Assembly: GCA_963699165.1 (NCBI GenBank)
Contig: OY969413.1
Coordinates: forward strand, 276,562-340,561
DNA length: 64,000 bases
DNA from: Candidatus Kaiserbacteria bacterium
Lineage (GTDB): Bacteria; Patescibacteriota; Minisyncoccia; Phycocordibacterales; Phycocordibacteraceae
Direction: 5' to 3'
Shown here: one piece after another, positions 1 to 64,000 of the stretch
How the letters are laid out: the number at the start of each line of letters is the position of its first letter
How positions within the stretch are numbered: the first letter of the stretch is position 1
The notes under the pieces: model-generated
Seen by the model: only the letters and a program-made list of their open reading frames with translations
Databases searched by the model: none
Told to the model about the DNA's origin: nothing
Made by a program: the position numbers and the translations under genes

Positions 1-253
1 CGCTGCCGGTCGCGCGCGCAAGCGCCGGAGCCCCCTCGGTTACGAGCGAATTGACGAGAATCAGAAGCGCGCGGAGCATCGCCTCTTCGGCGGGTTCATT
101 GGACTTTCGTTCAACGGGTAGGCGCCGCGCATACAAAACGGTCGGCAGTTCTCCGGGAACATAGTTCGCGTATGCGCCGCCGACGGAATGCACGCCGACA
201 TCAATGAGTACGGCCGAATGAGAATTTTTTTTTGTCGAATTCAAGAAGCCCAT
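1..253 (-). CDS. Partial CDS running off the window start. Hypothetical; the N-terminal region resembles an RNase H-like fold (YqgF/RuvX- or TsaB-like: MGFLNSTKKNSHSAVLIDVGVHSVGGAY...).
   Basis: Reverse-complement translation from the ATG at 251-253 is open to the window edge. It sits 4 nt downstream of the alaS stop. The family assignment is weak. Confidence 0.3.
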   Translation of the reverse strand, partial: MGFLNSTKKNSHSAVLIDVGVHSVGGAYANYVPGELPTVLYARRLPVERKSNEPAEEAMLRALLILVNSLVTEGAPALARATGS

Positions 254-257
254 TTAT

Positions 258-2162
258 CTATTCTAGCACCGCTTTGATGCGGCGAATGCCGGCCGACGAC
301 GCTTCTTCTTTTAGAATTTTAAATTTCTTGCCTCCTTCCGAAAGTTCCCGCGTATTTTGCACATGCGGTCCGCCGCAAAACTCGATTGAAAATGCCTCGA
401 CGAATTTCGGCTCGGCTTCAGTCGCGTCTTTCGGTCCAATCGAGTAGACGCTCACCTGATCGGGATACGTCGCGCCGAATTCGTGTTCCGCGCCGAGTTT
501 GTCCGCCTCGTCTTTTGGCACCACGGAGCGTATCACCGGCAACTCCTCGGCTATTTTCTCATTTACGATACGCTCGACCTCGGCTTTTTGTTCCGGTGTC
601 ATTTTTTGTCCGTATGAAAAATCAATGCGCAAACGTTCGCTCGTGATGTTGCTACCGCGCTGATGCACATCATCGCCCAGCACTTTTTGAAGCGCCTTCA
701 AAAGCAAGTGATGCGCAGTGTGATACCGCACGGTCTGTTCGGCATTGTCGGCAAGCCCTCCGGCAAACTTTTGCGCAGCACCTGCGCGCGAAAGCGCCTG
801 GTGTTCTTCCATTTTCTTTTGCACTGCAGCCATATCGAGTGAAATTCCGTGTTCGCTCGCGATTTCTTGTGTCAGTTCAACTGGAAAACCATAAGTCGTA
901 AACAATACGAACGCATCGATGATATACCCCATTTTCTCAAGTTCTTTCAAACCGTGCGCCAGCGTCTTTCGAAATTGCGTCTCTTCTTTTTCAAGCTCAT
1001 CGCGAATCAACAGTGCCTGTTCCCGCACAAACGGATACGTAGCCGCATAAGCATCCCCAAAACTATGTGCGACCTCGGCAAGAACTGCATCTTTAATGCC
1101 AAGTTTGTCTGCCTCGCGAATCGCACGGCGAATCAGTCGCCGCAAAATATAGCCCTGTTCGGTGTTTGATGGACGAATGCCAGAAGCGATAAAGAAAGCC
1201 GCTGCATGGGTATGATCAAGAATAATTCTGAACGAACGTGTTGCGTGAGCGTCTTCACCATATTTCTTTCCCGACCGCTTCTCAAGGGCGTCTTTGCCAT
1301 TATCAAATATATCCGCCGCAAAAACATCTTGGGCGTTTGGAACGGTTGCAGCCAGCATGCGTATCAGTCCTCCCCCAAAGTCGACATTTCGTTTCGGCAA
1401 TTCTTTAAAGCTTCCATCGGTTTGCTTGATAAATTGCATAAAGACCGAGTTGCCGATTTCGATGAAGCGGCCGCAGTCGCAGTTTGGATGGCATTCCTCA
1501 CCGAATTTTTTGTCGTGCGGAGTGCCGAAGTCATAAAACATTTCAGAATCGGGACCGCCGATTTCTCCCGCGGGCATTTTTGATGGGACTCCTGCTCGGC
1601 TCCACCAATTTTTTTTCGCGCCATACGAGAAAATGCGACCGCCTTGCATTCCGATTTCCGAACCGCGTTCCTCCGTTCCGACCGCAACAAATTTTGCATC
1701 AATTCCCTTTGCAGTGAAAAGTTCATTCCATATTGTGGCTGATTCTTGATCCGCCGTCATGCCCGATTCCTCATCCCCACCGAAAACCGTCACGTATAAT
1801 TTTTCCGGATTCAGTCCGAGACCTTCATCAGCATTTGTAAGAAATTCGAAGTACCACGGAAGCTGTTCCTGTTTGAAATAATCGCCAAGTGACCAATTGC
1901 CAAGCATTTCAAAAAAAGTCGTGTGGCGATTGTCGCCGACTTCTTCGATATCTTCCGCGCGGAAAGACAGTTGCGAGTCGACGAGGCGATTCCCTTCCGG
2001 ATGCGGCTGGCCGAGCAAATACGGCACCAAGGGTTGCATGCCGCTTGAAGTAAAAAGCGTCGTCGAATCATTTTCGGGCACAATCGGAGCCGACGGAATA
2101 ATCTTATGTCCGCGTTTCTCAAAAAAGTCCAAATATCGTTTCCGTACTTCTTCAACGGTCAT
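258..2162 (-). CDS. alaS: Alanine--tRNA ligase (short form, 634 aa). Catalytic, tRNA-recognition and editing domains are present; the C-terminal C-Ala domain is absent.
   Basis: The ORF translates to MTVEEVRKRYLDFFEKRGHKIIPSAPIVP...FTSSGMQPL at the N-terminus, typical of AlaRS. The editing-domain HxxxH motif (HTAHHLL) is present and the ORF ends after a GGPHV motif. Confidence 0.9.
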   Translation of the reverse strand: MTVEEVRKRYLDFFEKRGHKIIPSAPIVPENDSTTLFTSSGMQPLVPYLLGQPHPEGNRLVDSQLSFRAEDIEEVGDNRHTTFFEMLGNWSLGDYFKQEQLPWYFEFLTNADEGLGLNPEKLYVTVFGGDEESGMTADQESATIWNELFTAKGIDAKFVAVGTEERGSEIGMQGGRIFSYGAKKNWWSRAGVPSKMPAGEIGGPDSEMFYDFGTPHDKKFGEECHPNCDCGRFIEIGNSVFMQFIKQTDGSFKELPKRNVDFGGGLIRMLAATVPNAQDVFAADIFDNGKDALEKRSGKKYGEDAHATRSFRIILDHTHAAAFFIASGIRPSNTEQGYILRRLIRRAIREADKLGIKDAVLAEVAHSFGDAYAATYPFVREQALLIRDELEKEETQFRKTLAHGLKELEKMGYIIDAFVLFTTYGFPVELTQEIASEHGISLDMAAVQKKMEEHQALSRAGAAQKFAGGLADNAEQTVRYHTAHHLLLKALQKVLGDDVHQRGSNITSERLRIDFSYGQKMTPEQKAEVERIVNEKIAEELPVIRSVVPKDEADKLGAEHEFGATYPDQVSVYSIGPKDATEAEPKFVEAFSIEFCGGPHVQNTRELSEGGKKFKILKEEASSAGIRRIKAVLE

Positions 2163-2178
2163 ACGAAAAAAGATACCA
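2128..2178. repeat. 51-bp direct repeat, copy 1. It covers the alaS start codon and first 12 codons plus the RBS region. Copy 2 is at 3728..3778.
   Basis: The sequence tccaaatatcgtttccgtacttcttcaacggtcatacgaaaaaagatacca is identical at both loci, exactly 1600 bp apart. The flanking bases differ. Confidence 0.9.
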
Positions 2179-2218
2179 CTTTTTTATAATCTCTGCCTCG
2201 CGGATTCGAGTATGGCGT

Positions 2219-2786
2219 TTACGATTGTTTCATACGTACTGCAAGCACATTTTTTGCTGCAGCGTTCGGATACGCCCATGCCTGCTCGAATTTATTAAAC
2301 GGTACCTCTCTATTCTCAACGGGCGGCACGTCGGGATCATGAAGAATAAAAGCATCGTTTGTGTAGCCCTTCAATACGACAGAATGTGAGGAGTATTCGC
2401 TTTCTCCGGCCAAACTTCCCGAGTCAATTGCACATATGCAGAGGAATCCCTGTTCGAGAAGTGACTTCAAATCATTCTCACCGGGCATTGATTGCGAATA
2501 GGAAATCTTCTTTATGAACTCCGCGCTCAAATCTCGTTCTTGTTCAATATCGCTGTTTCTAATCTGCGCCGCCGCGACCTCTTCACCGTACGTTTCCAAA
2601 AGATATTTCTCCCTTTCTTGCACAAATCGACCGTAATCAAACGTCTCAATATCTTTGATTTCAAATCCGTTCTCGACCAGCCAAAGCATCGCTGCAACGG
2701 GCCACGTCCACTTGCCTCGCGGCTTAGCGGTGATGCGCTCCAGTTCATCCCATGAAAAGTCCTTTTCGGGAAGAAAGTATTTCAGG
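2219..2786 (-). pseudogene. C-terminal fragment of a C39-like (papain-fold) cysteine peptidase gene disrupted by IS insertion. It contains the conserved His/Asp region (SHSVVLKGY...ILHDPD).
   Basis: The frame is open from the stop at 2813-2815 and begins ...LKYFLPEKDFSWDELERI. Joined to the N-terminal fragment at the 9-bp duplication it reconstructs ...CFQASIKMVLKYFLPEKDFSWDEL, a typical Peptidase_C39_2 layout. Confidence 0.7.
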
Positions 2787-3628
2787 GTATTAAGAACGAG
2801 TTGGCACAAGCGTTAATGATTTTAATAAGTAAGTGCGCGGATTTCCGAACAATTCCGGTGAGGAAAATCTGAAGCAGAATTCCCTCACGTATTGCTCGAG
2901 GTTCTCGCTCCAGTGATGATGATACATCCTCCGCACAAAGGTGCGGTATACGCCGAACACGCCTTCGATTTCGGAGGTATGTTCGAACTCGAATTTTGAA
3001 TGAATGTCTCTGCTGTGGGAGACCGGCCATCGCTTGCCGACACCCCGGTATATCGAACCGCCATCGGTCCACAACTCGCTCCCCGGCTTCACTTTGGCAA
3101 AGAGAAAGTCCATCACGTCCGTCTTGTTCGGGAAGCGATTGTGCATGACGGTATAGGCAAGCTTTCTCGTTCCTTTCTGCTTGGCCATCACGAGAGCTGC
3201 GTTCTTGAAATATGCCTCGTCCATCTGCACGATACGCTCGAGAATATGCTCTTCTTGGGGCAAATGCTCACGAAAGGTGGCATACCAGCGGCGTATCGTT
3301 CGTTCAGGCAAATGCGTGAGCTCCATGGCCTGCAAGACGGGTTCTCGTATCGTCCAGCACCAGAGGAGCATCCACCACGTCTGGAGCGGAAGCTTGAGGT
3401 TTGAGAGCCAGGTATGCGAGAGGAGCGAGAACCTTCGGCGGCAGGCAACACACCGGTACCGGTCTTCGTACCGCACAATCCTGCGCGAGCGGCAGAGCGG
3501 GCAAAACACATTCTTTCCGAACAACGTTCGCCGCAAAAACTTTCTAATCTGCACTTCAGACGGAATTTGTTTGAGCGTGTACATAGCTTCCATGATACGG
3601 GAGCTGTGCCAACAGAGTCTGAATACCC
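2787..3628. mobile_element. IS1595-family insertion sequence, about 842 bp. It has imperfect ~27-bp terminal inverted repeats (GGTATT...TTGGCACA) and is flanked by a 9-bp direct duplication GTATTTCAG (2778-2786 and 3629-3637).
   Basis: The transposase has the zinc-ribbon, HTH and DDE_Tnp_IS1595 layout. The duplicated target lies inside the reading frame of the host peptidase gene, codons L-K-Y on both sides. Confidence 0.75.
2790..3593 (-). CDS. IS1595-family DDE transposase. The likely start is MEAMYTL; the ORF track's upstream extension to 3665 lies outside the IS.
   Basis: N-terminal CxxC...CxxC zinc ribbon (CPLCRS...CVACRRRF), then the motifs QMDEAYF, ELWTDGGSIY and a C-terminal HHHWSENLEQYVREFCFRFS typical of IS1595/ISXO2-like transposases. 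Confidence 0.8.
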   Translation of the reverse strand: MEAMYTLKQIPSEVQIRKFLRRTLFGKNVFCPLCRSRRIVRYEDRYRCVACRRRFSLLSHTWLSNLKLPLQTWWMLLWCWTIREPVLQAMELTHLPERTIRRWYATFREHLPQEEHILERIVQMDEAYFKNAALVMAKQKGTRKLAYTVMHNRFPNKTDVMDFLFAKVKPGSELWTDGGSIYRGVGKRWPVSHSRDIHSKFEFEHTSEIEGVFGVYRTFVRRMYHHHWSENLEQYVREFCFRFSSPELFGNPRTYLLKSLTLVPTRS

Positions 3629-3715
3629 GTATTTCAGTACCATTTTTATACTTGCTTGAAAGCAATGTGTGTCGTCGGCGTTATTTAAGAAAAATGGGAC
3701 TTCGTAATTTACCAT
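3629..3715 (-). pseudogene. N-terminal fragment (29 codons) of the IS-disrupted C39-like peptidase gene. It carries the catalytic Cys motif (DDTHCFQASIKMVLKY).
   Basis: MVNYEVPFFLNNADDTHCFQASIKMVLKY is followed directly by the IS right end. It matches the N-terminal Cys motif of peptidase C39-like domains. The fragment is preceded by the second copy of the alaS 5' repeat. Confidence 0.65.
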
Positions 3716-3727
3716 GCGTGCCTAAAA

Positions 3728-3778
3728 TCCAAATATCGTTTCCGTACTTCTTCAACGGTCATACGAAAAAAGATACCA
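3728..3778. repeat. 51-bp direct repeat, copy 2: a duplicate of the alaS start region. It encodes MTVEEVRKRYLDF and then runs into a stop.
   Basis: Identical to 2128..2178. The duplicated alaS start codon opens a 17-codon ORF that terminates just as the peptidase gene starts. Confidence 0.9.
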
Positions 3779-3848
3779 TCTTTCTTCCTAAAATGAAGTG
3801 ATATCTTGGGCTACTATTTGGCCTATGGAGAATCACGGACTATTGGAT

Positions 3849-3866
3849 GGTATGATATATCATACC
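3849..3866. promoter_or_regulatory. 18-bp perfect palindrome GGTATGATATATCATACC lying 3 nt upstream of the ATG of the YerC/TrpR-like gene. Candidate operator.
   Basis: Perfect dyad symmetry. An identical copy occurs at 4337..4354, and both are preceded by ATGGA. Confidence 0.5.
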
Positions 3867-3869
3867 ACC

Positions 3870-4298
3870 ATGGCGCACGTATCCAGAAAGAAAATCAAAA
3901 AACAAATCGCGGCAGAACTCGCAGATCAGTTTCTGACATTTTTAACCGTAGCACGTACGAAAAAAGATGCGCACATATTCGCCGATGAACTTTTTTCGCA
4001 GACCGAACGCGTAATGCTTGCCAAGCGTCTCGCTATTGTCATACTGTTGGTGCGCGGATACTCCTTCACGCAAGTTGAAGAATCGCTTGGCGTTACGCGG
4101 CAGACGGTCGTGCGAATTTGGAAAGACATTCAGTCGGGCGGCTATCGTAAGATCGCGTCCTATGCACGCAAGCACACGAGACATTTTGAAGAGGAATCTG
4201 CTGTCGATGCTTTTATTCGCATTCTCCATCTGGGAATGCCTCCGCGAGCAGGAAAACGCTGGCAACAGCTCAACAAGCTTTTGGGTTTTGAAGGATAG
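3870..4298 (+). CDS. TrpR-like / YerC-YecD family helix-turn-helix DNA-binding protein.
   Basis: LFSQTERVMLAKRLAIVILLVRGYSFTQVEESLGVTRQTVVRIWKD matches the YerC/YecD Trp-repressor-like HTH pattern. The start is taken at MAHVS, immediately after the palindrome; the ORF track opens at 3798. Confidence 0.55.
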   Translation: MAHVSRKKIKKQIAAELADQFLTFLTVARTKKDAHIFADELFSQTERVMLAKRLAIVILLVRGYSFTQVEESLGVTRQTVVRIWKDIQSGGYRKIASYARKHTRHFEEESAVDAFIRILHLGMPPRAGKRWQQLNKLLGFEG

Positions 4299-4336
4299 CC
4301 GCCGGATAATCTAAGCATAAGTGAAAATGGATGGAA

Positions 4337-4354
4337 GGTATGATATATCATACC
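4337..4354. promoter_or_regulatory. Second identical copy of the 18-bp palindrome GGTATGATATATCATACC, about 40 bp downstream of the HTH gene stop.
   Basis: Exact match to 3849..3866. The two copies bracket the regulator gene. Confidence 0.5.
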
Positions 4355-4405
4355 TATTGTCATATAAATGGCTCATTCGAACTGAAGTTCAGACCTTCCG
4401 AAGGC

Positions 4406-4831
4406 TTAACTTTTTTTGCGGCGGATCGGGATGGATTCCCAAACAATCAGAATAAGGCTTGCGACGGCAAAGATTTCTCCGGCGAGACGGGCGGCGTCCG
4501 CTCGGTAGAATGGGAATATATCTATAAATCCACCTGAGCTGCCGACGGGGGTAATTGCAATGAACAGAAGCGAGATTGGGAGAGCCCACTTTGCGAATTT
4601 AAGCCAAGAAGAAAATACACTATCGGAAACAATCAATAAACCGATGGCAATATATAGAAAGAAAATAGAAAAAACATACAATGGATTTATAACATCTACA
4701 AGAAAATATGCGTTTAAGAATGTTTGGTAGCATATACGACCAGTGTCAGTGCACCAAAGACTAAAAAATCTTGAGGCAATAACCAAGATAGCCAATATCA
4801 AAGGGAGAAATCGAAAAAAAACAATCTTCAT
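4406..4831 (-). CDS. Hypothetical integral membrane protein.
   Basis: Multiple hydrophobic segments (MKIVFFRFLPLILAILVIASRFF...). The start is chosen at MKIVFF, 2 nt after the stop of the upstream giant gene. Confidence 0.5.
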   Translation of the reverse strand: MKIVFFRFLPLILAILVIASRFFSLWCTDTGRICYQTFLNAYFLVDVINPLYVFSIFFLYIAIGLLIVSDSVFSSWLKFAKWALPISLLFIAITPVGSSGGFIDIFPFYRADAARLAGEIFAVASLILIVWESIPIRRKKS

Positions 4832-4833
4832 TT

Positions 4834-7800
4834 TTAGAATAGTTTTCTCAGTATAACCAGAATTCCATACCAACCATTGTAAACTGCCGAGCCAAGATTT
4901 GTGAGCGCCGGCTGTTGAGAAGTTGCGTTGAGTGCGGCGGCGGATTGCGGGACGGGCTGAGTAGTTTTCTTTTGCGCGGCTGAGACTTTCAGTAGCTTTC
5001 GATGGATGATTATCGCCGTAGTCGTCGATACCTTGATTTGTTTGAGGGGTTGGACCAATGCTTGGATATGCCGTGTGCTTGATGCGGTTGTGTGTGCAGT
5101 GGACGTGGCGTAGACAGGTGAAAGTATGACCGGTATTGAAATTGCTCCCGCGCTTGCATGTGCGAAGATTGGAGTCGGTGCAGAAACCGGCGCAGATATG
5201 GATTGCGGCGGTATATAGTTCGATATTTTCCCGGGCACCGGTTGAATCGTGATAACGTCCTTTCCGTCGCTGTTCTCGTCGACGGTGAGTGTCGAAACGG
5301 TGCCGATACCGTTTGAAATGGTGAGATTTGCAGTTGTGCTTGCCGTCGTCGGTATATTTGCGATTGTGCTTGAAGCTGTAATGGTGTCGTCGGAGAACTC
5401 TTGCATATCGAGTGAGAAGGAACCGGTTGCTTGCCCGTGCATTGAAAGCTGATATTGCCCGCCTTCCGGAGCAATGATGTATTTCACATCGCCAAACTCG
5501 CCATAACTTGAATCGGGAATGTTTTCAGAAATCGAACCGTCTTGCGCAAGACCGGTCGTGTTGCCGGAAGAATCCGTAAGTTGAAGTGTGAGCGGCGAAT
5601 GGAGAAAGAAGATGAGCTTTTTGCTGGGAGTGATTGGCGCTGGCGACGTTGAGGATATATATTCTGGATAGCTGGTCATTTGATTCTCAAGAATCTCCTT
5701 TATGAAATCTCTAAGAAACGGGACTTCAAATATGTCTTTGTGTGTACGTTCGACGTTTTCATTTTTTAGATATGAATGCAAATCGAGCCAGTATCTCTTC
5801 ACGTTCGCATTCTCCGCCATCATTAGAGCGCTTGGCACAGGAACCGTATCATCCCCATCCTCGGTGAAAATCGGTCGATATTCTCGAACCGTTCCGGGTC
5901 CAACGCCGAAGGCCGAAAGAATATCCGTGGGTGCCGGCTGTGTGTAGAAATCAATTCCCGCGACGGTATCGATGCCCCATCCTGCGATTTGGTCAACCTC
6001 AATTCCGGCAGGAGGCGTCCAGGCATCGAGCACGGAGTGCTCTTTGTTTGCGTAATCAATGAGAGTCGGATTTAAAACTTCGGCGGTGCTCAAATCATCA
6101 TCGGCCGGTTTTTGCCGGCCGCCGTCCTTGCCGAGCAGATAACTATCGAGGTCTGCAAGATTGCCGATGTTACTGCCATACGCGGCAATTTCTTTTGAAT
6201 ATCCATCGCCCTCAAAGGTGGCGACATGGTGAGCGGCATCCGGCGCGATACTCTCGAGATACTCTTCCGATGGAAGCAAGTGATATGCCATCGGCGAGTT
6301 TTGCGCGAGCGAACGGGCCGCTTCGTTGGATACAACGCTGTAAACTCCATACGCGTTAATACCCGCATCATAGCCGACGAGTGTCGAACCAATTGCCGCG
6401 GGCGCGCCGCTTTGCGGCACGGCGACCATGATTACTTTGTCGACCAGCTTCGCGGCGTCGGCGTCGCCAAGCTCATTCAAAAGCGCCTTTGCCACAAGGC
6501 CGCCGTTACTGTGCGCAACTATTGTCACCTTCCCCGTCTTAGATGTCGCGGCCAAAGCGCGAAGTGTTTGTAAAATGTATGGGGTGTCGGTTGCCAGTTC
6601 ATAATAAATTTTCTCGTCCTGCTCGGTTCCGTTATTCAGCAAATCATCAAGCGAAAGCCGCCAATCATACGAAACGGGTTTCCAGTCGTTGATTGTCCCG
6701 CCGCTCTTCAATCCGTTCATTTCGTCGATGAACGATTTGTAGATATTGCCGCCCGCGGAATCAATGATGTCCCCGTCCTTTGTATAAATATCGCTGCAAA
6801 CGCTTTCGCCGTTTGTATCGAGAGAAAGTTCCTTCACTTTTCCGTCCTGATTTCCTAAAAGAACATCGCCGATGCCATCTGCGGGCTCCCAAAGTTTCTC
6901 CTCTGCCGTTTTTCCGCATCCTGTTCCCTCGTACAGCCGGCTGCCCTCGATTCCGGGCAGGAACATTACATTTGAAACACATGAGTTTGTGGCGACGCAT
7001 GGGTCGACCGGCGCCGGAGGCGCCGGTCTTGCGTGCGGATATTGGTCGACAACGTTATTGGTTGCATCGATGACGTAGGGGCCATCGCAAAAACCGTCGC
7101 CGTCGGCATCAATGCAACCCTCGCTCGATTCATCGTACGTGTCCCACGTATTTCCGCCGTCCGGCAGGTCTTTCCAAAATTGCACCGGAGACGAAGGACT
7201 TACAACAGCCGGTGTGGCATCGTTTTCAAAGTCGTTCCCAAAAATGTATGTTGTTGTATCCGATGAAGTGCCACCGCCCGAATCGGAGATATTCAGTGCG
7301 GCAAGGTTCGAGGCGAGCGGATGAGCAAGCGAAAACATCACACGGCCCGGGGTTAATACGGTAACGCCGATTGCCGAGTCCTCGAATGCATTTTTGTTAA
7401 TCGTATTCTGCGTTGAACCCGACATATTTATATACAGAGCTTGCGTGGCGGCATTCGTAATCGTGTTTCCCAAAACTGCGAGCGTCTGAACGGAATTAAG
7501 ACGGATTCCGGTAGATACGTCATCGATGTCATTATTTTGAATACTCGCTCCCGAAACATTCTCCGCGTTAATTCCGTTATTTACGCCGGAAATAGTGTTG
7601 TTATGTATTGCGGTGTCGTAGGAATATCCGGAAACATCGATGCCGCTTGCGCCATATCCATCGGGGCTTTCGCTTATGCTGTTGCCCGATGCTTCGCCGC
7701 CTACGGTATTGGAAAAATGAACGCCTATATTCGACCCAGCAACAGTATTGTTCAGCGCCTTGCCGTTGTTTGCACGATTGAAGTAGATGGCGATGTTCCC

Positions 7801-8130
7801 GCCCTTGATTGCAAGGTTTTCTATGGTTACTGCGGCTGCCCCATATATAAGAATTCCATTGGAATTGTATGGGCCATCGACGGTGAGCGTATGTCCCGCG
7901 CCATCAAGCGTGATAAATGAATCGTCTATTTCAATGTATCCGTCAACATCATCAGTTAATGTGCATGATTCTGTGTCTTGGTCCCACGTTCCGATTTGAG
8001 TGCACATGCCGCCCGAATCCGAATTTTGAATAATATAGAGTTGTCCATCCGCAAAAGCAATATGTGGAATAAGCAAAAATAAAAAAATCGATGAAGCGAT
8101 GAGGAGTCCCGTGTGCGTTCGAACGCGCAT
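4834..8130 (-). CDS. Large secreted protein (1098 aa) with parallel beta-helix repeats and an alpha/beta-hydrolase (lipase/esterase-like, GxSxG) domain, followed by a Thr/Ser/Ala-rich C-terminal region.
   Basis: An N-terminal signal peptide (LLIASSIFLFLLIPHIAFA), tandem NNTISG/IQNNDI-type beta-helix repeats and the motif IVAHSNGGLVAKALL (GxSxG nucleophile elbow; DUF676/PGAP1/LCAT-like). Confidence 0.7.
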   Translation of the reverse strand: MRVRTHTGLLIASSIFLFLLIPHIAFADGQLYIIQNSDSGGMCTQIGTWDQDTESCTLTDDVDGYIEIDDSFITLDGAGHTLTVDGPYNSNGILIYGAAAVTIENLAIKGGNIAIYFNRANNGKALNNTVAGSNIGVHFSNTVGGEASGNSISESPDGYGASGIDVSGYSYDTAIHNNTISGVNNGINAENVSGASIQNNDIDDVSTGIRLNSVQTLAVLGNTITNAATQALYINMSGSTQNTINKNAFEDSAIGVTVLTPGRVMFSLAHPLASNLAALNISDSGGGTSSDTTTYIFGNDFENDATPAVVSPSSPVQFWKDLPDGGNTWDTYDESSEGCIDADGDGFCDGPYVIDATNNVVDQYPHARPAPPAPVDPCVATNSCVSNVMFLPGIEGSRLYEGTGCGKTAEEKLWEPADGIGDVLLGNQDGKVKELSLDTNGESVCSDIYTKDGDIIDSAGGNIYKSFIDEMNGLKSGGTINDWKPVSYDWRLSLDDLLNNGTEQDEKIYYELATDTPYILQTLRALAATSKTGKVTIVAHSNGGLVAKALLNELGDADAAKLVDKVIMVAVPQSGAPAAIGSTLVGYDAGINAYGVYSVVSNEAARSLAQNSPMAYHLLPSEEYLESIAPDAAHHVATFEGDGYSKEIAAYGSNIGNLADLDSYLLGKDGGRQKPADDDLSTAEVLNPTLIDYANKEHSVLDAWTPPAGIEVDQIAGWGIDTVAGIDFYTQPAPTDILSAFGVGPGTVREYRPIFTEDGDDTVPVPSALMMAENANVKRYWLDLHSYLKNENVERTHKDIFEVPFLRDFIKEILENQMTSYPEYISSTSPAPITPSKKLIFFLHSPLTLQLTDSSGNTTGLAQDGSISENIPDSSYGEFGDVKYIIAPEGGQYQLSMHGQATGSFSLDMQEFSDDTITASSTIANIPTTASTTANLTISNGIGTVSTLTVDENSDGKDVITIQPVPGKISNYIPPQSISAPVSAPTPIFAHASAGAISIPVILSPVYATSTAHTTASSTRHIQALVQPLKQIKVSTTTAIIIHRKLLKVSAAQKKTTQPVPQSAAALNATSQQPALTNLGSAVYNGWYGILVILRKLF

Positions 8131-8181
8131 TGCTACCAGATATATACCGAAATGATTCAGCGCGCAAGATAAGCAACTCCG

Positions 8182-10203
8182 GTGAAATTAGCGAAAGAAG
8201 TTGAGGTAGTTGGCCGAGCCGTGTACACTGCTCGTATGACTAAAAAAGGATGGGGATTTGATACGAAAAATATCGATGCAAGCGTGCGGCCGCAGGACGA
8301 TTTTTATCATTACGCAAACGGAACGTGGCTGAAAAATAATCCGATTCCGGAAAATGAATCTCGCTGGGGCGCATTTCTCATTCTTCGGTATGACACGGAG
8401 AAAAAATTGCGCGCTCTTGTGACCAAGCTCCAAAATATGAAGCGGCTCGAAGCCGGTACGCCAGAGCAAATGATTCGCGATTTGTATTGCTCCGCATTCG
8501 ACATGAAAAGACGGAATGCGCTCGGTATAGAGCCGGTTCGTCCGTGGCTCGATCGCATTCAAAACATTAAAAATGTCCGCCAGCTTGTTTTGATGCTCGC
8601 GCATCTCGAGAAAATCGGCGGCGCCGGCCCGTGGGGTCTCGGGGTCGAGCAGGATTTGAAAAACAGCGAGAAATATCTTCTCTACATCGGACAAAGCGGA
8701 CTTTGCATGCCCGACCGCGACTATTATTTGAATGACGATGCCGAATCGGTTCGCGTGCGCACCGCGTACGTGAAGCATGTTGAAGCAATCTTTAAACTTA
8801 TGGGCAAGACGAGCGCGGAGGCGAAGCGCGACCGCGCGACTGTCATGCGCATCGAAACGGCGCTCGCGAAGATTTCGATGACGAAGGAGGATTTGCGCGA
8901 CGTCGATAAGATTTATTGCAAGATGCGGGCGTCGGCGCTTGGCCGCCTTGCGCCGAATATCGATTGGGACGCCTATCTGCGCATTTTGGGAACCGGAAAA
9001 TTGAACGAAGTTGTCGTCATGCAACCGGAGTTTATGAAAGGCGCAAACGCGATGCTTGAGAAGGAGCCGATTGAGGATTGGAAAACCTACCTCTCGTGGC
9101 GCGTCGTTAACGGTACATCCGGCCTACTTTCGGAAAAATTCGTTAAGGAAAATTTTTCTTTTTACGGCACAACGCTTTCGGGTGTAAAAGTTATGAAGCC
9201 GTTGTGGCGCCGCGCGCTTGGAGCTGTCGAAGGAATGCTCGGCGAGCCGCTTGGCAAGCTGTATGTGCAGGCGTATTTCGGCCCGGATGCGAAAAAGAAA
9301 ATCGTCGCGATTGTGGACGATTTGTTTGAGGCATACGAGGCGCGCATAAAAAATCTCGACTGGATGACTCCCGCTACAAAAAGGAAAGCGATTGAGAAGC
9401 TGCATAAAATCAATCGCAAACTCGGGTATCCGGATAAATGGAAAAGTTATCGCGGCCTCGTCATCAAGCCGGATGATTTTTTCGGAAATGCGATTCGTGC
9501 AACGCTTTTTCACCATGCCCGCGAAATACAACGATTGAAAAAACCGGTTGACCGGGTTGAGTGGCACATGACGCCGCAGACAGTAAACGCCTACTACAGC
9601 TTCACGTTAAATGACATTGTCTTCCCTGCCGCCATTTTGCAGGCACCGATTTTCTCGCCTGATGCCGATGATGCCGTAAACTACGGCGCAATCGGTTCGG
9701 TCATCGGCCACGAAATTACGCACGGCTTTGACGACCAGGGTGCAAAGTTCGATGGCAAGGGAAATCGGAAAACGTGGTGGAGAAAAGAAGACCGTGCGCG
9801 ATTCGATAAAAAGGCGGAGGTTTTGAAAAAACAGTTCGATACCTACGCGGTTGCAGACGACGTAAAAGTGAACGGCCAGCTGACGCTCGGAGAAAATATC
9901 GCCGACCTCGGCGGTGCTTCGATCGCATTCGATGCGTATAAGCTCCGTCTTGCAAAAACGGGTAGAAAAGACATCGATGGATTTACGCCCGAACAGCGAT
10001 TTTTCCTCGGGCTTGCGGTCTTCGATTCGGAAAACATGCGGCCGGAAGCGCAAAAAATGCGCGTGCTTACCGACCCGCACTCCCCCGGCATATTCCGCAT
10101 AAACGGGCCGGCGTCAAACCTACCGGAGTTTTACGAAGCGTTCGGAGTTAAAAAGGGCGACAAGCTCTATCGCGACCCGAACGACCGTGCAAAGATTTGG
10201 TGA
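8182..10203 (+). CDS. pepO: M13 family zinc metallopeptidase (neprilysin / PepO-like endopeptidase).
   Basis: HEITHGFD zinc-binding motif (VIGHEITHGFDDQG) and the ENIADLGG motif. The length and layout are typical of M13 peptidases. Confidence 0.9.
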   Translation: MKLAKEVEVVGRAVYTARMTKKGWGFDTKNIDASVRPQDDFYHYANGTWLKNNPIPENESRWGAFLILRYDTEKKLRALVTKLQNMKRLEAGTPEQMIRDLYCSAFDMKRRNALGIEPVRPWLDRIQNIKNVRQLVLMLAHLEKIGGAGPWGLGVEQDLKNSEKYLLYIGQSGLCMPDRDYYLNDDAESVRVRTAYVKHVEAIFKLMGKTSAEAKRDRATVMRIETALAKISMTKEDLRDVDKIYCKMRASALGRLAPNIDWDAYLRILGTGKLNEVVVMQPEFMKGANAMLEKEPIEDWKTYLSWRVVNGTSGLLSEKFVKENFSFYGTTLSGVKVMKPLWRRALGAVEGMLGEPLGKLYVQAYFGPDAKKKIVAIVDDLFEAYEARIKNLDWMTPATKRKAIEKLHKINRKLGYPDKWKSYRGLVIKPDDFFGNAIRATLFHHAREIQRLKKPVDRVEWHMTPQTVNAYYSFTLNDIVFPAAILQAPIFSPDADDAVNYGAIGSVIGHEITHGFDDQGAKFDGKGNRKTWWRKEDRARFDKKAEVLKKQFDTYAVADDVKVNGQLTLGENIADLGGASIAFDAYKLRLAKTGRKDIDGFTPEQRFFLGLAVFDSENMRPEAQKMRVLTDPHSPGIFRINGPASNLPEFYEAFGVKKGDKLYRDPNDRAKIW

Positions 10204-10231
10204 CTTGAACTCACGAGAAGACCGCTTTTTC

Positions 10232-11281
10232 GGTTTAAAGAAAGAAATGGGAGGCTGAATTAAGCGCCATCCCGCAGTAATTTGGATATGACTTTGTACC
10301 GGCGGTCGCGCCGCAGACCGTGATGCACGCCTAGTTTCTTCTTTAGTGCAGAGAAGGAACCGTCGAGCGAATTGGTGGTGTTCGGTATGTGTAGTTCCGG
10401 ATATTTTTGATACGTAAAAAGATTCGAGAGGTTCGTTGCAAGCGATCGGTATGCGGCGCGGACATTCTTGTGAGTGAAGTGCCACTTCGTCTTGCCGCTC
10501 TCGAAGGTTGAGACGGTCTTCTCGCTGATGAAATCCTTCCAGCGTTCGTACCACACAGTGAGCGCTGCAGAAAAGGTTGCCTCATCGGTTTTCGTGAGGG
10601 TGTGGACAAGTGCGAGGAGCTCCTTGCCTGCCTCGGTCTTGGGACGGCTCGTGAGATATCGCCCGACGATTTTGATTTGGTGGAACTGACAGATTTGCAC
10701 CGGGATATCCTCAAATACCTTGAGAAATCCTCGTCGTCCGTCGACCACAGCTGCGGTGAAGACCCAGCCGCGTTCCTCAAGAATCTGCCGTGCGTATCGA
10801 TAGTGGACCATGAGCTCGCTCGCGACTTCGTGCCACCAGATGTTCTTCGCGAGCGGCCAGGCGCGGAAGACGCAGACGCCATAATGGCGACCCCAGAAGG
10901 TGGTGTCGGCAATAACGACAGTTGTGTGCGGTTCGGTCTCGGCAATCGGTACACTGACCGTATCAAGTTGTTTGCGTACCCACACATGCGAACGGCCATG
11001 CTTTTTGGCGAGCTGTTTGAGCGTCTGCTTGCCCTCGATATATTCTTCCCAGAGTTCAGTACCGACTCCAGTGTCGCGCCGTGGTGATTGAAATTGAGAT
11101 CCACAATTCAGGCATTTGTATCGTTGCAGAGTATTCCTCTTTCCATTCTTCTTGCTCCGTGCGTCACCGCATTCGGGACAGATTCGGCCACTTTTTTAAG
11201 ACGCATGTTAAATATTTGTTGTTCTAGCTTGTATGTACGCCACCATATCACGAAATCAGCCTCCCAAAAGTTTCTTTAACC
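10232..11281. mobile_element. IS1-family insertion sequence (1050 bp). It has imperfect ~27-bp terminal inverted repeats (GGTT(T)AAAGAAA...GGGAGGCTGA) and an 8-bp target-site duplication GCTTTTTC (10224-10231 and 11283-11290). It lies between the pepO stop and the stop of the HD-domain gene.
   Basis: Inverted repeats at both ends and flanking direct repeats. The encoded protein carries the IS1 InsA zinc finger (CPECG...NGK...QRYKCLNC) fused to an InsB-like DDE region (ADTTFWGRHYG...VVDGRRGF). Confidence 0.75.
10260..10985 (-). CDS. IS1-family transposase (fused InsAB-like). The frame is open upstream to 11195 and includes the zinc-finger region, but no in-frame ATG follows the stops, so this is a possible pseudogene or uses a non-canonical start.
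   Basis: Translation upstream of the track ORF reads KSGRICPECGDARSKKNGKRNTLQRYKCLNCGSQFQ...HVWVRKQLDTV. The track's start is a GTG. The only upstream ATG (11244-11246, after a GGGAGG RBS) is separated from this frame by two in-frame TAA codons. Confidence 0.65.
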   Translation of the reverse strand: MWVRKQLDTVSVPIAETEPHTTVVIADTTFWGRHYGVCVFRAWPLAKNIWWHEVASELMVHYRYARQILEERGWVFTAAVVDGRRGFLKVFEDIPVQICQFHQIKIVGRYLTSRPKTEAGKELLALVHTLTKTDEATFSAALTVWYERWKDFISEKTVSTFESGKTKWHFTHKNVRAAYRSLATNLSNLFTYQKYPELHIPNTTNSLDGSFSALKKKLGVHHGLRRDRRYKVISKLLRDGA

Positions 11282-11857
11282 GGCTTTTTCGCGTGCGTGC
11301 ACTTCTGCAAGACGCTTCGTGAGCCGGTGTTCCGGCAATCGTTTTTGCGCAATGCGCAGCGCTTCGCCGTGATACCACGCATAGTCGGCAGACGGCTGAC
11401 GCCAGCGCGCGAGCAATGACTCGCCTTCCTTTGCATACGCCTCAATCTTGCTTTCGATGTTGTCGATTTTATCCGCAACGGCAATGAGCACCGCATCGTC
11501 GTTCGCCTCTTCAAGACGGCGCAGATAATCCTCTTTTCGCTCCCTCCAGCCAAGCTTCTTTCCGTCGATTTCTTTCAACTCGCTTACCGACTCCACAAGC
11601 GTTGCGACTCGTTCGTTAAAAACGGCGGCGATTTCCTCGCGCATCGTGCCGGTATCTTCAATCGTGTCGTGCAAAAGCGCGGCCGTCACAACATCGTCAT
11701 CGGCGCCACTCTGCCCATCCGAATCCTCGGCGACAAGCAGCGCCACCGAAAAAAAATGTGTGATGTACGGCAACGGCTCCGCCTCGCGCCGCATCTGACC
11801 GTTATGTTTTTTCGCCGCAAATTGAATCGCTTTTTTGATTTGCGGCGTGTGGTTCAT
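11276..11857 (-). CDS. HD-domain phosphohydrolase, RelA/SpoT-type ((p)ppGpp hydrolase-like small alarmone hydrolase).
   Basis: HD motif in the N-terminal region and LLHDTIEDT, the signature of the RelA/SpoT hydrolase domain. The protein is 193 aa. Confidence 0.75.
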   Translation of the reverse strand: MNHTPQIKKAIQFAAKKHNGQMRREAEPLPYITHFFSVALLVAEDSDGQSGADDDVVTAALLHDTIEDTGTMREEIAAVFNERVATLVESVSELKEIDGKKLGWRERKEDYLRRLEEANDDAVLIAVADKIDNIESKIEAYAKEGESLLARWRQPSADYAWYHGEALRIAQKRLPEHRLTKRLAEVHAREKAG

Positions 11858-11879
11858 GAGTTCAGTATATCAAAGTGAA

Positions 11880-11911
11880 AACCGCGGCCACCGTTTACGG
11901 CGACCGCGGTT
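11880..11911. terminator. Imperfect GC-rich hairpin (aaccgcggccaccg/ttta/cggcgaccgcggtt) followed by a short T-run on the minus strand. Candidate terminator for the upstream minus-strand gene.
   Basis: Inverted repeat with two central mismatches. Only four T follow, so the call is weak. Confidence 0.3.
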
Positions 11912-11927
11912 CTTGATATCCTCGCGA

Positions 11928-12617
11928 TTAGGCAGCGAGGTCGTTCGACATCGTCGGGCAGTAACGATTCTTGTTGCCGGGACTTTCGAACCAGCGTATG
12001 TCGCAACTCCATGCGCCGTCCGTCCCGCAGCACAGAATAACGTGGTAACGCCCGCCGTCCGGACCGCGCAACTCAGTACCGAGAAATTCAATTTGCCGGA
12101 TGGATGGGTGCATGACGTGCAACCATTCGAGCGTTCGCTGTCCTTCTTGAATCAGCAATGCCCTTGCGATTTGCGCATCAAGGCGGACGCATCCGATTTC
12201 TGCGAGCAGGCGAACTTTATCGTCCGCCGTTTTCGATGATGGATGCGAAACGAATTTCACTTTTGCGAAATCGATCTGCGTGAGCGCCAAGGAACGCGCG
12301 TCCTGCCGTTCCTCGCCGGTCAAGCCGTCCCCTTCGCGCGGACCTCGCCAGATGCCCCATCCTGGCTGCCTGACGAACTCCGACGGATGGAAAAGCCGCT
12401 TCCGATCTACGGTAAGCGGCGGACACGGAACGCGGAAATTTCCGCCGTTCGACACGATGATCTCGAATCGATTTGCGAAATCCTGCGCGGGCAACCCGAG
12501 GAGGGTTCCCAATCCGTTTCCCGAGACATTCCGCCAATCAATCCCTTGCAGCCGTCGGAAGAACTCGCGGACTTGTTCAGAGGATGGTGGTTCTTGCTGT
12601 GTCAATTCTGTCTCCAA
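11928..12617 (-). CDS. Hypothetical protein (229 aa) in a locally GC-rich segment.
   Basis: Long ORF with protein-like composition and no recognisable motif. A 264-aa ORF overlaps on the opposite strand, so the coding strand is uncertain. Local GC (~58-60%) is higher than the surroundings. Confidence 0.4.
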   Translation of the reverse strand: METELTQQEPPSSEQVREFFRRLQGIDWRNVSGNGLGTLLGLPAQDFANRFEIIVSNGGNFRVPCPPLTVDRKRLFHPSEFVRQPGWGIWRGPREGDGLTGEERQDARSLALTQIDFAKVKFVSHPSSKTADDKVRLLAEIGCVRLDAQIARALLIQEGQRTLEWLHVMHPSIRQIEFLGTELRGPDGGRYHVILCCGTDGAWSCDIRWFESPGNKNRYCPTMSNDLAA

Positions 12618-12942
12618 AAAGAACGTGTTTCAGTTTCGAATCCTAGCGTGTTGCGGCGATTATGCAAACCGTTCGCGTATAAAACAACGACCCGCGGCTT
12701 CCTGCGAAGCTCGCGGGTCAGGGTCCGGATTCCAGCTTTAGTTCTTGGCGACATGAGTATTTGGCTGGACGTAGCCGCTCGTTGGGGTGTACTGCTGGTC
12801 GGCTATAGAGAAAGCAACTGCAATTATAAGCAGCGAGAGAACGGCTGTGGCAATGTATTGGCGCATTACTGGATGACTCCTGGGGTGACAAAGAGTGGTC
12901 TGAGTGAAGTATTCAGCATAAATCTGATTTGTCAATTTTGCC

Positions 12943-13874
12943 TGTACGTTAGTATCGGGTTGTTGACACTTTTCGCGTCGACGAGTTCATTGAAAGCGCA
13001 AAAGGCGCGGTACGATTTTGGTGTTCAGACCATTTAATCGTTAGCGCCTCTTGCATGCACAAGAATACCAAATTGTTGCCGTACCAACGGCGTGAGATGT
13101 TCCGCAGATGGGGTATGGGAGCTCAAGCGACCCATTTGGCCCGAGAATACAAAGTCTCCCGAGAAACCGTATACGAGACACTTAAAGATGCCCGACTGAA
13201 CGTCTTCGAGAATCGTTCCTCGATGAATCACCGATATCGCACCATCCTGTACGGGTTCCAAAAGCTTGCTCGCACCGAAAAGCGCGTGGGAGAGAAGCTC
13301 GCCCGCAAAGCCCATCGATTGAACCGATACGAGAAATCGATACCGGGTGAAATGCTGCATCTCGATACCAAGCGCCTGCCGCTCCTGCGAGGAGAAGCCG
13401 CCGCGCAACCGAGAGAATACCTATTTGTCGCCATTGACGACTACTCTCGTACCGCCTTTGCCGATATCTTCCCCGACAAGACCGCATACTCGGCCGCCAT
13501 GTTCCTCGCCGAGAGCAAGCGAGTATTGCCGTTCCCCGTGACCGGCATCTATTCCGACAACGGGAGCGAGTACCGGGGACGACCGGATCATCCGGTGGCG
13601 GCACTCTGCAGGGAAACGGGCATGAGCCAAGCGTTCACGAAAGTGAAGCATCCCTGGACCAATGGAAAAGCGGAGCGATTCATCAAAACCCTCATGACCG
13701 AATGGCACGGGAAGACACGTTCCAATCACATCTCTCGAGCCCATCGCCGACGCTATTTGTATGCGTTTGTGGACTGGTACAACCAGACCCGCATTCACCA
13801 ATCGCTCGGAACAACTCCATTCGGAAGACTCGAGGCGTACCTAGAAAGTGTCAACAACGCGTTGACTTAGTACA
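12943..13874. mobile_element. IS481-family insertion sequence, copy 1 (about 932 bp). It has ~27-bp inverted repeats (TGTAC...GTTGTTGACAC) and a 7-bp target duplication TTTTGCC. Copy 2 at 36436..37367 differs by two SNPs.
   Basis: The two copies are near-identical (A/G at about 13089 is synonymous; one further SNP). Both start with TGTAC, and each has its own flanking direct repeats, a different one per copy. Confidence 0.85.
13055..13870 (+). CDS. IS481-family DDE transposase (rve integrase core), 271 aa.
   Basis: N-terminal HTH (ATHLAREYKVSRETVYE) and a DDE core with LHLDTKRLPLL, DNGSEYRG and HPWTNGKAERFIKTL, the HPxTNGxxER motif of IS481/IS3-type integrases. Confidence 0.9.
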   Translation: MHKNTKLLPYQRREMFRRWGMGAQATHLAREYKVSRETVYETLKDARLNVFENRSSMNHRYRTILYGFQKLARTEKRVGEKLARKAHRLNRYEKSIPGEMLHLDTKRLPLLRGEAAAQPREYLFVAIDDYSRTAFADIFPDKTAYSAAMFLAESKRVLPFPVTGIYSDNGSEYRGRPDHPVAALCRETGMSQAFTKVKHPWTNGKAERFIKTLMTEWHGKTRSNHISRAHRRRYLYAFVDWYNQTRIHQSLGTTPFGRLEAYLESVNNALT

Positions 13875-13942
13875 TTTTGCCGATGGATGCAAGCATGGCT
13901 CGCAGTCGAGATTTTCGACTGCGAGCCAGGTGGTGCGGGACT

Positions 13943-14674
13943 TTATCGGAGGATGCAGGATTCGGCGTCGGCAGCGTTGGGGTTGATCGGATGACCGATA
14001 TAGACCGGACCCAGAGTCCATGTGCCTGCCATCGCGGTAGTCCGGTGTTCTTTTCCATTAGCATCCACCACGATGTAGATTCGTGGATGTTGATGCGTGA
14101 GGTCTTTTTGCCAAGCCACCTTTGTATCCACCGCCAGATACAACGTATTGGACGGCTGTTGCCGTGCTGTTCCGTAGCGCTTTAGCGTTCGGGAGTAAGC
14201 ATTTGGCGAATAGCCATTGATGTCGATGGCGTCTGCAGTTAACGGACCGCCCTCGTTCGCTCCAAGGGCGATGACCGCGCTGTCGGCAGCATGAACACAG
14301 TGCGAGCTCAGCAGCGTAGCTACCAGATTTTTGCTGAAGGCAATCAGTTCAGCCGTCGATGCCGGACGAAGATCGTTGTTCTTCATTGTCGCCAGAACGG
14401 ATTCCGCAGTGGCATTCCTCGGCGCTGACACGATTACCATTGGTGTCGACTCCGCTCGATGTACTTCTCGATCCGACGGCAGCAGCGATGGGTCAATGCC
14501 CCGGCTTTGGTCGTAGTATGAGAAGTCGTAGACGGGCGGCAGCAGCGCGGACAAGTCCGGCTGTGTTGCCTCAATGTGAGGATTTGTTTTGTCGATTGCA
14601 TAATCTGCAAACGCATCACTGGGCATTTGAAACGCCAGCGCGATGACAGACGCCAATACCAGAATGAATTTCCG
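13943..14674 (-). CDS. Hypothetical secreted protein with a signal peptide.
   Basis: MRKFILVLASVIALAFQMPSDAFA signal-like N-terminus. No recognisable catalytic motif. It lies between two IS copies. Confidence 0.5.
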   Translation of the reverse strand, partial: RKFILVLASVIALAFQMPSDAFADYAIDKTNPHIEATQPDLSALLPPVYDFSYYDQSRGIDPSLLPSDREVHRAESTPMVIVSAPRNATAESVLATMKNNDLRPASTAELIAFSKNLVATLLSSHCVHAADSAVIALGANEGGPLTADAIDINGYSPNAYSRTLKRYGTARQQPSNTLYLAVDTKVAWQKDLTHQHPRIYIVVDANGKEHRTTAMAGTWTLGPVYIGHPINPNAADAESCILR

Positions 14675-14753
14675 CATAATTTGCTCCTCAGACATGATAT
14701 GTGGTGATGTGAAGGTTCTCTAGAAATATTATACTCAATAAACATGAAGATTG

Positions 14754-15797
14754 TCAATATTTTGTACGCGTCCAGTACTTTTGGCAGTCCCCGACGGTTA
14801 ATGTACACACAATATACCGCAAGGGGGACACCATGCCGAGCGACTGGTGCGGGCGTTTGGTGTTGTACCAGATCAGCCAGTCGACAAGCTTCAGATTGAA
14901 GGAATGAATATCGTCCCGCAGCAGGCCCCGATTCAGCATGATGAAGTCCTCGGAGACGGTGCGATTGAATCGTTCGACGTGGGCATTCATCTTGGGAGTG
15001 CGGGGGCGGGTGTGAAAGTGCGTGAGCCCGAGTTCGGCACAGGCATCCTCGAAGTGTTTGGCGAACTCGCTCCCGTTGTCGGTCTGCAACTCGTCGATAT
15101 CGAAGGGGCAAACCTCGATGACTCGGCGAAGGAAGTCGTCCGCGCTTCTCGACGAGTGGTTCGTATACGCGCCCGCAAAGGCGAACTTCCGCTCCACATC
15201 CACTGCCGTGAGGACGTACCGCTTCACGCCGTCGATGAAGCGGACGACGGTATCGAGCTCCATGCCGCGCTTGCCGGTGCGGCGAAGCTTGGTACGGCGT
15301 TTCTGCGGTGTTTCCGTGTGATTGCCCGTACGTGCGTGGAACGAGAGCCGGCTCTGCTGCGGGAGCAGACCGCGGTTCTTCAAATCCAGAATGACCCGCC
15401 CAACGTATGACTCCGACACGGAGTGCCCTTCTTCGCGCAGGAGAACGGCAAGCTTTGCTTTCCCAAGCCGGGGATGCGCCTGTCGTTCGCGGATGATGAA
15501 ATCCTCGACCTCGGGCAGAACAGTCCTCCTTCGACGCGCCTTCGGCGCAGTGCTCTTCGGGTCAAGTGCATCAATGCGGCCCTCGTGGGCTTTGAGTTCC
15601 TCCTTCCAGCGATACAAGGTGCGCTCCGAGGTGCCAAAGGCGTCGTATGCGGCCTCCGTCCCGTGCATGTCCCAGAATCCCAATATCTTCACCCGTCTGT
15701 CGACTTCCTTTGGTTTCCGCATATGCCGCAATCGTATCGTCCTTTCCCACATGCTCAACCAGCCCTTCGTACCCCTGAAATTGCTTCTGATGTGCAT
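14754..15797 (-). CDS. DDE transposase/integrase (rve core; IS481-like). Its last three codons read through the IS end into the flank.
   Basis: DNGSEFAKHF and HTRPRTPKMNAHVERFNRTVSEDF motifs, with an N-terminal HTH. The start is chosen inside the IS (MHIRSNF). The C-terminus differs from copy 2 only beyond the IS boundary. Confidence 0.8.
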   Translation of the reverse strand: MHIRSNFRGTKGWLSMWERTIRLRHMRKPKEVDRRVKILGFWDMHGTEAAYDAFGTSERTLYRWKEELKAHEGRIDALDPKSTAPKARRRRTVLPEVEDFIIRERQAHPRLGKAKLAVLLREEGHSVSESYVGRVILDLKNRGLLPQQSRLSFHARTGNHTETPQKRRTKLRRTGKRGMELDTVVRFIDGVKRYVLTAVDVERKFAFAGAYTNHSSRSADDFLRRVIEVCPFDIDELQTDNGSEFAKHFEDACAELGLTHFHTRPRTPKMNAHVERFNRTVSEDFIMLNRGLLRDDIHSFNLKLVDWLIWYNTKRPHQSLGMVSPLRYIVCTLTVGDCQKYWTRTKY

Positions 15798-15842
15798 ATA
15801 TCCTCGGTTATGAGGACTGCCAAATGTATCTGAACTTATGCA
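14763..15842. mobile_element. IS481-like (rve-type) insertion sequence, copy 1 (1080 bp). It has ~30-bp imperfect inverted repeats (TGTACGCG...; conserved core TTTGGCAGTCC) and a 5-bp target duplication TATTT. Copy 2 at 45559..46638 differs by one SNP.
   Basis: A 1080-bp near-identical repeat with TGTAC termini and a flanking direct repeat. The encoded protein has the integrase core. Confidence 0.8.
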
Positions 15843-15862
15843 TATTTTGCGTGCAGGCAGAG

Positions 15863-16531
15863 TCAGAGCCACCCTATTGGCTTCTCGGCATGCTCGATAA
15901 GATATGTATTCGTTTTACTAAAGGGCTTGCTTCCAAAAAAACCGTTTGAGGCGGAAAACGGCGACGGATGCGCGGATTCGAGAACCAGATGTTTGCTGCG
16001 GTCGATGTGCGCGCCTTTTGCTTTTGCATAGTTGCCCCACAGTATGAAAACCAAATGTTCGCGTTCTGCAGAAAGCGCGGCAATGACTGCATCGGTGAAT
16101 TGTTCCCAGCCGCGCGATTGGTGCGAGCCGGCGGCGTGGGCGCGTACGGTGAGAGTCGCGTTTAGAAGCAAAACGCCCTGCTCTGCCCATCGTGAGAGGT
16201 CGCCGCTCGTATGCTCGAGCGGCGCGCTCAAGTCATCCTCGATTTCTTTAAAAATATTTTTGAGCGACGGCGGGAGCGTCTGATTTTCTTCGACCGCGAA
16301 GGCAAGACCGTTTGCCTGCCCGTCGCCATGATACGGGTCTTGGCCGAGAATGACGACTTTTACTTTTTCAAACGGGCAAAGGTCGAATGCGCGAAAAATG
16401 TTTTTCGGCGCAGGGTACACTGCGCCGGTTTTGTACTCGTTTTTTACGAACGCGGCGAGTTCGGAAAAATACTGTTTTGCAAATTCGCCCGCGAGCTGCT
16501 GTTGCCACGAGGGTTCGATTTTCACTTCCAT
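15863..16531 (-). CDS. ung: Uracil-DNA glycosylase, family 1.
   Basis: Motifs VILGQDPYHGDGQANGLAF and LLLNATLTV...HQSRGWEQFTD, and the C-terminal HPSPFSASNGFFG. The 438-aa track ORF is an artefactual upstream extension; the true start is MEVKIEPSW at 16531. Confidence 0.9.
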   Translation of the reverse strand: MEVKIEPSWQQQLAGEFAKQYFSELAAFVKNEYKTGAVYPAPKNIFRAFDLCPFEKVKVVILGQDPYHGDGQANGLAFAVEENQTLPPSLKNIFKEIEDDLSAPLEHTSGDLSRWAEQGVLLLNATLTVRAHAAGSHQSRGWEQFTDAVIAALSAEREHLVFILWGNYAKAKGAHIDRSKHLVLESAHPSPFSASNGFFGSKPFSKTNTYLIEHAEKPIGWL

Positions 16532-16535
16532 GGGT

Positions 16536-16850
16536 TTACAAAGCTCCCTCGGCTTCGAGCAGTTCGCGCTTGCGCGCATCGCCGCGGTTGTAGCGGCCGA
16601 GCTCGCCGTTCGCGCGAATAACGCGATGGCATGGCACGGTCGGGTCGAAATTTTTTTTAATGACCGTGCCGACCGCGCGCTGCGCGCGCGGCCTGCCGAC
16701 GGCTTTCGCGATGTCGCCGTAACTTCTTGTCTCCCCTTTCGGGATACGGCGTACGGCAGCCAGAACGCGCTTTGCAAACACGTCGGCAGCCCTCGCGGTT
16801 TTACTGCCATACATGGAAGCGTTTTCCCTCTCGGTTGAATTTGCCTGCAT
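16536..16850 (-). CDS. ogt: Methylated-DNA--protein-cysteine methyltransferase (MGMT/Ogt) DNA-binding/active-site domain protein.
   Basis: PCHRV active-site motif (TVPCHRVIRANGELGRY) in a ~100-aa protein. It lies 4 nt upstream of ung. Confidence 0.85.
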   Translation of the reverse strand: MQANSTERENASMYGSKTARAADVFAKRVLAAVRRIPKGETRSYGDIAKAVGRPRAQRAVGTVIKKNFDPTVPCHRVIRANGELGRYNRGDARKRELLEAEGAL

Positions 16851-16851
16851 A

Positions 16852-17640
16852 TTATTTCATCTTTTTCGCTATCGCGTGCAATTCCTGCAATTTCTTGCCT
16901 GCGTTTTCGCGATAGGGGCAATATTCGCACGATAGTCCCGTCTTCGGAATTTCGTCTGATTCCAAACATGCTCTCAATGCGACGAGCGTGCCGGGAATCC
17001 ATGAATCGTCGCCATCGTAGGCCAAAATCGTAATGTCGAATTCGAGCTTTCCGTCGAACGATTTCTTGTCGTTCAGTCCGTTTGCATACACGAAATACGC
17101 CGTCGGGGACACGGAAAATCCGTTCTTGCGAAACAGCCATTGATACACTTCGACTTGCCGCTTGTATTGGATTTTCCATTCGTCTTCAAGCGTCACTTCT
17201 TTTTTCCCGGCCGTCGCTTTGTAATCAACCACATGCAACTCGCCCTTCGGATTGACCCACACATCGTCGATGCCGCCGCGCACAATCAAATTGTTTTCCG
17301 TATCGTGATATTTCACGCCGCGCCGAAGCGCATCGCGCCATTCTTCGAGTTTTTCATGCTTAAAGGGAATCGCATCTATGCCGTATTTTTCCATGAGCGG
17401 ATGCGCCTCGCCTTTTGCGCGGCGGATGTCGAATTCTTTTTTGAAGAGCTCGTCAACCGCGTTGTTGAGCGTAAACGGCGGCGTGTCCGGTCGCCCGATG
17501 CCATACCGCGCTTCGAGCCAAAAACAGCGCGGGCATTCCAAAAAACGGTCGATTTTCGAACGCGATATCGTATACGGTTCGTCGGACGATGCATTAAATC
17601 GTCCTTTTTCCCATTTCAATTTGTATCCTGCAAACGGCAT
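16852..17640 (-). CDS. Cas4-like PD-(D/E)XK nuclease with a four-cysteine Fe-S cluster signature. There is no CRISPR context.
   Basis: N-terminal ECPRCFW, a core VVDYKATAGK (the D-x-K of PD-(D/E)XK) and a C-terminal CEYCPYREN, which is the Cas4/AddB-type cysteine arrangement. The start is taken at MPFAGYKLKW, 2 nt after the upstream gene's stop. Confidence 0.65.
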   Translation of the reverse strand: MPFAGYKLKWEKGRFNASSDEPYTISRSKIDRFLECPRCFWLEARYGIGRPDTPPFTLNNAVDELFKKEFDIRRAKGEAHPLMEKYGIDAIPFKHEKLEEWRDALRRGVKYHDTENNLIVRGGIDDVWVNPKGELHVVDYKATAGKKEVTLEDEWKIQYKRQVEVYQWLFRKNGFSVSPTAYFVYANGLNDKKSFDGKLEFDITILAYDGDDSWIPGTLVALRACLESDEIPKTGLSCEYCPYRENAGKKLQELHAIAKKMK

Positions 17641-17641
17641 A

Positions 17642-18493
17642 TCAGCGTGTCTCGGGAAGCGAGAATAGCCCATCGGCCTCGGCGAGAATTTCGCCGACGC
17701 GCGCGGGCGAGAGATGCAATACATCGAGCGTGCTTCGGTCGCGCGTGATTTCGTCCACCGCAATCACCTCGTGTTCGATGAGAAGTTTTTTTTCGGCCTG
17801 CGAGAGTTCGGTAAGCGCGGTAATCGGATACACCTTCGAACGAACCATGCGAACGTACAAATTGTCATTCTCGGGATAGCCCCACCCTAGCAACTCCACT
17901 CCGGAACACTCGGCATACGCAATGGCTTCCGTTGTAAATTTCGTGTTTGTAACCAAAATGCCGCGATCAATGGTACAGGTGCTCGATGCCGAATCGCAAT
18001 TAAAAATGTCATCGAATCGGCTTTTTACATACAGTGCCGTCTTCAAATCGGTTTTGTAGCCCGGGTCATTGTGATATTTAAGTTCGGCGGCGAGGTATTC
18101 GTTATTGTCCGGATGCGATGCGTAAAAATCCACTTCGTGCCTTACGCATTTTCCCTGCATAATTTTCCGCGTTTCAACCTTCCATCCTTCGGCGGTATAC
18201 AAATGCGATATGAAGTCCTCAAACGGATGACCGGTCGGGCCGAGATCGAGCATGGCTCGGCGAAGCGCATACCGCGCCGCAACCGGCCGCGCTTCTCTGC
18301 GCAGCATCGAGAATGCGCGCGAATAAATTTCCTTTGAAGATATTCCCGGCACAATCATCTGCGTGATGGATCCTGCGATGCGCTCGGCACTATGCGCGCC
18401 GGCGCCCGCGCGTTCAAGCGAATGCGCAAGCCGCACGGGGTCAAATGTCTCCGTTGTGCCGTCGGCTTTGGTGATGGTCGGCAACGTGCTCAT
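17642..18493 (-). CDS. ATP-cone domain fused to a restriction-endonuclease-fold (Mrr-like) catalytic domain.
   Basis: N-terminal ITKADGTTETFDPVRLAHSLERAGA (ATP-cone), followed by HEVDFYASH...ELKYH...TKFTTEAIAYAECSGVELLG, which resembles the Mrr_cat restriction endonuclease core. The start is at MSTLPTIT. Confidence 0.6.
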   Translation of the reverse strand: MSTLPTITKADGTTETFDPVRLAHSLERAGAGAHSAERIAGSITQMIVPGISSKEIYSRAFSMLRREARPVAARYALRRAMLDLGPTGHPFEDFISHLYTAEGWKVETRKIMQGKCVRHEVDFYASHPDNNEYLAAELKYHNDPGYKTDLKTALYVKSRFDDIFNCDSASSTCTIDRGILVTNTKFTTEAIAYAECSGVELLGWGYPENDNLYVRMVRSKVYPITALTELSQAEKKLLIEHEVIAVDEITRDRSTLDVLHLSPARVGEILAEADGLFSLPETR

Positions 18494-18912
18494 GATGCGG
18501 TAGTTGTCGCGAGCGAGCCGTTTACGGTTGCGGTAATGGGCGTATGCGCGGGTGCGGCTATGGTCGTCGAAAAGGCGACCGTCGTAGGCGCCTGCAGACA
18601 CAAGCCCGTATATTGCGGCATCAGAATTGCGATTTGAATCGTCTGCGTGCTTGAAGATGTGCCGACGAGCGAAGCATGTGCGGAAATGGACGTGCATGCA
18701 TTCGGCGTTACGACGGAGCCGGACAGCGTGTGCGTTCCCCTTCGGAAAATATCATGGACGCTTATGTCAGGGATGGTTGCTTCCTGCGTCGCCCGTGCGG
18801 GCGGGTTCCCGGCATCATGCGTGTGCGGAACCGATAATATAAAACCCGCAACGATAATAATCGCCAAGATAAGGGCGCTAATCCATAGTCGCTTGGTATG
18901 TACGAGTGTCAT
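18490..18912 (-). CDS. Hypothetical membrane-anchored Thr/Ser-rich protein.
   Basis: N-terminal TM helix (LWISALILAIIIVAGFIL) then a T/S/A-rich tail. It has 4-nt overlaps with both neighbouring genes, which suggests translational coupling. Confidence 0.45.
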   Translation of the reverse strand: MTLVHTKRLWISALILAIIIVAGFILSVPHTHDAGNPPARATQEATIPDISVHDIFRRGTHTLSGSVVTPNACTSISAHASLVGTSSSTQTIQIAILMPQYTGLCLQAPTTVAFSTTIAAPAHTPITATVNGSLATTTAS

Positions 18913-19916
18913 GCGCGTATGATACCACCGCCGACGATTTTGTCGGCATGGTAGAAAACAATTGACTGGCCTGGTGCGGCAATTTCCGATAGTGCACTGG
19001 TTGAGAAAAATCTGTCGCCCTCGACACGGCCCGCGATGCGCGGGCCGCGATACCGGTATTGCGCCTCGGCCGTCTCACTTGGCTCAAGGAACCAGTTCGC
19101 GTCGGTAAACCGAATGCACTGCGGCGCATTCGCCGCTTCCGACAGGCGCCCCTTCCCCACCGTGAATTCGTTTTTCGAGACATCCTTTGCAAGAACAAAC
19201 CATGGCCCCGACTCGCGCGCATTTTGGAGCGCGATTCGTTCTCCGATGGTGTGAAGCAAGACGCCATCGTGTTCGCCTACAACCATCCCTTTTTCATCGA
19301 TTGCGCGACCGGTAACAAGCGCATCGCCGAATTCGGCCCGTAGAAATTCTTCAACGGAGACGCTTCCTAGGAAACACACACCCTGGCTGTCTTTCTTTTC
19401 AGCGACCGGCAGATTGAATTTCCTGGCAAGCGCGCGCACGGCGGTCTTCTCATAGTGCCCAACCGGAAAAATCGTTGACTCTAAAATATCTTTTGGCACG
19501 GCCCAGAGAAAATAGCTTTGGTCTTTCTCGCCGCTCCGGTAATGCCCGGTCGCGATGCAGTCCGCTCCGTTCGATTTCGCGAAACGGTAAAAAGCGCCGA
19601 ACTTCAGCTCTTTATTGCACATGATGTCCGGGTTCGGCGTCCGTCCCGCACGATACTCGGCGAGCAGATAGTCGATGACTTCTTTCTTGTACTCCGCGCT
19701 TGCGTCTAGCGTAAGAAACGGGATGCGGAGCCGTGCCGCGACGCGCATCGCGTCGCGGCGATCTGCCGCCCACGTGCACGGCATCCCGGGCGGATACCAG
19801 CCCTTGATAAACACGCCCGTCACGTTCGCGCCCGCACGTAGAAGGAGCGCAGCCGAGACGGCAGAATCAACTCCGCCGGATAATCCAACAAATACGGTCT
19901 TTCCGCGTACATTCAT
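18909..19916 (-). CDS. mnmA: tRNA-specific 2-thiouridylase MnmA.
   Basis: SGGVDS PP-loop, NPDIMCN and ATGHY motifs. Confidence 0.9.
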   Translation of the reverse strand: MNVRGKTVFVGLSGGVDSAVSAALLLRAGANVTGVFIKGWYPPGMPCTWAADRRDAMRVAARLRIPFLTLDASAEYKKEVIDYLLAEYRAGRTPNPDIMCNKELKFGAFYRFAKSNGADCIATGHYRSGEKDQSYFLWAVPKDILESTIFPVGHYEKTAVRALARKFNLPVAEKKDSQGVCFLGSVSVEEFLRAEFGDALVTGRAIDEKGMVVGEHDGVLLHTIGERIALQNARESGPWFVLAKDVSKNEFTVGKGRLSEAANAPQCIRFTDANWFLEPSETAEAQYRYRGPRIAGRVEGDRFFSTSALSEIAAPGQSIVFYHADKIVGGGIIRA

Positions 19917-19925
19917 ATCCCCATT

Positions 19926-20882
19926 CTAATCCAAATACTTCTTTTCGTTTGCTTGGTGCTCGGCAAAGGTAGTCGCGTAATGCATAACGCCGTTTTTGTC
20001 GGTGAGGTAGTACAGATACTGCGATGGTGTCGGATTTGCAGCGGCTTCGAGCGAGTCGAGTCCGGGATTGTCAATCGGCCCCGGCGGGAGCCCCGTATGC
20101 GTGTACGTATTGTACGGCGAATCGACTTTCAAATCCGCAAGAGAGGGCGAATAGGTATCGCGATTAAAGATGTAACCGAACACGGCATCGACTTGGAGCG
20201 GCATATTTTTTGCGAGACGGTTGTACAAAATACCCGCGACCATTTTTCTGTCAGCGCTTGTCTTGGCCTCCTTCTCGACCAGCGATGCCATGATGACCGT
20301 GTCGGAAAACGCGCGGCCCGTCGGGCCGAGTTCGTTCCGAATCGACTGCGTCTTCGTATTGAAATTTCCTCGCATCAGCGCAATGACGGATGCCGCATCG
20401 GCCGTCGGTTGAAAAAAATACGTGTCGGGAAATAAATATCCTTCATACGGTATCGCTGATGCAAGAAAATCATCAGCCGGTATCATAGGAAGAGCATTCG
20501 TGATTTCGGCGGATTCTTCGCGCACCGTCATTCCTTCGGGAAACGTAAGTTTGACGAGCGGGAAACCGTAATCGCCGTCGACGAGCCGCTTCGCGATGGC
20601 AAATACATTCTGCGGTGATTTAAAAAGATATGCGCCGGCTTGCACGGCCGCGCTTTTCCCCGAAAGGCGAAGCAGTATTCGAAAAAGCGCCGGATGTTTG
20701 ATGACATGGGCGTCGGCGAGCTCTTGCGCCGATGAAGATGCCGATGCGCCCTGACCGATAGTTACGATGCTGCCAGTCGGAAAGTCCGACGGCGGAGCGA
20801 AAAGAAGTTCATACCCAGCAAAAATGCCGAGCAGCAGTACAAGCGCAACAATCCACCAAAGATATCGCCTTAAAAAAACCAT
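19926..20882 (-). CDS. mltG: Endolytic murein transglycosylase MltG (YceG family).
   Basis: N-terminal TM segment, GILYNRLAKNMPLQVDA and YNTYTHTGLPPGPIDNPG motifs. Confidence 0.85.
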   Translation of the reverse strand: MVFLRRYLWWIVALVLLLGIFAGYELLFAPPSDFPTGSIVTIGQGASASSSAQELADAHVIKHPALFRILLRLSGKSAAVQAGAYLFKSPQNVFAIAKRLVDGDYGFPLVKLTFPEGMTVREESAEITNALPMIPADDFLASAIPYEGYLFPDTYFFQPTADAASVIALMRGNFNTKTQSIRNELGPTGRAFSDTVIMASLVEKEAKTSADRKMVAGILYNRLAKNMPLQVDAVFGYIFNRDTYSPSLADLKVDSPYNTYTHTGLPPGPIDNPGLDSLEAAANPTPSQYLYYLTDKNGVMHYATTFAEHQANEKKYLD

Positions 20883-20886
20883 ACTG

Positions 20887-22272
20887 CTAAAGCGGCAGAT
20901 TCGCGGGCGCTTCGCCGGTCGCGGACGAAACGCGCTCGAGGCCCGGCGTATGTATACCGGCCGAAGGTATGTGATACAGAGTGGCGAGTTCTTCGGTGCT
21001 CAAAACCATAATATCATTTCTAGTCAGCCCTTCCGAAAACGGTTCATGGAAAAATTGGCGGCGTCGATATGCCTCGACCATTTTCACCGTATACCGCTTT
21101 TTTAACTTGCTCGAACCGATTTCCCACGGATAATCGTCGAATATCATCAGCCATGCGGTCGCCTTGATGCCATTCCACCCCTCAACGCTGAACGGTTTGA
21201 ACAGGCCAATCATTTGCGCAATCATAGTCGGCTTGAAACTGTCGGGTTTCGCGAGATAAATACAGCGCGCGCCGACATCGAACCCGAGTTTCGATGTGTT
21301 GCGCTCGATTGCTGCCATCTTTTCCGACTCTCCTTTCGTCGGATTTGGGAATCCCGGCATCTCTTTGCCGGTCGTGGGATCGACATACGGCGTTCGGGTA
21401 TCCTTGCGGATTTTTTCAACGATTTCCTTTCCTTCGTCCCGCCATGTGTACGGCTTATTATCCGCGTTGAGTTTATTGTATTTGTGTCCGCTGTGCACTT
21501 GGATGATGAATTGCAGCCAGACATATTCGCCCTTCCCGGCCGAACCGAGAAACTCAGTAATGCTGGCAAGCGGATCAATTTGTTCCGGTTCCTCTTGTAC
21601 CTTGTCAAGACCGAACTCGATATAGGTTTTAATGGGCAGCGGATCTTTTTCGATTTTCCTGTAATCGCAACCCCAAATGCTCCACTCGCCCGGTACCGCC
21701 GAAATGCATCTCGTATAATCAAGTGCTTCGGTAATCTGCACGCCGGGATATTGCGCATACATTTGCGACTCGACAATTCTTCGAAAATTAGCGCGCGTCC
21801 ACACGTAAAAGTGAACCCTCCCTTCGAACGACACCATTTCAAACGACCACCACGGACGCACGGCACCCTTTATCGAGCGGGCATACCAGGTCGATTCGCC
21901 CGGGGAGAGATGGATTGAGGAAAAAAACGCTTCCATGGCGAGCGGCGTCTTCACGAGATTTCTTGGTGGTTTGATTTCGAGAACGATATACGTCTGCGAA
22001 TTTATGAATTCGCTCCGTTTGAGCGTAAGCCATAACGACAATGCTCCATCTGCGAGCAGAAACGGGAGCCAAACCGGAGCGAGATACAGCGCAAGCGAGA
22101 CCGCGGTATCTACCTGATGAAACATGAACATCGTCGATATGAGCAGCAGGAGCATCCCTGCAAAGAAAATAGGCCACGGAGCAAATCGGAAGCCCGTGTT
22201 ACCGGTTATTTTTTTGAAAAAAGCGTCGATTTCTTTCGCAAACGGAAGCATGTTTGGATAGTATATCAACAA
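20887..22272 (-). CDS. Hypothetical integral membrane protein (461 aa): N-terminal TM bundle plus a large soluble domain.
   Basis: Several hydrophobic helices at the N-terminus. No recognisable catalytic motif. Confidence 0.5.
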   Translation of the reverse strand: MLIYYPNMLPFAKEIDAFFKKITGNTGFRFAPWPIFFAGMLLLLISTMFMFHQVDTAVSLALYLAPVWLPFLLADGALSLWLTLKRSEFINSQTYIVLEIKPPRNLVKTPLAMEAFFSSIHLSPGESTWYARSIKGAVRPWWSFEMVSFEGRVHFYVWTRANFRRIVESQMYAQYPGVQITEALDYTRCISAVPGEWSIWGCDYRKIEKDPLPIKTYIEFGLDKVQEEPEQIDPLASITEFLGSAGKGEYVWLQFIIQVHSGHKYNKLNADNKPYTWRDEGKEIVEKIRKDTRTPYVDPTTGKEMPGFPNPTKGESEKMAAIERNTSKLGFDVGARCIYLAKPDSFKPTMIAQMIGLFKPFSVEGWNGIKATAWLMIFDDYPWEIGSSKLKKRYTVKMVEAYRRRQFFHEPFSEGLTRNDIMVLSTEELATLYHIPSAGIHTPGLERVSSATGEAPANLPL

Positions 22273-22311
22273 AAAAACGCCCGTGCGGGCGTTTTTTTGT
22301 TGCGAACTGCG

Positions 22312-23385
22312 TTACGCCGCCGAGTATCGGCCGTCTTTAAGCCGAGTAAAGTACCGGGGATCGTTGAGGTTCACCAAAATCGTATTGTCTTTCACGAAAC
22401 GCGCGCGCTTCACCTGCTTGATGATTTCTTCCTTTTTGAGCGGACCCGTTTTCTCGAGCGTCTCGCGAATCACATCACGTACGACTCCCGGTTTGTAGCC
22501 CCATTCGGTAAGCGCGTAGAGTCCGCGGCCGACAAGCACGAAGCGCGAATCTTTGATCAGCTCGTTGTGCGTAGTCGCGACGTGCGCCTTCTTTGAAAAA
22601 AGAGTGCCGATTGCCTTCGCGACTTCCGAGAAGTGCATCGGCGCGCCGTTTCGCTTCACCGCGAGATATGCGTAATCGCGAATGCCTTTGATGCGGATGG
22701 CGGCGGCGTTGGTCTTGCCCCATTCCGAAAGCGGATTGCTGCCGATGTGCTTCGAGAGAGAAAGCCAGCGCTTCAAAACCTCCTCGTTCTTGTAGGCGTC
22801 GTTCACCTCTTTCAGCTCTTCCAAAAATCGGTCGAGAAGCTCGCTTTCGGTTACAACCTCGTTGTCCGGCAACGTCGCGTACAGGCGGGAAAGCGCGTCG
22901 TGGATGTTTTTTGCCGTGCCGCGGTCAATGTGCCATCGGGCGACGAAATCATTTGTCTCGCGCTCGCGGAAAAACGCGGAACCGAGCATCAAAAAGAAGC
23001 GGAAGCGGTTGCGGGTCTTCTCATCCTTTCCCAGTGCGGAAAGAAGCGTGTCTTCGGGCACGATTGCGCCGAGCGAATCGATGTATGCCGCAATCTCGTC
23101 AAACGCCGAGCTCGCCTCCTTAAAGGCCTTGCTCGCGCGGATGGCGTCGAGGCCGGCGGCTTCAATTTGCCGGACGCGCTCGCGGGTAATCGACGAGCGG
23201 TCGCCGATTGCTTCGAGCGTCTCGCGTTCTGTTGCGGTGCCTAGACCGAAGCGTCGAACGAGCACCGTGCGGGCGCGTTCCGGTGCAGTTGCGAGAAGTC
23301 GCTTCGCGAGAGCCGAACTATCAAACGTAAACACGGCCGCCTTCAATTCGGCCTTTTGTTTCGCTGTTTTTTTGGCTTTGACCAT
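22312..23385 (-). CDS. Protein with a sigma-70 region 4-like segment and a HARE-HTH-like domain.
   Basis: RRFGLGTATERETLEAIGDRSSITRERVRQIE resembles sigma-70 region 4. The C-terminal MHFSEVAKAIGTLFSKKAHVATTHNELIKDSRFVLVGRGLYALTEWG resembles a HARE-HTH domain. Confidence 0.5.
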   Translation of the reverse strand: MVKAKKTAKQKAELKAAVFTFDSSALAKRLLATAPERARTVLVRRFGLGTATERETLEAIGDRSSITRERVRQIEAAGLDAIRASKAFKEASSAFDEIAAYIDSLGAIVPEDTLLSALGKDEKTRNRFRFFLMLGSAFFRERETNDFVARWHIDRGTAKNIHDALSRLYATLPDNEVVTESELLDRFLEELKEVNDAYKNEEVLKRWLSLSKHIGSNPLSEWGKTNAAAIRIKGIRDYAYLAVKRNGAPMHFSEVAKAIGTLFSKKAHVATTHNELIKDSRFVLVGRGLYALTEWGYKPGVVRDVIRETLEKTGPLKKEEIIKQVKRARFVKDNTILVNLNDPRYFTRLKDGRYSAA

Positions 23386-23432
23386 GTGGTGTAATTTATA
23401 GCAAACGTCTTATAATGAGTCAATAGGCGCGA

Positions 23433-26279
23433 TTATACCACAAGATTTATGATTCTGCCCGCTACATAAACCACCCGATTCGGCTCCTTTCCCGAAAGCG
23501 CCGAAATGACGGCCGGAAGGTCCTTTGCTGCGGCTACTGCATCCATTTCAGAAGCGTCCGGAGCAAGCCGAGCCGTCCCGCGACGTTTCCCGTTGACCTG
23601 AACCACAACTTCCATTTCTTCGGCAACAAGAAGAGACTCGTCGTGCACCGGCCACGAAGCGAGATGTATGGACAACGTCTCGCCCACAAGCTCCCAAAGT
23701 TCATCGGTGATGTGGGGGGCAAACGGCGCAAGCAATCGCAAGAATATTTTCCACTGTTCTTTGCCGATGCTTCCCTGCTTATCGATGGCATTCAGAAGAA
23801 TCATCATCTGGCTCACCGCTGTGTTAAATTTAAATGCCTCTATATCGTTGCCGACTTTGCGAATCGTTTCGTGGAGAATCTGATTGAGCGCGGGAACGTC
23901 GTGTTCCGTAACTCGCTCCTGCGTCTGCCATACGCGTTCAACGAAGCGCGCCGTACCAGCGATGGATGCAGTACTCCACGAGGTCGTGTTCTCGAACGGG
24001 CCCATAAACATCTCATAAATGCGGAAAGCATCGGCCCCATACTCCGCAACCACGTCGTCAGGATTGATGACATTTCCGAACCGCTTGCTCATTTTGCGTC
24101 CGTCCTCGGCCAGAATAAATCCGAGGAACTCAAGTCGGGCAAACGGCTCGGGAGTGCTCACCACGCTAATGTCGTACAGGAATTTGTGCCAAAAACGCGC
24201 ATAGATGAGATGTCGCACCGCGTGGTCGCCGCCGACATACACGTCAACCGGCGCCCAATATTTTTCTTTCTTCGCGGACACGAGTTGCTCCGCATTATGC
24301 GGATCCATAAAGCGCAGGTAATACCACGATGAGCCCGCCCATTGAGGCATCGTGTTGGTCTCGCGTTTTGCAGGACCGCCGCATTTGGGACAGGTCGTGT
24401 TGACCCAATCATCGATAGCCGCAAGCGGCGATTCTCCCGTGCCGGTCGGCTCATACGACTCGACTTCCGGCAGAAGGAGCGGTAAATCTTCGTACGGCAC
24501 GGCAACAACCCCGTCGGTTGGACAATGTATAACCGGAATCGGTTCGCCCCAGTATCGCTGGCGCGAGAAAACCCAATCGCGCAATTTGTAGCGAACAACC
24601 CGCCGGCCGCCGACGGCTTCCGTAATGTCCCACTTAGCGCTTTCACTGTTGCGACCGTCGAAGGAACCCGAATGTATGAGATAGCCGTGACCGGTGAGCG
24701 ATTCTTCCTTATGCAGCAGACGCCACATACCTTTCTGATGCGCGGGAGTTAGCTGCTCCTCCACGTCCTTTTCATCAACCCAATACAACGTGTGCTTTGC
24801 TTGCTCGTCGGCGGGAATGATTCCTTGCTGTGCAGTGCTGTCAATTTCGGCGAGCAATGCATGCGCGTGCGCGCAACGATTTTCTTTTTTGTGTGAAGCG
24901 CAATAGCGCGCCGCGGTAATCCAGCGGAGTTTGCGCACGATGCGAACGCCCTCAAGCGCCGCTTCTTCGCGTATTTCGGCAAGCGCCGCGTCTTCCGGTG
25001 TTTGTCCGGCCTCAATGCCGCCCATAATCGCGGTTGTTATTCCCTCAAGTGTGCCATGCCACTTCAAAAGAGCGTACTTCCCCGTTGAATTGTCGCGAAG
25101 GTGAACGACGACGGTATCGCGTTTCACCTCGGTGAACTCGGGCCGCGGCGGATTAAGAGTGTCACTCTCGCAAGGAACAACAACCTGCCGTATCGGGAGT
25201 TTAAACTTCTCGGCAAATTCAAAATCGCGCTCGTCATGCGCCGGTACGGCCATCACCGCGCCGGTGCCATATGAGGCCAGAACGTAATCGGCTATGTAAA
25301 CCGGAATTCCCTCCTTAGTGGCAGGGTTGATGGCTGACACCCCTTCAAGAATTACTCCCGTTTTCTCTTTTCCTTCCGCACTGCGATCGATTTCCGTTTT
25401 AAGCGCCACGGACTTTGCGTATTCGCGTACCGCATCCTTGTTTTTTACCAAGCCGTATTCAATCAGTTTGCTGACGAGCGGATGCTCCGGCGCAAGAACA
25501 AGATATGTGGCGCCAAAAATCGTGTCGGGTCGCGTTGTGAAAACAGTGGCCTTGTCGGCTATATCTGTAAAAGCGAAATCGATTTCCGCGCCTTCAGAGC
25601 GGCCTATCCAATTCCGTTGGGCTTCCTTAATGTGTTCCGGCCAATCGAGCAAGTCGAGGTCGGCCAGCATCCTGTCTGCGTAATCGGTAATTTTTAGCAC
25701 CCACTGCGGAAGATTCTTTTTGACGACCGGCGTTCCGCATCGCTCGCAAACGGCGCCGTCGAGGTCTTCGTTCGCAAGGCCGGTCATGCACGACGGACAC
25801 CAGTTAATCGGCTCGTTGGATTGAAATGCGAGACCTTGCTCGAGCATTTTGAGGAAAATCCACTGCGTCCAGTGATAGTACGCCGGGTCAGTCGTATTGA
25901 TTTCGCGCGACCAATCATAATCGAAGCCGATGTGCGCTAGCTGGGCTTTGAAGTTTGCGATGTTGTCCTCAACGGCTTTGCGCGGATGCGTCTTGTTTTT
26001 GAGAGCGTAATTTTCTGCGGGCAAACCGAAGGCATCCCATCCCATGGGATGCAGCACCGAAAAGCCGCGCATGCGCATGTGGCGCGAATAGATATCCGTC
26101 GCAATGTATCCTTTCGGATGTCCGACATGCAACCCTTCGCCGGACGGATATGGGAACATATCGAGCACGTATTTTTTTTCTTTGTCAGGGTCGTCAGACG
26201 TGCGGTAGGTATCATTTAGCTTCCAGCGCTCCTGCCATTTGCGCTCTATATCACCGTGCGAGAAAGGGTCTTTAGCCAT
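23433..26279 (-). CDS. leuS: Leucine--tRNA ligase (948 aa; long form with insertions).
   Basis: N-terminal MAKDPFSHGDIERKWQERW...YVLDMFPYPSGEGLHVGHPKGY (HIGH motif) and a KMSKS region (GRKMSKRFGNVI). Confidence 0.95.
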   Translation of the reverse strand: MAKDPFSHGDIERKWQERWKLNDTYRTSDDPDKEKKYVLDMFPYPSGEGLHVGHPKGYIATDIYSRHMRMRGFSVLHPMGWDAFGLPAENYALKNKTHPRKAVEDNIANFKAQLAHIGFDYDWSREINTTDPAYYHWTQWIFLKMLEQGLAFQSNEPINWCPSCMTGLANEDLDGAVCERCGTPVVKKNLPQWVLKITDYADRMLADLDLLDWPEHIKEAQRNWIGRSEGAEIDFAFTDIADKATVFTTRPDTIFGATYLVLAPEHPLVSKLIEYGLVKNKDAVREYAKSVALKTEIDRSAEGKEKTGVILEGVSAINPATKEGIPVYIADYVLASYGTGAVMAVPAHDERDFEFAEKFKLPIRQVVVPCESDTLNPPRPEFTEVKRDTVVVHLRDNSTGKYALLKWHGTLEGITTAIMGGIEAGQTPEDAALAEIREEAALEGVRIVRKLRWITAARYCASHKKENRCAHAHALLAEIDSTAQQGIIPADEQAKHTLYWVDEKDVEEQLTPAHQKGMWRLLHKEESLTGHGYLIHSGSFDGRNSESAKWDITEAVGGRRVVRYKLRDWVFSRQRYWGEPIPVIHCPTDGVVAVPYEDLPLLLPEVESYEPTGTGESPLAAIDDWVNTTCPKCGGPAKRETNTMPQWAGSSWYYLRFMDPHNAEQLVSAKKEKYWAPVDVYVGGDHAVRHLIYARFWHKFLYDISVVSTPEPFARLEFLGFILAEDGRKMSKRFGNVINPDDVVAEYGADAFRIYEMFMGPFENTTSWSTASIAGTARFVERVWQTQERVTEHDVPALNQILHETIRKVGNDIEAFKFNTAVSQMMILLNAIDKQGSIGKEQWKIFLRLLAPFAPHITDELWELVGETLSIHLASWPVHDESLLVAEEMEVVVQVNGKRRGTARLAPDASEMDAVAAAKDLPAVISALSGKEPNRVVYVAGRIINLVV

Positions 26280-26294
26280 GACACAGAGCGACTG

Positions 26295-26858
26295 TTAGTC
26301 GCGAAAACGGCGCCAGCCGGTGTAGAGAAGAATAATCAAACCGACGGTACTTATGAAGAGCCGCATCCAATTCCCCGCATCGCTCCAATACTGCGTCGAA
26401 GCGACAATGAAGGCGACAACGCCGCCATATGAAAGGCCTGCGGAGACAATTGAAGAACCGATTGGCACAAATCCAGCGAGTACCGAAAGAATGCCGAGAC
26501 CGACCATAATTGTAAAGGCGTACAGTGAATGACGGTCAGACGCCGCCTGATAGAGCGGCTGGCATTTTGCAGTCATGTCGCAATACCCGGAACCAGTGGG
26601 AATCATCGGCTCTGCCTTTCCGTTAATCGGCGTGGGGGCCACGGCGGGATATTCGGTCCAAATGCCACCTTGAGAATCACAGGTTGCGGCATCGCTTGGA
26701 TTTATGGCCGGCTGCACTTTGCAAAAATCATTGTAGACGGGCGCCGGATATGCGAGAGCGACGACCACATTGAAAAAAATGTTGAGTATGACCACGATTC
26801 CGACAAGGAGAGCCCAGCGCACAAATTTCGGATGATTCTGTTTTGTGTTTGGTTCCAT
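26295..26858 (-). CDS. Hypothetical membrane protein with Cys-rich extracytoplasmic segment.
   Basis: TM helices at both the N- and C-termini. No known motif. Confidence 0.5.
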   Translation of the reverse strand: MEPNTKQNHPKFVRWALLVGIVVILNIFFNVVVALAYPAPVYNDFCKVQPAINPSDAATCDSQGGIWTEYPAVAPTPINGKAEPMIPTGSGYCDMTAKCQPLYQAASDRHSLYAFTIMVGLGILSVLAGFVPIGSSIVSAGLSYGGVVAFIVASTQYWSDAGNWMRLFISTVGLIILLYTGWRRFRD

Positions 26859-27187
26859 AGGCGAGGATTATACCACGATATAATCAGAGCGGCTCCCTTT
26901 TCGGGGGAGCCGCAACCTTCATACTGGGAAGCCGTAATCCTTTTTTTCCTCGCATTCTATTGCGTCCATATGCTGATTCTCATCCGTTCCACCTTTCCGC
27001 GAGGATGTTCGCGCGACGGATTAGCTCACCTCCGGCTTCGCGAACTGCGAGTCCGATGAAGACCATTGATGCCGCTCCGAGGAGTCCCGCGATGACTCGG
27101 AACGGAACCGGATGCTTTTGAAATATAATTGGACCCCTCCAAAGGTCTGCGGGTAACATACCACGCGTGGGAAATTCGTCAATTTTT

Positions 27188-28285
27188 TCACCCGTGCAGG
27201 AACACCATTACGTCGCCGTCGGCAACGACGTATTCCTTCCCTTCCGTTCGCACTAACCCTTTCTCGCGGGCGGCCGCATACGAACCTGCCTCAAGAAGTT
27301 TTTTCCAGTCGATAACTTCGGCGCGGATGAATTTCGTTAGAAAGTCATTGTGAATGGCCGCGCCCGCTATCGGCGCAGTGCTTCCGCGCGTAATCGTCCA
27401 TGCGCGCGTTTCGTCGGTGCCCGTCGTAAAAAATGAAATGAGTCCTAGCGTCTCGTATGCGCCGCGGATGAGCGACGCAAGCCCGTCTTCCGGTACCCCC
27501 AGTTCTTCGCGAAAACCGATACGGTCTTCATCCGCGACATCGTTTAACTCACGCTCCGTAGCAGCATCTACAAACACATAGCGTCCTCCGAGCTCCTCTA
27601 TTAGCTTGTATGCGCGTTCCGCTCGTCCGTCTGCAAGTTCGTCCAAATTGTGCCCGTTGCTCTTCTTGTTGAGCGCGTACAGAATCGGCTTCATAGTCAG
27701 AAGGTCAAGATGCGCGACATTCTTTTTCTCTTCGGCGCTTAGGCCGGCATTAAGCGCGAGTTTCCCGAGAGAAAAGCCCTGAGCCAGTTTCGCGAGTGCA
27801 GCATCTTCAGCCACCGCTTCTTTTGAGCCGGTATGCATGTCTCGCACGAGCTTATCGCGACGCTTTCTGATTTGTTCGCCGTCGGAAAGCGCGAGCTCGA
27901 GATTTATGATTTCAATATCTTTATAGGGCTCAATGTCTTGGTCGACGTGAAGCACGTTCGGGTCGTCGAAAAAGCGCACGACTTCGAGAATCGCATCGGT
28001 CTCGCGGATGTTCGCGAGAAATTGATTCCCAAGCCCTTCGCCTTCGGCAGCGCCTTTCACGAGACCGGCGATGTCCACAAACTCGATTGCGGCCGGAATC
28101 ACCTTTTCGCTTTTTGAAAATTCCGCGAGCGCGCCGATGCGGGCATCGGGAACGCCGACGACGCCGACTGACGGGTCGATAGTGCAAAATGGATAATTTT
28201 CCGCGGGCACGGAAGCTTTGGTGAGTGCATTAAAAAGCGTGGACTTCCCCACGTTCGGCAATCCAACGATTCCTATCTTAAGCAT
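27188..28285 (-). CDS. ychF: Ribosome-binding ATPase YchF (Obg-family GTPase/ATPase).
   Basis: GIVGLPNVGKSTLFNALT P-loop, a TGS-like C-terminus and the typical length (365 aa). Confidence 0.9.
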   Translation of the reverse strand: MLKIGIVGLPNVGKSTLFNALTKASVPAENYPFCTIDPSVGVVGVPDARIGALAEFSKSEKVIPAAIEFVDIAGLVKGAAEGEGLGNQFLANIRETDAILEVVRFFDDPNVLHVDQDIEPYKDIEIINLELALSDGEQIRKRRDKLVRDMHTGSKEAVAEDAALAKLAQGFSLGKLALNAGLSAEEKKNVAHLDLLTMKPILYALNKKSNGHNLDELADGRAERAYKLIEELGGRYVFVDAATERELNDVADEDRIGFREELGVPEDGLASLIRGAYETLGLISFFTTGTDETRAWTITRGSTAPIAGAAIHNDFLTKFIRAEVIDWKKLLEAGSYAAAREKGLVRTEGKEYVVADGDVMVFLHG

Positions 28286-28404
28286 CTAGTAAACTTACAC
28301 TGTTTTCGTAAAAGCGAAACCCGCATCTGTCATATTTCAGACAGATGCGGGTCGGTAGAACAATGACCGAAGGGCAATTTGACCCAAGGGTCAAAGTTCG
28401 GATT

Positions 28405-28998
28405 TCAACTTGCACGCACCGCCGCAGGGTCGTTGCCACGCCAGTCGTCGCCGAGCCAGTAGGCGCCCCAGTTCCACCTGCCGTCGCGCCAGTAGAGGTA
28501 GCGGACGTACAGGTTGCCAACGCGGTGGCGGTAGACGGTGCCCCAGAAGAAGATGTAGCGGGTATTCCCGTTTCCATCCGTCTTCCACTCATCGGGGATG
28601 AGTTCGGGGTGCGCGAGCAGGTAGTCGAGGACATTGGCGTTGAAGACGGACTTCTTCGCCAACTCCTTGCGGAGCTTGTTGCCTTCGATGACCTTGCCAT
28701 CCTTCTGACCGCTGGTGAGGAAGAACTCGACCTGTTTGGGGTCGAACTTCCACTGGCCACCCTTCTGGTGCTCTTCGATGGTGAAGCCATCGCTCACCCA
28801 CGGGTTGAAGGGGTTGGCATCGCAGTCGATGACGTGCTCGACCTGCGTGATGACCGCGTGGCCGAGCAGAACTTGGCGGAACTGACCGAGCTTGTCGCCT
28901 TCACAGGCCGCGTCAATCAGTTGCTCTGTCCAATCGTTCCGTGCGAACGCCACCTTGAGTTTGGCAGCGAGACCAACATCGAGCGTGAGATTGCTCAT
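28405..28998 (-). CDS. Hypothetical protein in a markedly GC-rich segment (~62% GC), adjacent to an IS30-family element.
   Basis: ORF MSNLTLDVGLAAKLKVAFARNDW... ending ...YLYWRDGRWNWGAYWLGDDWRGND (Trp/Tyr/Arg-rich C-terminal region). No recognisable family. Composition differs clearly from the neighbours. Confidence 0.45.
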   Translation of the reverse strand: MSNLTLDVGLAAKLKVAFARNDWTEQLIDAACEGDKLGQFRQVLLGHAVITQVEHVIDCDANPFNPWVSDGFTIEEHQKGGQWKFDPKQVEFFLTSGQKDGKVIEGNKLRKELAKKSVFNANVLDYLLAHPELIPDEWKTDGNGNTRYIFFWGTVYRHRVGNLYVRYLYWRDGRWNWGAYWLGDDWRGNDPAAVRAS

Positions 28999-29069
28999 AG
29001 TTTTCTCCTTTGCGAATGAGCCCCTATTACGGGACAACAACGCGTTTGCCAGCGGGCTCCCTCGGTGAG

Positions 29070-29124
29070 GGTTTGCCATAGCAGGGAGAGGCCCGAAATG
29101 AGCCACTTTCTGCTATGGCAAACC
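29070..29124. repeat. Palindromic hairpin element E1: 15-bp perfect stem GGTTTGCCATAGCAG / CTGCTATGGCAAACC with a 25-nt loop. It is related to E2 at 32946..32994.
   Basis: Perfect inverted repeat. It shares the GCCATAGC...GCTATGGC core and a loop-proximal GCCACT(T)TC with E2. Confidence 0.6.
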
Positions 29125-29271
29125 GTGCAAGTTGAATGTATCAAAGACGGCGACTAGTCTTTTGAATTCGAACGTTTGATACATTGAGCGAATGAAAAAA
29201 CCTCCGGCGGTGCGCACTTCACAAGGTCCGAACGAGACGAAATACAGATACTGTTAGCGAAGGGATACTCT

Positions 29272-30195
29272 TTGCAAGATGTCGGAGATGCACTCGACCG
29301 ACCGAAGAGTGTCATATGGTACGAGACGCAAAAGAAGAGGAAGGGACGGCCGTATGATGCTGCATATGCGCATCACATTTCATACGTACGAAGGAAACAC
29401 AGCCGAGCGGTCGGCAAGATGATTGCTCTCGACCCGAAGCTCCGGAAGTTCATCGAGGCGCATCTCTTCGACGATCAGTCGCCCGAAAACATCTCACTTC
29501 GATTGAAGCGGATCGAGAAGGATATCGGATATGCTTCATCCTCGGCTATACGCCGATATATCAAGAGCCCGTATGGCAGACGGATCGAGTCGCATCGAGC
29601 AAAGTTATTCAAGAAGAGGCGACGCTCTCGGCCATCGAAACCACACATTGCCGACAAGCGCCTGATCGACAAACGACCGAGCAAAATCAACAAGCGATGG
29701 GGATTGGGTCACATGGAGGGCGACTTCATCGTGTCGGGCAAGAGCGGTCAAGGCATCATTCTTGGTCTGCGGGATCGCAGGGTGCGCAAAAACCTGCTGG
29801 AGCGGATCCTGCCAGTGTCAGTGCGAAACGTGGAGCGAGCGCTTCGCAGAATGAAAAAGCGGTATCCCGAGATGCAGACCATCACATTCGACAACGATAT
29901 TCTCTTTCTCGAACACAAACGGCTAGAGAAGGTGCTTGGGGTGAAGATATATTTCTGTCATGTGCATGCGCCATGGGAGAAGCCATCAATCGAGAATCTG
30001 AACAAGGACTTGCGGCGGTACATCCCGAAAAGCTCGGATATTTCAAAGTATTCAAAAAGATTTGTGCAGAAACTCGAAGCAAAGATGAATCGCCGCTTCA
30101 TGGATGTGCTCGGTTCACTCACGCCAGATGAGGCGTATGCTGCGGAAAAGAAACAACGCGCTCAGAGGAGCGCAAAAAACCGTCGTTCGAATTGA
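29272..30195 (+). CDS. IS30-family DDE transposase. The frame is open upstream to about 29188 and includes an HTH but has no in-frame ATG; an ATG at 29192 lies in another frame, so the N-terminus is frameshifted or degenerate.
   Basis: Motifs GLGHMEGDFIV (GHWEGDLI-like), ITFDNDILFLEH and YFCHVHAPWEKPSIENLNKDLRRYIPK (the IS30 C-terminal signature). The upstream in-frame translation ...HFTRSERDEIQILLAKGYSLQDVGDALDRP is the IS30 N-terminal HTH. The track start is a TTG. Confidence 0.8.
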   Translation: MQDVGDALDRPKSVIWYETQKKRKGRPYDAAYAHHISYVRRKHSRAVGKMIALDPKLRKFIEAHLFDDQSPENISLRLKRIEKDIGYASSSAIRRYIKSPYGRRIESHRAKLFKKRRRSRPSKPHIADKRLIDKRPSKINKRWGLGHMEGDFIVSGKSGQGIILGLRDRRVRKNLLERILPVSVRNVERALRRMKKRYPEMQTITFDNDILFLEHKRLEKVLGVKIYFCHVHAPWEKPSIENLNKDLRRYIPKSSDISKYSKRFVQKLEAKMNRRFMDVLGSLTPDEAYAAEKKQRAQRSAKNRRSN

Positions 30196-30393
30196 GGGGT
30201 TTGGGTGCCGACCCATAGCTGTTAGCTATGATACACGAAATATCCTATTTGTCAAGCTCTGCTCGTGCGCCGAACAGTTCTGTAGTCGGGTGGCGGGAGC
30301 TTAATCGTGAAGACGAACTGCGGCATTGACGAAACCCCCGCATTTCTACGAGGGCGTTTTTTCGTCGGGAGACAGGCGCTGGATGACAATCGG

Positions 30394-30687
30394 CTACGGA
30401 TCGGAGCGTTTCATTGCGCTGGAATCCGGATCTGCCCTCAGGTGTTGCTTTATGGCGTCAACAAACAGGTCAATTGCTTTATCCTTATTTGCAATGACCC
30501 ATTGCTGTTCTTCTCCGGTGAGGCGCCCGAAAAGTTGCCAATATTCGGCAAACTCGGGCAGCTGAGACGTATAGCTTATCGAAATGCGGTCCGAATCCCC
30601 CGCATTTTTAACATCGACCGTACCTTCGGCCGTTTCAGAATTGTGCTTAACGCGTTTTGCCACGTTCTTCCTCTTTCTCGACTGCAA
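30394..30687 (-). CDS. Hypothetical small protein (97 aa).
   Basis: ORF immediately downstream of the SPFH gene on the same strand. No motif. Confidence 0.4.
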   Translation of the reverse strand: MQSRKRKNVAKRVKHNSETAEGTVDVKNAGDSDRISISYTSQLPEFAEYWQLFGRLTGEEQQWVIANKDKAIDLFVDAIKQHLRADPDSSAMKRSDP

Positions 30688-30743
30688 TGTACTAAACGTA
30701 CCGTACCCGATAGTACAGCGGTGCGAGTGTGTATTGGCTGAAT

Positions 30744-31505
30744 TTATTTCGTCTTTGAGTCCGCCCTAAGCGTGTTAATGGCATCCTGCACGGTCGTCAT
30801 GAATTGCGCCGGGAAAATGATGGTGGAGTTTTTCTCGGTAGAAATTTCGGACATTGTTTGGAGCGTGCGGAGCTGGAGCGCAACCGGATGCGCTGAAATA
30901 ATGTCGGCGGCTTCGCCGAGTTTCTGCGCCGCTTGCATTTCGCCTTCCGCCGCGACGATTTTCGCGCGGCGCTCGCGTTCTGCTTCTGCCTCTTTCGCCA
31001 TTGCTCTCTGCATATTGTCCGGAAGCGTGATGTCCTTGATTTCAACTGCGGTTACCTGCGCGCCCCACGGCTCGGTGTGCGTGTCGATGACGTCTTTGAT
31101 TTGAGCGTTAATGGTATATGTTTTTGATAGCAACTGGTCGAGCGTGAACTGCCCGACTACGTTTCGCACCGTCGTCTGGCTGATTTGATTGACGGCGCTA
31201 TATACATCTTCAATCGCGATGACTGACTTCAACGGGTCAACAACGTGGTAGTACGCGACTGCCGCAATATCGATTGAAACGTTGTCTTTCGTAATAATCT
31301 TTTGCGACGGAATGTTCATCGTTATGGTGCGAAGCGTCACACGGGTCATCTGCTCGAAAATCGGAATAAGTATGATAAGCCCCGGTCCGCGCACGCCCGT
31401 CACTTTGCCGAGGAAAAATACAACGCCGCGGTCGTATTCTTTAACGACGCGAAGCGAGAGCGCCAAAAGGATGATAACGATTGCGATGATTGTATAAATA
31501 ATCAC
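30744..31505 (-). CDS. SPFH/band 7 (stomatin/prohibitin-like) domain membrane protein.
   Basis: N-terminal TM helix, an SPFH core ([13 protein letters not shown]...) and a C-terminal coiled-coil Ala/Glu-rich segment ([21 protein letters not shown]) typical of stomatin-like proteins. Confidence 0.85.
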
Positions 31506-31597
31506 GCGTGTAGTATATCACTATGAATTGCGGCAGAATGAGTATGAATGAACATCGGAGCCCCGCGCCTAGGCGCGGGGCTGAACTGACTTGACCC

Positions 31598-32218
31598 TCA
31601 TGCAATCGTCGCGTCACCAATTCGACGCACAACCAAGACGAACTTCGGTGTGGCATCGGGACTCATGAGCTGAATGTACGGGGGCTCTCCATTGTCTTTG
31701 TCTACGAATGCTATGGCACAGTATCCTTCAATGGATACCTCGGTGTTGAGCGCAATAATCGGGAAATGGCTCGACTGGTTGTCGCCTAGAGTGAGCGCAT
31801 ATGACAATGCTTGCTCTATCGAGGCGTACTCCCAAAAGTTTCGAGCATCTCCACCAGCAAATCTAAGCCCAGTTTGCTTAAGGGTCTGATTATCCTCAGG
31901 AGCAATATAACGCGCCTCAAAATAAACGATACCCTTACCATTGCGTTGCGCCTGCTCGATGAACATCTCCAAAATGTTCTGATGTCGTTCATCATATGGA
32001 TACATTCCTGCTTCTAACAGGCCTATAACATCATCATAGTCCACTCTGATAGTGCAGGTGTCATAGAGCAAGCTCCTGATTTCTAGCTTCTCCTTTAGGG
32101 AAAGCAATGTCGCTAGCTGCGGTTCGCGATTGTTTCGATGTGGCGCTGCGGGCCGCCTGTTTGCCCTTTTTTTGAATGCTGCCAAGTCGACGCATCCGCT
32201 CGACAAATCTTTTTTCAT
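31598..32218 (-). CDS. Hypothetical protein.
   Basis: ORF in a lower-GC segment with no motif. The start is taken at MKKDLSS. Confidence 0.4.
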   Translation of the reverse strand: MKKDLSSGCVDLAAFKKRANRRPAAPHRNNREPQLATLLSLKEKLEIRSLLYDTCTIRVDYDDVIGLLEAGMYPYDERHQNILEMFIEQAQRNGKGIVYFEARYIAPEDNQTLKQTGLRFAGGDARNFWEYASIEQALSYALTLGDNQSSHFPIIALNTEVSIEGYCAIAFVDKDNGEPPYIQLMSPDATPKFVLVVRRIGDATIA

Positions 32219-32351
32219 GTGTACTCTCCATAACCATGCGAACAATCGGCAAGGTGCGAGGTCTGAATTTAAGATAGAAGAATGGTGAGCATTGTCAATA
32301 AACTAAGCCGGCCCCCGCATGGTGCGGGGGCCGAGAGTGACTGATTACGGA

Positions 32352-32885
32352 CTAGAGACGAATCATCAGCAGATGATCCGTTTCATGATCGGGTCTCACT
32401 AATCCGTCCAGATAAGTATGCCCAAAGACGTTCCGCGTAACACATGGAACGAGCATCTGTTCCACTATTTGAATCGGCGACCCTGTCGCCAGGATTGGCA
32501 AATGCGCATCAGCCGTTCCGGAACTAACGAGCGCATTGACTACTCCAATAGTCGGTCGCGCCCACACGCCGGTTCTTTCGATTTCTTCAAGTGCGACCTG
32601 TATGGAGCACATCGCGAAATCGAAGTAAGCCGCAGCAATTATGCTTCTGCCCCGTTCGCGCGGCATTTGCGATATGATGAATTGCGAGTAGCGATTGACT
32701 TCGTAACGCTCCTCATCGGTCAAGGAAGACGACAATCTTTCCAAAAGCAACCTAACGTCTTTGGCTGCCGTCGCGTACTCGACAACGATTTTGAATACCT
32801 CGCCTCGGATTGCCGACCTAATGACTTCGGACGGGGTTGATTCGCCTCGGCGAAATCTACCTTCCGCTTGAATAAGGTGACCCAT
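32352..32885 (-). CDS. Hypothetical protein (177 aa).
   Basis: ORF with hairpin element E2 in its upstream region. No motif. Confidence 0.45.
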   Translation of the reverse strand: MGHLIQAEGRFRRGESTPSEVIRSAIRGEVFKIVVEYATAAKDVRLLLERLSSSLTDEERYEVNRYSQFIISQMPRERGRSIIAAAYFDFAMCSIQVALEEIERTGVWARPTIGVVNALVSSGTADAHLPILATGSPIQIVEQMLVPCVTRNVFGHTYLDGLVRPDHETDHLLMIRL

Positions 32886-32945
32886 TCGTCTCCGTTTCGT
32901 AAGTTAACGATGCCCACTGCGGACACGGCTGGGCGGAAACAGTGC

Positions 32946-32994
32946 GTTCGCCATAGCGCACAAAGGCCTTGGGCCACTCTGCGCTATGGCGAAC
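32946..32994. repeat. Palindromic hairpin element E2: 15-bp perfect stem GTTCGCCATAGCGCA / TGCGCTATGGCGAAC with a 19-nt loop. Related to E1.
   Basis: Perfect inverted repeat sharing the GCCATAGC core and a GCCACTC loop segment with E1. Confidence 0.6.
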
Positions 32995-33100
32995 ATGTAT
33001 GCGTATCACTGTGTACAAATACCAGTATAACAATACTGTATTTGAGATGTCTGTCAATTTTTTGGTATAGATAAACGCCCGCGCTTGCTAAGCGGGGCGT

Positions 33101-33631
33101 TTAGGCGGTGTTTTCGTATCGTTGCCACGAAATGGTACCGATTAAACCATCTTCGTCTGCAAAATACACCCCGTCTTCGCAGAGTACCCGTTGACGGACA
33201 TTGCGTGCCGGCCACACAATAATCCAACCTTGACGAACGACCGGTTTCCGTTCCGGGCAGAGTTGCGGGATGTCAATCTTGCAGAAATACCAGAACACCC
33301 GCATTGCTTCCTCGTGTTTTTGAAGAAGTCGCACTGCCTTCTTGATCCGGTTTCGCGCCAATGCAACCCGTTTGGGGTCATCGCTATGACAGTTGCGCAT
33401 CGAACGGCGCATGAGATTTTCAAACGTCCGCAAATTTTTCTCTGCGTAGGCAAAGAAACTTCTTGCGTAGTGTGGCACTAATGCCACAATCGTATCTTCG
33501 TCGAGACGTACTTCGTCCCGCGGTGCATACTTTTCAACGGCTATGTTTCGCACCCGCTTTGCGACTTCCGGATACAGAATCGCCATTTCTATATCCTCCT
33601 CTGTCTGGCCGACGAGTATAGGGTTCAACAC
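33101..33631 (-). CDS. Hypothetical protein (176 aa).
   Basis: ORF only. No motif. Confidence 0.45.
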   Translation of the reverse strand: MLNPILVGQTEEDIEMAILYPEVAKRVRNIAVEKYAPRDEVRLDEDTIVALVPHYARSFFAYAEKNLRTFENLMRRSMRNCHSDDPKRVALARNRIKKAVRLLQKHEEAMRVFWYFCKIDIPQLCPERKPVVRQGWIIVWPARNVRQRVLCEDGVYFADEDGLIGTISWQRYENTA

Positions 33632-33705
33632 AACTCACCTCCTTTTGAATCAATTGGCGCCATTAGCCCGCAAACCCGTAATAATGATGAGGCGCGCATA
33701 CCAGA

Positions 33706-33746
33706 TTGTCAAACCCGCGCACATGATATGTGCGCGGGTTTGACAA
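33706..33746. promoter_or_regulatory. 41-bp near-perfect palindrome: 19-bp arms TTGTCAAACCCGCGCACAT / ATGTGCGCGGGTTTGACAA around a 3-nt centre. Candidate protein-binding site or transcript-end hairpin.
   Basis: Perfect 19-bp inverted repeat in the intergenic space between two minus-strand hypothetical genes. No adjacent T-tract. Confidence 0.5.
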
Positions 33747-33788
33747 ATCTAGCCCTTGAGGACGACGAGATGCGTGGGACGACTAAAA

Positions 33789-34214
33789 TTAATTCCTGCC
33801 CGCAGTTTCAAGAGTATTGTCGCGCTGTTCCAACGTAAATTGTGCGGCAAATCCGAGTTCTTTTAATCTGTCTGACGCCGACTTCACTATCTCGATTTGT
33901 TTCGTTATCGAACCGACAGCGTCAGTAATCGCCTCCCTGACGATGTTCTCCGCTGTCGTTGCTGCAAACTTGTCATTTTCTGTAATATACTTCCGGGCAC
34001 CCTTAATAATCGCCTTAAAACCGTTCTCATTGTTCGGAATCAGCGGCTTTTTGTCATTTTCCGAACTCAATAACTTGGCGATTTCTTCTTGACCGAAACC
34101 CGTATCCATAAGCATTTTGATTGCTCCGCTTTTCAAGCTTTCTAACGCTGACGCATCTATTTTTTTCTGTGTGCCTTCATCTGTAATCTTCGGCTGTGTT
34201 TCAAAATTTTCCAT
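33789..34214 (-). CDS. Hypothetical protein (141 aa).
   Basis: ORF with the start at MENFETQ. The track's upstream extension is unlikely to be real. Confidence 0.4.
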   Translation of the reverse strand: MENFETQPKITDEGTQKKIDASALESLKSGAIKMLMDTGFGQEEIAKLLSSENDKKPLIPNNENGFKAIIKGARKYITENDKFAATTAENIVREAITDAVGSITKQIEIVKSASDRLKELGFAAQFTLEQRDNTLETAGRN

Positions 34215-34246
34215 GCCGCCATCATAGCACACGGCAAAGCCGCGAT

Positions 34247-34750
34247 TCAACCCCTGTGGAGAGCGAAATAGCGCAGTGTCTGAAGAAGGCCGTAAAAGAC
34301 GGCGACGGCGACCACGAAAAACGCAAAGAGAGGGCCGAAAGAAAGTCCGGGCAGCAAGCCGAAGTTGAGGTACGTCAAAAACCACCAGCCCGTAAAAATA
34401 ATGGCCGAACCGAACGCGAACGAGATGCGATTGCGCGAAAGCGCCCACGAGACGAGCGTTACGATGAGCGCAAGAGTAATCAGGAACCAGTAGCTCGTCG
34501 AAAGCGCCGGTTGCGGAACAAAACTCGCGGCATATGAAAGGATAACGAGGCACAACGATGAGAAAAGAATGGCAGTCATGCCGAAACGGAGTCCGTTCGC
34601 CAGGAGGTCGAGGTGCGCTCGTTCGGCGCGGTCTATTTTACCATCGCGCATTGCTTGGACGTATGCAATCTCGCCGCGAATCGCCAAAAATACGCCTGCG
34701 GCTGCTCCGAGTGCCTGACATAAAACAAGCAAGGAGACGATGTCCGCCAT
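34247..34750 (-). CDS. Hypothetical integral membrane protein (4-5 TM helices).
   Basis: Strongly hydrophobic throughout (LLVLCQALGAAAGVFLAI..., FAFFVVAVAVFYGLL). Confidence 0.5.
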   Translation of the reverse strand: MADIVSLLVLCQALGAAAGVFLAIRGEIAYVQAMRDGKIDRAERAHLDLLANGLRFGMTAILFSSLCLVILSYAASFVPQPALSTSYWFLITLALIVTLVSWALSRNRISFAFGSAIIFTGWWFLTYLNFGLLPGLSFGPLFAFFVVAVAVFYGLLQTLRYFALHRG

Positions 34751-34752
34751 GG

Positions 34753-34986
34753 CTATTTCTTTTGCATGAGAACCGCAAGCTCGGCGCGGTATTTTTTCAT
34801 AACTTCCATCGCCGCTTTTACTTCGCTCTCGCCGCCCTTTTTGCGCCGTTCGATTTCCTCGCCGATTTTTTTAAACAGCGCGGGGTCCTTCGAGACCAGC
34901 TCGGTCATCTGTTCGCGCTGCGCCTCCGGTATGTCCTTCAGCTTCCATTTCGCATACTGATTGAGAAGAAAACTTTGTATCGACAT
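34753..34986 (-). CDS. Small hypothetical protein (77 aa).
   Basis: MSIQSFLLNQYAKWKLKDIPEAQREQMTELV... The start is chosen at the internal Met of the 115-aa track ORF. It is 2 nt downstream of the upstream gene's stop. Confidence 0.4.
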   Translation of the reverse strand: MSIQSFLLNQYAKWKLKDIPEAQREQMTELVSKDPALFKKIGEEIERRKKGGESEVKAAMEVMKKYRAELAVLMQKK

Positions 34987-35129
34987 AACCAATAGAATAG
35001 CGCATTCGAAGAAAATGCGCGAGCCGCCCTTGGCGGCTCGCGCACCTCCGCAAACACGTCCGATTTCGCAAGATAAAGAGAAACCGCCCGCGAGAGCCAA
35101 TTGCGTGGCGGCTCTCGTCGGGCGGCGGT

Positions 35130-35783
35130 TTAGTTCTGTTCTTGTTCCTCCGGAGATAGACCGCCCTCGGAGGGTTGCTTATCCGAAAAAAATGAACGAA
35201 ACACCCCGTACTGGTCCTGGTGAATCGTCCCATCGGTAATTCGCTCCACGTCCGGCTGAATCTCGGCACTGTCCGACGGGCTCGGACTTGCACTATACGT
35301 GAGCTCTGGAATCTTTTGCTTGATACTAATCCAGAATGATTCAACGCAGCCGCCGACGCTTTCGGCCAATTGGTTCGCAGCGCCAAGCTTGCTAGGTGCG
35401 AATGAGCCAAAGTACTCATACGCGCCGAAAAGATATTCTTTAATCTCTGGCGGGAGCTTAGGGCGTAATACGTGCCCATTTGCGCCAAGCTTGTAATGGC
35501 AATTTTCATACCTGGGCAACGCCAGCCCTTCGATGGGACTGGTCGTTGCATCGGGACTCGGGGATGGTTGCGCCGCATCTGTGGCGACATTGTCGCCAGG
35601 AGTGGGGCTCGCCTCTGCGATAGGCGCAGAACTTGCCTCAATGGTCGGCGCCTCGGATATCATGGACGCCGGGGCCTGAGGGCGCTGTGTTTCGAGCAGC
35701 GAGTTGTCCCGGCAACCCGAAATGATTGCAATGGACACGGCGGCAATGGCCATCACTGCAAATCTGTTCATCGATTTTTGCAC
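35130..35783 (-). CDS. Hypothetical lipoprotein.
   Basis: Signal peptide with lipobox (AIISGC), then a Pro/Ser/Ala-rich linker and a C-terminal domain containing GGCVESFWISIKQ. Confidence 0.55.
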   Translation of the reverse strand: MQKSMNRFAVMAIAAVSIAIISGCRDNSLLETQRPQAPASMISEAPTIEASSAPIAEASPTPGDNVATDAAQPSPSPDATTSPIEGLALPRYENCHYKLGANGHVLRPKLPPEIKEYLFGAYEYFGSFAPSKLGAANQLAESVGGCVESFWISIKQKIPELTYSASPSPSDSAEIQPDVERITDGTIHQDQYGVFRSFFSDKQPSEGGLSPEEQEQN

Positions 35784-35918
35784 TCACTTTCCGTTAGCAT
35801 TTGGAACAAAGCCGGTATTCTTTATGGCATATCCGAATGTTGTTGTCAATCGATTTGAAACAGAAGAACCGCCTCGCAGATGAAGCGTCGCGGGACGATT
35901 CATCTGCGGGCGGCCTTA

Positions 35919-36384
35919 CTATTTGCTGCTGACGCTCAGACGGCCACCTCGGCTTCTCAAGAGCATTTCTTTGCTCACGGGGGCCGTCCAAACACTGTAG
36001 CCATCGTAAACTTTGGCCACAAGCACGTCTACGGGATGCGTCGGATCAAACTCCTCAATCGAGAACCCGAACGGCTCGACGCATCCCCCATAGATCCGGG
36101 CGAAGTCTACCGCAGCGCGGTACTCGCTTGCGCTTGGTTCGTATGACGCGAGAAACACGTGCCCGCGAAAATAGGCGGCAAGCGACACTCCCTCTGAAGC
36201 TCCGAACCTCCTGCCATGATTCTACTCGACTGTAGAAGCATTTTTCGCGGTTCTGCGCCGCGGAAGCAGCGAGCGGTACGATCGACAGAACCATGATGAA
36301 CATGAGGGTTACGACTGGACGAATGAGACACATTTTTTTCTCCGCAGTTAGCGAGGTGCTCTTCCTGGTGTCGATTTGCGGCAA
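35919..36384 (-). pseudogene. Frameshifted paralogue of the adjacent lipoprotein gene. A signal-peptide ORF (MCLIRPVVTLMFIMVLSIVPLAASA) in one frame is followed by a C-terminal domain (ASYEPSASEYRAAVDFARIYGGCVEPFGFSIEE) in another frame.
   Basis: The 89-aa ORF at 35919..36188 has no ATG and aligns to the C-terminal domain of the 35130..35783 product (shared GGCVE.F..SI motif). An upstream 109-aa ORF in a different frame supplies a signal peptide. Confidence 0.5.
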
Positions 36385-36435
36385 AGGAATCTACTTAGAT
36401 TGTAGCATTTCAGGATTCGTCTGTCAAGCGCTCAC

Positions 36436-37367
36436 TGTACGTTAGTATCGGGTTGTTGACACTTTTCGCGTCGACGAGTTCATTGAAAGCGCAAAAGGCG
36501 CGGTACGATTTTGGTGTTCAGACCATTTAATCGTTAGCGCCTCTTGCATGCACAAGAATACCAAATTGTTGCCGTACCAACGGCGTGAGATGTTCCGCAG
36601 GTGGGGTATGGGAGCTCAAGCGACCCATTTGGCCCGAGAATACAAAGTCTCCCGAGAAACCGTATACGAGACACTTAAAGATGCCCGACTGAACGTCTTC
36701 GAGAATCGTTCCTCGATGAATCACCGATATCGCACCATCCTGTACGGGTTCCAAAAGCTTGCTCGCACCGAAAAGCGCGTGGGAGAGAAGCTCGCCCGCA
36801 AAGCCCATCGATTGAACCGATACGAGAAATCGATACCGGGTGAAATGCTGCATCTCGATACCAAGCGCCTGCCGCTCCTGCGAGGAGAAGCCGCCGCGCA
36901 ACCGAGAGAATACCTATTTGTCGCCATTGACGACTACTCTCGTACCGCCTTTGCCGATATCTTCCCCGACAAGACCGCATACTCGGCCGCCATGTTCCTC
37001 GCCGAGAGCAAGCGAGTATTGCCGTTCCCCGTGACCGGCATCTATTCCGACAACGGGAGCGAGTACCGGGGACGACCGGATCATCCGGTGGCGGCACTCT
37101 GCAGGGAAACGGGCATGAGCCAAGCGTTCACGAAAGTGAAGCATCCCTGGACCAATGGAAAAGCGGAGCGATTCATCAAAACCCTCATGACCGAATGGCA
37201 CGGGAAGACACGTTCCAATCACATCTCTCGAGCCCATCGCCGACGCTATTTGTATGCGTTTGTGGACTGGTACAACCAGACCCGCATTCACCAATCGCTC
37301 GGAACAACTCCATTCGGAAGACTCGAGGCGTACCTAGAAAGTGTCAACAACGCGTTGACTTAGTACA
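36436..37367. mobile_element. IS481-family insertion sequence, copy 2 (about 932 bp). It is flanked by an 8-bp target duplication GCGCTCAC and inserted exactly at the atpC stop codon.
   Basis: Near-identical to copy 1 (two SNPs). The flanking GCGCTCAC on both sides includes the atpC TGA on the complementary strand. Confidence 0.85.
36548..37363 (+). CDS. IS481-family DDE transposase (identical protein to copy 1).
   Basis: The 271-aa translation is identical to the 13055..13870 product. Confidence 0.9.
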   Translation: MHKNTKLLPYQRREMFRRWGMGAQATHLAREYKVSRETVYETLKDARLNVFENRSSMNHRYRTILYGFQKLARTEKRVGEKLARKAHRLNRYEKSIPGEMLHLDTKRLPLLRGEAAAQPREYLFVAIDDYSRTAFADIFPDKTAYSAAMFLAESKRVLPFPVTGIYSDNGSEYRGRPDHPVAALCRETGMSQAFTKVKHPWTNGKAERFIKTLMTEWHGKTRSNHISRAHRRRYLYAFVDWYNQTRIHQSLGTTPFGRLEAYLESVNNALT

Positions 37368-37371
37368 GCGC

Positions 37372-37620
37372 TCACAACAAAATCGTTGCCTGATTATGCG
37401 AGACCTCGGCTACGCCCCCTTCCGCAATCGGAAAATGCAATGTTTTTTCATCCGTAGTTTTTATGTGCAAGTCGCCCGTTTTCAGTTCGGATACAAACGC
37501 CTCATGTCCTGCAAGAAGCTGGAAGACGCCTTCGGTTCCGGGCAGGGTCGCCGAAATCACATCGCCTTCAAAAAGGTTTTCTCCGATTTTCGAGACGGTG
37601 AGATGAAAGCTTCTTGCCAT
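37372..37620 (-). CDS. atpC: F0F1 ATP synthase subunit epsilon, short form (82 aa). Only the N-terminal beta-sandwich domain is present.
   Basis: MARSFHLTVSKIGENLFEGDVISATLPGTEGVFQLLAGHEAFVSEL... It sits at the end of the atp operon. The stop codon lies inside the IS target duplication, so the truncation predates the insertion. Confidence 0.8.
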   Translation of the reverse strand: MARSFHLTVSKIGENLFEGDVISATLPGTEGVFQLLAGHEAFVSELKTGDLHIKTTDEKTLHFPIAEGGVAEVSHNQATILL

Positions 37621-37627
37621 ACGTATG

Positions 37628-39133
<1,506 letters not shown>

Positions 39134-39157
39134 CTAACGGGGTTCATAATAAATAAT

Positions 39158-40066
39158 TTAAGCTGCTAATGCTTCGCGGCCTCCGACGATTTCCGAGACC
39201 TCGCGCGTGATGCCTGCCTGACGAATCTTATTGAAGAGACGCGTGAGGTCATGCGTGACTTCTTCCGATTTATCCGAGGCGTTCTTCATCGCCACCATAC
39301 GCGCCGAGTGCTCGGACGCTTTGGCCTCAAGCAGCATATGGTAGAGCGAGACGGCAATAAGGCGGGGAATGAGCACATCGAGCACTTCCGCCTCCGACGG
39401 CTCAATTTCGTATGCCGCCGGCGCTTCAAGCGGCGCCGCATGGCTCCACTTCCCTTTTGCGGGAACGATTCCATCGACGATGTCGCGAATCGCCGGGAGC
39501 GAAAGCGGCAGAATGCGGCGCATAGTCGGAATTTGCTCGAATGTCGATTTGAAATTGCTATATACGGTAATAACTTTGTCGTACTCGCCGCGCACAAATG
39601 CGTCCGAAATATCGCCCGCGAGCTTCTGCATTTCGGAAAGAGGCACTGTGTCGCCCTTGTTTTCAAACGCTTCTGCAATGCGGTAGCCGCGGCGGCGGAA
39701 AAATTCCTCTCCCTTTTTCCCATACGCGTAAATCGTCACATCTTCTACAGCGCGATTTTCAAGCGCTTCCGTTGCGCGCTTCAAAACACCGGCATTCAAA
39801 CCTCCCGCAAGGCCCTTGTCGCTCGTGATGAGCACGACGGCTATTTTCTTGCCGTCGCTGTGCCGTGCGAGCGGATGGCGCTTCACGCCTTCCGTTCCTG
39901 CAAGACGCGTGAGGATAGAAAGTGCGGCGCGCGCATACGGCCGCCCCGCAAGCGCGGCGCTTTGCGTTTTGCGCATTTTCACCGCCGACACGGCTTCCAT
40001 GGCGCGCGTCACTTTGTGCGTTCGCTCCGTGGCTTTGATTTTCGTTTTAATGTCTTTAAGAGCCAT
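39158..40066 (-). CDS. atpG: F0F1 ATP synthase subunit gamma.
   Basis: MALKDIKTKIKATERTHKVTRAMEAVSAVKMRK N-terminus and a conserved C-terminal helix. It lies between atpA and atpD. Confidence 0.9.
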   Translation of the reverse strand: MALKDIKTKIKATERTHKVTRAMEAVSAVKMRKTQSAALAGRPYARAALSILTRLAGTEGVKRHPLARHSDGKKIAVVLITSDKGLAGGLNAGVLKRATEALENRAVEDVTIYAYGKKGEEFFRRRGYRIAEAFENKGDTVPLSEMQKLAGDISDAFVRGEYDKVITVYSNFKSTFEQIPTMRRILPLSLPAIRDIVDGIVPAKGKWSHAAPLEAPAAYEIEPSEAEVLDVLIPRLIAVSLYHMLLEAKASEHSARMVAMKNASDKSEEVTHDLTRLFNKIRQAGITREVSEIVGGREALAA

Positions 40067-40068
40067 AT

Positions 40069-40554
40069 TTAAATTTTGCTTCCTAGATTCGCATACGATA
40101 GTTTGTCATATTCGTGCGTATCGTAGGCGGTAATGCCTTCGTCATGCCAAAGTACGAACTCGCCAATGCCGACGTCAAGCGCCATGCGGCTGCACACGGT
40201 GCAGTATGGTTTACCCACCTTTGCGATATTGCCGCCGGCATCCACGCGCGCAAAATACAGCGTTGATTTGGCCAGTTGTGTCGGGTTTGATTTGAGTGCA
40301 TCAATGATGGCTCGCCACTCCGCATGCATGCAGCAGGTTCTATCCGATTTCGGTTTGAATTCAAAGGAATGCACGGCAGTGCAGGTACGATTTTCCTCCA
40401 CATCAAGCGGCGGTGCGTTATACCCGCGCCCGATGACGGCACCGTCCTTAACTATGACACTGCCGCATTTCGCGCGATGGCACAGGGATTTCTTTGCGGA
40501 GTTTGCCGCTTCATTCATCCACTTCTCTCCCTCCGTTTGATCCACCAATCGCAT
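40069..40554 (-). CDS. Cytidine/deoxycytidylate deaminase family zinc-binding protein (dCMP deaminase/ComEB-like), embedded in the ATP synthase operon.
   Basis: CMHAEWRAI (the H-A-E zinc-binding motif) and PYCTVCSRM (PCxxC). The gene lies 2 nt after the atpA stop and 2 nt before the atpG start. Confidence 0.65.
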   Translation of the reverse strand: MRLVDQTEGEKWMNEAANSAKKSLCHRAKCGSVIVKDGAVIGRGYNAPPLDVEENRTCTAVHSFEFKPKSDRTCCMHAEWRAIIDALKSNPTQLAKSTLYFARVDAGGNIAKVGKPYCTVCSRMALDVGIGEFVLWHDEGITAYDTHEYDKLSYANLGSKI

Positions 40555-40556
40555 AC

Positions 40557-42128
40557 TTACTTAGAGCGCGCGACAAATGCATCAAGCTTCTCGCGAAGCG
40601 TGCGCTCGGATTCTTCGCGGATTTCTTTTGATTCGCGAATCGCGATGAGTACGCCACCGGCTTCGCGCGTAAGGTATTCCTGCAATTTCTTTTCAGCCGC
40701 ACCAACTTTTTCCGGCGGGAACGAATCCAAGTAGCCGTTTGTCGCGGCAAAGATAATTGCGGCTTCCATTTCAAACGGAAGCGGCACGCCGCGCCCCTGA
40801 TTCAGGATTTCCGTCATGCGGCGGCCCGCATCAATGCGCTTCTTCGTATCTGCGTCGAGATCGGAAGAGAATTGCATGAATGCTTCGAGTTCCCGGAATT
40901 GTGCAAGTTCGAGCTTGATTTTGCCGGCAACTTTCTTCATGGCTTTCGTTTGTGCCGCGCTTCCGACGCGCGACACGGAGATGCCTACGTTGATGGCCGG
41001 ACGCTGTCCCTTGTTGAACAGGTCTGCTTCAAGATAAATCTGTCCGTCGGTAATCGAGATGACGTTCGTAGGAATGTATGCCGAGACGTCGCCCTCCTGC
41101 GTTTCAATTATCGGAAGCGCCGTGAGCGAACCGCCGCCCTTCTCCTTTGAGAGTTTTGCGGCGCGCTCGAGCAAACGCGAGTGCAAGTAGAAAATGTCTC
41201 CCGGATACGCCTCGCGGCCCGGCGGACGGCGAAGAAGGAGCGACATTTGGCGATATGCGACTGCCTGTTTTGAAAGGTCGTCGTACACCACGAGCGCATC
41301 TTTGCCCTGTTCCATGAAATGCTCGCCGATAGCGGCACCGGCAAACGGCGCAAGGAATTGGAGAGCGGCCGGAGCAGACGCAGGAGCCGTTACGATAATC
41401 GAGTACTCCATCGCGCCGCGCTCTTCGAGTTCGGCGACGAGTTTTGCAGTTTTTGATTCCTTCTGGCCGATGGCGACGTAGATGCAAATGGGTCGAGTCG
41501 CCGCAGGCTCGTTCTTTTGGTTGATGATGGTGTCGATGGCAATGCTGGTCTTGCCGGTGCCGCGGTCGCCGATGATAAGCTCGCGCTGTCCCCGGCCAAT
41601 CGGAATCATGGCGTCCACCGCCTTCACTCCCGTGTGGAGCGGCACGTTCACGCCCGCGCGATCGATAACGCCGTACGCTTCGCGCTCGATTGGCCGCATA
41701 TGCTTTGCGCCCGTCGGGCCTTTCCCGTCGACCGGTTCTCCAAGCGGATTCACAACACGGCCCACAAGCGAGTCGCCGACGGCAATCGAAAGCAGTCGAC
41801 CCAGTTTCTTTCCGTCTTCTGACGGCAACCGGCGCACAAGCATGCCTTCATACACTTTTGAAGCATCACCGAGAATCACTGCGCGCACGCCATCCTCTTC
41901 GAGGTTGAGCACGAGTCCGTAAATCGGCTGCGGGTCTTTGAGCGCTTCGGAGAGCGAACGGTCGAAGGTGCCGTCGAACAGCACCATTTCAGACATGGCG
42001 GCTTTCGTGAGTCCTCCGATTTCCGCAATGCCGTCGCCGGTTGCACGGACGATACCCGTCTCTTCTTGGCCGACTTCCGGCGTCCACGAAGCGATTTCTT
42101 TTTCAATTCGTTCAATAATGCTTTGCAT
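40557..42128 (-). CDS. atpA: F0F1 ATP synthase subunit alpha.
   Basis: Walker A GDRGTGKT and the motifs [29 protein letters not shown]. The start is taken at [12 protein letters not shown]; the track extension to 42167 overlaps atpH. Confidence 0.95.
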
Positions 42129-42129
42129 A

Positions 42130-42501
42130 TTAGGCAGTGATGTTCTGGTACATGTGTATGAGCGCACGCTTTGCGGAACGATCGACGAGCACGCCGTCTT
42201 TCTGCGCGCGCCAACCGTGGATAAGATCGGGGTTTACGCGCGCATGGCGCGCGGAGATGCCGGACTCCGCAGCGGCACGAAGCGCCGCTGCGGCTTCTTT
42301 CTCGCGCGCAACTTCCACCACCGGCTGGAGCGCCTCGCGCCGTGCGGCTATTTTGCGGAGTTCGCGGGCAATTTGAGGAAGCATTTTCATCCGACCCATG
42401 CTTTTCAAGTGCACGATGAGTTTCGTGACAGCAGCGTCTGAGGCCGCCTTGTCTTCAAGTTCGGCGGCGACTTCGAGCAGGCGCGTGTAATCGTCAATCA
42501 T
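42130..42501 (-). CDS. atpH: F0F1 ATP synthase subunit delta (OSCP), 123 aa.
   Basis: It lies between atpF and atpA and has an OSCP-like helical sequence. The start is taken at [11 protein letters not shown]; the 188-aa track ORF is an artefactual N-terminal extension that overlaps atpF. Confidence 0.75.
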
Positions 42502-42943
42502 GGCGTTCTTTGAGCACTTTCTCCGCAGCAAGAATTGCGAGCCGCGCAACTTCTTTCTCGCTTTCGCGTTTTGCACGAGCGGCTGTCTCCGTCGCTTGCG
42601 CCTGCGCATCGGACGCGATGCGAGCCGCACGCTCTTCCGCCTCTTTGACAATTCGCGCACGCTCCTCTGTTCCGGCATGGCGGGCGTTTTCAACAATGCT
42701 GCCGGCTTCTTTGTCGGCTACGGTAAGACGCGCCGCCGCCTCGCCATCTGCCTGAGTAAGCTTCTTTGCCGCTTCTTCCGCATCGCTCACACCCTTTGCA
42801 ATCACCTGTTCGCGCTCCTTTACCATGTTCAGCACCGGTTTGTACAAGAGCCACGTGAGTGCGACCGCAAGCACGCCAAAGTTAATACTCTGCACGAGCA
42901 GAAGGTGCCAGTCGATGCCGAATGTGGAGAGAAGCGCGTCCAT
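42494..42943 (-). CDS. atpF: F0F1 ATP synthase subunit b.
   Basis: A single N-terminal TM helix followed by a long charged coiled-coil (EEAAKKLTQADGEAAARL...). Confidence 0.85.
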   Translation of the reverse strand: MDALLSTFGIDWHLLLVQSINFGVLAVALTWLLYKPVLNMVKEREQVIAKGVSDAEEAAKKLTQADGEAAARLTVADKEAGSIVENARHAGTEERARIVKEAEERAARIASDAQAQATETAARAKRESEKEVARLAILAAEKVLKERHD

Positions 42944-42946
42944 GAA

Positions 42947-43183
<237 letters not shown>

Positions 43184-43993
43184 TTATGTTGCTAAGCGCA
43201 CAGACTCACCCTCTCCCGACGTATGCACGGGCGCATGTTCCTCGTCCTCGTGCATCTCGACTGCGATTTTTGTAAAGAAGAGCGTCAACATTGCGAAAAT
43301 CGCCGCCTGAATGAATCCTACAAAAACCTCAAACCCGAGAAACGGCACCGGCAAAAGATATGGCACGAAAAGCATAATCACGAGCACCAGCACCTTCCCT
43401 GCGAAGATGTTGCCGAAAAGTCGGAACGAGAACGAGATGAGCCGAACGAGTTCGGAGATGAGCTCGATGATTCCCACCATAAACGCGAGCGGCGATGTAA
43501 ATGTAATAAATTTCCTCGCGTATTTCAAGACGCCGAGCGTGGTGATGCCGGCAATTTCAATCGCAAAAAAGACGATGAGCGCGAGCGCGAGCGTAAAATT
43601 GAGGTCGGTTGCGCCGGGATAAAAAAACGGAACGAGCTCGGAAACACCGTTCACCGTTTTTTCAATGCCGATTGACGACACAAACGGCATAAGTCCGAAC
43701 CAGTTGACGCACAACACAAACAAAAATACGGTCATGATGAGCGGATACACGCGCTCTGCGAGCGCGTCGTTCTCAAGCGTCTCGCGCACGAATGTGTACG
43801 GGAACGTCACCAGCAATTCGAGCACCGTCTGAAATTTCCCGGGCTTGAGCTTGAGTCCCCGGCCCGCAAAAAAAGCAAAAATGATGAGCAGAATTGAGAC
43901 GGTAAATACCGTGACGAGCGTATTGGGTACAGGTATGCCCGCGATATGAAATAGCGCCAAAGGCGCCAGATGGATTGATATCCCTCCTGACAT
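43184..43993 (-). CDS. atpB: F0F1 ATP synthase subunit a.
   Basis: A multi-TM protein with a conserved Arg region (SFSFRLFGNIFAGKVL). The start is taken at MSGGISIH; the track's 351-aa extension is not credible. Confidence 0.9.
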   Translation of the reverse strand: MSGGISIHLAPLALFHIAGIPVPNTLVTVFTVSILLIIFAFFAGRGLKLKPGKFQTVLELLVTFPYTFVRETLENDALAERVYPLIMTVFLFVLCVNWFGLMPFVSSIGIEKTVNGVSELVPFFYPGATDLNFTLALALIVFFAIEIAGITTLGVLKYARKFITFTSPLAFMVGIIELISELVRLISFSFRLFGNIFAGKVLVLVIMLFVPYLLPVPFLGFEVFVGFIQAAIFAMLTLFFTKIAVEMHEDEEHAPVHTSGEGESVRLAT

Positions 43994-44070
43994 GGACGTA
44001 TTGTAGCAAATGAATGGATAAAAAGGAAAACCGCGGCGCAAGCGCCGCGGCCTCAAGGCAGAATCCGAGC

Positions 44071-44520
44071 CTACACCGACAGAACTACACCAAGCACTGT
44101 TGAATTCGCCGATGCTCGAATTCGCTCTCCAAGATATTCGACCCGCGAGGGTTGAAGGAGTTTCCTCAAGAGAACGAATAGGTCTCGAGTTTTCTCGCTT
44201 GGTGGCTTGCGCGCGTCGCCGAGCCCGACTACGTAGCATGAGTGTATCGTGACCTCGATGCAGTGCGTATTTTCGGGCGATCCGTGAAGCGCAATGTGCG
44301 ATTCCTCGAGCATTTCAAGGAAGCTCGCACCGCCTCCGGGGAAAGACCTGAATTGATAGGGCGGATCACATGCCGGCGTAAACCCGGACTCGAGCACCGC
44401 TTGGTGAAGCAGTTTGCCGAGATGAGGGCACGAAAGTACGTCGGGATTGCAACCATAGAAATCCCAGGCGCTATCGACGCTGTGATCGTGACGGACAGAA
44501 CTAGTCATCGCGACCTCCAT
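44071..44520 (-). CDS. S-adenosylmethionine decarboxylase proenzyme-like protein (pyruvoyl-dependent, SpeH/SpeD class 1b-like).
   Basis: DFYGC near the N-terminus and LEESHIALHGSPEN, which resembles the self-processing ESH and Ser site of archaeal/bacterial AdoMetDC. The size (~140 aa) fits. Confidence 0.55.
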   Translation of the reverse strand: MEVAMTSSVRHDHSVDSAWDFYGCNPDVLSCPHLGKLLHQAVLESGFTPACDPPYQFRSFPGGGASFLEMLEESHIALHGSPENTHCIEVTIHSCYVVGLGDARKPPSEKTRDLFVLLRKLLQPSRVEYLGERIRASANSTVLGVVLSV

Positions 44521-44763
44521 CGCAGAAGTGCGCCCGAGGGCGCTGTGGAATAGTGTTTAACGAACTGGACCTTCGGAAGTATAGGTCTTATAAACAAATA
44601 TCGCAATACTTTCTTGACCATTAGGCAAAGTCCTGTGGATAAAAGATATATCGGACACGCCCTTTCGCTAACCACAGTGCGCCATAAGCGGCCAAGACAG
44701 CGAAGCGCTTATGATGTAGAATGCGCAGCGAGCACACTTAGCATTAAATAATCACATCATTCT

Positions 44764-45021
44764 ATGGTTAGAAAGGCCAATCCAGCTTTATTGAAACCTT
44801 ACACGCTATCGCCCGAACTTGAGGCGGTCGTCGGCAAGGGCCCCCTGCCTCGCGGACAGGTTGTGAAGAAGATTTGGGAATACATTAAGAAAAACGATCT
44901 TCAGAATCCGAAGAACAAGAGAAACATTTTTGCCGATGAAAAGCTGAAGGTCATTTTTGGCGGCAAGAGTGAAGTCACCATGTTTGAAATGACGAAACTC
45001 GTTTCGGCACACCTCTCGTAA
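44764..45021 (+). CDS. SWIB/MDM2 domain-containing protein.
   Basis: LSPELEAVVGKGPLPRGQVVKKIWEYIKKNDLQNPKNKRNIFADEKLKVIFGGKSEVTMFEMTKLVSAHL is a near-canonical SWIB domain. Confidence 0.85.
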   Translation: MVRKANPALLKPYTLSPELEAVVGKGPLPRGQVVKKIWEYIKKNDLQNPKNKRNIFADEKLKVIFGGKSEVTMFEMTKLVSAHLS

Positions 45022-45033
45022 GTTCAGTGGTAC

Positions 45034-45077
45034 AAAAATACAGCGGGCTCGCCGAAAGGCGAGCCCGCTGTATTTTT
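45034..45077. terminator. Bidirectional intrinsic terminator: a 14-bp GC-rich stem ACAGCGGGCTCGCC/gaaa/GGCGAGCCCGCTGT flanked by A5 and T5 runs, between the convergent SWIB gene and mscL.
   Basis: Perfect stem-loop with a GNRA-like loop and U-tracts on both strands. Confidence 0.85.
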
Positions 45078-45089
45078 GTTGAACAAATG

Positions 45090-45497
45090 TTATGCCTTTG
45101 GCTGCAACTGCGCGCAATGCGAGCATCGCTTTGCGTCAAGTGGAATCTCGCTCAGACATTCCGGGCATTTCTTTGTCGTCGGATCGGCGGGGGCTTCCTT
45201 GCGCGACTTTGCAATGAGAAAGTTCATCGGCTTAACCACGAAGAAAAACACCGCCGTTCCGATAAGCACGAAAGAAACAACGGCGTTTATGAAGCTTCCG
45301 TACATAAACTTGCTGCCGTTAATCGTAAACACCAAGCTGCTGAAATCCGGCTTGCCGAAAATGGCCGCGACGAGCGGCGTGATAAAGTCCGCGACGAGTC
45401 CGGTGACAACCGCGCCAAACGCGCCGCCGATTACGACGCCGACCGCCAAATCAACGACATTGCCGCGAAGCAGGAACTGTTTAAATTCTTGTAGCAT
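45090..45497 (-). CDS. mscL: Large-conductance mechanosensitive channel MscL.
   Basis: MLQEFKQFLLRGNVVDLAVGVVIGGAFGAVVTGLVADFITPL, the canonical MscL N-terminus. 135 aa. Confidence 0.95.
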   Translation of the reverse strand: MLQEFKQFLLRGNVVDLAVGVVIGGAFGAVVTGLVADFITPLVAAIFGKPDFSSLVFTINGSKFMYGSFINAVVSFVLIGTAVFFFVVKPMNFLIAKSRKEAPADPTTKKCPECLSEIPLDAKRCSHCAQLQPKA

Positions 45498-45549
45498 GGG
45501 TACGGAATATTATGGTATGGAATAAGTATAGTATTGCTCTCGGTTTCGT

Positions 45550-46593
45550 TCAACTTGCTGTACGCGTCCAGTACTTTTGGCAGTCCCCGACGGTTAATGT
45601 ACACACAATATACCGCAAGGGGGACACCATGCCGAGCGACTGGTGCGGGCGTTTGGTGTTGTACCAGATCAGCCAGTCGACAAGCTTCAGATTGAAGGAA
45701 TGAATATCGTCCCGCAGCAGGCCCCGATTCAGCATGATGAAGTCCTCGGAGACGGTGCGATTGAATCGTTCGACGTGGGCATTCATCTTGGGAGTGCGGG
45801 GGCGGGTGTGAAAGTGCGTGAGCCCGAGTTCGGCACAGGCATCCTCGAAGTGTTTGGCGAACTCGCTCCCGTTGTCGGTCTGCAACTCGTCGATATCGAA
45901 GGGGCAAACCTCGATGACTCGGCGAAGGAAGTCGTCCGCGCTTCTCGACGAGTGGTTCGTATACGCGCCCGCAAAGGCGAACTTCCGCTCCACATCCACT
46001 GCCGTGAGGACGTACCGCTTCACGCCGTCGATGAAGCGGACGACGGTATCGAGCTCCATGCCGCGCTTGCCGGTGCGGCGAAGCTTGGTACGGCGTTTCT
46101 GCGGTGTTTCCGTGTGATTGCCCGTACGTGCGTGGAACGAGAGCCGGCTCTGCTGCGGGAGCAGACCGCGGTTCTTCAAATCCAGAATGACCCGCCCAAC
46201 GTATGACTCCGACACGGAGTGCCCTTCTTCGCGCAGGAGAACGGCAAGCTTTGCTTTCCCAAGCCGGGGATGCGCCTGTCGTTCGCGGATGATGAAATCC
46301 TCGACCTCGGGCAGAACAGTCCTCCTTCGACGCGCCTTCGGCGCAGTGCTCTTCGGGTCAAGTGCATCAATGCGGCCCTCGTGGGCTTTGAGTTCCTCCT
46401 TCCAGCGATACAAGGTGCGCTCCGAGGTGCCAAAGGCGTCGTATGCGGCCTCCGTCCCGTGCATGTCCCAGAATCCCAATATCTTCACCCGTCTGTCGAC
46501 TTCCTTTGGTTTCCGCATATGCCGCAATCGTATCGTCCTTTCCCACATGCTCAACCAGCCCTTCGTACCCCTGAAATTGCTTCTGATGCGCAT
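45550..46593 (-). CDS. DDE transposase/integrase (rve core; IS481-like), 347 aa.
   Basis: Same protein as the 14754..15797 product except for H2R and the last residues, which read into the flank. Confidence 0.8.
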   Translation of the reverse strand: MRIRSNFRGTKGWLSMWERTIRLRHMRKPKEVDRRVKILGFWDMHGTEAAYDAFGTSERTLYRWKEELKAHEGRIDALDPKSTAPKARRRRTVLPEVEDFIIRERQAHPRLGKAKLAVLLREEGHSVSESYVGRVILDLKNRGLLPQQSRLSFHARTGNHTETPQKRRTKLRRTGKRGMELDTVVRFIDGVKRYVLTAVDVERKFAFAGAYTNHSSRSADDFLRRVIEVCPFDIDELQTDNGSEFAKHFEDACAELGLTHFHTRPRTPKMNAHVERFNRTVSEDFIMLNRGLLRDDIHSFNLKLVDWLIWYNTKRPHQSLGMVSPLRYIVCTLTVGDCQKYWTRTAS

Positions 46594-46638
46594 ATATCCT
46601 CGGTTATGAGGACTGCCAAATGTATCTGAACTTATGCA
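45559..46638. mobile_element. IS481-like (rve-type) insertion sequence, copy 2 (1080 bp), with a 5-bp target duplication CTTGC.
   Basis: Near-identical to 14763..15842 (one SNP, T to C near the transposase start, which gives His to Arg). Confidence 0.8.
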
Positions 46639-46677
46639 CTTGCCATTTTTTTGTTTGACGGCTTGTACCGCCAGTTA

Positions 46678-47124
46678 TCAAACAGATAAATCTTTCAAAA
46701 TTCTTTCTAATCTTTCACTTAAAACTATGGCCTGAGGCGCATGAAAAACAGTTGTCCCTTGCTTTTCATTTACTGTTGTAACAGTACCCATCGGTACGAC
46801 TCTAAGAACGCGAGGATTCCCTCCATATGAGCTAGCTGCGCGTTTAGCATAAATTTCCGCAGACTTAGGTTCTTTCGTAAAAAAAACTTTGTCTAAATTT
46901 TTCTTTCTCCCTCTTTCGCTAATTATTTGTGTTACATCCGGCGGTAAAACTTCTCTGGAAAGATTTGGGGAGGACGTTCCATGATACAAAACACCATACT
47001 CTCTATAGTTATCAAGCAATTTTAGTATATCTTCATAAGTTAAAACGATGTTTTCGATGACCTCTTCTGAATTATGATCTATTTCAGGAGTGGCTACCGT
47101 TCGATTTATTGAATATTTTTCCAT
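46678..47124 (-). CDS. Hypothetical protein with an ADP-ribosyltransferase-fold-like YHGT motif (Tpt1/KptA C-lobe- or diphtheria-toxin-like), in an AT-rich islet.
   Basis: GVLYHGTSSPNLSREV, followed by KVFFTKEPKSAEIYAKRAASSYGGNPRVLRVV, which resembles the HGT loop and downstream strands of Tpt1/KptA and of H-Y-E class ARTs. It lacks the Tpt1 N-terminal R-H-R region. This is pattern recognition only. Confidence 0.4.
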   Translation of the reverse strand: MEKYSINRTVATPEIDHNSEEVIENIVLTYEDILKLLDNYREYGVLYHGTSSPNLSREVLPPDVTQIISERGRKKNLDKVFFTKEPKSAEIYAKRAASSYGGNPRVLRVVPMGTVTTVNEKQGTTVFHAPQAIVLSERLERILKDLSV

Positions 47125-47189
47125 AAATATTTAGTATATCAGGCGGCACTGCGATTGTACCGAGATTAGGACTGTTGATCACTTGCAGG

Positions 47190-47438
47190 TTAGCAGGTAC
47201 CCAGATTGCTGAAAAGCGCTTTGTAGTCGGTGGCGGGATAAAGAGGTGTATTGCCCGTTGAAATATCATCGACCGGAACCCACTCGGCGTCAAATTCATA
47301 TGTTTCCTCAACTACGTGAATCGGGTTCTGCGAGTAAAGCTCAGTGCGGGCCAGATCACCGACATAGAGGAAATCGACTTCGTCGCCCTTTTTGCCTTCC
47401 CATACGAAAAGGTTCTCGATGGTTTCCACTAATTGCAA
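47190..47438 (-). CDS. Small hypothetical protein (82 aa), co-directional with and immediately upstream of the ART-fold-like gene.
   Basis: ORF with an acidic composition. No motif. Confidence 0.4.
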   Translation of the reverse strand: MQLVETIENLFVWEGKKGDEVDFLYVGDLARTELYSQNPIHVVEETYEFDAEWVPVDDISTGNTPLYPATDYKALFSNLGTC

Positions 47439-47837
47439 ATTTTCTATTTCGCTCGAAAGTTCTTCCTGGATTTTTCTGCGAACACCCGTCTTTATGGAAA
47501 AGACACATGGCTCTCAAACGAATTGTATTTTCGTGTGACGTACCAGCATTTTAGCAATGATTTCTGATTTGTGGGATTGCAATAGGAATTGCGGCATTCC
47601 CCCAAGGGGACTGCGATTTCCTATGCCTCGATTATTCGGCATGAAAATCGGGAGCCCTTGCAGGGTTGCAATTTGTCACCACATCGGAATGTGGACAAAT
47701 TGGGAACCTACTAAAATATACGAATCAGCAGATTCGCCTACCTGGGTCGCCGATTACGGCTCGTTAATTTTGTGGGGCCGCAGATTACTGCGGCATCCTA
47801 CAAAATTATAGTTGCGGAGTACCGCTCCTTAATTTTG

Positions 47838-47908
47838 TGGACCTACGGGGAGTCGAACCCCGACCTCGTCCATGCCATGGACGCGTTCTACCGCTGAACT
47901 ATAGGCCC
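47838..47908 (-). tRNA. tRNA-Ala (anticodon GGC), 71 nt.
   Basis: Cloverleaf GGGCCTA/TA/GTTC-AGCGGTA-GAAC/G/CGTCC-ATGGCAT-GGACG/AGGT/CGGGG-TTCGACT-CCCCG/TAGGTCC/A. The G3:U70 pair (Ala identity element) is present. No encoded CCA. Confidence 0.85.
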
Positions 47909-48047
47909 GAGGCGAAGGAGGGATGGTTTGTTGTTTACGCACCACCCTCCTTATCCGAGCAATTGGCGCCGATGTTTTCAGCGCCAATTTTGTCGCTCGG
48001 ATTGGCATATCATACCAAACGCCCCTTGTTCGCCCAAATGGGCGAAG

Positions 48048-49496
48048 TTACGGAAGCACCGACTTGAAGGCCGCAAGCGATGCCGAGTCGGAATTGATGA
48101 GCCAATTCGTTCCCGTATCGTTTTCATCGAAGTACACCCAGCCCTTCACATTGGTGTATGACTTCACGTGCGTGCCGAGACCTTCGGTTATCCATGCCGC
48201 TTTCTGCGGGCCGGCAACCGAGCCCATCGAAGTTAGGTAGATGGGTTTGCCGTAGGTTTGCATTTGCGCCACGGGTCCGTCGAAGATTTGGTCGAACGAT
48301 TCCCATGGATTCCCGAAGTTAAATCCGTCGATGCCGACGTAATCGACATACGCGCTGCCCGGATAATAATCCGAAAACTGATTGCCCGAAACGTTCGGAA
48401 CCGAATCGGAATTCATAACCCAGGCGAACTTCACGTTGGTCGCATTCGCCGCAACGAAGATGTTGTGGATGTGCTGCCACGCGGCGATGAGTTTTGCGGG
48501 AGAATTGTTTCCGACGGTGCCGTCCCAATCATCCCAGTTTCCGTTCATTTCATGGAAGATGGAGAGAATAACCGGACACCCGCCGCTTGCCGCGCTTTGC
48601 GCGAACGAGCGAATGTACGAATCGTACGTTCCGGCGTTAATCGAATCGACGCTGTACCCGTAATTTTCCCAATACACAAGCAAGGTTTGATTGTTCGTGC
48701 ACGTCGAGGAAAAGTTCGTCGGGAATGAGTCCGGCCAACCGACGAAGGTTGCTACGATGCTCGGCAACTTTCCGAGCGTCGAACTAAGCGTCGACATGGT
48801 CATCGAGCCGGTGCCTTCGAATACGCCCCACTGCAATGCGCTTGGCGCGGGAGTCGGAGCTGATACAGGCGGCGCCGGTGTCGGTGTCGGAGCGGGAGGC
48901 GGCAGAGAAACAACCGGTACTGATACTGGCGTCGATGTTGCCGTTACGGGCGCCGGATTGCCAGTAGTGGACGTGGCAGTCGTTGTTCCGCTTCCGCGAT
49001 GCCTCGAACTTTTACCGGTTGATACCTTGGCATTTGCCGCTAGAGTGGTTGAAGTAACCGTATTAGTAGTAAGAGAACTCGGCGAGATTGCGGTCGATGA
49101 TGCGGCCGCAACCGGTGCACCCGCGACGGTCGCAGTCGTGCCGCTTGACGCGACAGGCGGCGTTGACGACGCGGCGAGTTGATTAAGAAGAGCGCGCGTC
49201 TTCGGACCAACGGTTCCGACCGGGTCGAGACCGTATTTTGTTTGAAGAGCGATGACTGCGCTGCGAGTAAGCGAACCGAAATATCCAGTAATAGGTCCGG
49301 CGTACAGATTCTGCGCCGCAAGCGTTGTCTGCAAGGCGGATACGGAATTATTGTTTGCACCGGGCGAGAGCGTTTTTGTAAATGAAGCGAATGCTTCCGC
49401 GGGAACCGCACCGAACACGAACGCGAGAGTTATGATAATGGACGATATGAATATGGCTATGTTTTTTAATTTATTATTCATGAAACCTATCATCAT
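48048..49496 (-). CDS. Secreted peptidoglycan-binding-domain protein with a glycoside hydrolase (GH26/clan GH-A-like) C-terminal domain.
   Basis: Signal peptide, then a PG_binding_1-like motif (LQTTLAAQNLYAGPITGYFGSLTRSAVIALQTKYGLDP) and a long T/S/P-rich linker. The catalytic region has FHEMNGNW (an acid/base glutamate after HE, as in GH26 mannanase-like enzymes). Confidence 0.6.
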   Translation of the reverse strand: MMIGFMNNKLKNIAIFISSIIITLAFVFGAVPAEAFASFTKTLSPGANNNSVSALQTTLAAQNLYAGPITGYFGSLTRSAVIALQTKYGLDPVGTVGPKTRALLNQLAASSTPPVASSGTTATVAGAPVAAASSTAISPSSLTTNTVTSTTLAANAKVSTGKSSRHRGSGTTTATSTTGNPAPVTATSTPVSVPVVSLPPPAPTPTPAPPVSAPTPAPSALQWGVFEGTGSMTMSTLSSTLGKLPSIVATFVGWPDSFPTNFSSTCTNNQTLLVYWENYGYSVDSINAGTYDSYIRSFAQSAASGGCPVILSIFHEMNGNWDDWDGTVGNNSPAKLIAAWQHIHNIFVAANATNVKFAWVMNSDSVPNVSGNQFSDYYPGSAYVDYVGIDGFNFGNPWESFDQIFDGPVAQMQTYGKPIYLTSMGSVAGPQKAAWITEGLGTHVKSYTNVKGWVYFDENDTGTNWLINSDSASLAAFKSVLP

Positions 49497-49537
49497 TGCA
49501 TATTCATCTACAGACGCGCAAGCAAGACCTGTGGATA

Positions 49538-52500
49538 TCAGTTGGCGACAATGCCGACATCATCGAGCGTAAGCGAGCCGATACCCGTTATATAGTGGAA
49601 TACTTGTGCGGAAACGACTCCTGCGGGCGCGGTAAACGTAACCGAAGATATTCCCCATGCAGGCGTCGACGCGGGGAAAATCGTATCGTCGGCAAACGTC
49701 GCGTTCCCCGAAGCGTCCAGGAATTCAACTTCCACATGCGATGAGACATCGGAGACGTATGAATCGGAATACGTGTACGCCGCACCGGCGCTTACCGGAA
49801 CCTGATCCATAACCCATTTAGAGTCGCCGTCGGTGTAGGAAGTGATCTGCACTTTCGCGGCCGTGCCGTCCGTGTGTCCGGCGACCGGATAACTGAAGAC
49901 CGCCGTATTAGTTCCCCATCCGCCTTGCGACCAGTTTTGCGGAAGAGTCGGGTCGGTGCTGTTCGCAATGGCGAATGTAGGGTTTGCAACGAGGTTTGTT
50001 GTTGACGGCGGCGGCGGAGAAGACGACCCGATTGAATCGGTCAAACTCGCATCGTCAATGGTGAGCGTTCCGATGCCCGCGATAAGGTGGAAGACGCGCA
50101 CGGACGCCGTGCCTGCGGGCGCAGTAAATGTAACCGTTCCCGTTCCCCAACTTGATGCGGATGCAGGCAAAGCGGTGAATCCCGCATACGAATACACGCC
50201 GGTGGTGCTCAGATATTCGACGGCAAGCTGTGACGCGATATTTGATTCGTAAGAATCCGAATAGGTGTATGTATGGCCGGGAGTAACGGCGACCTTATCG
50301 AATACCCACTTTGCGTCGCCGCTCGCGTAGGAAGTTATCTGCACTTTTGCGGCCGTGCCGTCCGTGTGTCCGGCGACCGGATAACTGAAGACCGCCGTAT
50401 TAGTTCCCCATCCGCCTTGCGACCAGTTTTGCGGAATACTCGAATTCGATGCGCTTGCGATCGCAAACGTCGGATTGAGAATGAGGTTCGGACCACTTGT
50501 CGCAACCGAAGAAGATACCGTGACTGTGTCGGTGGCAACGTTTGAATCAAACAGTCCGTTATTGGCTTTGAATGAGAAGGTATCGATGCCGGTGAATCCC
50601 GCAGCCGGCGTATATGTCTCCACCGAAGATGTTCCGGTGAGCGTGCCGTGCGAAGGCGGAGTCACAATCGAGTACGTGAGCGCATCGTTATTCGGATCCG
50701 CTGCCGATAGCATGACTTGCACGGCGGTATTTTGCGTGGTCGTCGCGGCGGAACCGCTCGCAGTCGGCGGATAATTCACTTTGAGGTCGTTGACCGTTAT
50801 GACGCAGTTCGCCGTCACGCCCTGCAATTGCGAGCCAGCGCAATTGGTGGATGTCGCATAGGTATAGTTGCTCGGCACTGATTGCAGAGCGACTGAGTAT
50901 TGCTGAAGCGGCTGAATGCTAACAACCGTCGTTGACGATGTTCCCTGGAACGAACTCGGCGACGCGCTCGCGCCGGTGACATTCACCGTGAAGTCGGCGG
51001 CCGTCGAAGTTGCGCCGTGCGTATTATTTACCACGACCGACACATCGAGTTTCGGCGCGCCCATGAGCGCGGCGCCCTGCGCCATCGTGAGCACCGGCAC
51101 GTTATTTGCGGTCAAATAATTCACGATGCCTTGCAGCGTTTGCGGCGTTGCGCCATAAGGCTGATTGGACAGATCCGTCAAAATCGGATGGAAGACGAGT
51201 ATGAGCCACTGCTTATTCGCTTTCGCCTGGTCTATCCAACTTTGAATTTGAGCTAGCGTGGTATCGGAATCGACCGACTGCGATAGAAGCGCATAGATGT
51301 CGGTGTTGCGTCCGTTAAAACCCGGGAGCACGGTGCGGGACGATATGTATCCCGCTTGCTGCGCTATCTGTTCGCTTGCGCTGTTGTATGCGCCATAGGG
51401 ATACACGAACGTCAGCGCCGGAGTCACGCCGTAACTTAGCAAGTCCTGCCGCCCGCCGGCAATCTGCGTCGTCTGATCCGCATCGGAAAGCGTCGTGAGG
51501 TCCGGGTGGATTTGTGTGTGTCCGCCGATTTCCTGCCCTTCCGCCTGCATCTGCAATATTTCGGCCGGCGTCATATAGTCGAGATATGCGCCGAACGAGA
51601 TATTGTCGACATCGAGATATCCGGCGCCGGTCAGCTGATGCAAAACGGTAATTGTTTTGATTGATGGCGGCACGTAAAAATTAAATGTGGACGGAATTGC
51701 AGACCATGCGCCGTTCGTCGAGGGCAATGTGAGCGCCGTAACTTTGCTTGGAACCATAGTGCCGGCCGAGTTAATGTATTCAGGTGTCCCGCTTGCGTCC
51801 GTCATTTGGATGATAACGTCGGAGGCCGCGCTGCTTCGATACGAATCGGCGTACGAATAGTTTTCGTCGCTGAAAACCGTAATCGGATTGAAATACCATG
51901 CGGCATTGCTGCCTGCCACCGTCGATGAGACCTCGACTGCCTTGCCGCTTTGTCCCGCAACCGGATACGTAAACTTGGCGTTGGTGCTTCCGGAAGTTAG
52001 CCATCCGAGCGGCTCGGTTGAACTTGCGGGGTTCGGCGTTTCAAGATTCGGATTGACTACCGCCATGCCCGAAAGATGCGAGATTATATAGAACGAACCG
52101 TTCATATGCGCGGCGCTCAGAATCGGATAGGCATTTTGATATTGGCTCAACAGCCCGTCATCGAATGAAAGCGTGACGAATCCCCGGTCGAATGAAATCG
52201 GCTGCGGAACCTCGGTCAAGCTCGCATTGTCGATTGAAAGCGAGCCGATCGAACTTATCGTGTGATATACCGTCACGGAAACGACGCCGGCCGGAACGGT
52301 AAAGTTGACCGCCGATTGCTCCCACGTGGTCGTCGCCGGAGATGCTGCAACGGGTGTAAAATCGGCAAACGTCACGCTATTGTCGGTATTCGTGTACGCC
52401 ACGACGAGCTGGGTCGGGACATTCGAAAGATATACGTCATTGTAGAGATAGCTGTGGCCGGGAATGACCGTGACATTGTCGAACACCCACTTCGCGTCGC

Positions 52501-53842
52501 CATCCGCGTATGCTTTCATGCTGATTGTGCCAACCATGCCGCTCGGACTTATTTCATTATTTGTCGTACTTGCCGCGACGTAACTAAACTCGGGCGTGTT
52601 CGTGCCGTACGACGTCGGTGTCCAATGGAGCGGTTGATTTGCGATTGAAGGATCCGGCGTTTCAAGCCCGGGATTTTGAATAAGGTTCGGCGACGCCTGT
52701 CCGAGCGAAATCGGTTCGAGGTCGCTGAGCGTAATGGTGCACGTCGCCGAATCGCCGCCCGGAAGCTGTCCGGTGCAGTCGGGAGAATACGAAACATCGT
52801 AGTACAAACCCGGTTCGGTCGTAATTTGATATGCGGTATTCGCCGCAACCGCGACGTTTGTTCCCGAAGCGGCGCCGACAAAAAACGCAGGCGTCGAACT
52901 TGCGCCGTTTACCGTAACGTTAAAATCCGCGGGCGCATTCGTGCCGCCGTGCGTATTCACGACAGACGTAATGACTTTGACCGTCGCAGTCGAAACGACT
53001 GACGGGAAGACCGTTATCGAATATAGATTGGTAGCCGAAATAGCGCCGTTCGTGACCGACACGGCAAATGTGCCGGTGGATGTTGCCGTCGACGTGCCGG
53101 TGATAAATGCCGTCGCGCCCGTGGATGTCGAGAGCGCGAATCCGCTCGGCAACGAACCGGAACTGACGCTCCAACTGAACGGACCGGACGCCGTCGTCGA
53201 CGCCGTCAGCGTCTGCGAATATGGGACGTTCACTGCGGCATTCTGCAATACCGTCGGCGCGATGGAGATGGTCGGACCGGGCGTGCTATCGACGATACTC
53301 GCGTTGTCAATCGTGAGCGTTCCGACGCTCAAGATAGAATGGTAGACGCGAACGGACACGATGTTCGCGGGAACGGCAAAGGAAACGGTCGATGTCGCCC
53401 ACGCCGAAGCGCTTGCCGGAACAGTGGTGAAATTGCCATATGTGATGGTGCTGCTGGCGTCGGTGTATTCGACGACAAGCTGCGTCGACACGCCCGACAT
53501 ATACGCATCGGTATAGGAATAGGAGTGGCCGGCGGATACCGCAACGGGCGACATCAGCCACTTTGCGTCGCCGCTCGTGTACGCGCTCATCGTAATTTGA
53601 GCCGCCTTGCTGTTCCCGACGCCAGACGCCGGATACGTGAACGCTGCGGCATTCGTGCCATACCCGGCCGTTGTCCATCCCTGCGGAATGTTCGGATTGA
53701 CGGTATCGGGCGTTTCAAAATTTCCGTTTGCAATCAGATTTGCGGAATTTGCGTGCGCAAACAGGGCCGGAAGTAGTGAGAGAGCAAGCACGAAAAAAAT
53801 TCGGAGGGTGCGGACCTTCAGCGATTCGGTGGTGGATGACAT
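49538..53842 (-). CDS. Giant secreted multidomain protein (1434 aa). It has about five carbohydrate-binding-module-like repeats (CBM4/9-like, beginning GNFE.P and ending ...LTIDNASI), Ig-like/cadherin-like domains and a central polysaccharide deacetylase (NodB) domain.
   Basis: Signal peptide. Repeated ~150-aa units (IANGNFETPD..., IQNPGLETPD..., VVNPNLETPN..., ILNPTFAIAS..., LVANPTFAIAN...). NodB motifs FVTLSFDDGLLSQYQNAYPIL and GGHTQIHPDL. A cadherin-like segment DALTYSIVTPPSHGTLTGTSSVETYTPAAGFTGIDTFSF. Confidence 0.7.
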   Translation of the reverse strand: MSSTTESLKVRTLRIFFVLALSLLPALFAHANSANLIANGNFETPDTVNPNIPQGWTTAGYGTNAAAFTYPASGVGNSKAAQITMSAYTSGDAKWLMSPVAVSAGHSYSYTDAYMSGVSTQLVVEYTDASSTITYGNFTTVPASASAWATSTVSFAVPANIVSVRVYHSILSVGTLTIDNASIVDSTPGPTISIAPTVLQNAAVNVPYSQTLTASTTASGPFSWSVSSGSLPSGFALSTSTGATAFITGTSTATSTGTFAVSVTNGAISATNLYSITVFPSVVSTATVKVITSVVNTHGGTNAPADFNVTVNGASSTPAFFVGAASGTNVAVAANTAYQITTEPGLYYDVSYSPDCTGQLPGGDSATCTITLSDLEPISLGQASPNLIQNPGLETPDPSIANQPLHWTPTSYGTNTPEFSYVAASTTNNEISPSGMVGTISMKAYADGDAKWVFDNVTVIPGHSYLYNDVYLSNVPTQLVVAYTNTDNSVTFADFTPVAASPATTTWEQSAVNFTVPAGVVSVTVYHTISSIGSLSIDNASLTEVPQPISFDRGFVTLSFDDGLLSQYQNAYPILSAAHMNGSFYIISHLSGMAVVNPNLETPNPASSTEPLGWLTSGSTNAKFTYPVAGQSGKAVEVSSTVAGSNAAWYFNPITVFSDENYSYADSYRSSAASDVIIQMTDASGTPEYINSAGTMVPSKVTALTLPSTNGAWSAIPSTFNFYVPPSIKTITVLHQLTGAGYLDVDNISFGAYLDYMTPAEILQMQAEGQEIGGHTQIHPDLTTLSDADQTTQIAGGRQDLLSYGVTPALTFVYPYGAYNSASEQIAQQAGYISSRTVLPGFNGRNTDIYALLSQSVDSDTTLAQIQSWIDQAKANKQWLILVFHPILTDLSNQPYGATPQTLQGIVNYLTANNVPVLTMAQGAALMGAPKLDVSVVVNNTHGATSTAADFTVNVTGASASPSSFQGTSSTTVVSIQPLQQYSVALQSVPSNYTYATSTNCAGSQLQGVTANCVITVNDLKVNYPPTASGSAATTTQNTAVQVMLSAADPNNDALTYSIVTPPSHGTLTGTSSVETYTPAAGFTGIDTFSFKANNGLFDSNVATDTVTVSSSVATSGPNLILNPTFAIASASNSSIPQNWSQGGWGTNTAVFSYPVAGHTDGTAAKVQITSYASGDAKWVFDKVAVTPGHTYTYSDSYESNIASQLAVEYLSTTGVYSYAGFTALPASASSWGTGTVTFTAPAGTASVRVFHLIAGIGTLTIDDASLTDSIGSSSPPPPSTTNLVANPTFAIANSTDPTLPQNWSQGGWGTNTAVFSYPVAGHTDGTAAKVQITSYTDGDSKWVMDQVPVSAGAAYTYSDSYVSDVSSHVEVEFLDASGNATFADDTIFPASTPAWGISSVTFTAPAGVVSAQVFHYITGIGSLTLDDVGIVAN

Positions 53843-54052
53843 ACGCGAGATGACTAGATGCTAATAATTTCTTGAAACGCCGTGGCGGGCGGTTCGATTT
53901 TTACATCTGCCGCCGTTTCTTTACCGCATTTTCAGTAATCTTCATGACGTCGAGTGCCGCACATGATTACAAGCCGCAAACGTGCGCGTCCGCGGTGCTT
54001 CAATCGCTGAAATATTTTGCAGATTCGAGCGACATCATGAGACACGCGGCGT

Positions 54053-55138
54053 ATGAAAAATGCAACTCAATTTTCCGAAATATACCCGAAGAAAATTCAT
54101 GCGAATGACATTTCCATCTCGCTGCTGATTCCGTGTTACAACGAAGAAAAAGGAATCGAAGCGACCGTGCAATCCTGCCTGCGGCAGACGCGTCCGTTCG
54201 ACCAACTCGTCATCGTGAACGACTGCTCGAAAGACCGGACGCTTGAAATATTACAGAGGTACAGCGACCGTATTACGGTCATTACAACGCCGAAAAATTC
54301 CGGCAACAAAAGCAGCGCGCAGGAATATGGACTACGCTTCGTGACGGGCGACGTTATGGTTACCACCGACGGCGACACGCTGCTTGATGCGCGCTTCGTC
54401 GAAGAAATTGAAAAGGATTTCCGAGACCCCTCGGTAACGGCAGTCGCGGGATACGTCAAAAGCATTCCGTACAACTGGCTCACTTTGTGCCGCGCGTTCT
54501 ATTACATCGTCGGCCAAAATCTGCACAAAATCGCGCAAAATTATCTTAACTATATTTTCGTCATGCCGGGCGCCGCAAGCGCTTTCAAGACCGATACATT
54601 TCGGAAAGTGTGTACGTTTGACCACGACACCATCACCGAAGACCTCGATTTCACATACAAACTGCATCGGCACAATTTGCGCATTGTCTACAATCAAAAT
54701 GCAATTTCGTACACGCAAGATCCTTCGACGTTGCACGACTATATGTATCAAATGCGGCGCTGGTACAGCGGCGGCTGGCAAAATCTCGGCAAGCATATTT
54801 CGGTAGTCCGCCATCCGATTCGCGCGATGGAATTGTCGCTGATTTACATCGAGGGGCTCGTATTTTCGACGCTGCTGCTCGTTACGCCGTTTGTCGACTT
54901 GTATTTGGCGCTCGTGATTCTCGCAGGGTATTTGTTCATTACCGCAATCTTCGCCGTGTGGGCGGCGTGGGTCGGCCGCCGCCCCGCAATACTGCTCGTC
55001 CTCTTGCCATATCTTCTATTACTGTATGTGAATGCGTATTTGTTCATGGAAACTTTCGTGACGGAAGTTATTGTACGTCGTAAGACACTGATTTGGTTTA
55101 AACCGGACCGAGTGGCGACGCCAATGCAACACCTATGA
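54053..55138 (+). CDS. Family 2 glycosyltransferase (processive polysaccharide synthase-like; membrane-anchored C-terminus).
   Basis: LLIPCYNEE, DCSKD, TTDGDTLL (the DxD motif) and QMRRWYSGG (the QxxRW processivity motif), followed by C-terminal TM helices. Confidence 0.8.
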   Translation: MKNATQFSEIYPKKIHANDISISLLIPCYNEEKGIEATVQSCLRQTRPFDQLVIVNDCSKDRTLEILQRYSDRITVITTPKNSGNKSSAQEYGLRFVTGDVMVTTDGDTLLDARFVEEIEKDFRDPSVTAVAGYVKSIPYNWLTLCRAFYYIVGQNLHKIAQNYLNYIFVMPGAASAFKTDTFRKVCTFDHDTITEDLDFTYKLHRHNLRIVYNQNAISYTQDPSTLHDYMYQMRRWYSGGWQNLGKHISVVRHPIRAMELSLIYIEGLVFSTLLLVTPFVDLYLALVILAGYLFITAIFAVWAAWVGRRPAILLVLLPYLLLLYVNAYLFMETFVTEVIVRRKTLIWFKPDRVATPMQHL

Positions 55139-55710
55139 CTAACCCATTCTTCTTCGGCCTTTCGATAATAATTCACATTCTGGTCATCATCTGGAATTCG
55201 GTGCTTGACTTCCTGTTTCCGAACCGCAGCAAGATGCTATTTGCGAAGCAGCGGATACACACGCTTATCGTGAGCGGGCTGCTTATCGGCGGAGTATTTT
55301 CGTTTGTCTCATTCTGCGGCGTCACCATCATGTATGCCGCCGTTATCGACAGCCATTCATCGGTAAATATCGCCGAACGGGTCGTGCCGCGTTTGCTGCA
55401 TCCCTCGCTGCAAAATATAAGCGCGACCGCCGCAGCGTCGAACGCAATCGAGACCAATGAGGCGGAAATCTACGGTATTCTGTTTCTCGCGTTCTTCATA
55501 TTCCTTTTCTCGGCGCTGCACGGCGAGCTGGTATCGTGCTGCGTCGACTGGATTGTGCGCGGATTTCCGTTTCGCGCTCTCTTCGTGAGCTTCGGCATAC
55601 TCGTGCTGTGCGTAGGAACCGCGAGCGCATTCATTTACCTGACTCCCGTAACAAGCGCCGCATCACAGGTTCTCGCGCTATTAAAATACACCGAACCGTT
55701 CCCGCGCTAA
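55135..55710 (+). CDS. Hypothetical integral membrane protein, translationally coupled to the GT2 gene by an ATGA overlap.
   Basis: Several TM helices. Its start overlaps the GT2 stop. Confidence 0.5.
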   Translation: MTNPFFFGLSIIIHILVIIWNSVLDFLFPNRSKMLFAKQRIHTLIVSGLLIGGVFSFVSFCGVTIMYAAVIDSHSSVNIAERVVPRLLHPSLQNISATAAASNAIETNEAEIYGILFLAFFIFLFSALHGELVSCCVDWIVRGFPFRALFVSFGILVLCVGTASAFIYLTPVTSAASQVLALLKYTEPFPR

Positions 55711-55712
55711 CG

Positions 55713-56126
55713 CTACTGCCCTTTCTTTAAATTTTCGACGTCGGCAAGAACTTTGCGCAAGTCGGTCATCAGTTCCTCAAGCATCGCCGTCTGCGGTTTT
55801 TCGACGTCCTCCTCCTCGGCCATATCTTCGATGTCCTCGCTGATTTCTTCCACGTCCTCCTGAATCTCGTCGATGTCCGCCTCGACCTCCTGCAAGCTTT
55901 CAGAATGCCGGTTGACTGTCATCTGAATAAAGATTGCCAAATAAATGGCTTCGAGCGAAAGAAGCGTAGTGAGCACAAGAAGCATGATGTCCCATCCGAC
56001 GATGTGAAAAATTGAAAGCGCAAAAAAACAAAGGAAGACGGTGGTATGCAGCAAGAGCGACGGCACGGAGCCGATTGCGGTCGTGAGGCGTTCTATCGGA
56101 TGCAGCGGCGCGCCGTTTTTCGTCAT
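55713..56126 (-). CDS. DUF1003-like membrane protein (two TM helices plus an acidic coiled-coil tail).
   Basis: LLLHTTVFLCFFALSIFHIVGWDIMLLVLTTLLSLEAIYLAIFIQMTVNRH followed by an Asp/Glu-rich tail. The layout is typical of DUF1003. Confidence 0.5.
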   Translation of the reverse strand: MTKNGAPLHPIERLTTAIGSVPSLLLHTTVFLCFFALSIFHIVGWDIMLLVLTTLLSLEAIYLAIFIQMTVNRHSESLQEVEADIDEIQEDVEEISEDIEDMAEEEDVEKPQTAMLEELMTDLRKVLADVENLKKGQ

Positions 56127-56215
56127 TGTCGAATTGTCGCATTATTCGATGCACAAACGCAAGTCAAAGCGAAAGGCCGCGCGCGCGGCCTTTCGCGGAT
56201 ACTGCACTATGTTCG

Positions 56216-57565
56216 TCACGGCAACTGCGGTGCAGGTAGATTGAGCGATGCGCAATAGAGATTATTTATCTCACGTTGCGTCGTTTTGTATACCAGCCCG
56301 GTCGGCGTATGGTCGGTTGGAAGTCCGAACGGCACCCACGGCTTGAGAACGTCGAAGTTATATTTCAACTGGAAATCTTTGACTGCTTTTTGCGTTTGCG
56401 GCCCGAATACGCCCGTAACGGGAAGATTGCCTCCCAGGTTTGAATTAAGAAATGTTTGCAGCTTCATCACCTCGTCGGAATCGTTATTTCTATTGCTGCC
56501 CAAAAACGTTTTGAGAAGAGGCCCGCAGCCCGGAACATTCACCGCTTCGGTCGAAGTGCCGAGCACTTGGCCGGTAATAATCGGTATGCTTATCGCGCCG
56601 TTTGACACAACAACCTGTGCGGGAGGAGCAGCCGGAGGCGCCGGCGGAGTACCTATTGAGCCGCCGCCTCGGGTATCGCCCGAACCCGTGTCTGTCGTGC
56701 TTGCCGATTGCGTTGTCGAAGCAGCGCCTCCCGAATCGGACGGCGCGGGCGGCGGAGCAATCAATTGATTCAGCACTATGAGCGTTTGATTCGGATTGGC
56801 CGGCGTAAGCTGGATGTATCCGTCCGAATTTAGATTGCGGCTCGCATCGTTTGAAGAATCCGAATCGAACAATTCCGGACTATACGCTGAAAAGTCGGCT
56901 GCGGAGCGAGCAAGCCCCGTCGCTTCGTCGTCATACTTGGGCGTTGCAAATCCGGTTGTGGTGCCAATTACTTCCTGTCCGTAATAGTAGCCGCCCGAGT
57001 CCGCAAAAAGACCGCTCTGTGTGACGCATTGGGCATCGTCGCCTGCGCTTGCATCAAAAATTTTATTTGAAAGCGATAGCGGCGTCGTAAACAAATACGG
57101 ACTGAATTCGCCCGATATCGGCCCAAGCGAAGTATCGGGATCCGGCGCCAGACCGGGAATGGAAAACGTAATGCCTGCCGGAACAGAGCTTGTCGCTACA
57201 GTCCCATCTGCGTTCAATATGATATTGCAAACGGTTATGGAGCCGTACGCCGGAGGAACGTATGCGCCGCCGCCTCCGCCGCCCCAATCGTCATGTCCGC
57301 CACCGCCGTCATGATTGCCATCGTGATGGTCCGAGCCATGCCACGAATCGCTGTCTGAATCCGAATCACCGTCGTGCTGACCGCTATCTTCATCAGATTG
57401 AATGTCGCCGCCATCGCCGTGTCGCCCGCCGCTGTAATTGCCTTGACCGGCGCTGTCCTGCGCAAACACTATATGCGTCGGTATTACAAACAGAAGGAGC
57501 GCGAACGCCTGCACGACAATGGCGCCTGTAATCGTCGAACGAAGAAAACCTTTTGAATTAGTCAT
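56216..57565 (-). CDS. Secreted protein with a His/Asp/Gly-rich low-complexity region and a C-terminal peptidoglycan-binding (PG_binding_1-like) domain.
   Basis: Signal peptide (start taken at MTNSKGFLRSTITGAIVVQAFALLLFVIPTHIVFA). An HDGDSDSDSDSWHGSDHHDGNHDGGGGHDDWGGGGGG tract. C-terminal DEVMKLQTFLNSNLGGNLPVTGVFGPQTQKAVKDFQLKYNF. Confidence 0.6.
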   Translation of the reverse strand: MTNSKGFLRSTITGAIVVQAFALLLFVIPTHIVFAQDSAGQGNYSGGRHGDGGDIQSDEDSGQHDGDSDSDSDSWHGSDHHDGNHDGGGGHDDWGGGGGGAYVPPAYGSITVCNIILNADGTVATSSVPAGITFSIPGLAPDPDTSLGPISGEFSPYLFTTPLSLSNKIFDASAGDDAQCVTQSGLFADSGGYYYGQEVIGTTTGFATPKYDDEATGLARSAADFSAYSPELFDSDSSNDASRNLNSDGYIQLTPANPNQTLIVLNQLIAPPPAPSDSGGAASTTQSASTTDTGSGDTRGGGSIGTPPAPPAAPPAQVVVSNGAISIPIITGQVLGTSTEAVNVPGCGPLLKTFLGSNRNNDSDEVMKLQTFLNSNLGGNLPVTGVFGPQTQKAVKDFQLKYNFDVLKPWVPFGLPTDHTPTGLVYKTTQREINNLYCASLNLPAPQLP

Positions 57566-57785
57566 GGAATAAAAGGTAGGTAATAAGGTTAAGCCCTTAT
57601 CCCTGCAGCCGTATTTCATGAGAAATGCTTACATGCGATGCTTTAAAACATACGAATAGGTAGATTCGCCTACTGGGTTATTCAGCAGGATCACCTACTT
57701 GGTTCGCTCGCAAATTTCCGCGACTCCTAAAGAACTGCGTTTTGTAAGCCACTCGCTTCGCTCGTGGACAAATTCGTTAAAACCT

Positions 57786-57811
57786 AAAAATCCGGTGCAT
57801 ACCGGATTTTT
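57786..57811. terminator. Intrinsic terminator hairpin AAAAATCCGGT/gcat/ACCGGATTTTT (bidirectional form) just 3' of tRNA-Ala(CGC).
   Basis: Perfect 11-bp stem including A/T runs on both sides. It sits 10 nt from the tRNA 3' end on the minus strand. Confidence 0.7.
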
Positions 57812-57821
57812 TAGCGTTTTG

Positions 57822-57894
57822 TGGACCATAGCGGAGTCGAACCGCTGACCTCGTCAATGCGAATGACGCGCTCTACCAGCTGAGCTAATGGCCC
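57822..57894 (-). tRNA. tRNA-Ala (anticodon CGC), 73 nt.
   Basis: GGGCCAT/TA/GCTC-AGCTGGTA-GAGC/G/CGTCA-TTCGCAT-TGACG/AGGTC/AGCGG-TTCGACT-CCGCT/ATGGTCC/A, with G3:U70. Confidence 0.9.
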
Positions 57895-57926
57895 TTCATG
57901 ACAACGGCACGCGCTAGTATCCTATC

Positions 57927-58553
57927 TTATTTCTTTGAATGCTTCCAGCGTCTGTCCTTCTCTTTCCGGTTGACGAACCAGGAATCGGCTTCGTCGAACC
58001 ACCATGCATCGGGATGCATTTTGAGAAGTATTTTTAGGACTTTCTTCCCGGCATCGGTTTTAATCCGCTTCGCCGCGATTTTCGCCCACACATTGGCCTT
58101 CGTATTTCCTTTCACCTCTTCGGCCCGAAGCGACGCGACCCATTCAAGCTGGTCCGCGTCCTTCACGAGGCGCGCTTCAAGCGTTTTCCGCTCCTGCTCT
58201 TCGAGATACAACGCCTCGAAATCTTTTCCGAACGGTACAGCATTGGCGATATCAGCCAATGCATTCCGTTCCCCAAGTCGGCCGTAGCGTTGATGCGCGT
58301 AATTGAGATCCGAGGTTCGACCTTCGGCAATATCATGTGTAAGCGCCATGAGCACCGTTTTATTTTTATCCGCCTCCGGAGTCAGGTACGCAAGCGCATA
58401 CGCTATATACGCCGTGCGAAAGAGATGTTCCGCCACGGACTGGTGCCCGCTTCCGAGGAGCCAGAAACCCGACCGCGGAGTATTCTGATGAGCACCCATT
58501 TCATAAACGAAACGGCCGATAGATTCAATTTCATGAGACGCCGACTTTTTCAT
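57927..58553 (-). CDS. HD-domain hydrolase, YfbR-like 5'-deoxynucleotidase family.
   Basis: SVAEHLFRTAYIAYAL...MALTHDIAEGRTSDL (the H...HD...D pattern of YfbR-type HD phosphohydrolases). 208 aa. Confidence 0.7.
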   Translation of the reverse strand: MKKSASHEIESIGRFVYEMGAHQNTPRSGFWLLGSGHQSVAEHLFRTAYIAYALAYLTPEADKNKTVLMALTHDIAEGRTSDLNYAHQRYGRLGERNALADIANAVPFGKDFEALYLEEQERKTLEARLVKDADQLEWVASLRAEEVKGNTKANVWAKIAAKRIKTDAGKKVLKILLKMHPDAWWFDEADSWFVNRKEKDRRWKHSKK

Positions 58554-58635
58554 GGAAATGATTGTATCAGATCTCGCGCATCGCTCAATCCGCAGAAAGC
58601 CGAACTTCGGCCCTCGACAGGGAGATGAAACGTCT

Positions 58636-58982
58636 TCCGGCCTTCGATTCCGGACAAACGCTTCGCGTTTTCACCCCTCACTTCGTTCGGGCCGCCGGGA
58701 ATCGGTCACGGATAATTCTCTCGCCGACGCTCGAGAATTTCCGTGACCACGCCTCGCGGTTCGGCTTGCTAGCCGAACATCGCTCCGGCATTCGATTCCG
58801 GACAAACGCTTCGCGTTTTCACCCCTCACTACGTTCGGGCCGCCGGGAATCGGTCACGGATAATTCTCTCGCCGACGCTCGAGAATTTCCGTGACCACGC
58901 CTCGCGGTTCGGCTTGCTAGCCGAACATCGCTCCGGCATTCGATTCCGGACAAACGCTTCGCGTTTTCACCCCTCACTACGT
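58636..58982. repeat. Tandem repeat with a 148-bp period, about 2.3 units, abutting the 3' end of tRNA-Pro(GGG). Each full unit begins with a 19-20-nt copy of the tRNA-Pro 3' end (TTCGGGCCGCCGGGAATCG) and contains internal hairpins.
   Basis: Units at 58686-58833 and 58834-58981 plus a partial unit at ~58636-58685. The unit contains the inverted repeat GGTCACGGATAATTCTC...GAGAATTTCCGTGACC and the hairpin GTTCGGCTtgctAGCCGAAC. A few SNPs distinguish the units. Confidence 0.8.
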
Positions 58983-59053
58983 TCGGGCCGCCGGGAATCG
59001 AACCCGGTCTACATCCACCCCATGGACGCGTACTACCGGCATACTCCGGCCCG
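58983..59053 (-). tRNA. tRNA-Pro (anticodon GGG), 71 nt.
   Basis: CGGGCCG/GA/GTAT-GCCGGTA-GTAC/G/CGTCC-ATGGGGT-GGATG/TAGA/CCGGG-TTCGATT-CCCGG/CGGCCCG/A. It has the C1:G72 pair and A73 characteristic of bacterial tRNA-Pro. Confidence 0.85.
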
Positions 59054-59070
59054 CTCCGAGATGTTCCCTG

Positions 59071-59141
59071 TCGGGCCGCCGAGAATTGAACTCGGTCCTT
59101 ACGAACCCGAATCGCATGTACTACCGGCATACTCCGGCCCG
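59071..59141 (-). tRNA. tRNA-Pro (anticodon CGG), 71 nt.
   Basis: Same acceptor and D arms as the GGG isoacceptor. Anticodon arm TGCGA-TTCGGGT-TCGTA and T arm CCGAG-TTCAATT-CTCGG. C1:G72 and A73 are present. Confidence 0.85.
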
Positions 59142-59189
59142 ACATGGAACACCTCTATTTGGCGCGCATGCTTCTAAAAAATCGCGCGG

Positions 59190-59263
59190 TGGGCGGTACA
59201 GGAATCGAACCTGTGACCTTACGCGTGTGAAGCGTACGCTCTAACCGACTGAGCTAACCGCCC
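59190..59263 (-). tRNA. tRNA-Val (anticodon CAC), 74 nt.
   Basis: GGGCGGT/TA/GCTC-AGTCGGTTA-GAGC/G/TACGC-TTCACAC-GCGTA/AGGTC/ACAGG-TTCGATT-CCTGT/ACCGCCC/A. Confidence 0.9.
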
Positions 59264-59282
59264 ATACATTTAACAGGGTGCA

Positions 59283-59313
59283 CGTACGCTCTAACCAACT
59301 GAGCTAACCGCCC
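59283..59313 (-). pseudogene. Truncated duplicate of the tRNA-Val 5' half (positions 1-31, one SNP in the D-loop), 20 nt upstream of the intact gene.
   Basis: GGGCGGTTAGCTCAGTTGGTTAGAGCGTACG matches the tRNA-Val 5' half and then diverges. Confidence 0.7.
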
Positions 59314-59357
59314 GACTACAAACGGCGCGAACACGTTCCACCATACCAAATTTTGAA

Positions 59358-60293
59358 TCAGATTCCTAGACCGCTAAGCGCATGCTCGACTTCGGAAATC
59401 GGAAGTGAAAAACCGATATTTTCCGAGCCCTGCACCATCGCGACGTTTACGCCGATCGCTTCGCCTGAAAGATTTACGAGCGGGCCGCCGGAATTCCCCG
59501 GATTAATTGCCGCATCGGTTTGGATTACGCCGTTCAAGGTCTCGCTCCCGCCTTGGTCATTGGAAGCCGTAATGCTTCTATTCAAGCCGGAAATGACGCC
59601 GACCGATACCGAGTTATTGTACTGGCCGAGCGCATTCCCCACGGCAAAAACGGATTGTGCAAGACGCAACGAAGACGAGTCGCCAAGCGACACGGTCGGA
59701 TAGCCGCTTCCGGTAATTTTTACAACGGCCAAATCCTCCGTGCTTGAGCGCCACACAACCGTGCCTGTTTTCTTTGCCCCGCTTGCGAGCAGTACGGTGT
59801 AGGTCGCGTTTGCGTCAGGCACGACGTGCTTATTGGTCACAATATATCCGTTGCTGCGCACGATAAACCCCGTGCCTGCGGAAACTTGCTGGCTCGTGGT
59901 GCCGACTTGCTGATATACGGGTACTTGTATGCCGAATCCTTGAAACATCGGGTCATTGCCGAACGGATTTTCATACGTCACCTGAAGCTGCGGCACGACC
60001 TGGCTTTCGACGATGGAAACGACTGCCGGCGTGACTTTGGAGACGGCGTCTTCAAGCGAGGGCGTTTCCGATTTCTGAACGACCTGATCCCGGCGCGCAA
60101 GTTCCGCCGCATTCACAGCCGTGCTCGAGGCCGTTTGAATGACCGCGTTCGAAAGCTCGCTAATCGATGACTGCAACAATGCGACCGAGTTTGAAAGACG
60201 CTGCACTTGCTGATTCTCGTACATAAGGCCGCCGGCAACGGCAAGAGCCGCAATGAGCGCGGCGATTGAGAAAATGGTTGCTGAATTTTTCAT
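59358..60293 (-). CDS. Trypsin-like serine protease, S1C (HtrA/DegP-like) family without a PDZ domain. N-terminal membrane anchor.
   Basis: Catalytic triad context TNKHVV (His), DLAVVKI (Asp) and GNSGGPLVN (Ser). N-terminal TM (IFSIAALIAALAVAGGL). The start is taken at MKNSATIF. Confidence 0.85.
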   Translation of the reverse strand: MKNSATIFSIAALIAALAVAGGLMYENQQVQRLSNSVALLQSSISELSNAVIQTASSTAVNAAELARRDQVVQKSETPSLEDAVSKVTPAVVSIVESQVVPQLQVTYENPFGNDPMFQGFGIQVPVYQQVGTTSQQVSAGTGFIVRSNGYIVTNKHVVPDANATYTVLLASGAKKTGTVVWRSSTEDLAVVKITGSGYPTVSLGDSSSLRLAQSVFAVGNALGQYNNSVSVGVISGLNRSITASNDQGGSETLNGVIQTDAAINPGNSGGPLVNLSGEAIGVNVAMVQGSENIGFSLPISEVEHALSGLGI

Positions 60294-60378
60294 ACGGTTA
60301 TTATACCGAATTTGAAGTGAAAAATGTTGCACAAAAGCGAAAGGGCCCCGCATCCGCGGAGCCCCGTACTCGCTCTTG

Positions 60379-60792
60379 CTAGTTGAGCCACGGCGGAGGG
60401 CTCCGCCTTTTGCATTCCCCTAAATCTTCCTTGATTTTTGCTAGCCAAACTCCGTAAGCGAAGCGCCACACCTTTTCCCTGTCTGTCATCCAGCGCGCGA
60501 GTTCTTCGGCAGACGGCATTACGCCGGAGATTGGTGTACCCGTGAGCTCGTTGTACATCTGAACGTGCGTTGCACGCACGCCGAAGTCGGGCATATAATC
60601 TTCCCGTTTCGGACACGTGCCCGCAAAATTTAGATAGTCGCTTTCCGACCCGCCGTTAGTAATCCACCCTATCAGATCGCAATCCCACGCACTCACTTCT
60701 TGCGGGAAACTGCCTTCCCGCAACGACCTGTATTCTCCGGACTCATCTTTAGGATGTTCCCAGCCCTCGGCGACCCTCCTTGTTTTTAACAC
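60379..60792 (-). CDS. Hypothetical protein (137 aa).
   Basis: ORF only. Trp-rich with no known motif. Confidence 0.4.
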   Translation of the reverse strand: MLKTRRVAEGWEHPKDESGEYRSLREGSFPQEVSAWDCDLIGWITNGGSESDYLNFAGTCPKREDYMPDFGVRATHVQMYNELTGTPISGVMPSAEELARWMTDREKVWRFAYGVWLAKIKEDLGECKRRSPPPWLN

Positions 60793-61040
60793 CTTTTCAC
60801 CCTCAATTTAGAATGATCTTATCCTGTTTAGGTCATACCACGAAATTCTATTGCAGTCATCAGTCAGCGCGCCAGTCTTCTGCGTTACTGCCTCTGCCAG
60901 ATTTCAAATGCTTCGTCGAGCTCGATTTCGTTTTCGTCGGCGATTTCTTGGACTTCAAGCGCCTCGTCGTAGGTCAGTGCGTTGTCTTTTGCGAGTTCGT
61001 AGAGTTCTTGGTCCACATCATTTCATTTCAATATCCTGAG

Positions 61041-61622
61041 CTATAAATTGCCTGGATTGTCAGAAGTCGTTGTCGCGTTTTCGTACGCCGCAATCTTCCG
61101 AGCAAGGTCTTTATCGCTTTCGTACGGTTCTCCATGCTTGATCGTGTAGAGCCAGTCCATCAAATTGCCGGAGAAGGCATCATAGAAGTCATAATCATCC
61201 TCGTAAACGGTTAAGTCCTTCGGTGTTTGCATCAACACTTGTTCCTCCACAACCTTGATGCACGTATCGACTGAAGGGCTGTAGATGATCGCAGAGAGCT
61301 TCTGCTTATTGATGTAACTGCCCGCATCGAAAGTTGCCCCGCCAGCAGACCATGTTAGTTGCTGAGATTTGTTGTACCGGTCAATTTCCCGCTGGATACT
61401 TGTTTTCAAAGCCGCACACGAAGCCACCGATTCGCTCGGTGTCGTACTCGCTGGTTTATACACGAACGAAGCGGTGCTTGCAGTTTGTGTCTGTGGTGTG
61501 GGCGCATTGAGTCGGATGGCGGTCCACCCTATGGCCACAAGAATAACTACCAGGACGAGAGCGGACCGAAATAGGACATTTCCGAACCGCGGTATCCAAT
61601 TCGATATTTTCTGCGAATTCAT
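61041..61622 (-). CDS. Hypothetical membrane-anchored protein (N-terminal TM, extracytoplasmic domain).
   Basis: LFRSALVLVVILVAIGW TM segment followed by a soluble domain. No motif. Confidence 0.45.
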   Translation of the reverse strand: MNSQKISNWIPRFGNVLFRSALVLVVILVAIGWTAIRLNAPTPQTQTASTASFVYKPASTTPSESVASCAALKTSIQREIDRYNKSQQLTWSAGGATFDAGSYINKQKLSAIIYSPSVDTCIKVVEEQVLMQTPKDLTVYEDDYDFYDAFSGNLMDWLYTIKHGEPYESDKDLARKIAAYENATTTSDNPGNL

Positions 61623-61897
61623 GGCTAGAGAGATAACTTTAACATCCAGGACTTAAATATGAACTCTGGGCGCGCTGAGGAGTTGGTAGTGCCAACCCTT
61701 CTCTTTTATCTGAGAGATAAAGTCGGAGTGGCCAATTTTCTCGTCGCCTACTGGGTTCGCTCGGAAATTTCCGCGACTCCTAAAGGACTGCGTTTTGTAA
61801 GGAGATTGACGCTCAACTAGACCTGTGTTAGTATGCGAAAGGGTGCGAAGAAATGTGGCTAACCAGTTCATATTTCTGTCTCGAAAGGAGACATCAG

Positions 61898-62209
61898 GTG
61901 CCGAAAAAAATTTTGCCAATCCGGCCAGACCAAATAGTGGCCGCAAAGCAAGCGACATTCCCTGATGCGGTCATTAAGGCATTCAATGAACTCATCACCC
62001 GAGACTACAACGGCCGTTCGGCAATCGTCTATCAAAGTGAAGTCGTAGCACTGATGGTCGAGAAAGGTCTCAGCCAAGTCGAAATCACCGCGAACGACTA
62101 TCTTGATGTCGAAGACGTTTACAGGGCCTCCGGATGGAAGGTCGAATACGATGCGCCGGCCTACGGCGAAAACAGTTATCCGCCGTACTTTAAGTTCACC
62201 AAGAAATAA
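61898..62209 (+). CDS. Hypothetical protein (103 aa) with a GTG start preceded by AAGGAG.
   Basis: The RBS aaggagacatcag lies 8 nt upstream of a GTG in frame with the track ORF (61853..62209). Confidence 0.45.
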   Translation: MPKKILPIRPDQIVAAKQATFPDAVIKAFNELITRDYNGRSAIVYQSEVVALMVEKGLSQVEITANDYLDVEDVYRASGWKVEYDAPAYGENSYPPYFKFTKK

Positions 62210-62289
62210 ATCGCCAACCGCCCGCTACAGGACCGCTTCACGATCTTTTGGCGAGGCGGTTTCTGCATTCATGATTTTGAAGCGAACCT

Positions 62290-62690
62290 TTTAAAATTTG
62301 GTCAATGTATTGTCTGCTGGCTCTGCAGGGAGACGCTGCGTCTTGCGGCATCCACCAAACCAAAAATGACTGGTGCTGACCATTCTTTGTCTTTGTGGTC
62401 AGGAATAATTTGCTCGCCTCATTTAGCAAAATGACCTACTGGGTTCGCTCGCAAATTTTCACGACCCTGCCTCGCAGTCTCGCCTGCTGGCTCGACATAG
62501 CTCCGGCTTCCACAAAACCAGAAAAATCCGGTGCAGACCATGCAGAGTGTTCTGTGGTCACAAGTTGAGCATATTTCGCCAAATATGCTCACTAGCGACC
62601 CCGCCTCGCGGTTTGCTCTGCTGAGCAAACATCGCTGCGGCATCCACCAAACCAAAAATGACTGGTGCAGACCAGTCATTTTTGCGTTTG
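62290..62690. repeat. About three degenerate tandem units (~150 bp each) upstream of the tRNA-Ala(TGC) 3' end. The last unit contains the tRNA's intrinsic terminator hairpin (AAAAATGACTGG-tgcaga-CCAGTCATTTTT, 62655-62686); the earlier units carry decayed copies of it.
   Basis: Unit alignment: GCATCCACCAAACCAAAAATGACTGGTGC(T/A)GACCA... recurs at ~62336, ~62498 (more diverged) and ~62638. The preceding ~60 bp of each unit also align (CTCGC.G...CTGCTG...CGGC). Confidence 0.6.
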
Positions 62691-62691
62691 G

Positions 62692-62764
62692 TGGACCCGA
62701 GCGGACTCGAACCGCTTACCTCCTCATTGCAAATGAGGCGTTCTACCGGGTGAACTACGGGCCC
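62692..62764 (-). tRNA. tRNA-Ala (anticodon TGC), 73 nt.
   Basis: GGGCCCG/TA/GTTC-ACCCGGTA-GAAC/G/CCTCA-TTTGCAA-TGAGG/AGGTA/AGCGG-TTCGAGT-CCGCT/CGGGTCC/A, with G3:U70. Confidence 0.9.
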
Positions 62765-62894
62765 GGAATGAGGCAGTAAACAGATGCGTCTTCACATATG
62801 TTTATTCGCCGAATGAAGGGTCCGTATCGGTGCAAGCAAACGATACGGGGACCATTCACACGAGATGGCACTTGCTATCTCGTATATTTATACT

Positions 62895-63857
62895 CTACCG
62901 CGACAACGCAAGGTCCACAAGATGCGAAAGGAAGTCGGGAAATGGAACGCCGACGGCAGCGAGGGACTTCGGCAGAAGCGATTCGGTTGTGAGGCCTGGA
63001 AGCGTATTGGTCTCGAGATAGTACGTTCCTTTCGGAGACACGATGAAATCGCTGCGGGAATAATGGCGAAGGCCCAAACCGCGATGCATCACGCGCGCGG
63101 CGCGCTGAAGGTCTTCGGTAATCATCCGTGAGAAATTGCCCGGACAAATTTCCCGCGTCTCGCCGGAATATTTCGCACCGTATGAAAAGAAATCGTTTGC
63201 AGGCGGAATGATTTCAATGGTCGGGAGCGCATACAGTTTTTCTCCGCGAAGGCCTTCCACGACGCCGATGGTCGCTTCCCTGCCGCGGACAAGTTCTTCA
63301 ACGAGAACACTCGGCGCGCCTTCGGCAAAGAGCCGCTCAATGGCCGCAAGCACGGGCGCATACCCGCCGACGATTGAGACGCCGACGGAAGAACCCCATC
63401 CGACCGGCTTCACGACGACGGGCTGGTGGAATTCGCGAATGATGTCGCGCGCGGCTTCTTCGATTTGTTCCGCATTTTCAATGTAGCGATGCTCGGGCAC
63501 AAGCAGGCCGACCTCTTTCGCGCGGACTTTCGACATAAGCTTGTGCATTGCGAGATGCGAGCCGAATGAGTCGGCGCCCGCGTATTTGACGCCGAAGCGT
63601 TCCAAAAGTTTTTGCACCTGGCCGTCTTCGCCGTATTCGCCGTGGAGTCCGAGAAGAACGACATCAACCTGCCTTAAAACGCGCTCGGGCCACACGGGCT
63701 TGCCGCGGTCATGCCACAGACCCGACCTGTCAATATAAATATCTCGCGCGATGAATCGGTCCTGCGGAAGATTGGCGAGAATTGCGGAACCCGATTTGAG
63801 CGATATTTCATGCTCGCGCGAAGGTCCGCCTCGCAACACCCCGACGATGGTTTGCAT
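62895..63857 (-). CDS. ddl: D-alanine--D-alanine ligase.
   Basis: N-terminal VGVLRGGPSREHEISLKSGSAI, an ATP-grasp core (...EYGEDGQVQKLLE..., VVKPVGWGSSVGVSIV) and a C-terminal NTLPGLT motif. Confidence 0.9.
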   Translation of the reverse strand: MQTIVGVLRGGPSREHEISLKSGSAILANLPQDRFIARDIYIDRSGLWHDRGKPVWPERVLRQVDVVLLGLHGEYGEDGQVQKLLERFGVKYAGADSFGSHLAMHKLMSKVRAKEVGLLVPEHRYIENAEQIEEAARDIIREFHQPVVVKPVGWGSSVGVSIVGGYAPVLAAIERLFAEGAPSVLVEELVRGREATIGVVEGLRGEKLYALPTIEIIPPANDFFSYGAKYSGETREICPGNFSRMITEDLQRAARVMHRGLGLRHYSRSDFIVSPKGTYYLETNTLPGLTTESLLPKSLAAVGVPFPDFLSHLVDLALSR

Positions 63858-64000
63858 AGGGACAGTATATCAAACGCAAGAGAGCGAGCGGGATGTTTGG
63901 GAGAAGTGAGCCGAGTACGACGAAGGAGCGGAAACTGCAGGAAAAATGAGTCTCGCAGGCGATGCATCATCGCACTGTCGAGTGCCGACGAACCGAGAGG

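What the first reader, a model, noticed from the sequence alone, without database searches (positions are those of the whole stretch)
15863..18912. Tightly packed nuclease / DNA-repair operon: ATP-cone-Mrr fusion, Cas4-like Fe-S nuclease, Ogt, Ung
Five co-directional minus-strand genes are separated by -4 to +4 nt: a small TM protein, the ATP-cone plus Mrr-like REase-fold protein, the Cas4-like 4-Cys PD-(D/E)XK nuclease, the MGMT domain and UDG. They lie directly downstream of mnmA. Uracil and alkyl-lesion repair enzymes are rarely fused into one transcription unit with two nucleases, one of which carries a nucleotide-sensing domain. This could be a DNA-surveillance/repair module or a defence-like system that couples damage or uracil processing to a regulated nuclease. 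An IS element flanks it on one side (15842).
Basis: partly seen in the sequence, partly recalled or inferred. Interest (0 to 1): 0.7.

Follow-up and report, generated by a model that had tools for sequence, protein, structure and literature searches.

The report
Conserved DNA-repair gene string in Paceibacteria
The five tightly packed genes are real and correctly identified, but they are part of a long, vertically inherited housekeeping gene string in a group of tiny groundwater bacteria, not a mobile defence system. The one little-studied piece is a nuclease fused to an ATP-sensing domain.

Summary
Five minus-strand genes follow mnmA with gaps of -4, -4, +1, +1 and +4 nt: a small TM protein, an ATP-cone + AF1548/Mrr-type PD-(D/E)XK nuclease ("ACMrr"), a RecB/Cas4-like nuclease ("Cas4L"), a short MGMT and Ung. 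An IS481-family copy ends at 15842.

All domain calls are supported. In 80 related species genomes (Paceibacteria/Kaiserbacteria-like Patescibacteria) the order is kept, but as part of a longer string: leuS–sigma–DUF8128–mltG–mnmA–TM–ACMrr–Cas4L–(MGMT)–ung–…–alaS.

ACMrr diverges in step with mnmA and mltG, which points to vertical inheritance. In most relatives an unrelated DUF7282 gene separates it from Cas4L. In nine relatives an opposite-strand Mur ligase does. No PADLOC model matched beyond weak Cas4 hits, there is no CRISPR array, and pattern scans of viral contigs found no viral relatives.

The defence reading is therefore not supported. Cas4L–MGMT–Ung is a tight repair sub-operon. ACMrr belongs to a widespread, uncharacterised family of about 280 aa. 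In Bacteroidota this family sits next to a β-CASP nuclease, Usp and nucleotide-salvage genes, which hints at an adenine-nucleotide-gated nuclease. Cas4L alone shows discordant, class-switching evolution.

Interest is moderate.

The parts
18490..18912 (-). Small membrane-anchored protein (140 aa) with an N-terminal TM helix. It overlaps mnmA and the next gene by 4 nt each.
   Evidence: ORF and start codon. No Pfam, NCBIfam or PADLOC family. Present in 52 of 62 relatives with enough upstream sequence, at only 30-57% identity. Unrelated to the DUF7282 protein found downstream of ACMrr in relatives.
17642..18493 (-). ACMrr (283 aa). Residues ~6-80 form the ATP-cone, ~88-205 an AF1548/Mrr-type PD-(D/E)XK nuclease core, and ~210-280 a helical HhH-like AF1548-like_C domain.
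16852..17640 (-). Cas4L (262 aa): a RecB-family PD-(D/E)XK nuclease of Pfam PDDEXK_1, of the solo-Cas4-like kind, with four invariant Cys arranged CxxC…CxxC.
   Evidence: PDDEXK_1 E=7e-13. TIGR00372 cas4 scores only 30.1 bits against a cut-off of 65. Invariant residues: C36, C39, C238, C241, D125/D126, D139-Y-K141 and Q162…Y166. AF2 pLDDT 89. Best structural matches are the AdnA nuclease domain, RecE, Cas4 SSO0001, MGME1, lambda exonuclease and EXO5.
16536..16850 (-). Short O6-alkylguanine-DNA alkyltransferase: the C-terminal MGMT domain only, with the active-site motif PCHR at residue 73.
   Evidence: DNA_binding_1 E=2e-30. TIGR00589 ogt 86 bits against a cut-off of 46. Motif. Present in 30 of 49 relatives.
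15863..16531 (-). Family-1 uracil-DNA glycosylase (Ung), 222 aa, with the GQDPYH and HPSPFS motifs.
   Evidence: NCBIfam ung equivalogs up to 321.9 bits. Motifs. Present in 48 of 49 relatives at 59-79% identity.
18909..19916 (-). mnmA (tRNA 2-thiouridylase), the upstream neighbour in the same conserved string.
   Evidence: Pfam. Present upstream in 62 of 62 relatives.
14763..15842 (-). IS481-family insertion sequence lying 20 nt downstream of ung. It breaks the ancestral link to HD_4/peptidase/alaS.
   Evidence: 99.9% identical second copy at 45559-46638. transpos_IS481 E=3e-54. Relatives have HD_4 or M16/M3 peptidases and alaS after ung. In the window HD_4 is at 11276-11857 and alaS at 258-2162.

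Best explanation
This is a stretch of the core chromosome of a Paceibacteria (Minisyncoccia/Kaiserbacteria-like Patescibacteria) bacterium. It is not a mobile or defence module. It forms the downstream end of a long co-directional housekeeping run: leuS – sigma factor – DUF8128 – mltG – mnmA – TM – ACMrr – Cas4L – MGMT – ung.

The last three genes form a real DNA-repair sub-operon.
- Ung excises uracil.
- The short MGMT removes O6-alkyl groups by suicide transfer to its PCHR cysteine.
- Cas4L is a RecB-type, metal-cluster-stapled nuclease. It most likely supplies 5'-end or flap processing or end resection (inferred).

ACMrr is a separately evolving, strongly conserved enzyme. It has an intact PD-(D/E)XK active site (D122, E137, K139) and a C-terminal HhH-like DNA-binding domain. 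An N-terminal ATP-cone presumably switches its activity or oligomeric state on ATP/dATP binding, as ATP-cones do in RNR and NrdR (inferred).

In this genome the DUF7282 gene that separates ACMrr from Cas4L in most relatives is absent. That absence produces the very compact look.
For: Domain identities.

Synteny in 80 species genomes, conditional on ACMrr being present:
- mnmA 62/62
- DUF8128 59/62
- mltG 55/62
- Cas4L 47/49
- Ung 48/49
- MGMT 30/49

All of these genes are co-directional. The string extends to leuS and sigma upstream and to alaS downstream.

Vertical inheritance: pairwise identities of ACMrr correlate with mnmA (rho 0.72), mltG (0.69), DUF8128 (0.64) and UDG (0.59). Mean identity of ACMrr is 0.71, at or above that of mnmA (0.69).

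The tight sub-block: the median Cas4L–MGMT gap is 22 nt and the median MGMT–UDG gap is 12 nt. The median ACMrr–Cas4L gap is 529 nt.

Genes inserted between ACMrr and Cas4L:
- DUF7282
- opposite-strand Mur ligase and Asn synthase
- MgtC and HAD, in a relative with 44% identity

No defence signal:
- PADLOC gives only weak Cas4 hits.
- There is no CRISPR-like array.
- Pattern scans of viral contigs found no relatives.
- GC content matches the rest of the window.

Against: - Co-transcription is not shown. The promoter and terminator scans are at chance level.
- No biochemical role is known for the AF1548 family or for this Cas4L subfamily.
- Nearly universal linkage of ACMrr with Cas4L within the clade (47/49) could still reflect a functional tie.
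- Cas4L does not co-diverge with its neighbours (rho 0.16-0.34). It falls into four classes, which is unusual for a plain housekeeping gene.
- The ATP-cone has Ala where RNR and NrdR have the phosphate-binding Arg (K-A-D-G instead of K-R-D-G). The canonical motif is recalled from my own knowledge. Nucleotide binding is therefore unproven.
Confidence: 0.6

Rival explanations
1. Nucleotide-economy module. ACMrr is an adenine-nucleotide-gated nuclease that works with a 5'-processing exonuclease partner (Cas4L here). Together they break down DNA or RNA for nucleotide salvage or energy-stress survival in an organism that cannot make nucleotides de novo. Ung and MGMT are neighbours only.
For: The ATP-cone is a nucleotide-pool sensor in RNR and NrdR (established knowledge; fold match).

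In a Bacteroidota-centred subfamily of the same ~280-aa architecture:
- 26 of 80 loci have an MBL/β-CASP nuclease within 5 kb downstream, mostly within about 340 nt.
- 22 have a Usp gene upstream.
- 8 have a thymidine/AMP-phosphorylase-type gene.
- 7 have a PRPP-synthetase-like gene.

In Roseivirga-like loci the order is ACMrr – β-CASP – PYNP – PRS – 229-aa protein – PPK2, with DeoC and PFK upstream. The β-CASP adjacency recurs in Saprospiraceae.

Two unrelated exonuclease-type partners in two phyla (Cas4L and β-CASP) suggest a pairing of endonuclease with exonuclease. CPR bacteria lack nucleotide synthesis (abstract of 10.64898/2026.07.13.738296).
Against: - Other members of the family have unrelated neighbours: FtsW/RuvB, SecDF/V-ATPase, DciA/MreB and an ABC transporter.
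- No salvage genes lie next to ACMrr in the Paceibacteria loci examined.
- An unregulated cytoplasmic DNase would be dangerous to the cell.
- The Bacteroidota association could itself be mere clade synteny.
- In 9 Paceibacteria species ACMrr and Cas4L are separated by an opposite-strand gene.
Confidence: 0.2
2. One reading: a defence-like or surveillance system in which uracil or alkyl-lesion processing feeds a regulated restriction-type nuclease (for example against uracil-containing or modified phage DNA).
For: - The nuclease core is of the Mrr / type IV restriction kind. Structurally it resembles ligand-gated defence nucleases such as Can2, Card1, Cdn1 and NucC.
- Cas4L shows class-switching evolution independent of its neighbours, a pattern seen in conflict genes.
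- IS elements are nearby.
Against: - ACMrr is as conserved as mnmA and co-diverges with it.
- The chromosomal position is fixed between housekeeping genes in 80 species.
- No PADLOC model matches beyond generic Cas4.
- MGMT is dispensable in about 40% of relatives.
- Unrelated and opposite-strand genes interrupt the block.
- Distant homologues lack these partners.
- The IS is a recent insertion, with a 99.9% identical copy elsewhere in the window.
Confidence: 0.07
3. ACMrr is a structure-specific repair or recombination endonuclease (of the Hjc, NucS or XPF kind: a nuclease core plus an HhH domain). It acts with Cas4L on branched or mismatched DNA, so that all four downstream genes form one repair pathway.
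For: - It lies next to repair genes in one clade.
Against: - These fold matches are generic for PD-(D/E)XK cores. The only close match is AF1548, which is uncharacterised.
- Linkage to repair genes is confined to one clade.
- An ATP-cone is not known in any repair nuclease (my own knowledge; the literature searches found none).
Confidence: 0.13

Closest known systems
AF1548 of Archaeoglobus fulgidus (PDB 1Y88; Pfam Mrr_cat + AF1548-like_C)
   Different: AF1548 has no ATP-cone. In the HMMER alignment it lacks the segment holding C166 and C173. Its function is unknown, so it gives no mechanism.
NrdR and ribonucleotide-reductase ATP-cones
   Different: The effector here is a nuclease, not a Zn-ribbon DNA binder or a reductase. 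The motif is K-A-D-G rather than K-R-D-G.
Solo-Cas4 / PDDEXK_1 nucleases of small-genome bacteria and archaea (Hudaiberdiev et al. 2017, PMC5704561); nuclease domains of AdnA/AddB; Cas4 SSO0001
   Same: RecB-type motifs (D, D-x-K, Q…Y). Cysteines join the N- and C-terminal helices. It is a stand-alone gene in a CPR genome lacking CRISPR context. Best structural hits are AdnA, RecE and SSO0001.
   Different: It scores below the Cas4 equivalog cut-off (30 against 65 bits). The Cys pattern is CxxC…CxxC, not C…CxxCx5C (canonical pattern recalled from my own knowledge). There is no cas1/cas2 and it is not fused to a helicase.
Ogt/MGMT and E. coli-type Ung
   Same: Catalytic motifs and family scores are met.
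   Different: The MGMT consists of the C-terminal domain only (104 aa).
Mrr type IV restriction enzymes and ligand-gated PD-(D/E)XK defence nucleases (Can2, Card1, NucC)
   Same: Same catalytic fold. The architecture of sensor domain plus nuclease resembles the CARF/SAVED–nuclease effectors.
   Different: There is no Mrr_N DNA-recognition domain. The gene behaves as a vertically inherited core gene, and there is no signalling partner and no defence-island context.

Membership tests
ATP-cone domain (PF03477) | Profile match above the curated cut-off | tested here: met
   27.6 bits against a cut-off of 25.8, residues 6-79.
ATP-cone domain (PF03477) | Four-helix/β-hairpin fold superposable on the RNR and NrdR cones | tested here: met
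ATP-cone domain (PF03477) | Binds ATP/dATP (conserved K-R-D-G phosphate-binding motif) | tested here: inconclusive
   K9 and G12 are invariant family-wide and F17 is near-invariant. E15 and F17 are invariant within the clade. The Arg is replaced by Ala. Binding itself cannot be tested with these tools.
AF1548-like nuclease (Mrr_cat + AF1548-like_C) | Sequence and fold similarity over the nuclease and C-terminal domains | tested here: met
AF1548-like nuclease (Mrr_cat + AF1548-like_C) | Intact PD-(D/E)XK catalytic residues | tested here: met
   E92, E120, D122, E137 and K139 are invariant in 44 representatives.
Mrr-type (type IV) restriction endonuclease | N-terminal Mrr_N winged-helix DNA-recognition domain | tested here: not met
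   The N-terminus is an ATP-cone. There is no Mrr_N hit.
Mrr-type (type IV) restriction endonuclease | Defence-gene behaviour: patchy distribution in variable islands | tested here: not met
   Fixed locus in 80 species. Divergence is correlated with mnmA and mltG.
CRISPR-associated Cas4 | Score at or above the equivalog cut-off (TIGR00372) | tested here: not met
   30.1 bits against a cut-off of 65.
CRISPR-associated Cas4 | Adjacent to cas1/cas2 or a CRISPR array | tested here: not met
   No array-like repeats in the window. The neighbours are ACMrr and MGMT.
CRISPR-associated Cas4 | Four Cys ligating an Fe-S cluster (C…CxxCx5C) | tested here: inconclusive
   Four invariant Cys are present, but as C36xxC39…C238xxC241. 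The metal could be Fe-S or Zn. This cannot be decided here.
PD-(D/E)XK RecB-family nuclease (PDDEXK_1) | Profile match plus the D, (D/E)xK and QxxxY motifs | tested here: met
   49.5 bits against a cut-off of 22. D125/D126, D139-Y-K141 and Q162…Y166 are invariant.
O6-alkylguanine-DNA alkyltransferase (Ogt/MGMT) | DNA_binding_1 domain with the PCHR active-site cysteine | tested here: met
   104.7 bits. PCHR at residue 73.
Family-1 uracil-DNA glycosylase | Equivalog score and the GQDPYH / HPSP(L/F)S motifs | tested here: met
   321.9 bits against a cut-off of 162. Motifs at residues 63 and 188.
Known anti-phage defence systems (PADLOC-DB v2) | Any component matching a defence-system model set | tested here: not met
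   Only weak generic Cas4 hits for Cas4L. There are no hits for TM, ACMrr, MGMT or Ung.
Operon (single transcription unit) | Co-transcription of the five genes | not testable with these tools
   The overlaps and 1-4 nt gaps suggest it. The promoter and terminator scans are at chance level. RNA data are needed.

The most novel reading that the evidence does not exclude
The ATP-cone–AF1548 nuclease family may be an adenine-nucleotide-gated nuclease. The family is about 280 aa long, with more than 1,000 clusters at 50% identity, and is found in Patescibacteria, Bacteroidota and Altiarchaeota. On this reading it pairs with a lineage-specific 5'-processing nuclease (Cas4L in Paceibacteria, β-CASP in Bacteroidota). 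The pair would turn nucleic acid into salvageable nucleotides when the ATP/dATP pool falls. In nucleotide-auxotrophic CPR bacteria this would be a core survival function.
Probability: 0.2. Interest if true: 0.65.

Novelty: new member of a known kind. Interest (0 to 1): 0.35.

Why it matters
If this reading is right, the cluster is ordinary genome maintenance in an under-studied phylum, and it should not be counted as a new defence system.

Its value lies in two leads.
- It exposes a strongly conserved, biochemically untouched enzyme family: ATP-cone + PD-(D/E)XK + HhH-like domain. The domain logic predicts a nuclease switched by ATP/dATP, which is directly testable in vitro. Cultured Bacteroidota such as Roseivirga carry it.
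- It gives solo-Cas4-like nucleases of CPR bacteria a concrete repair context next to MGMT and Ung. The 2017 Cas4 survey (PMC5704561) left that role open.

Tried and rejected
- PADLOC scan of all five proteins: only weak Cas4 hits.
- Promoter and terminator scan of 14.5-27.5 kb: counts at chance level, so it says nothing about operon structure.
- Single-sequence PDB search with Cas4L: nothing real.
- Profile of the ATP-cone segment against PDB sequences: top hits were designed helical repeats (spurious). Real ATP-cones (class III RNR, NrdR, NrdA) appeared only at E 0.008-1. The ATP-cone call therefore rests on Pfam and the fold match.
- Pattern scans of viral contigs for ACMrr and Cas4L: no relatives.
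- Literature searches for ATP-cone with restriction endonuclease/Patescibacteria, with Mrr/nuclease and with anti-phage, and for AF1548: no functional study found.
- Literature search for Patescibacteria with RecBCD/AddAB: nothing on which end-resection enzymes these bacteria have.
- TM protein compared with the DUF7282 protein: unrelated.
- I considered that the four clade-invariant Cys of ACMrr mark a metal site. I could not check their proximity because model coordinates are not exposed.
Full report
**What is in the sequence**

On the minus strand, mnmA (19916-18909) is followed by five genes:
- a 140-aa protein with one N-terminal TM helix (18912-18490)
- a 283-aa protein here called ACMrr (18493-17642)
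- a 262-aa protein here called Cas4L (17640-16852)
- a 104-aa MGMT (16850-16536)
- a 222-aa Ung (16531-15863)

The distances between stop and next start are -4, -4, +1, +1 and +4 nt. The NCBI record of the same organism (a Minisyncoccia MAG, GCA_049279115.1) carries identical gene calls. Its contig ends just past ung, where the window carries the IS copy. An IS481-family element occupies 14763-15842, with a 99.9% identical copy at 45559-46638. The observation, including the IS boundary at 15842, is therefore confirmed.

**Identity of the parts**

All domain calls pass the curated cut-offs: ATP-cone and Mrr_cat on ACMrr, PDDEXK_1 on Cas4L, DNA_binding_1 on MGMT and UDG on Ung.

Ung matches the NCBIfam equivalogs (321.9 bits) and has the GQDPYH and HPSPFS motifs. 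MGMT is the C-terminal domain alone, with PCHR at residue 73.

Cas4L has the RecB-type motifs (D125/D126, D139-Y-K141, Q162…Y166). It has four invariant cysteines arranged C36xxC39…C238xxC241. It scores below the Cas4 equivalog cut-off (30 against 65 bits). Its AF2 model (pLDDT 89) best matches the AdnA nuclease domain, RecE, Cas4 SSO0001, MGME1, lambda exonuclease and EXO5.

ACMrr consists of three domains:
- a PD-(D/E)XK core
- a helical C-terminal domain

**Comparative context within the clade**

ACMrr has more than 1,500 homologues (clusters at 90% identity). The 120 best listed are about 72-79% identical, and those that carry a name are labelled Patescibacteria, Paceibacteria or Kaiserbacteria.

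In 80 species-representative genomes the order DUF8128–mltG–mnmA–TM–ACMrr–Cas4L–(MGMT)–Ung is kept on one strand. Where enough flank exists, the counts are:
- mnmA 62/62
- DUF8128 59/62
- mltG 55/62
- TM 52/62
- Cas4L 47/49
- Ung 48/49
- MGMT 30/49

Other contigs show that the string continues to leuS and a sigma factor upstream, and to HD_4 or peptidases and alaS downstream. In the window, alaS (258-2162) and HD_4 (11276-11857) are still present. They are now separated from ung by IS copies and other genes.

The tight spacing also extends upstream: +4 and +9 nt for DUF8128/mltG/mnmA. The linkage, however, is that of a long housekeeping string.

**Is ACMrr functionally tied to the repair genes?**

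Within the string, Cas4L–MGMT–Ung is the tight unit, with median gaps of 22 and 12 nt. The median ACMrr–Cas4L gap is 529 nt. In most relatives it holds a DUF7282 membrane protein.

In nine species it holds a Mur ligase on the opposite strand, with or without asparagine synthase. That rules out obligate co-transcription. A relative with 44% identity has an 80-aa gene, MgtC and HAD interspersed, and no Ung.

Only four of the 80 relatives show the fully compact four-gene form seen in the window. It reflects absence of the DUF7282 gene.

**Mode of inheritance**

On 43 loci carrying all six genes compared (DUF8128, mltG, mnmA, ACMrr, Cas4L, UDG), pairwise identities of ACMrr correlate with those of mnmA (rho 0.72), mltG (0.69), DUF8128 (0.64) and UDG (0.59). 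Its mean identity (0.71) is at or above that of mnmA (0.69).

Several further results argue against a defence island:
- GC content matches the surroundings.
- PADLOC hits are limited to weak Cas4 matches.
- There is no CRISPR-like array.
- Pattern scans of viral contigs found no relatives.

Cas4L is the exception. It correlates poorly with every neighbour (rho 0.16-0.34). It falls into four classes, about 79% identical within a class and 52-63% between classes. These classes cut across the ACMrr phylogeny. This points to in-situ replacement of that one gene, and I cannot explain it.

**The wider ACMrr family**

A full scan of 1.84 billion representatives found 1,052 clusters with E ≤ 0.001 and 384 with E ≤ 1e-30. 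Nearly all of the 150 listed are about 275-290 aa and match over most of their length. The fusion is therefore old and widespread.

Named members include Altiarchaeota, Nealsonbacteria and cultured Bacteroidota such as Roseivirga and Roseihalotalea. They are annotated only as "ATPase", "restriction endonuclease" or "ATP cone domain-containing protein".

Distant members do not sit beside Cas4L, MGMT or Ung. Their neighbours include FtsW/RuvB, SecDF/V-ATPase, DciA/MreB and an ABC transporter.

In a Bacteroidota-centred sample of 80 metagenome loci:
- 26 have an MBL/β-CASP nuclease within 5 kb downstream, mostly within about 340 nt.
- 22 have a Usp gene upstream.
- 16 have a P-type ATPase.
- 8 have a thymidine/AMP-phosphorylase-type gene.
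- 7 have a PRPP-synthetase-like gene.

This is a nucleic-acid-turnover or stress context. It fits what an ATP-cone would sense, and it supplies the most novel reading that the evidence does not exclude.

**Verdict**

The best reading (confidence about 0.6) has three parts:
- The region is a core, vertically inherited genome-maintenance segment.
- Cas4L–MGMT–Ung form a repair sub-operon.
- ACMrr is an independently conserved, probably nucleotide-regulated nuclease of unknown substrate.

The defence reading is unlikely (about 0.07). A nucleotide-economy role for ACMrr (about 0.2) and a structure-specific repair role (about 0.13) remain open.

The searchable literature holds no study of AF1548 or of an ATP-cone nuclease. 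It does record that solo-Cas4 genes are common and vertically inherited in CPR genomes, with unknown repair or defence roles (PMC5704561). I therefore rate this a new member of a known kind, of moderate interest.

Noticed in passing
window 16852-17640 (Cas4L); loci L001-L081: Cas4L falls into four sequence classes (~79% identity within a class, 52-63% between). The classes do not follow the phylogeny of the flanking genes. For example, L075 is 56% identical to the window in ACMrr but 75% in Cas4L, whereas L002 is 76% in ACMrr and 58% in Cas4L. This suggests in-situ replacement of this single gene.
   Followed up: partly
L091-L093, L095, L097-L176: In Bacteroidota-like genomes the ACMrr homologue lies next to an MBL/β-CASP nuclease (26 of 80 loci), a Usp gene (22), a P-type ATPase (16), and PYNP and PRPP-synthetase-like genes (8 and 7). 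This is a stress or nucleotide-salvage cluster.
   Followed up: partly
between window 17640 and 17642; L003:8867-9343 in relatives: Most relatives carry a ~158-aa membrane-anchored DUF7282 gene between ACMrr and Cas4L. It is absent in the window, where only 1 nt separates the two genes.
   Followed up: yes
window 23433-26279 (-): The leucyl-tRNA synthetase carries an inserted NUDIX domain (residues 388-515). The same insertion is recorded for the homologue in the related locus L088 (and, weakly, on L081, the same organism's NCBI record).
   Followed up: no
window 12942-13874 and 36435-37367; 14763-15842 and 45559-46638; 2790-3665: At least three IS types occur in 64 kb: a 933-bp rve-family IS in two copies (99.9% identical), the 1080-bp IS481-family IS in two copies, and an IS1595-type transposase. 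The public short-read contig of this organism ends just past ung, where the window carries the IS481-family copy.
   Followed up: partly
window 58636-59079: A 148-nt unit is repeated in tandem (two copies at 99% identity, a third at 60%). It runs into the first of two adjacent tRNA-Pro genes (58983-59053 and 59070-59141). The unit contains a tRNA-Pro-like end.
   Followed up: no
window 20887-22272 and 22312-23385 (-): A DUF8128 protein and a sigma-70-region-4 protein with a HARE-HTH domain are invariably part of the same conserved string upstream of mltG and mnmA.
   Followed up: no
window 17642-18493, residues C116, C166, C173, C196: Four cysteines of ACMrr are invariant within the Paceibacteria clade, but only two are near-invariant family-wide. 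AF1548 lacks the segment that holds the other two. This may be a clade-specific metal site.
   Followed up: partly

Follow-up and report, generated by a model that had tools for sequence, protein, structure and literature searches.

An ATP-cone joined to a predicted AF1548-type PD-(D/E)XK nuclease in Patescibacteria and other phyla: a candidate adenine-nucleotide-gated enzyme

One gene of the window (the whole stretch of 64,000 nucleotides of a Candidatus Kaiserbacteria contig that was analysed) encodes a protein which is composed of three domains and not two: an ATP-cone, a nuclease core and a C-terminal domain. The most economical reading of this architecture is a putative adenine-nucleotide-gated nuclease. 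It is considered slightly better than an even chance (a probability of about 0.55) that the protein is a cone-gated nuclease involved in nucleic-acid turnover or repair tied to the energy and nucleotide status of the cell, and the best reading places it neither with the restriction enzymes nor with the anti-phage ones. Its family resides among genes for housekeeping and low-energy stress and not in phage-defence loci. The gene and its parts are as follows.

17642..18493, minus strand: gene of the ATP-cone/PD-(D/E)XK nuclease/AF1548-like_C protein, complete coding sequence, 283 aa plus stop
18248..18493, minus strand: ATP-cone domain, residues 1-82 (Pfam PF03477 and Foldseek)
18218..18244, minus strand: junction motif LGPTGHPFE, residues 84-92, the most conserved stretch of the family
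17879..18226, minus strand: PD-(D/E)XK nuclease core, residues 90-205 (homology to PDB 1Y88, Pfam Mrr_cat)
17645..17878, minus strand: C-terminal helical domain, residues 206-283, AF1548-like_C, helix-hairpin-helix-like, aligned with the C-terminal half of 1Y88

The gene is read from ATG at 18493-18491 to TGA at 17644-17642, and 4 nt (ATGA) are shared between its start and the stop of the gene before it, an arrangement also present in relatives. A longer open reading frame (351 aa, to 18697) was rejected because its N-terminal extension is missing from nearly all homologues and the conserved overlap fits the start at 18493. An identical 283-aa protein (P0001) is encoded by a public Minisyncoccia MAG. 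Scans for promoters and terminators near the gene gave results no better than shuffled sequence, and no NCBIfam family, NrdR or other, matches the protein. The AF2 model reached pLDDT 96.1 and pTM 0.91 with a diverse alignment as input (pLDDT 76.5 with close homologues only), and its structural matches comprise 1Y88 together with many ATP-cones of RNRs and NrdR, so that both folds named in the original prediction, cone and nuclease, were recovered.

The N-terminal ATP-cone is matched by Pfam PF03477 over residues 6-79 with 27.6 bits, only just over the cut-off of 25.8, and the profile recognises all 48 diverse relatives (best E=1.3e-10). In the AF2 model strands 6-8 and 14-16 and helices 19-28, 33-46, 53-67 and 69-82 create the architecture of a cone, with an N-terminal beta-hairpin (residues 6-16) as the lid and a four-helix bundle. 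With Foldseek probability 1.0 the domain superposes on E. coli NrdR (rmsd 2.1 Å over 84 columns) and on the RNR of A. aeolicus (2.4 Å over 91 columns), and further matches of the same probability are E. coli NrdA, L. blandensis NrdB and human RNR. PDB sequence searches with the cone alone and with the family profile returned no ATP-cone chains; the identity of the cone comes from Pfam and structure only. The N-terminal Zn-ribbon (four Cys, as in NrdR) is absent and the protein begins with the cone.

Residues K9, E15, F17, R21, L22 and I56 are aligned to NrdR K53, E59, F61, K65, L66 and I108, R21 of the window protein being K in the rest of the family. The pocket maps onto NrdR V51/K53/E59/F61/K65/L66/I108 and onto V48/K50/E56/K62 of S. 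coelicolor NrdR, mutation of which abolishes nucleotide binding (PMC9110341). Where NrdA (R10) and S. coelicolor NrdR (R51) have a phosphate-binding Arg, the window protein has Ala; E. coli NrdR is likewise devoid of that Arg (S54). At the position of the NrdR gatekeeper Tyr131 the nuclease family has Lys or Arg, and therefore the ligand preference may differ. Judged by the alignment, the cone appears to keep the residues of the adenine pocket apart from these two positions (R10/R51 and Tyr131).

Behind the cone lies the junction LGPTGHPFE, in which G85, G88, F91 and E92 do not vary among 48 diverse members, E92 being located on the first helix of the nuclease. The second domain postulated originally, of the PD-(D/E)XK fold, is evidenced by homology to 1Y88 in sequence (phmmer, residues 94-274 on chain residues 23-193, E=2e-22, 30% identity) and in structure (Foldseek, E=1e-13, TM 0.77 normalised to 1Y88). 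The modelled core has helix 90-101, strands 105-113, 118-127 and 132-139, helix 150-164 and strand 177-182, which is the alpha-beta-beta-beta-alpha-beta core with the D...(D/E)xK triad present. The motifs quoted in the original prediction are indeed the catalytic ones: HEVD holds D122 (codon 18130-18128), and AELKYH holds E137 (18085-18083) and K139 (18079-18077). These three are aligned with D38/E51/K53 of AF1548 (PDB 1Y88; for the residue roles see PMC1874628, PMC1821046) and, together with E92, they are invariant among the 48 members at 31-44% identity; T182 and N183 of the TNTKF motif (residues 182-186) are invariant in the same set. The protein is predicted to be a metal-dependent nuclease of the AF1548-type PD-(D/E)XK group with intact catalytic residues. 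Pfam Mrr_cat matches residues 175-202 (24.4 bits, cut-off 21) and 47 of the 48 relatives. The Mrr-type label holds as far as this catalytic family is concerned; its restriction flavour is not supported, the DNA-reading Mrr_N domain being absent and AF1548 being the closest relative. Cysteines C116 and C196 are family-wide while C166 and C173 are confined to a subgroup, and on this distribution a four-cysteine Fe-S or Zn site was considered improbable and rejected. The third, AF1548-like domain (residues ~206-283) was absent from the original prediction. Its profile, PF22357, matches 30 of 48 relatives, with the window copy at 14.5 bits under the cut-off of 23.9, and HHH_5 is weakly matched by one relative.

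This architecture is not unique to the window and defines a large family: 1,052 representatives (clusters at 50% identity) were found at E<=1e-3 and 384 at E<=1e-30, nearly all of full length. A scan of GTDB species with the LGPTGHPFE junction as the search pattern placed the family in at least 597 species, and the carriers are Patescibacteria, Bacteroidota, Chlamydiota and others. Members already bear the RefSeq name "ATP cone domain-containing protein", and some relatives are named 'restriction endonuclease' in databases; the 'restriction endonuclease' and 'ATPase' labels on family members are misleading. The original prediction had left it undecided whether such a protein had been described: it is abundant in sequence databases, and in the searchable literature, the coverage of which does not include the ATP-cone-defining paper of 2000, no paper describing an ATP-cone with a nuclease was found. 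That literature treats the mechanism and structure of ATP-cones for RNRs and NrdR only; among the matches listed for ATP-cone papers since 2017, the few that go beyond RNR and NrdR are passing mentions and none ties the cone to a nuclease.

In the window the gene belongs to a block of the same strand:

18909..19916, minus strand: mnmA (tRNA 2-thiouridylase), conserved upstream neighbour
18490..18912, minus strand: upstream 140-aa protein, no Pfam family, its stop overlapping the nuclease start by 4 nt
16852..17640, minus strand: downstream Cas4-like PD-(D/E)XK nuclease (PDDEXK_1, Pfam PF12705), starting 1 nt past the stop of the nuclease gene
16536-16850, minus strand: MGMT-like DNA_binding_1 gene, context gene
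15863-16531, minus strand: uracil-DNA glycosylase (UDG), context gene

The order mnmA, small protein, ATP-cone nuclease, Cas4-like nuclease, MGMT, UDG is that of the block in Patescibacteria. In a synteny sample of 72 loci from GTDB species genomes mnmA is found upstream (at -1 or -2) in 57, DUF8128 is present in 43 and YceG in 42. Identity of the nucleases to the window protein closely follows MnmA identity, with a mean difference of 0.4 points, and many Paceibacteria have proteins of 72-79% identity. The gene is chromosomal and vertically inherited in Patescibacteria and does not lie in a defence locus. The PADLOC matches of the neighbouring nuclease to Cas4 are weak, and the window lacks a CRISPR array that could make this nuclease part of a CRISPR locus.

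Such a block brings to mind a dedicated endonuclease of DNA repair or recombination, dimeric and structure-specific, in which the cone would license incision only when the supply of dATP and other dNTPs permits repair synthesis. The gene is co-directional and almost spacerless with the Cas4-like nuclease, MGMT and UDG in Patescibacteria, the window included (PDDEXK_1 is found downstream in 44 of the 72 loci, while 12 have UDG and 11 have MGMT there), and the C-terminal domain is HhH-like. A nuclease followed by an HhH-like domain resembles the arrangement of short XPF/Mus81-type enzymes. Nevertheless, the adjacency may reflect inherited gene order and not shared function, because the same block also holds the unrelated YceG, MnmA, MgtC and DUF7282, and the neighbours outside Patescibacteria are not repair genes. 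A dedicated repair role is on balance unlikely.

Outside Patescibacteria the typical order is ATP-cone nuclease, beta-CASP nuclease, a thymidine-phosphorylase-family (TP) gene and PRPP synthase, located in islands that also hold Usp, Hsp20 and P-type ATPase genes, and in Bacteroidota (neighbourhoods read by ORF calling and Pfam) and Chlamydiota the ATP-cone nuclease heads the cassette. Of 58 metagenomic loci, 26 have a beta-CASP gene at +1 or +2; tandem Usp genes are upstream in 21 of 63 loci, and at least two module genes occur in 25 of the 56 loci of at least 6 kb. Owenweeksia, Pontibacter and Criblamydia have the trio of TP-family, PRPP synthase and MBL genes behind the nuclease; of the 45 metagenomic loci in which the downstream stretch is 4.5 kb or longer, about 10 have it too. 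Neither the cassette nor stress genes occur in about half of the non-CPR loci, and no beta-CASP, TP or PRPPS genes are present within the window. The suggestion that the nuclease is stress-gated is backed indirectly, and only by the Usp/Hsp20 hypoxia-type islands of relatives in other phyla. DNA-repair neighbours in Patescibacteria versus salvage and stress neighbours elsewhere do not indicate one single role.

The other possibility raised at the beginning, a phage-sensing effector, would be an anti-phage or abortive-infection protein: its cone would register a collapsed or distorted ATP/dATP pool during infection and set free a nuclease that lacks specificity. Can2/Card1/Cdn1 likewise combine a ligand sensor with a PD-(D/E)XK nuclease, and their core is similar in Foldseek; Card1_endonuc of Pfam matches 3 of the 48 members, one relative shows a weak CARF_PDDEXK match, and both plasmid copies adjoin an integrase or an IS element. 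Only the nuclease core resembles Can2/Card1; a CARF domain is absent from the protein. PADLOC-DB 2.0 gave nothing significant for the nuclease, the sole match being the nuclease tail of ZorD (E=0.019), and for the neighbours it gave weak partial Cas4, QueC and MzaA matches with no system. The phage search found no copy of the family, and the two plasmid copies come from 72,556 plasmids. A patchy distribution and fast evolution are typical of defence genes, whereas synteny is kept and divergence is MnmA-like over the 72 loci, with high identity across many Paceibacteria. The phage-sensing proposal finds no support in these results, and an anti-phage function is regarded as improbable.

Still less credence, indeed very little, is given to a catalytically silent, nucleotide-responsive DNA-binding regulator, an analogue of NrdR in which the nuclease fold and the HhH-like domain replace the Zn-ribbon. 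An ATP-cone with a DNA-binding module is the design of NrdR, PD-(D/E)XK folds are sometimes inactive DNA binders, and Pfam NA-iREase1 is weakly matched by 3 of the 48 members, but the invariance of E92, D122, E137 and K139 at such low identity is unexpected for an inactivated site, and linkage to RNR genes was not seen in any locus examined. As to an Mrr-like Type IV (modification-dependent) restriction endonuclease, the Mrr_cat match, the 'restriction endonuclease' names and MspJI among the Foldseek matches speak for it, yet that match is confined to a short part of the core, the ATP-cone takes the place of the Mrr_N winged helix (no match at E<=1 in Pfam), AF1548 is by far the best relative, there is no R-M context and minimal genomes conserve both the gene and its synteny, which makes this reading extremely improbable.

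In the preferred reading, a cone-gated nuclease for nucleic-acid turnover or repair, the cone would bind adenine nucleotides, ATP and/or dATP and possibly ADP or AMP. By analogy with the characterised RNRs and NrdR, the ATP-cones of which work via oligomerisation (PMC9110341, PMC12176259), binding may change the oligomeric state or the packing of the domains, and the change would reach the catalytic helix by way of the conserved junction LGPxGxPFE and turn cleavage on or off. Gripping the nucleic-acid backbone, regardless of sequence, would fall to the C-terminal domain, and the task of the enzyme may be controlled turnover or repair of nucleic acid, coupled to the state of the energy and nucleotide supply. 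The gene is the first of the cassette in stress islands of the hypoxia or dormancy type in Bacteroidota and Chlamydiota, and in this Patescibacterium it is a core gene directly upstream of the Cas4-like nuclease, MGMT and UDG. That the ATP-bound form is the off state and activity rises as ATP drops is a guess, as the direction cannot be read from the sequence.

A bolder version can be offered tentatively. The family might be the adenylate-sensing gatekeeper of an unrecognised low-energy recycling of nucleic acids, in which falling ATP frees the endonuclease, and the beta-CASP exonuclease, the nucleotide/nucleoside phosphorylase and PRPP synthase process the cuts and rebuild or burn the nucleotides; in Patescibacteria it would be a fixed core gene. 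Patescibacteria rely on scavenged nucleotides. If this is true, control by an ATP-cone would for the first time be shown for something besides ribonucleotide reduction. If the cone gates cleavage, a classic allosteric module gains a new output, and adenylate/dATP status is linked directly to the cutting of nucleic acid. The sensor joined to an apparently intact nuclease is found in hundreds of species from no fewer than three phyla, the genome-reduced Patescibacteria among them, and the conserved pairing with beta-CASP and salvage genes and with Usp/Hsp20 hypoxia-type islands provides a concrete, testable physiological setting.

Several known systems share a part of this design. The operon bll3117-bll3116-bll3115 of Bradyrhizobium diazoefficiens contains the same three gene families as the nuclease cassette, and this TP/PRPP-synthase/MBL triad is a direct, microoxia-induced target of FixK2; as described, it consists of three genes and has no ATP-cone nuclease (PMC9104804, PMC6515984). 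The hypothesis is now attached to this uncharacterised operon of rhizobia. E. coli Mrr (Type IV) belongs to the same Mrr_cat catalytic-domain family, whereas the ATP-cone nuclease has no Mrr_N reader of modified DNA, has an additional C-terminal domain and is found outside R-M and defence islands. Can2/Card1/Cdn1 of type III CRISPR combine a small-ligand sensor with a related core (Foldseek probability ~1.0, rmsd 4-5 Å over ~120 columns) in a ligand-gated non-specific design, but their sensor is CARF and their ligand cyclic oligoadenylate; here the sensor is an ATP-cone, the ligand of which would be a housekeeping adenine nucleotide, and the gene stands outside any CRISPR or defence context. 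The RNR cones (NrdA, NrdD, NrdJ, L. blandensis NrdB) are of the same domain family and N-terminal position, and the residue register of E. coli NrdA agrees through K9, D11, G12, E15 and K21; they regulate a radical enzyme and here presumably a nuclease, with Ala in place of NrdA R10. NrdR also joins the cone, superposing at ~2 Å with K, E, F, K and L of the inner site conserved, to a nucleic-acid-binding module, and it lends the nucleotide-driven oligomer switching proposed by analogy; its cone is C-terminal and not N-terminal, it possesses the Zn-ribbon and Tyr131 that the nuclease does not share, and the nuclease differs further in a seemingly intact catalytic output domain and in the lack of RNR linkage in the loci seen. 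The nearest relative is AF1548 of Archaeoglobus fulgidus (1Y88; Mrr_cat and AF1548-like_C), a structural-genomics protein with a homologous nuclease core and C-terminal helical domain, the D/E/K triad and the two cysteines C116 and C196 in common; it has no ATP-cone, its chain begins approximately at the PFE junction, and it is a precedent for the fold and not for the function.

The ATP-cone nuclease gene lies in a minus-strand open reading frame spanning 18697 to 17642 of the window.

17642-18493, minus strand: ATP-cone nuclease gene, with ATG at 18493 and TGA at 17644-17642 (from the ORF and the sequence)

Its start shares four bases (ATGA) with the stop of a 140-aa gene upstream, the downstream gene starts one base past its stop, and comparably tight packing is seen around the copies of close relatives. 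Since an identical 283-aa protein is also encoded in a public Minisyncoccia (Patescibacteria) MAG, where the gene calls agree with those of the window, the originally predicted boundaries are exact.

In Pfam, the protein matches the ATP-cone at residues 6-79 (27.6 bits, cut-off 25.8) and the C-terminal part only of Mrr_cat at residues 175-202 (24.4 bits, cut-off 21); the NCBIfam search returned no model. The single strong PDB sequence match is Archaeoglobus fulgidus AF1548 (1Y88, E=2e-22; aligned residues 94-274), the catalytic residues of which were assigned as D38, E51 and K53 (PMC1874628, PMC1821046). With a 13-residue tag offset allowed for, they correspond to D122, E137 and K139, so the 'HEVD' and 'ELK' motifs, proposed earlier as part of a catalytic core, hold D122 and E137/K139 respectively. 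The alignment runs on into the second, helical domain of AF1548 (AF1548-like_C, PF22357), for which the present copy falls under the cut-off and 30 of 48 relatives give a match (one relative also touches an HhH model). Taken together, the alignment and the relatives indicate a protein of three domains.

AlphaFold gave a fair model with close homologues only (pLDDT 76.5) and reached pLDDT 96.1 and pTM 0.91 with 48 diverse family members. The modelled cone consists of a beta-hairpin and four helices, and is followed by a canonical alpha-beta-beta-beta-alpha-beta nuclease core and a five-helix C-terminal domain. The top Foldseek PDB match was 1Y88 (E=1e-13, TM 0.77). Many ATP-cones were matched with probability 1.0, including those of E. 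coli NrdA, L. blandensis NrdB and human RNR; the cone fits E. coli NrdR at 2.1 Å over 84 columns and A. aeolicus RNR at 2.4 Å over 91, and the nuclease domains of Can2, Card1, Cdn1 and VC1899 were found as well. Both predicted folds, the N-terminal cone (above the Pfam cut-off as well) and the PD-(D/E)XK core, are present.

The nucleotide pocket was compared using E. coli NrdA(1-95) and NrdR sequences identical to the PDB chains, aligned with family members. NrdA aligns in the same register through K9, D11, G12, E15 and K21. The pocket of NrdR is formed by V51, K53, E59, F61, K65, L66 and I108 (bioRxiv 2025.03.28.645925), the counterparts of which are I7, K9, E15, F17, R21 (Lys in most of the family), L22 and I56; in S. 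coelicolor NrdR, mutation of V48, K50, E56 or K62 abolishes binding (PMC9110341). Among 48 family members K9 is invariant and F17 and K21 nearly so, while E15 is invariant in close Paceibacterial homologues and in an eleven-sequence alignment with NrdA and NrdR. Two positions differ. Ala takes the place of the second residue that binds phosphate (R10 of NrdA, R51 of S. coelicolor NrdR), which E. coli NrdR lacks too (S54), and the family has Lys/Arg where NrdR has Tyr131, which guards the outer, dATP-discriminating site. With most of the pocket kept, the cone likely binds an adenine nucleotide, which may be ATP, dATP or a lower phosphate.

The 90%-cluster database holds 1,530 relatives under names such as 'ATP cone domain-containing protein', 'restriction endonuclease', 'ATPase' and 'PDDEXK family nuclease'; the best 120 of them, all 279-289 aa long with 72-79% identity, belong to Paceibacteria, Kaiserbacteria and Minisyncoccia. 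Exhaustive HMMER search of 1.84 billion 50%-representatives gave 1,052 members at E<=1e-3 and 384 at E<=1e-30, and nearly all of the best 150 span residues 6-275 at 33-44% identity. In 48 diverse members Pfam recognised the ATP-cone in all and Mrr_cat in 47. Invariant there are K9, G12, G85, G88, F91, E92, G114, C116, E120 and D122 from the cone into the core and E137, K139, R159, D162, T182, N183, C196, W204, P207 and P223 further along the chain, the complete catalytic triad among them. C116 and C196 are also common to AF1548; C166 and C173 are invariant in the Paceibacteria subgroup only. Conservation peaks at the junction LGP[ST]G[FYH]PFE, between the last cone helix and the first nuclease helix, which bears the invariant Glu that ends this motif, and allosteric coupling is expected at this place. 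A scan of one genome per species confirmed at least 597 GTDB species, the listed carriers including many Patescibacterial lineages, a MAG labelled Candidatus Elulimicrobium and Bacteroidota (Marinilabilia, Owenweeksia, Chryseobacterium, Lutibacter and others); the plasmid search added Chlamydiota.

Outside Patescibacteria, its cassette neighbours and the microoxic induction of a Bradyrhizobium triad place the nuclease within a hypoxia or low-energy stress module that includes enzymes of nucleotide salvage. In Owenweeksia a beta-CASP MBL nuclease carrying an RNA-specificity domain comes after it, then a thymidine-phosphorylase-family protein of about 500 aa, PRPP synthase, PPK2 and a P-type ATPase, with DeoC, PFK and 2-hydroxyacid dehydrogenase upstream. 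The four genes from the ATP-cone nuclease to PRPP synthase also form a cassette on a Pontibacter megaplasmid (NZ_CP021236) and a Criblamydia plasmid (NZ_LK031773, 5755-20555), adjoining an integrase or IS5 transposase on both. On the latter, stop and start codons overlap, and the flanks hold a P-type ATPase, phosphoketolase, glycogen phosphorylase and acetate kinase, with a glucoamylase in the same block. The plasmid cassettes suggest a transferable low-energy metabolism island. Neighbours were further counted in 80 metagenomic loci of the Owenweeksia/Pontibacter/Criblamydia-type subgroup. Of the 58 loci whose downstream sequence was long enough, 26 have the beta-CASP gene at +1 or +2 on the same strand; 21 of 63 encode universal stress proteins with tandem domains upstream, in as many as three copies, and 25 of 56 loci of at least 6 kb have two or more module genes. 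Also recurrent were P-type ATPase (12 loci), TP-family (10), PRPP synthase (9), Hsp20 (8), MgtC-DUF4010 (7), 2-hydroxyacid dehydrogenase (7) and PFK (6). In Bradyrhizobium diazoefficiens, bll3117-3116-3115 (thymidine-phosphorylase/PRPP-synthase/MBL) is a direct, microoxia-induced FixK2 target, co-induced with Usp, Hsp20, PFK and phosphoketolase/acetate-kinase genes (PMC9104804, PMC6515984). Other non-Patescibacterial loci have unrelated neighbours. Gene context favours a role in the regulated turnover or repair of nucleic acids, linked to the state of energy and nucleotide supply.

None of the nuclease's partner genes from the cassette or the stress module lies in the 64-kb window. A dedicated repair nuclease licensed by dATP, the main rival, fits the window's own neighbours better than the favoured role does.

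16536-16850, minus strand: MGMT-like protein, 104 aa, DNA_binding_1 domain only, PCHRV active-site motif retained
16852-17640, minus strand: Cas4-like PDDEXK_1 nuclease with N-terminal CPRC and C-terminal CEYCPY cysteines, possibly an Fe-S site
20887-22272 and 22312-23385, both minus strand: DUF8128 protein and Sigma70_r4/HARE-HTH-like protein
23433-26279, minus strand: leucyl-tRNA synthetase, 948 aa, with NUDIX (PF00293, 30 bits, cut-off 21.1) at residues 388-515
13055-13870, plus strand, and 14754-15872, minus strand: two rve-type integrase/transposase ORFs, directly past the UDG gene
58636-59000: tandem repeat, 148 bp, 2.5 copies, 99% identical

Of 72 analysable Patescibacterial genome loci, 57 have mnmA as the first or second gene upstream, with DUF8128 farther off in 43 and YceG in 42, and 44 have the Cas4-like nuclease among the first three genes downstream; genes for DUF7282 and MgtC often intervene, and UDG or MGMT come later. 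The window has the same order without DUF7282 and MgtC. Four comparison loci (L001, L003, L005, L023) carry one or both between the two nuclease genes, where the window has only the gap at 17641; MgtC-family genes (fused to DUF4010) adjoin Bacteroidota-type homologues too, a cross-phylum association. The DUF8128 and Sigma70_r4/HARE-HTH-like genes belong to a leuS-to-UDG block conserved across Patescibacteria. The NUDIX insert directly follows the editing domain (residues 222-373) and is present in the orthologues of loci L001 and L087. In the MAG that encodes the identical nuclease, contig JBAPNL010000068.1 stops shortly after UDG, presumably because the assembly broke at the rve-type IS copies. 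One relative, more distant, is flanked by HAD hydrolase and DciA/MreB genes. Across loci, identity to the window's nuclease runs parallel to the identity of MnmA (mean difference 0.4 points), above YceG and DUF8128 and below UDG, which together with synteny is the signature of vertical inheritance under steady purifying selection in Patescibacteria.

Three other readings, namely Mrr-like restriction (compare the Mrr-type resemblance first noticed), defence and an inactive regulator, each conflict with one or more of the features tested. PADLOC gave only a marginal match of the protein to a ZorD nuclease tail (E=0.019) and nothing resembling a system among neighbouring genes; no CRISPR array was found in the window, nor cas genes or an array near the Cas4-like nuclease. 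A tblastn search of 50,697 phage records detected no copy; among 72,556 plasmids it detected just two. These results, with the synteny and the MnmA-like rate, argue against a defence-island gene and lend no support to a phage-sensing effector, a defence role being improbable.

The gene is intact, its product has three folds, an intact catalytic site and a largely conserved adenine pocket, and the junction is rigid and highly conserved. By analogy with RNR and NrdR, adenine-nucleotide binding would shift cone-cone contacts, and this could alter how the protein assembles or how the catalytic helix lies, and so switch a nuclease without sequence specificity on or off; ATP might act as a 'do not cut' signal, the direction of the switch being a guess.

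The fusion occurs widely and RefSeq already has a label for it, so the architecture itself is no discovery, although no description of it was found in the searchable literature; ATP-cone papers since 2017, among the matches listed, mostly concern RNRs or NrdR, the rest being incidental, and none a nuclease fusion. ATP-cones are known for oligomer switching in RNRs and for the tetramers, 12-mers and filaments of NrdR (PMC9110341, PMC12176259). ATP-cone-regulated proteins and ligand-gated PD-(D/E)XK nucleases are both known kinds, and the family that involves them here is uncharacterised, widespread and readily testable.

Follow-up and report, generated by a model that had tools for sequence, protein, structure and literature searches.

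A Putative Arr-like ADP-Ribosyltransferase Domain of a Phage Protein Family in an Islet beside a tRNA-Ala Gene of a Minisyncoccia Bacterium

Introduction

Many small ADP-ribosyltransferases (ARTs) are toxins of toxin–antitoxin (TA) systems, as are DarT and ParT. The Arr enzymes (PF12120, Arr-ms; PDB 2HW2 and 9IBA), which inactivate rifamycins by ADP-ribosylation, number among the smallest ART folds. Their genes are frequently mobile and associated with insertion sequences (IS), and the rifampin-binding sites 1 and 2 of the enzyme correspond to residues 87–95 and 126–133, respectively (PMC8492726). In phages, the surveys of the Aravind laboratory name Arr-family ARTs for Microbacterium, Gordonia and Sinorhizobium phages alone. 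A different ART family, ART-PolyVal (PF18760; Tox-ART-HYD2 clade), has an H-Y-D active site and is deployed in giant multi-effector proteins (Iyer et al. 2017, PMC5512222).

The T4-like phages also encode proteins of approximately 105 aa, such as gp59 of Escherichia phage moskry and ORF170c of Aeromonas phage 31, which are grouped in the PHROG family phrog_2110 with the annotation "unknown function". On their own the T4-like members had no Pfam match, a few UniRef entries label the family ADP-ribosyl transferase, and the literature searched yielded no experimental work on it. We describe here a member of this family in a Minisyncoccia (Patescibacteria/CPR) bacterium, in a stretch of 64 kb of chromosomal DNA that was analysed as a whole and is called the window.

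Results

An Islet Inserted between tRNA-Ala(GGC) and mscL

The low-GC insert that carries the gene lies between a tRNA-Ala(GGC) gene at 47837–47908 and an IS ending at 46638. Both limits had been given in a preliminary description made from the sequence, and ARAGORN and Rfam agreed with it on the tRNA. The insertion as a whole, IS included, is bounded by two features:

47837..47908, minus strand: intact tRNA-Ala(GGC) (ARAGORN; Rfam tRNA, 64.1 bits), upstream boundary of the insertion
45090..45497, minus strand: mscL, a core gene (Pfam MscL, 6.8e-38), downstream boundary of the insertion

The synteny comparison showed the order tRNA-Ala(GGC)-mscL-SWIB in two relatives (L039 and L033), with a distance of 13–42 nt from the tRNA to the start of mscL. 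In L039 the tRNA directly upstream of mscL was near-identical to that of the window, and the full order Ala(tgc)-Val-Pro-Pro-Ala(cgc)-Ala(ggc)-mscL-SWIB was kept. Since the tRNA directly adjoins mscL in these two genomes, an islet of approximately 1.25 kb and an IS of 1.08 kb were inserted at this place. The islet is a foreign AT-rich segment, its low GC having been noted in the preliminary description: the GC content was 36.5% in the 148-aa ORF (GC3 25.5%) and 46–47% in the pseudogene and spacer described below, against 52.8% for the whole window. Its absence from relatives with an intact tRNA flank supports the view that it is accessory. Together with the atypical composition (36.5–47% versus 52.8%), this is what is expected of a tRNA-integrated genomic island. 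No integrase gene was present among the ORFs of the window, and no att repeats bracketed the cargo and included the tRNA 3' end. The islet holds one intact gene and one pseudogene on the same strand, not the two-gene cassette proposed earlier.

The IS is located 39 nt downstream of the 148-aa ORF:

45559..46638, minus strand: IS481-like IS of 1080 bp with imperfect inverted repeats of ~28 nt
46639..46643, no strand: right copy of the target site duplication (TSD) CTTGC, read from the sequence; the left copy is at 45554–45558

The transposase ORF (45550–46593) runs past the IS end into the flank. It matched the Pfam families rve, rve_3 and HTH_32, and its best NCBIfam match was IS481 with 184 bits, which is below the equivalog cut-off of 224 bits. 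A related DDE transposase of the rve type, inverted repeats, a short TSD and multiple copies were all found, as in IS481 elements. The second copy, at 14763–15842, is 99.9% identical and carries a 5-bp TSD of its own, TATTT. A composite transposon, in which the IS would have carried the gene, was considered and rejected: the two IS copies are flanked by separate 5-bp TSDs, and the ART-like gene is outside the IS. The IS transposed later and independently into the distal edge of the islet. The order of events can be read at this locus, beginning with the islet, followed by the decay of the neighbour gene and then by the IS insertion. Another assembly breaks at the IS element.

A Repeat and a Structured Spacer beside the tRNA

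Between the tRNA and the pseudogene, a non-coding segment of approximately 290 nt contains a repeated sequence:

47811..47840, no strand: repeat copy 1, 30 nt (repeat search), overlapping the last 4 nt of the tRNA
47746..47775, no strand: repeat copy 2, also on the tRNA side of the cargo, at a distance of 65 nt from copy 1 and with 83% identity to it
47545..47836, no strand: non-coding, strongly structured spacer from the tRNA to the Nudix remnant (RNA fold)

The 12-mer CCACAAAATTAA, the reverse complement of the TTAATTTTGTGG first reported, is found at exactly two places in the window of 64 kb, 65 nt from each other, for a chance expectation of 0.29 matches per whole window with at most one mismatch. 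The similarity extends to 30 nt at 83% identity (47746–47775 and 47811–47840). The core of copy 1, CCACAAAATTAA, is the ancestral 3' flank of the tRNA, L039 having CCACAAAATTTAA after its own tRNA. On the plus strand copy 1 reads as a hairpin, GGAGTACCGCTCC, followed by TTAATTTTGT, and copy 2 is also terminator-like on that strand, each copy consisting of a hairpin and a T-run. The preliminary description had likened the pair to an att-site duplication after integration at a tRNA gene. The pair itself is real, and one of its copies runs into the tRNA 3' end, but it is not an att pair of the islet, because both copies are on the tRNA side of the cargo. They lie within 95 nt of the tRNA, upstream of all the cargo, and no third att-like copy that could mark the distal islet end was found in the window. 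The hairpin and T-run of each copy and the lack of an integrase also weighed in this rejection. The RNA fold of 47700–47840 had a z of −5.9, and no known RNA family was detected in the spacer, where Rfam matched the tRNA alone.

The Upstream Gene Is a Nudix Pseudogene

47190..47544, minus strand: Nudix hydrolase pseudogene (Pfam and tblastn)

The small acidic partner gene proposed earlier upstream of the 148-aa ORF turned out to be the tail of a broken gene. This ORF of 82 aa (47190–47438, TTG start) is preceded by an in-frame stop, and its Pfam NUDIX match (E 4.4e-5) covers profile positions 44–119 of 134 alone. The tblastn comparison with intact Nudix homologues, which are 147–149 aa long and 64–67% identical to the remnant, placed the N-terminal residues ~4–19 in one frame (47485–47532) and residues ~50–146 in another (47202–47492). 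A deletion of approximately 30 codons (residues 20–49 of the intact homologues) takes in the first half of the Nudix box, and a frameshift is present in addition. A complete Nudix fold with an intact GX5EX7REUXEEXGU box in one frame is consequently lacking.

Elsewhere, an association with Nudix domains was seen in multidomain proteins, the ART-like domain being nested in the Nudix box of P0018 and directly followed by a Nudix domain in P0023 and P0025. A NADAR gene is located two genes upstream of the homologue in one CPR lineage, and an XRE-type HTH gene 8 nt upstream of the homologue L009. The Nudix/NADAR association was confined to a few of the ~130 loci surveyed, with no general neighbourhood enrichment beyond these known cases (130 loci, phmmer seeds). 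Across ~10 CPR contexts of the homologues no conserved partner gene was found, the neighbours being unrelated and different each time. PADLOC returned no defence-model match at the locus, a chance DitB match excepted.

The 148-aa Protein Is a Divergent Member of phrog_2110

46678..47124, minus strand: intact 148-aa gene (ORF, homologues, dN/dS, AF2 models)
46717..46992, minus strand: ART-like domain core (phrog_2110, Arr-like; PHROG, conservation, Arr-ms alignment, hhalign)

The 148-aa protein is composed of an N-terminal extension particular to the CPR subfamily (residues 1–44), a putative Arr-like mini-ART (~45–136) and a C-terminal helix. The LYHGTS motif that had first drawn attention to the ORF is at residues 46–51. 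Its sequence matches the Minisyncoccia protein 'WAN50_02810' of NCBI at 100% identity, and three independent assemblies or runs gave the same intact ORF. With 16 close homologues and a dN/dS of 0.10–0.24 against five CPR homologues, the ORF is a real gene under purifying selection. No closer relative of the CPR subfamily (above 62% identity) was present in IMG/VR or in the JGI metagenomes.

The core domain matched phrog_2110 over nearly the full length of the profile (E 6e-29, residues 40–134 against profile positions 7–102 of 105). The domain is the same as in the T4-like phage proteins, with 96 of the 105 profile positions covered at 42–52% identity, and the conserved core is alike even at the DNA level (70–88% identity). 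The CPR protein differs by its additional N-terminal extension of ~44 residues, which contains a helix, by its C-terminal helix and by the chromosomal location of its gene in a cellular genome. The window gene is a new, divergent member of an already catalogued family.

This family comprises 231 cluster representatives in 1.84 billion proteins. By tblastn it was found in 610 phage records, mostly T4-like, and plasmid homologues were absent; in IMG/VR, 57 loci carried it, mostly in genomes of 160–235 kb. Proteins of T4-like phages headed the structural matches in BFVD (TM 0.78, rmsd 2.7), and a phage protein annotated as Arr came next. The phage members are stand-alone proteins or parts of effector polyproteins, fused to ART-PolyVal, LPD23, ddrB-ParB, Toprim, GNAT, portal, minor-tail, CHAP or 2H/Acb1 domains, an architecture known from injected polyvalent proteins (PMC5512222). 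The deployment resembles that of ART-PolyVal, whose modules likewise accompany LPD, ParB, Toprim, GNAT and virion domains. ART-PolyVal is nevertheless a different ART family: the two domains stand separately side by side in P0022, P0023 and P0026, and the H-Y-D active site is not clearly present in the family of the window protein.

Homology to Arr and Residues of the Predicted NAD Site

The homology to Arr profiles is statistically supported. The family aligned with the Arr-2 family profile in hhalign (96.4%, E 1.4e-9, 75 columns), and a search of the PDB with the family profile found Arr-ms (2hw2) and Arr-2 alone (E 0.0017 and 0.063). Pfam Arr-ms had matches in 9 of the 16 close homologues and, with a best E of 1.8e-9, in 32 of 54 multidomain members; no fewer than three of the latter exceeded the gathering score (P0034, P0043 and P0032 with 31.5, 29.4 and 27.5 bits, respectively). 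The window protein itself scored 16.2 bits (E 0.012), below the gathering score of 25 bits, and had no NCBIfam match; the PDB search with the single protein gave a chance saporin match alone.

Two AF2 models of the 148-aa protein were compared with solved structures. Foldseek with the first (pLDDT 76.8) placed Arr-2 (9iba) on top with a probability of 0.99 and ParT as a weak match at rank 34. The second model, built from a deeper alignment (pLDDT 83.9), had no significant PDB match, Arr being outside the top 50. The structural argument was downgraded because this better model lost the Arr match, and the support by solved structures is therefore marginal. The sequence comparisons support the assignment of the protein to the ART superfamily, with YHGT as its probable NAD-site motif. 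The ART-like reading of the preliminary description thereby holds, but not its choice of Tpt1/KptA as nearest kin: the comparisons support the Arr rifampin ADP-ribosyltransferases as the closest characterised relatives. The protein was correctly described as lacking the N-terminal lobe of Tpt1, being a single small domain.

The residues H48, G49, T50, E70, R73, F81, T83, A89, Y92, A93, G101 and G102 were invariant or near-invariant in 164 domains. The motif Y47-H48-G49-T50 aligns to H19-G-T of Arr-ms, its H and G being invariant in 155/155 family domains; H48 corresponds to H19, F81 to Y49, and E70/R73 to E40/R43. The family and Arr, both among the smallest ART folds, have in common the Y/F-H-G-T first strand, the E-x-G-R loop and an aromatic residue on the next strand and, further on, a helix with A-x-x-[YW]-[AG] and then a V-x-P-x-G strand.

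There are also differences from Arr. At the position of Arr Tyr49, which would be the Tyr of an H-Y-[EDQ] triad, the family has Phe in 157 and Tyr in 6 of 163 domains (96% Phe; F81 in the window protein), so that the aromatic character is kept. An equivalent of the catalytic Asp84 of Arr was not evident: no invariant acid was found nearby and no residue aligned convincingly, the alignments stopping just before the EDDPN segment of Arr. The domain ends ~88 residues after the His, against ~124 in Arr, and the rifampin-binding C-terminal region of ~35 residues is missing. The family has in addition a basic K-K-N insert after G-R, and its settings are lytic phages, CPR bacteria and polyvalent proteins rather than antibiotic resistance. 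An acid (D/E) is present at position 114 or 116 in 95 of 123 domains (77%) and absent from the other 28. Close relatives have it wherever the alignment covers these positions (P0012 is ambiguous, and P0014 and P0016 do not cover them). In the window protein both 114 and 116 are Thr, with E120, and because of these two Thr the window copy could be impaired.

Discussion

We propose that the window carries an inserted islet with a phage-derived, Arr-like ART acting alone on a substrate other than rifampin, an explanation which, taken as a whole, we consider reasonably probable. The 148-aa protein is built around the phrog_2110 domain of ~95 residues, a remote homologue of Arr. In this model it would bind NAD+ through the strand with Y-H-G-T, the loop E70-x-G-R73 and the strand with F81, as predicted from the conserved positions, and would transfer ADP-ribose to a substrate. 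This substrate would not be rifampin, because the rifampin-binding C-terminal region of Arr is missing. A nucleic acid, a nucleotide-like or another small molecule seems likelier than a protein, because the closest characterised relative acts on the hydroxyl of a small molecule, because there is no invariant catalytic Glu as in protein-modifying ARTs, and because the conserved basic loop G-R-K-K-N is specific to the family. The module presumably came from the phage and mobile gene pool, where it may serve as a host-manipulating or counter-defence effector. At times it appears beside ADP-ribose-processing Nudix domains (a few of the ~130 surveyed loci). In the genome of the window the protein would act alone and not as half of a TA pair.

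The main competitor is a protein without transferase activity, either a passenger of a decaying islet or a pseudo-enzyme that binds NAD or ADP-ribose. The decayed neighbour gene and the IS 39 nt downstream fit this view, as do the lack of an invariant Asp84 equivalent and the Thr at 114 and 116, where 77% of the family and the close relatives covered have an acid. Yet independent samples share the same intact ORF, dN/dS is 0.10–0.24, all the NAD-site invariants are kept, and the 28/123 members without an acid at 114/116 argue that this residue is not essential family-wide. We regard such a loss of activity as unlikely, though worth serious consideration. By comparison, an Arr-type enzyme inactivating rifamycins is highly improbable. 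The sole characterised homologues are Arr enzymes, whose genes are in many cases mobile and linked to IS (PMC8492726). The domain is, however, ~35 residues shorter than Arr and lacks rifampin-binding site 2 (126–133) (PMC8492726) and the EDDPN catalytic segment; the NCBIfam equivalog rifampin_ARR (NF033144) gave no match for the window protein, the best bridging member reaching 26.7 bits for a cut-off of 130. Rifamycin resistance would moreover be of no obvious use to strictly lytic T4-like phages or to injected polyproteins. A Tpt1/KptA-like RNA 2'-phosphotransferase acting in RNA repair, suggested by the common H-G-T-like NAD loop and by weak structural matches (8tfi, TMq 0.39; in BFVD, a phage Tpt1-like protein ranked 16th), is the hardest of all to defend. 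There was no Tpt1 Pfam match at E ≤ 1, the two-lobed organisation with an N-terminal RNA-binding lobe is replaced by a single small domain, Arr is the sole significant sequence relative, and the window has no RNA ligase or repair genes nearby.

The preliminary description had proposed a toxin/immunity or toxin/antitoxin pair, in which the ART would arrest growth and the small upstream protein would neutralise it. The frequency of TA toxins among small ARTs, the ParT match at rank 34, the XRE-type HTH gene 8 nt upstream of L009 and the recurring proximity of ART with Nudix and NADAR are in line with this proposal, and the resemblance to DarT–DarG and DarT–NADAR may be extended by analogy to a small ART, a probably non-protein substrate and occasional Nudix/NADAR neighbours. 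Against it, the upstream gene at the window locus is dead, an out-of-frame pseudogene without half of its Nudix box, whereas the same intact ART gene recurs in several samples. In the ~10 CPR contexts no intact, co-oriented partner is shared, and the phage homologues stand alone or reside in effector polyproteins. The conserved two-gene architecture and macrodomain partner of the DarT systems are likewise missing, and no DarT or PADLOC model matched. A TA pair at this locus thus appears very unlikely.

A bolder version of the model with an active enzyme would make phrog_2110 a functionally new class of Arr-like ARTs with a non-canonical centre, working with Nudix domains, the CPR copy being domesticated. 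The centre would consist of the His-Phe pair and the invariant Glu-x-Gly-Arg loop, with no strand-5 acid, and the target could be a nucleic acid or else a small molecule of defence or signalling. The Nudix domain might, for example, convert an ADP-ribosyl adduct to a phosphoribosyl adduct. We offer this as speculation that is quite unlikely to be correct in full.

Taken alone, the window gene is unremarkable. It draws attention to a very small ART-like domain present in more than 600 sequenced phages, whose carriers include many well-studied T4-like coliphages and giant injected effector proteins. If the domain is an active ART with a non-protein target, it would be a fourth kind of ART in T4-like phages beside Alt, ModA and ModB, and would join the few ARTs known to act on nucleic acids or small molecules. 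In the context of CPR biology, this locus provides a clean case of phage-derived cargo in a tRNA-cluster hotspot, for which the empty site can be reconstructed from relatives.

Insertion of the Islet between tRNA-Ala(GGC) and mscL

The islet that the preliminary description had placed between an IS and a tRNA gene is real, and its coordinates were correct. The IS edge at position 46638 is exact, since a second IS copy, 99.9% identical, defines it. The region is organized as follows:

47837-47908, minus strand: tRNA-Ala(GGC)
between the tRNA and the broken Nudix gene: non-coding spacer of about 290 nt with two repeat copies
about 47190-47544, minus strand: broken Nudix gene
between the broken Nudix gene and the 148-aa ORF: gap of 66 nt
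46678-47124, minus strand: 148-aa ORF
between the 148-aa ORF and the IS: flank of 39 nt
45559-46638, minus strand: IS of 1080 bp
between the IS and mscL: flank of 61 nt
45090-45497, minus strand: mscL
beyond mscL, opposite strand: SWIB-domain gene

The AT-richness of the interval was confirmed, as both the ORF and its flanking pieces lie below the 52.8% GC of the window: 36.5% in the 148-aa ORF (25.5% at third codon positions, GC3) and 46–47% in the Nudix remnant and spacer. Relatives carrying mscL were scanned with one genome per species, and the tRNAs and neighbouring genes were then located. In L039, a locus from a Paceibacterota MAG, the tRNA order is Ala(tgc), Val, Pro, Pro, Ala(cgc), Ala(ggc), as in the window, and tRNA-Ala(GGC) is nearly identical. 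Only 42 nt separate this tRNA from the start codon of mscL, with the SWIB gene next, and the distance is 13 nt in L033, another such locus. The islet is thus absent from relatives with an intact tRNA flank, and the window contains about 2.34 kb of extra DNA at this site, made of an islet of about 1.25 kb and the IS. The islet is an insertion of horizontal origin, and the order of events could be recovered.

The IS is an IS481-like element with imperfect terminal inverted repeats. Its two copies (45559-46638 and 14763-15842) are in the same orientation, and the element has been recently active in this genome. The copy next to the islet is bordered by a 5 bp target duplication, CTTGC, at 45554-45558 and 46639-46643; the other has a separate 5 bp duplication, TATTT. 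Having its own target duplication, the IS transposed into the islet–mscL junction after the arrival of the islet. The transposase ORF (45550-46593) overruns the IS end, the flanking target duplication providing the last two codons and the stop (45550-45558), which explains why the transposase C-termini of the two copies differ slightly.

The tRNA cluster as a whole (window 47908-62764, L039 7800-10000) looks like an insertion hotspot. The gap between Ala(cgc) and Ala(ggc) spans 9.9 kb in the window versus approximately 1.4 kb in L039, and that between Ala(tgc) and Val 3.4 kb versus less than 0.1 kb. The former contains, in the window, a PG-binding/GH26 protein and a 1434-aa surface protein whose gene shows internal repeats of about 146 nt (49800-49944 and 50292-50436, 92% identical, seen as secondary BLAST matches). 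The MscL encoded at 45090-45497 has a zinc-ribbon-like C-terminal tail (residues ~109–128; Pfam UPF0547/Zn_Ribbon_1) that canonical MscL lacks.

The Spacer Repeat

The 12-mer repeat is genuine. It occurs in the 64 kb as just two perfect copies, 65 nt from each other, and with its flanks included the similarity reaches 30 nt (83% identity). Read along the plus strand, both copies have the form of a short G+C hairpin with TTAATTTTGT after it. In L039, tRNA-Ala(GGC) is followed by CCACAAAATTTAA, so the copy adjoining the tRNA in the window belongs to the ancestral flank. The 140 nt after the tRNA (47700-47840) fold much more stably than shuffled controls (z = -5.9) and match no Rfam family; they form several stable hairpins, terminator-like elements in both directions among them.

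The repeat had been likened to an att-site duplication, which was not borne out. With both copies placed on the tRNA side of the cargo, they cannot be the attL and attR of the islet, and no integrase was found among the ORFs. Local duplication of the hairpin-containing tRNA flank explains the data, though the repeat may instead be the scar of an older integration event.

The Upstream Nudix Pseudogene

The small upstream gene, previously seen as the partner in a toxin/immunity-like pair, is a Nudix pseudogene, and the toxin/immunity interpretation is not upheld. Extended to the preceding stop, the 82-aa ORF matched only the second half of Pfam NUDIX (positions 44–119 of 134, E 4.4e-5). Intact homologues are 147–149 aa long and 64–67% identical. 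When they were used in tblastn, residues 4–19 aligned at 47532-47485 and residues 50–146 at 47492-47202 in a different frame; residues 20–49 are gone, and with them the first half of the Nudix box. One intact homologue, in L013, has no adjacent ART gene; its surroundings (604-7301) resemble a defence island and comprise a type I restriction-modification system together with genes for an AAA_15 ATPase and for ASCH and SHOCT-like proteins.

The 148-aa Gene and Its CPR Relatives

An NCBI protein encoded on a contig of about 993 kb, in a metagenome-assembled genome of Minisyncoccia (Patescibacteria/CPR), matches the 148-aa protein at 100% identity. Fifteen close homologues (44–84% identity) all share its N-terminal extension, and those with a source name are all labelled Patescibacteria. 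Pairwise dN/dS values of 0.10–0.24 showed that the ORF is a real gene under purifying selection. At three of five homologous loci (L008–L010) the ART gene is 12–15 GC points more AT-rich than its own contig; at the other two (L001, L005) it matches the surrounding composition. The neighbours are unlike in every context (glycolytic, GH130, XRE-type HTH and Csx3-like genes, unknown proteins), and in one CPR lineage a NADAR gene is found two genes away.

Relationship to Arr

The preliminary description correctly recognized an ART-type NAD motif in this protein, and its comparison with Tpt1 should be replaced by one with the rifampin ADP-ribosyltransferase Arr, to which the profile and profile-profile matches point. 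Pfam Arr-ms matched the window protein weakly (16.2 bits, cut-off 25). Among close homologues it recognized 9 of 16, and among multidomain members 32 of 54 (best E 1.8e-9); three of the members displayed individually exceeded the cut-off. When all PDB sequences were searched with a domain profile built from 59 sequences, Arr-ms (2hw2, 9iaf; E 0.0017) and Arr-2 (E 0.063) were retrieved, with nothing else of note. Profile-profile comparison with the Arr-2 family alignment gave a probability of 96.4% (E 1.4e-9, 75 columns). H48 corresponds to H19 of Arr-ms, F81 to Y49, and E70/R73 to E40/R43. Residues H48, G49, E70, R73, F81, T83, A89, Y92, A93 and G101-G102 show little or no variation across 164 family domains.

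The catalytic D84 of Arr is located in the EDDPN segment (PMC8492726), and all family–Arr alignments stop right before it. No invariant acidic residue was found near this position across the family domains. An acidic residue is present at position 114 or 116 in 77% of the family, including the close relatives with alignment coverage there (P0012 is ambiguous, P0014 and P0016 lack coverage); in the window protein both positions are Thr, a caveat particular to this copy. Relative to Arr, the family domain lacks approximately 35 C-terminal residues, the region in which rifampin-binding site 2 sits.

In fold comparison, a first AF2 model (pLDDT 76.8) had Arr-2 as its top PDB match (E 4.9e-3, probability 0.99). 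Against viral models it matched T4-like phage proteins (TM 0.78), an Arr-annotated phage protein, and ART-PolyVal, Tpt1-like and PARP proteins. A second, more confident model (pLDDT 83.9) had no significant PDB match. The ART assignment thus appears well supported by sequence profiles and weakly by predicted folds.

A Phage Protein Family and Its Possible Link to ADP-Ribose Processing

Among 1.84 billion representatives, 231 members were recovered with a profile search. The conserved unit of about 95 residues (window residues 45–136) matches PHROG phrog_2110 (E 6e-29), annotated "unknown function". It occurs alone (~95–120 aa), C-terminally in proteins of 200–1000 aa, or inside proteins of 1000–3900 aa. 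By tblastn, 610 phage records were matched, mostly T4-like phages of Escherichia, Klebsiella, Acinetobacter and Aeromonas; plasmids gave no family match. In Escherichia phage moskry (L015, 2977-3489) the family gene is directly upstream of dmd, the antitoxin against RnlA/LsoA. In Mosigvirus phages the stop of the Arr-like gene is adjacent to the dmd start codon; some UniRef entries of this cluster are named "ADP-ribosyl transferase", and GenBank has "hypothetical protein". In Aeromonas phage 31 the gene belongs to a variable region and has an annotated repeat beside it. The large members carry ART-PolyVal, LPD23, ddrB-ParB, Toprim, GNAT, portal, minor-tail, CHAP and 2H/Acb1 domains, the same multidomain architecture as injected polyvalent proteins (Iyer et al. 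2017, PMC5512222).

Besides the dead Nudix gene directly upstream of the 148-aa gene, the Arr-like domain of P0018 is nested within the Nudix box of another Nudix subfamily. In this 310-aa protein (L158, 2581-3513) the domain is inserted in frame in the Nudix-box loop of a Nudix hydrolase, and the insert has the composition of its host gene. In two giant polyvalent proteins, P0023 and P0025 (1955 and 1981 aa), the Arr-like domain is followed at once by a Nudix domain at the C-terminal end; an ART-PolyVal domain lies upstream in the chain of P0023 and a ddrB-ParB domain in that of P0025. The nearby NADAR gene of one CPR lineage also belongs here, and a seed-based screen of 130 loci yielded no further Nudix/NADAR cases. 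These associations suggest a functional link of the family to ADP-ribose processing, and fit the ART reading while falling short of an obligate pair.

Family membership and conserved NAD-site motifs being established, we propose that the 148-aa protein would bind NAD+ and transfer ADP-ribose. Its substrate would not be rifampin but most likely a nucleic acid, a nucleotide-like or a small molecule, and it may act as an effector in the phage and mobile gene pool. The 148-aa gene thereby adds a new, CPR-adapted member to an already catalogued phage protein family. This family deserves experiment more than the window locus itself.
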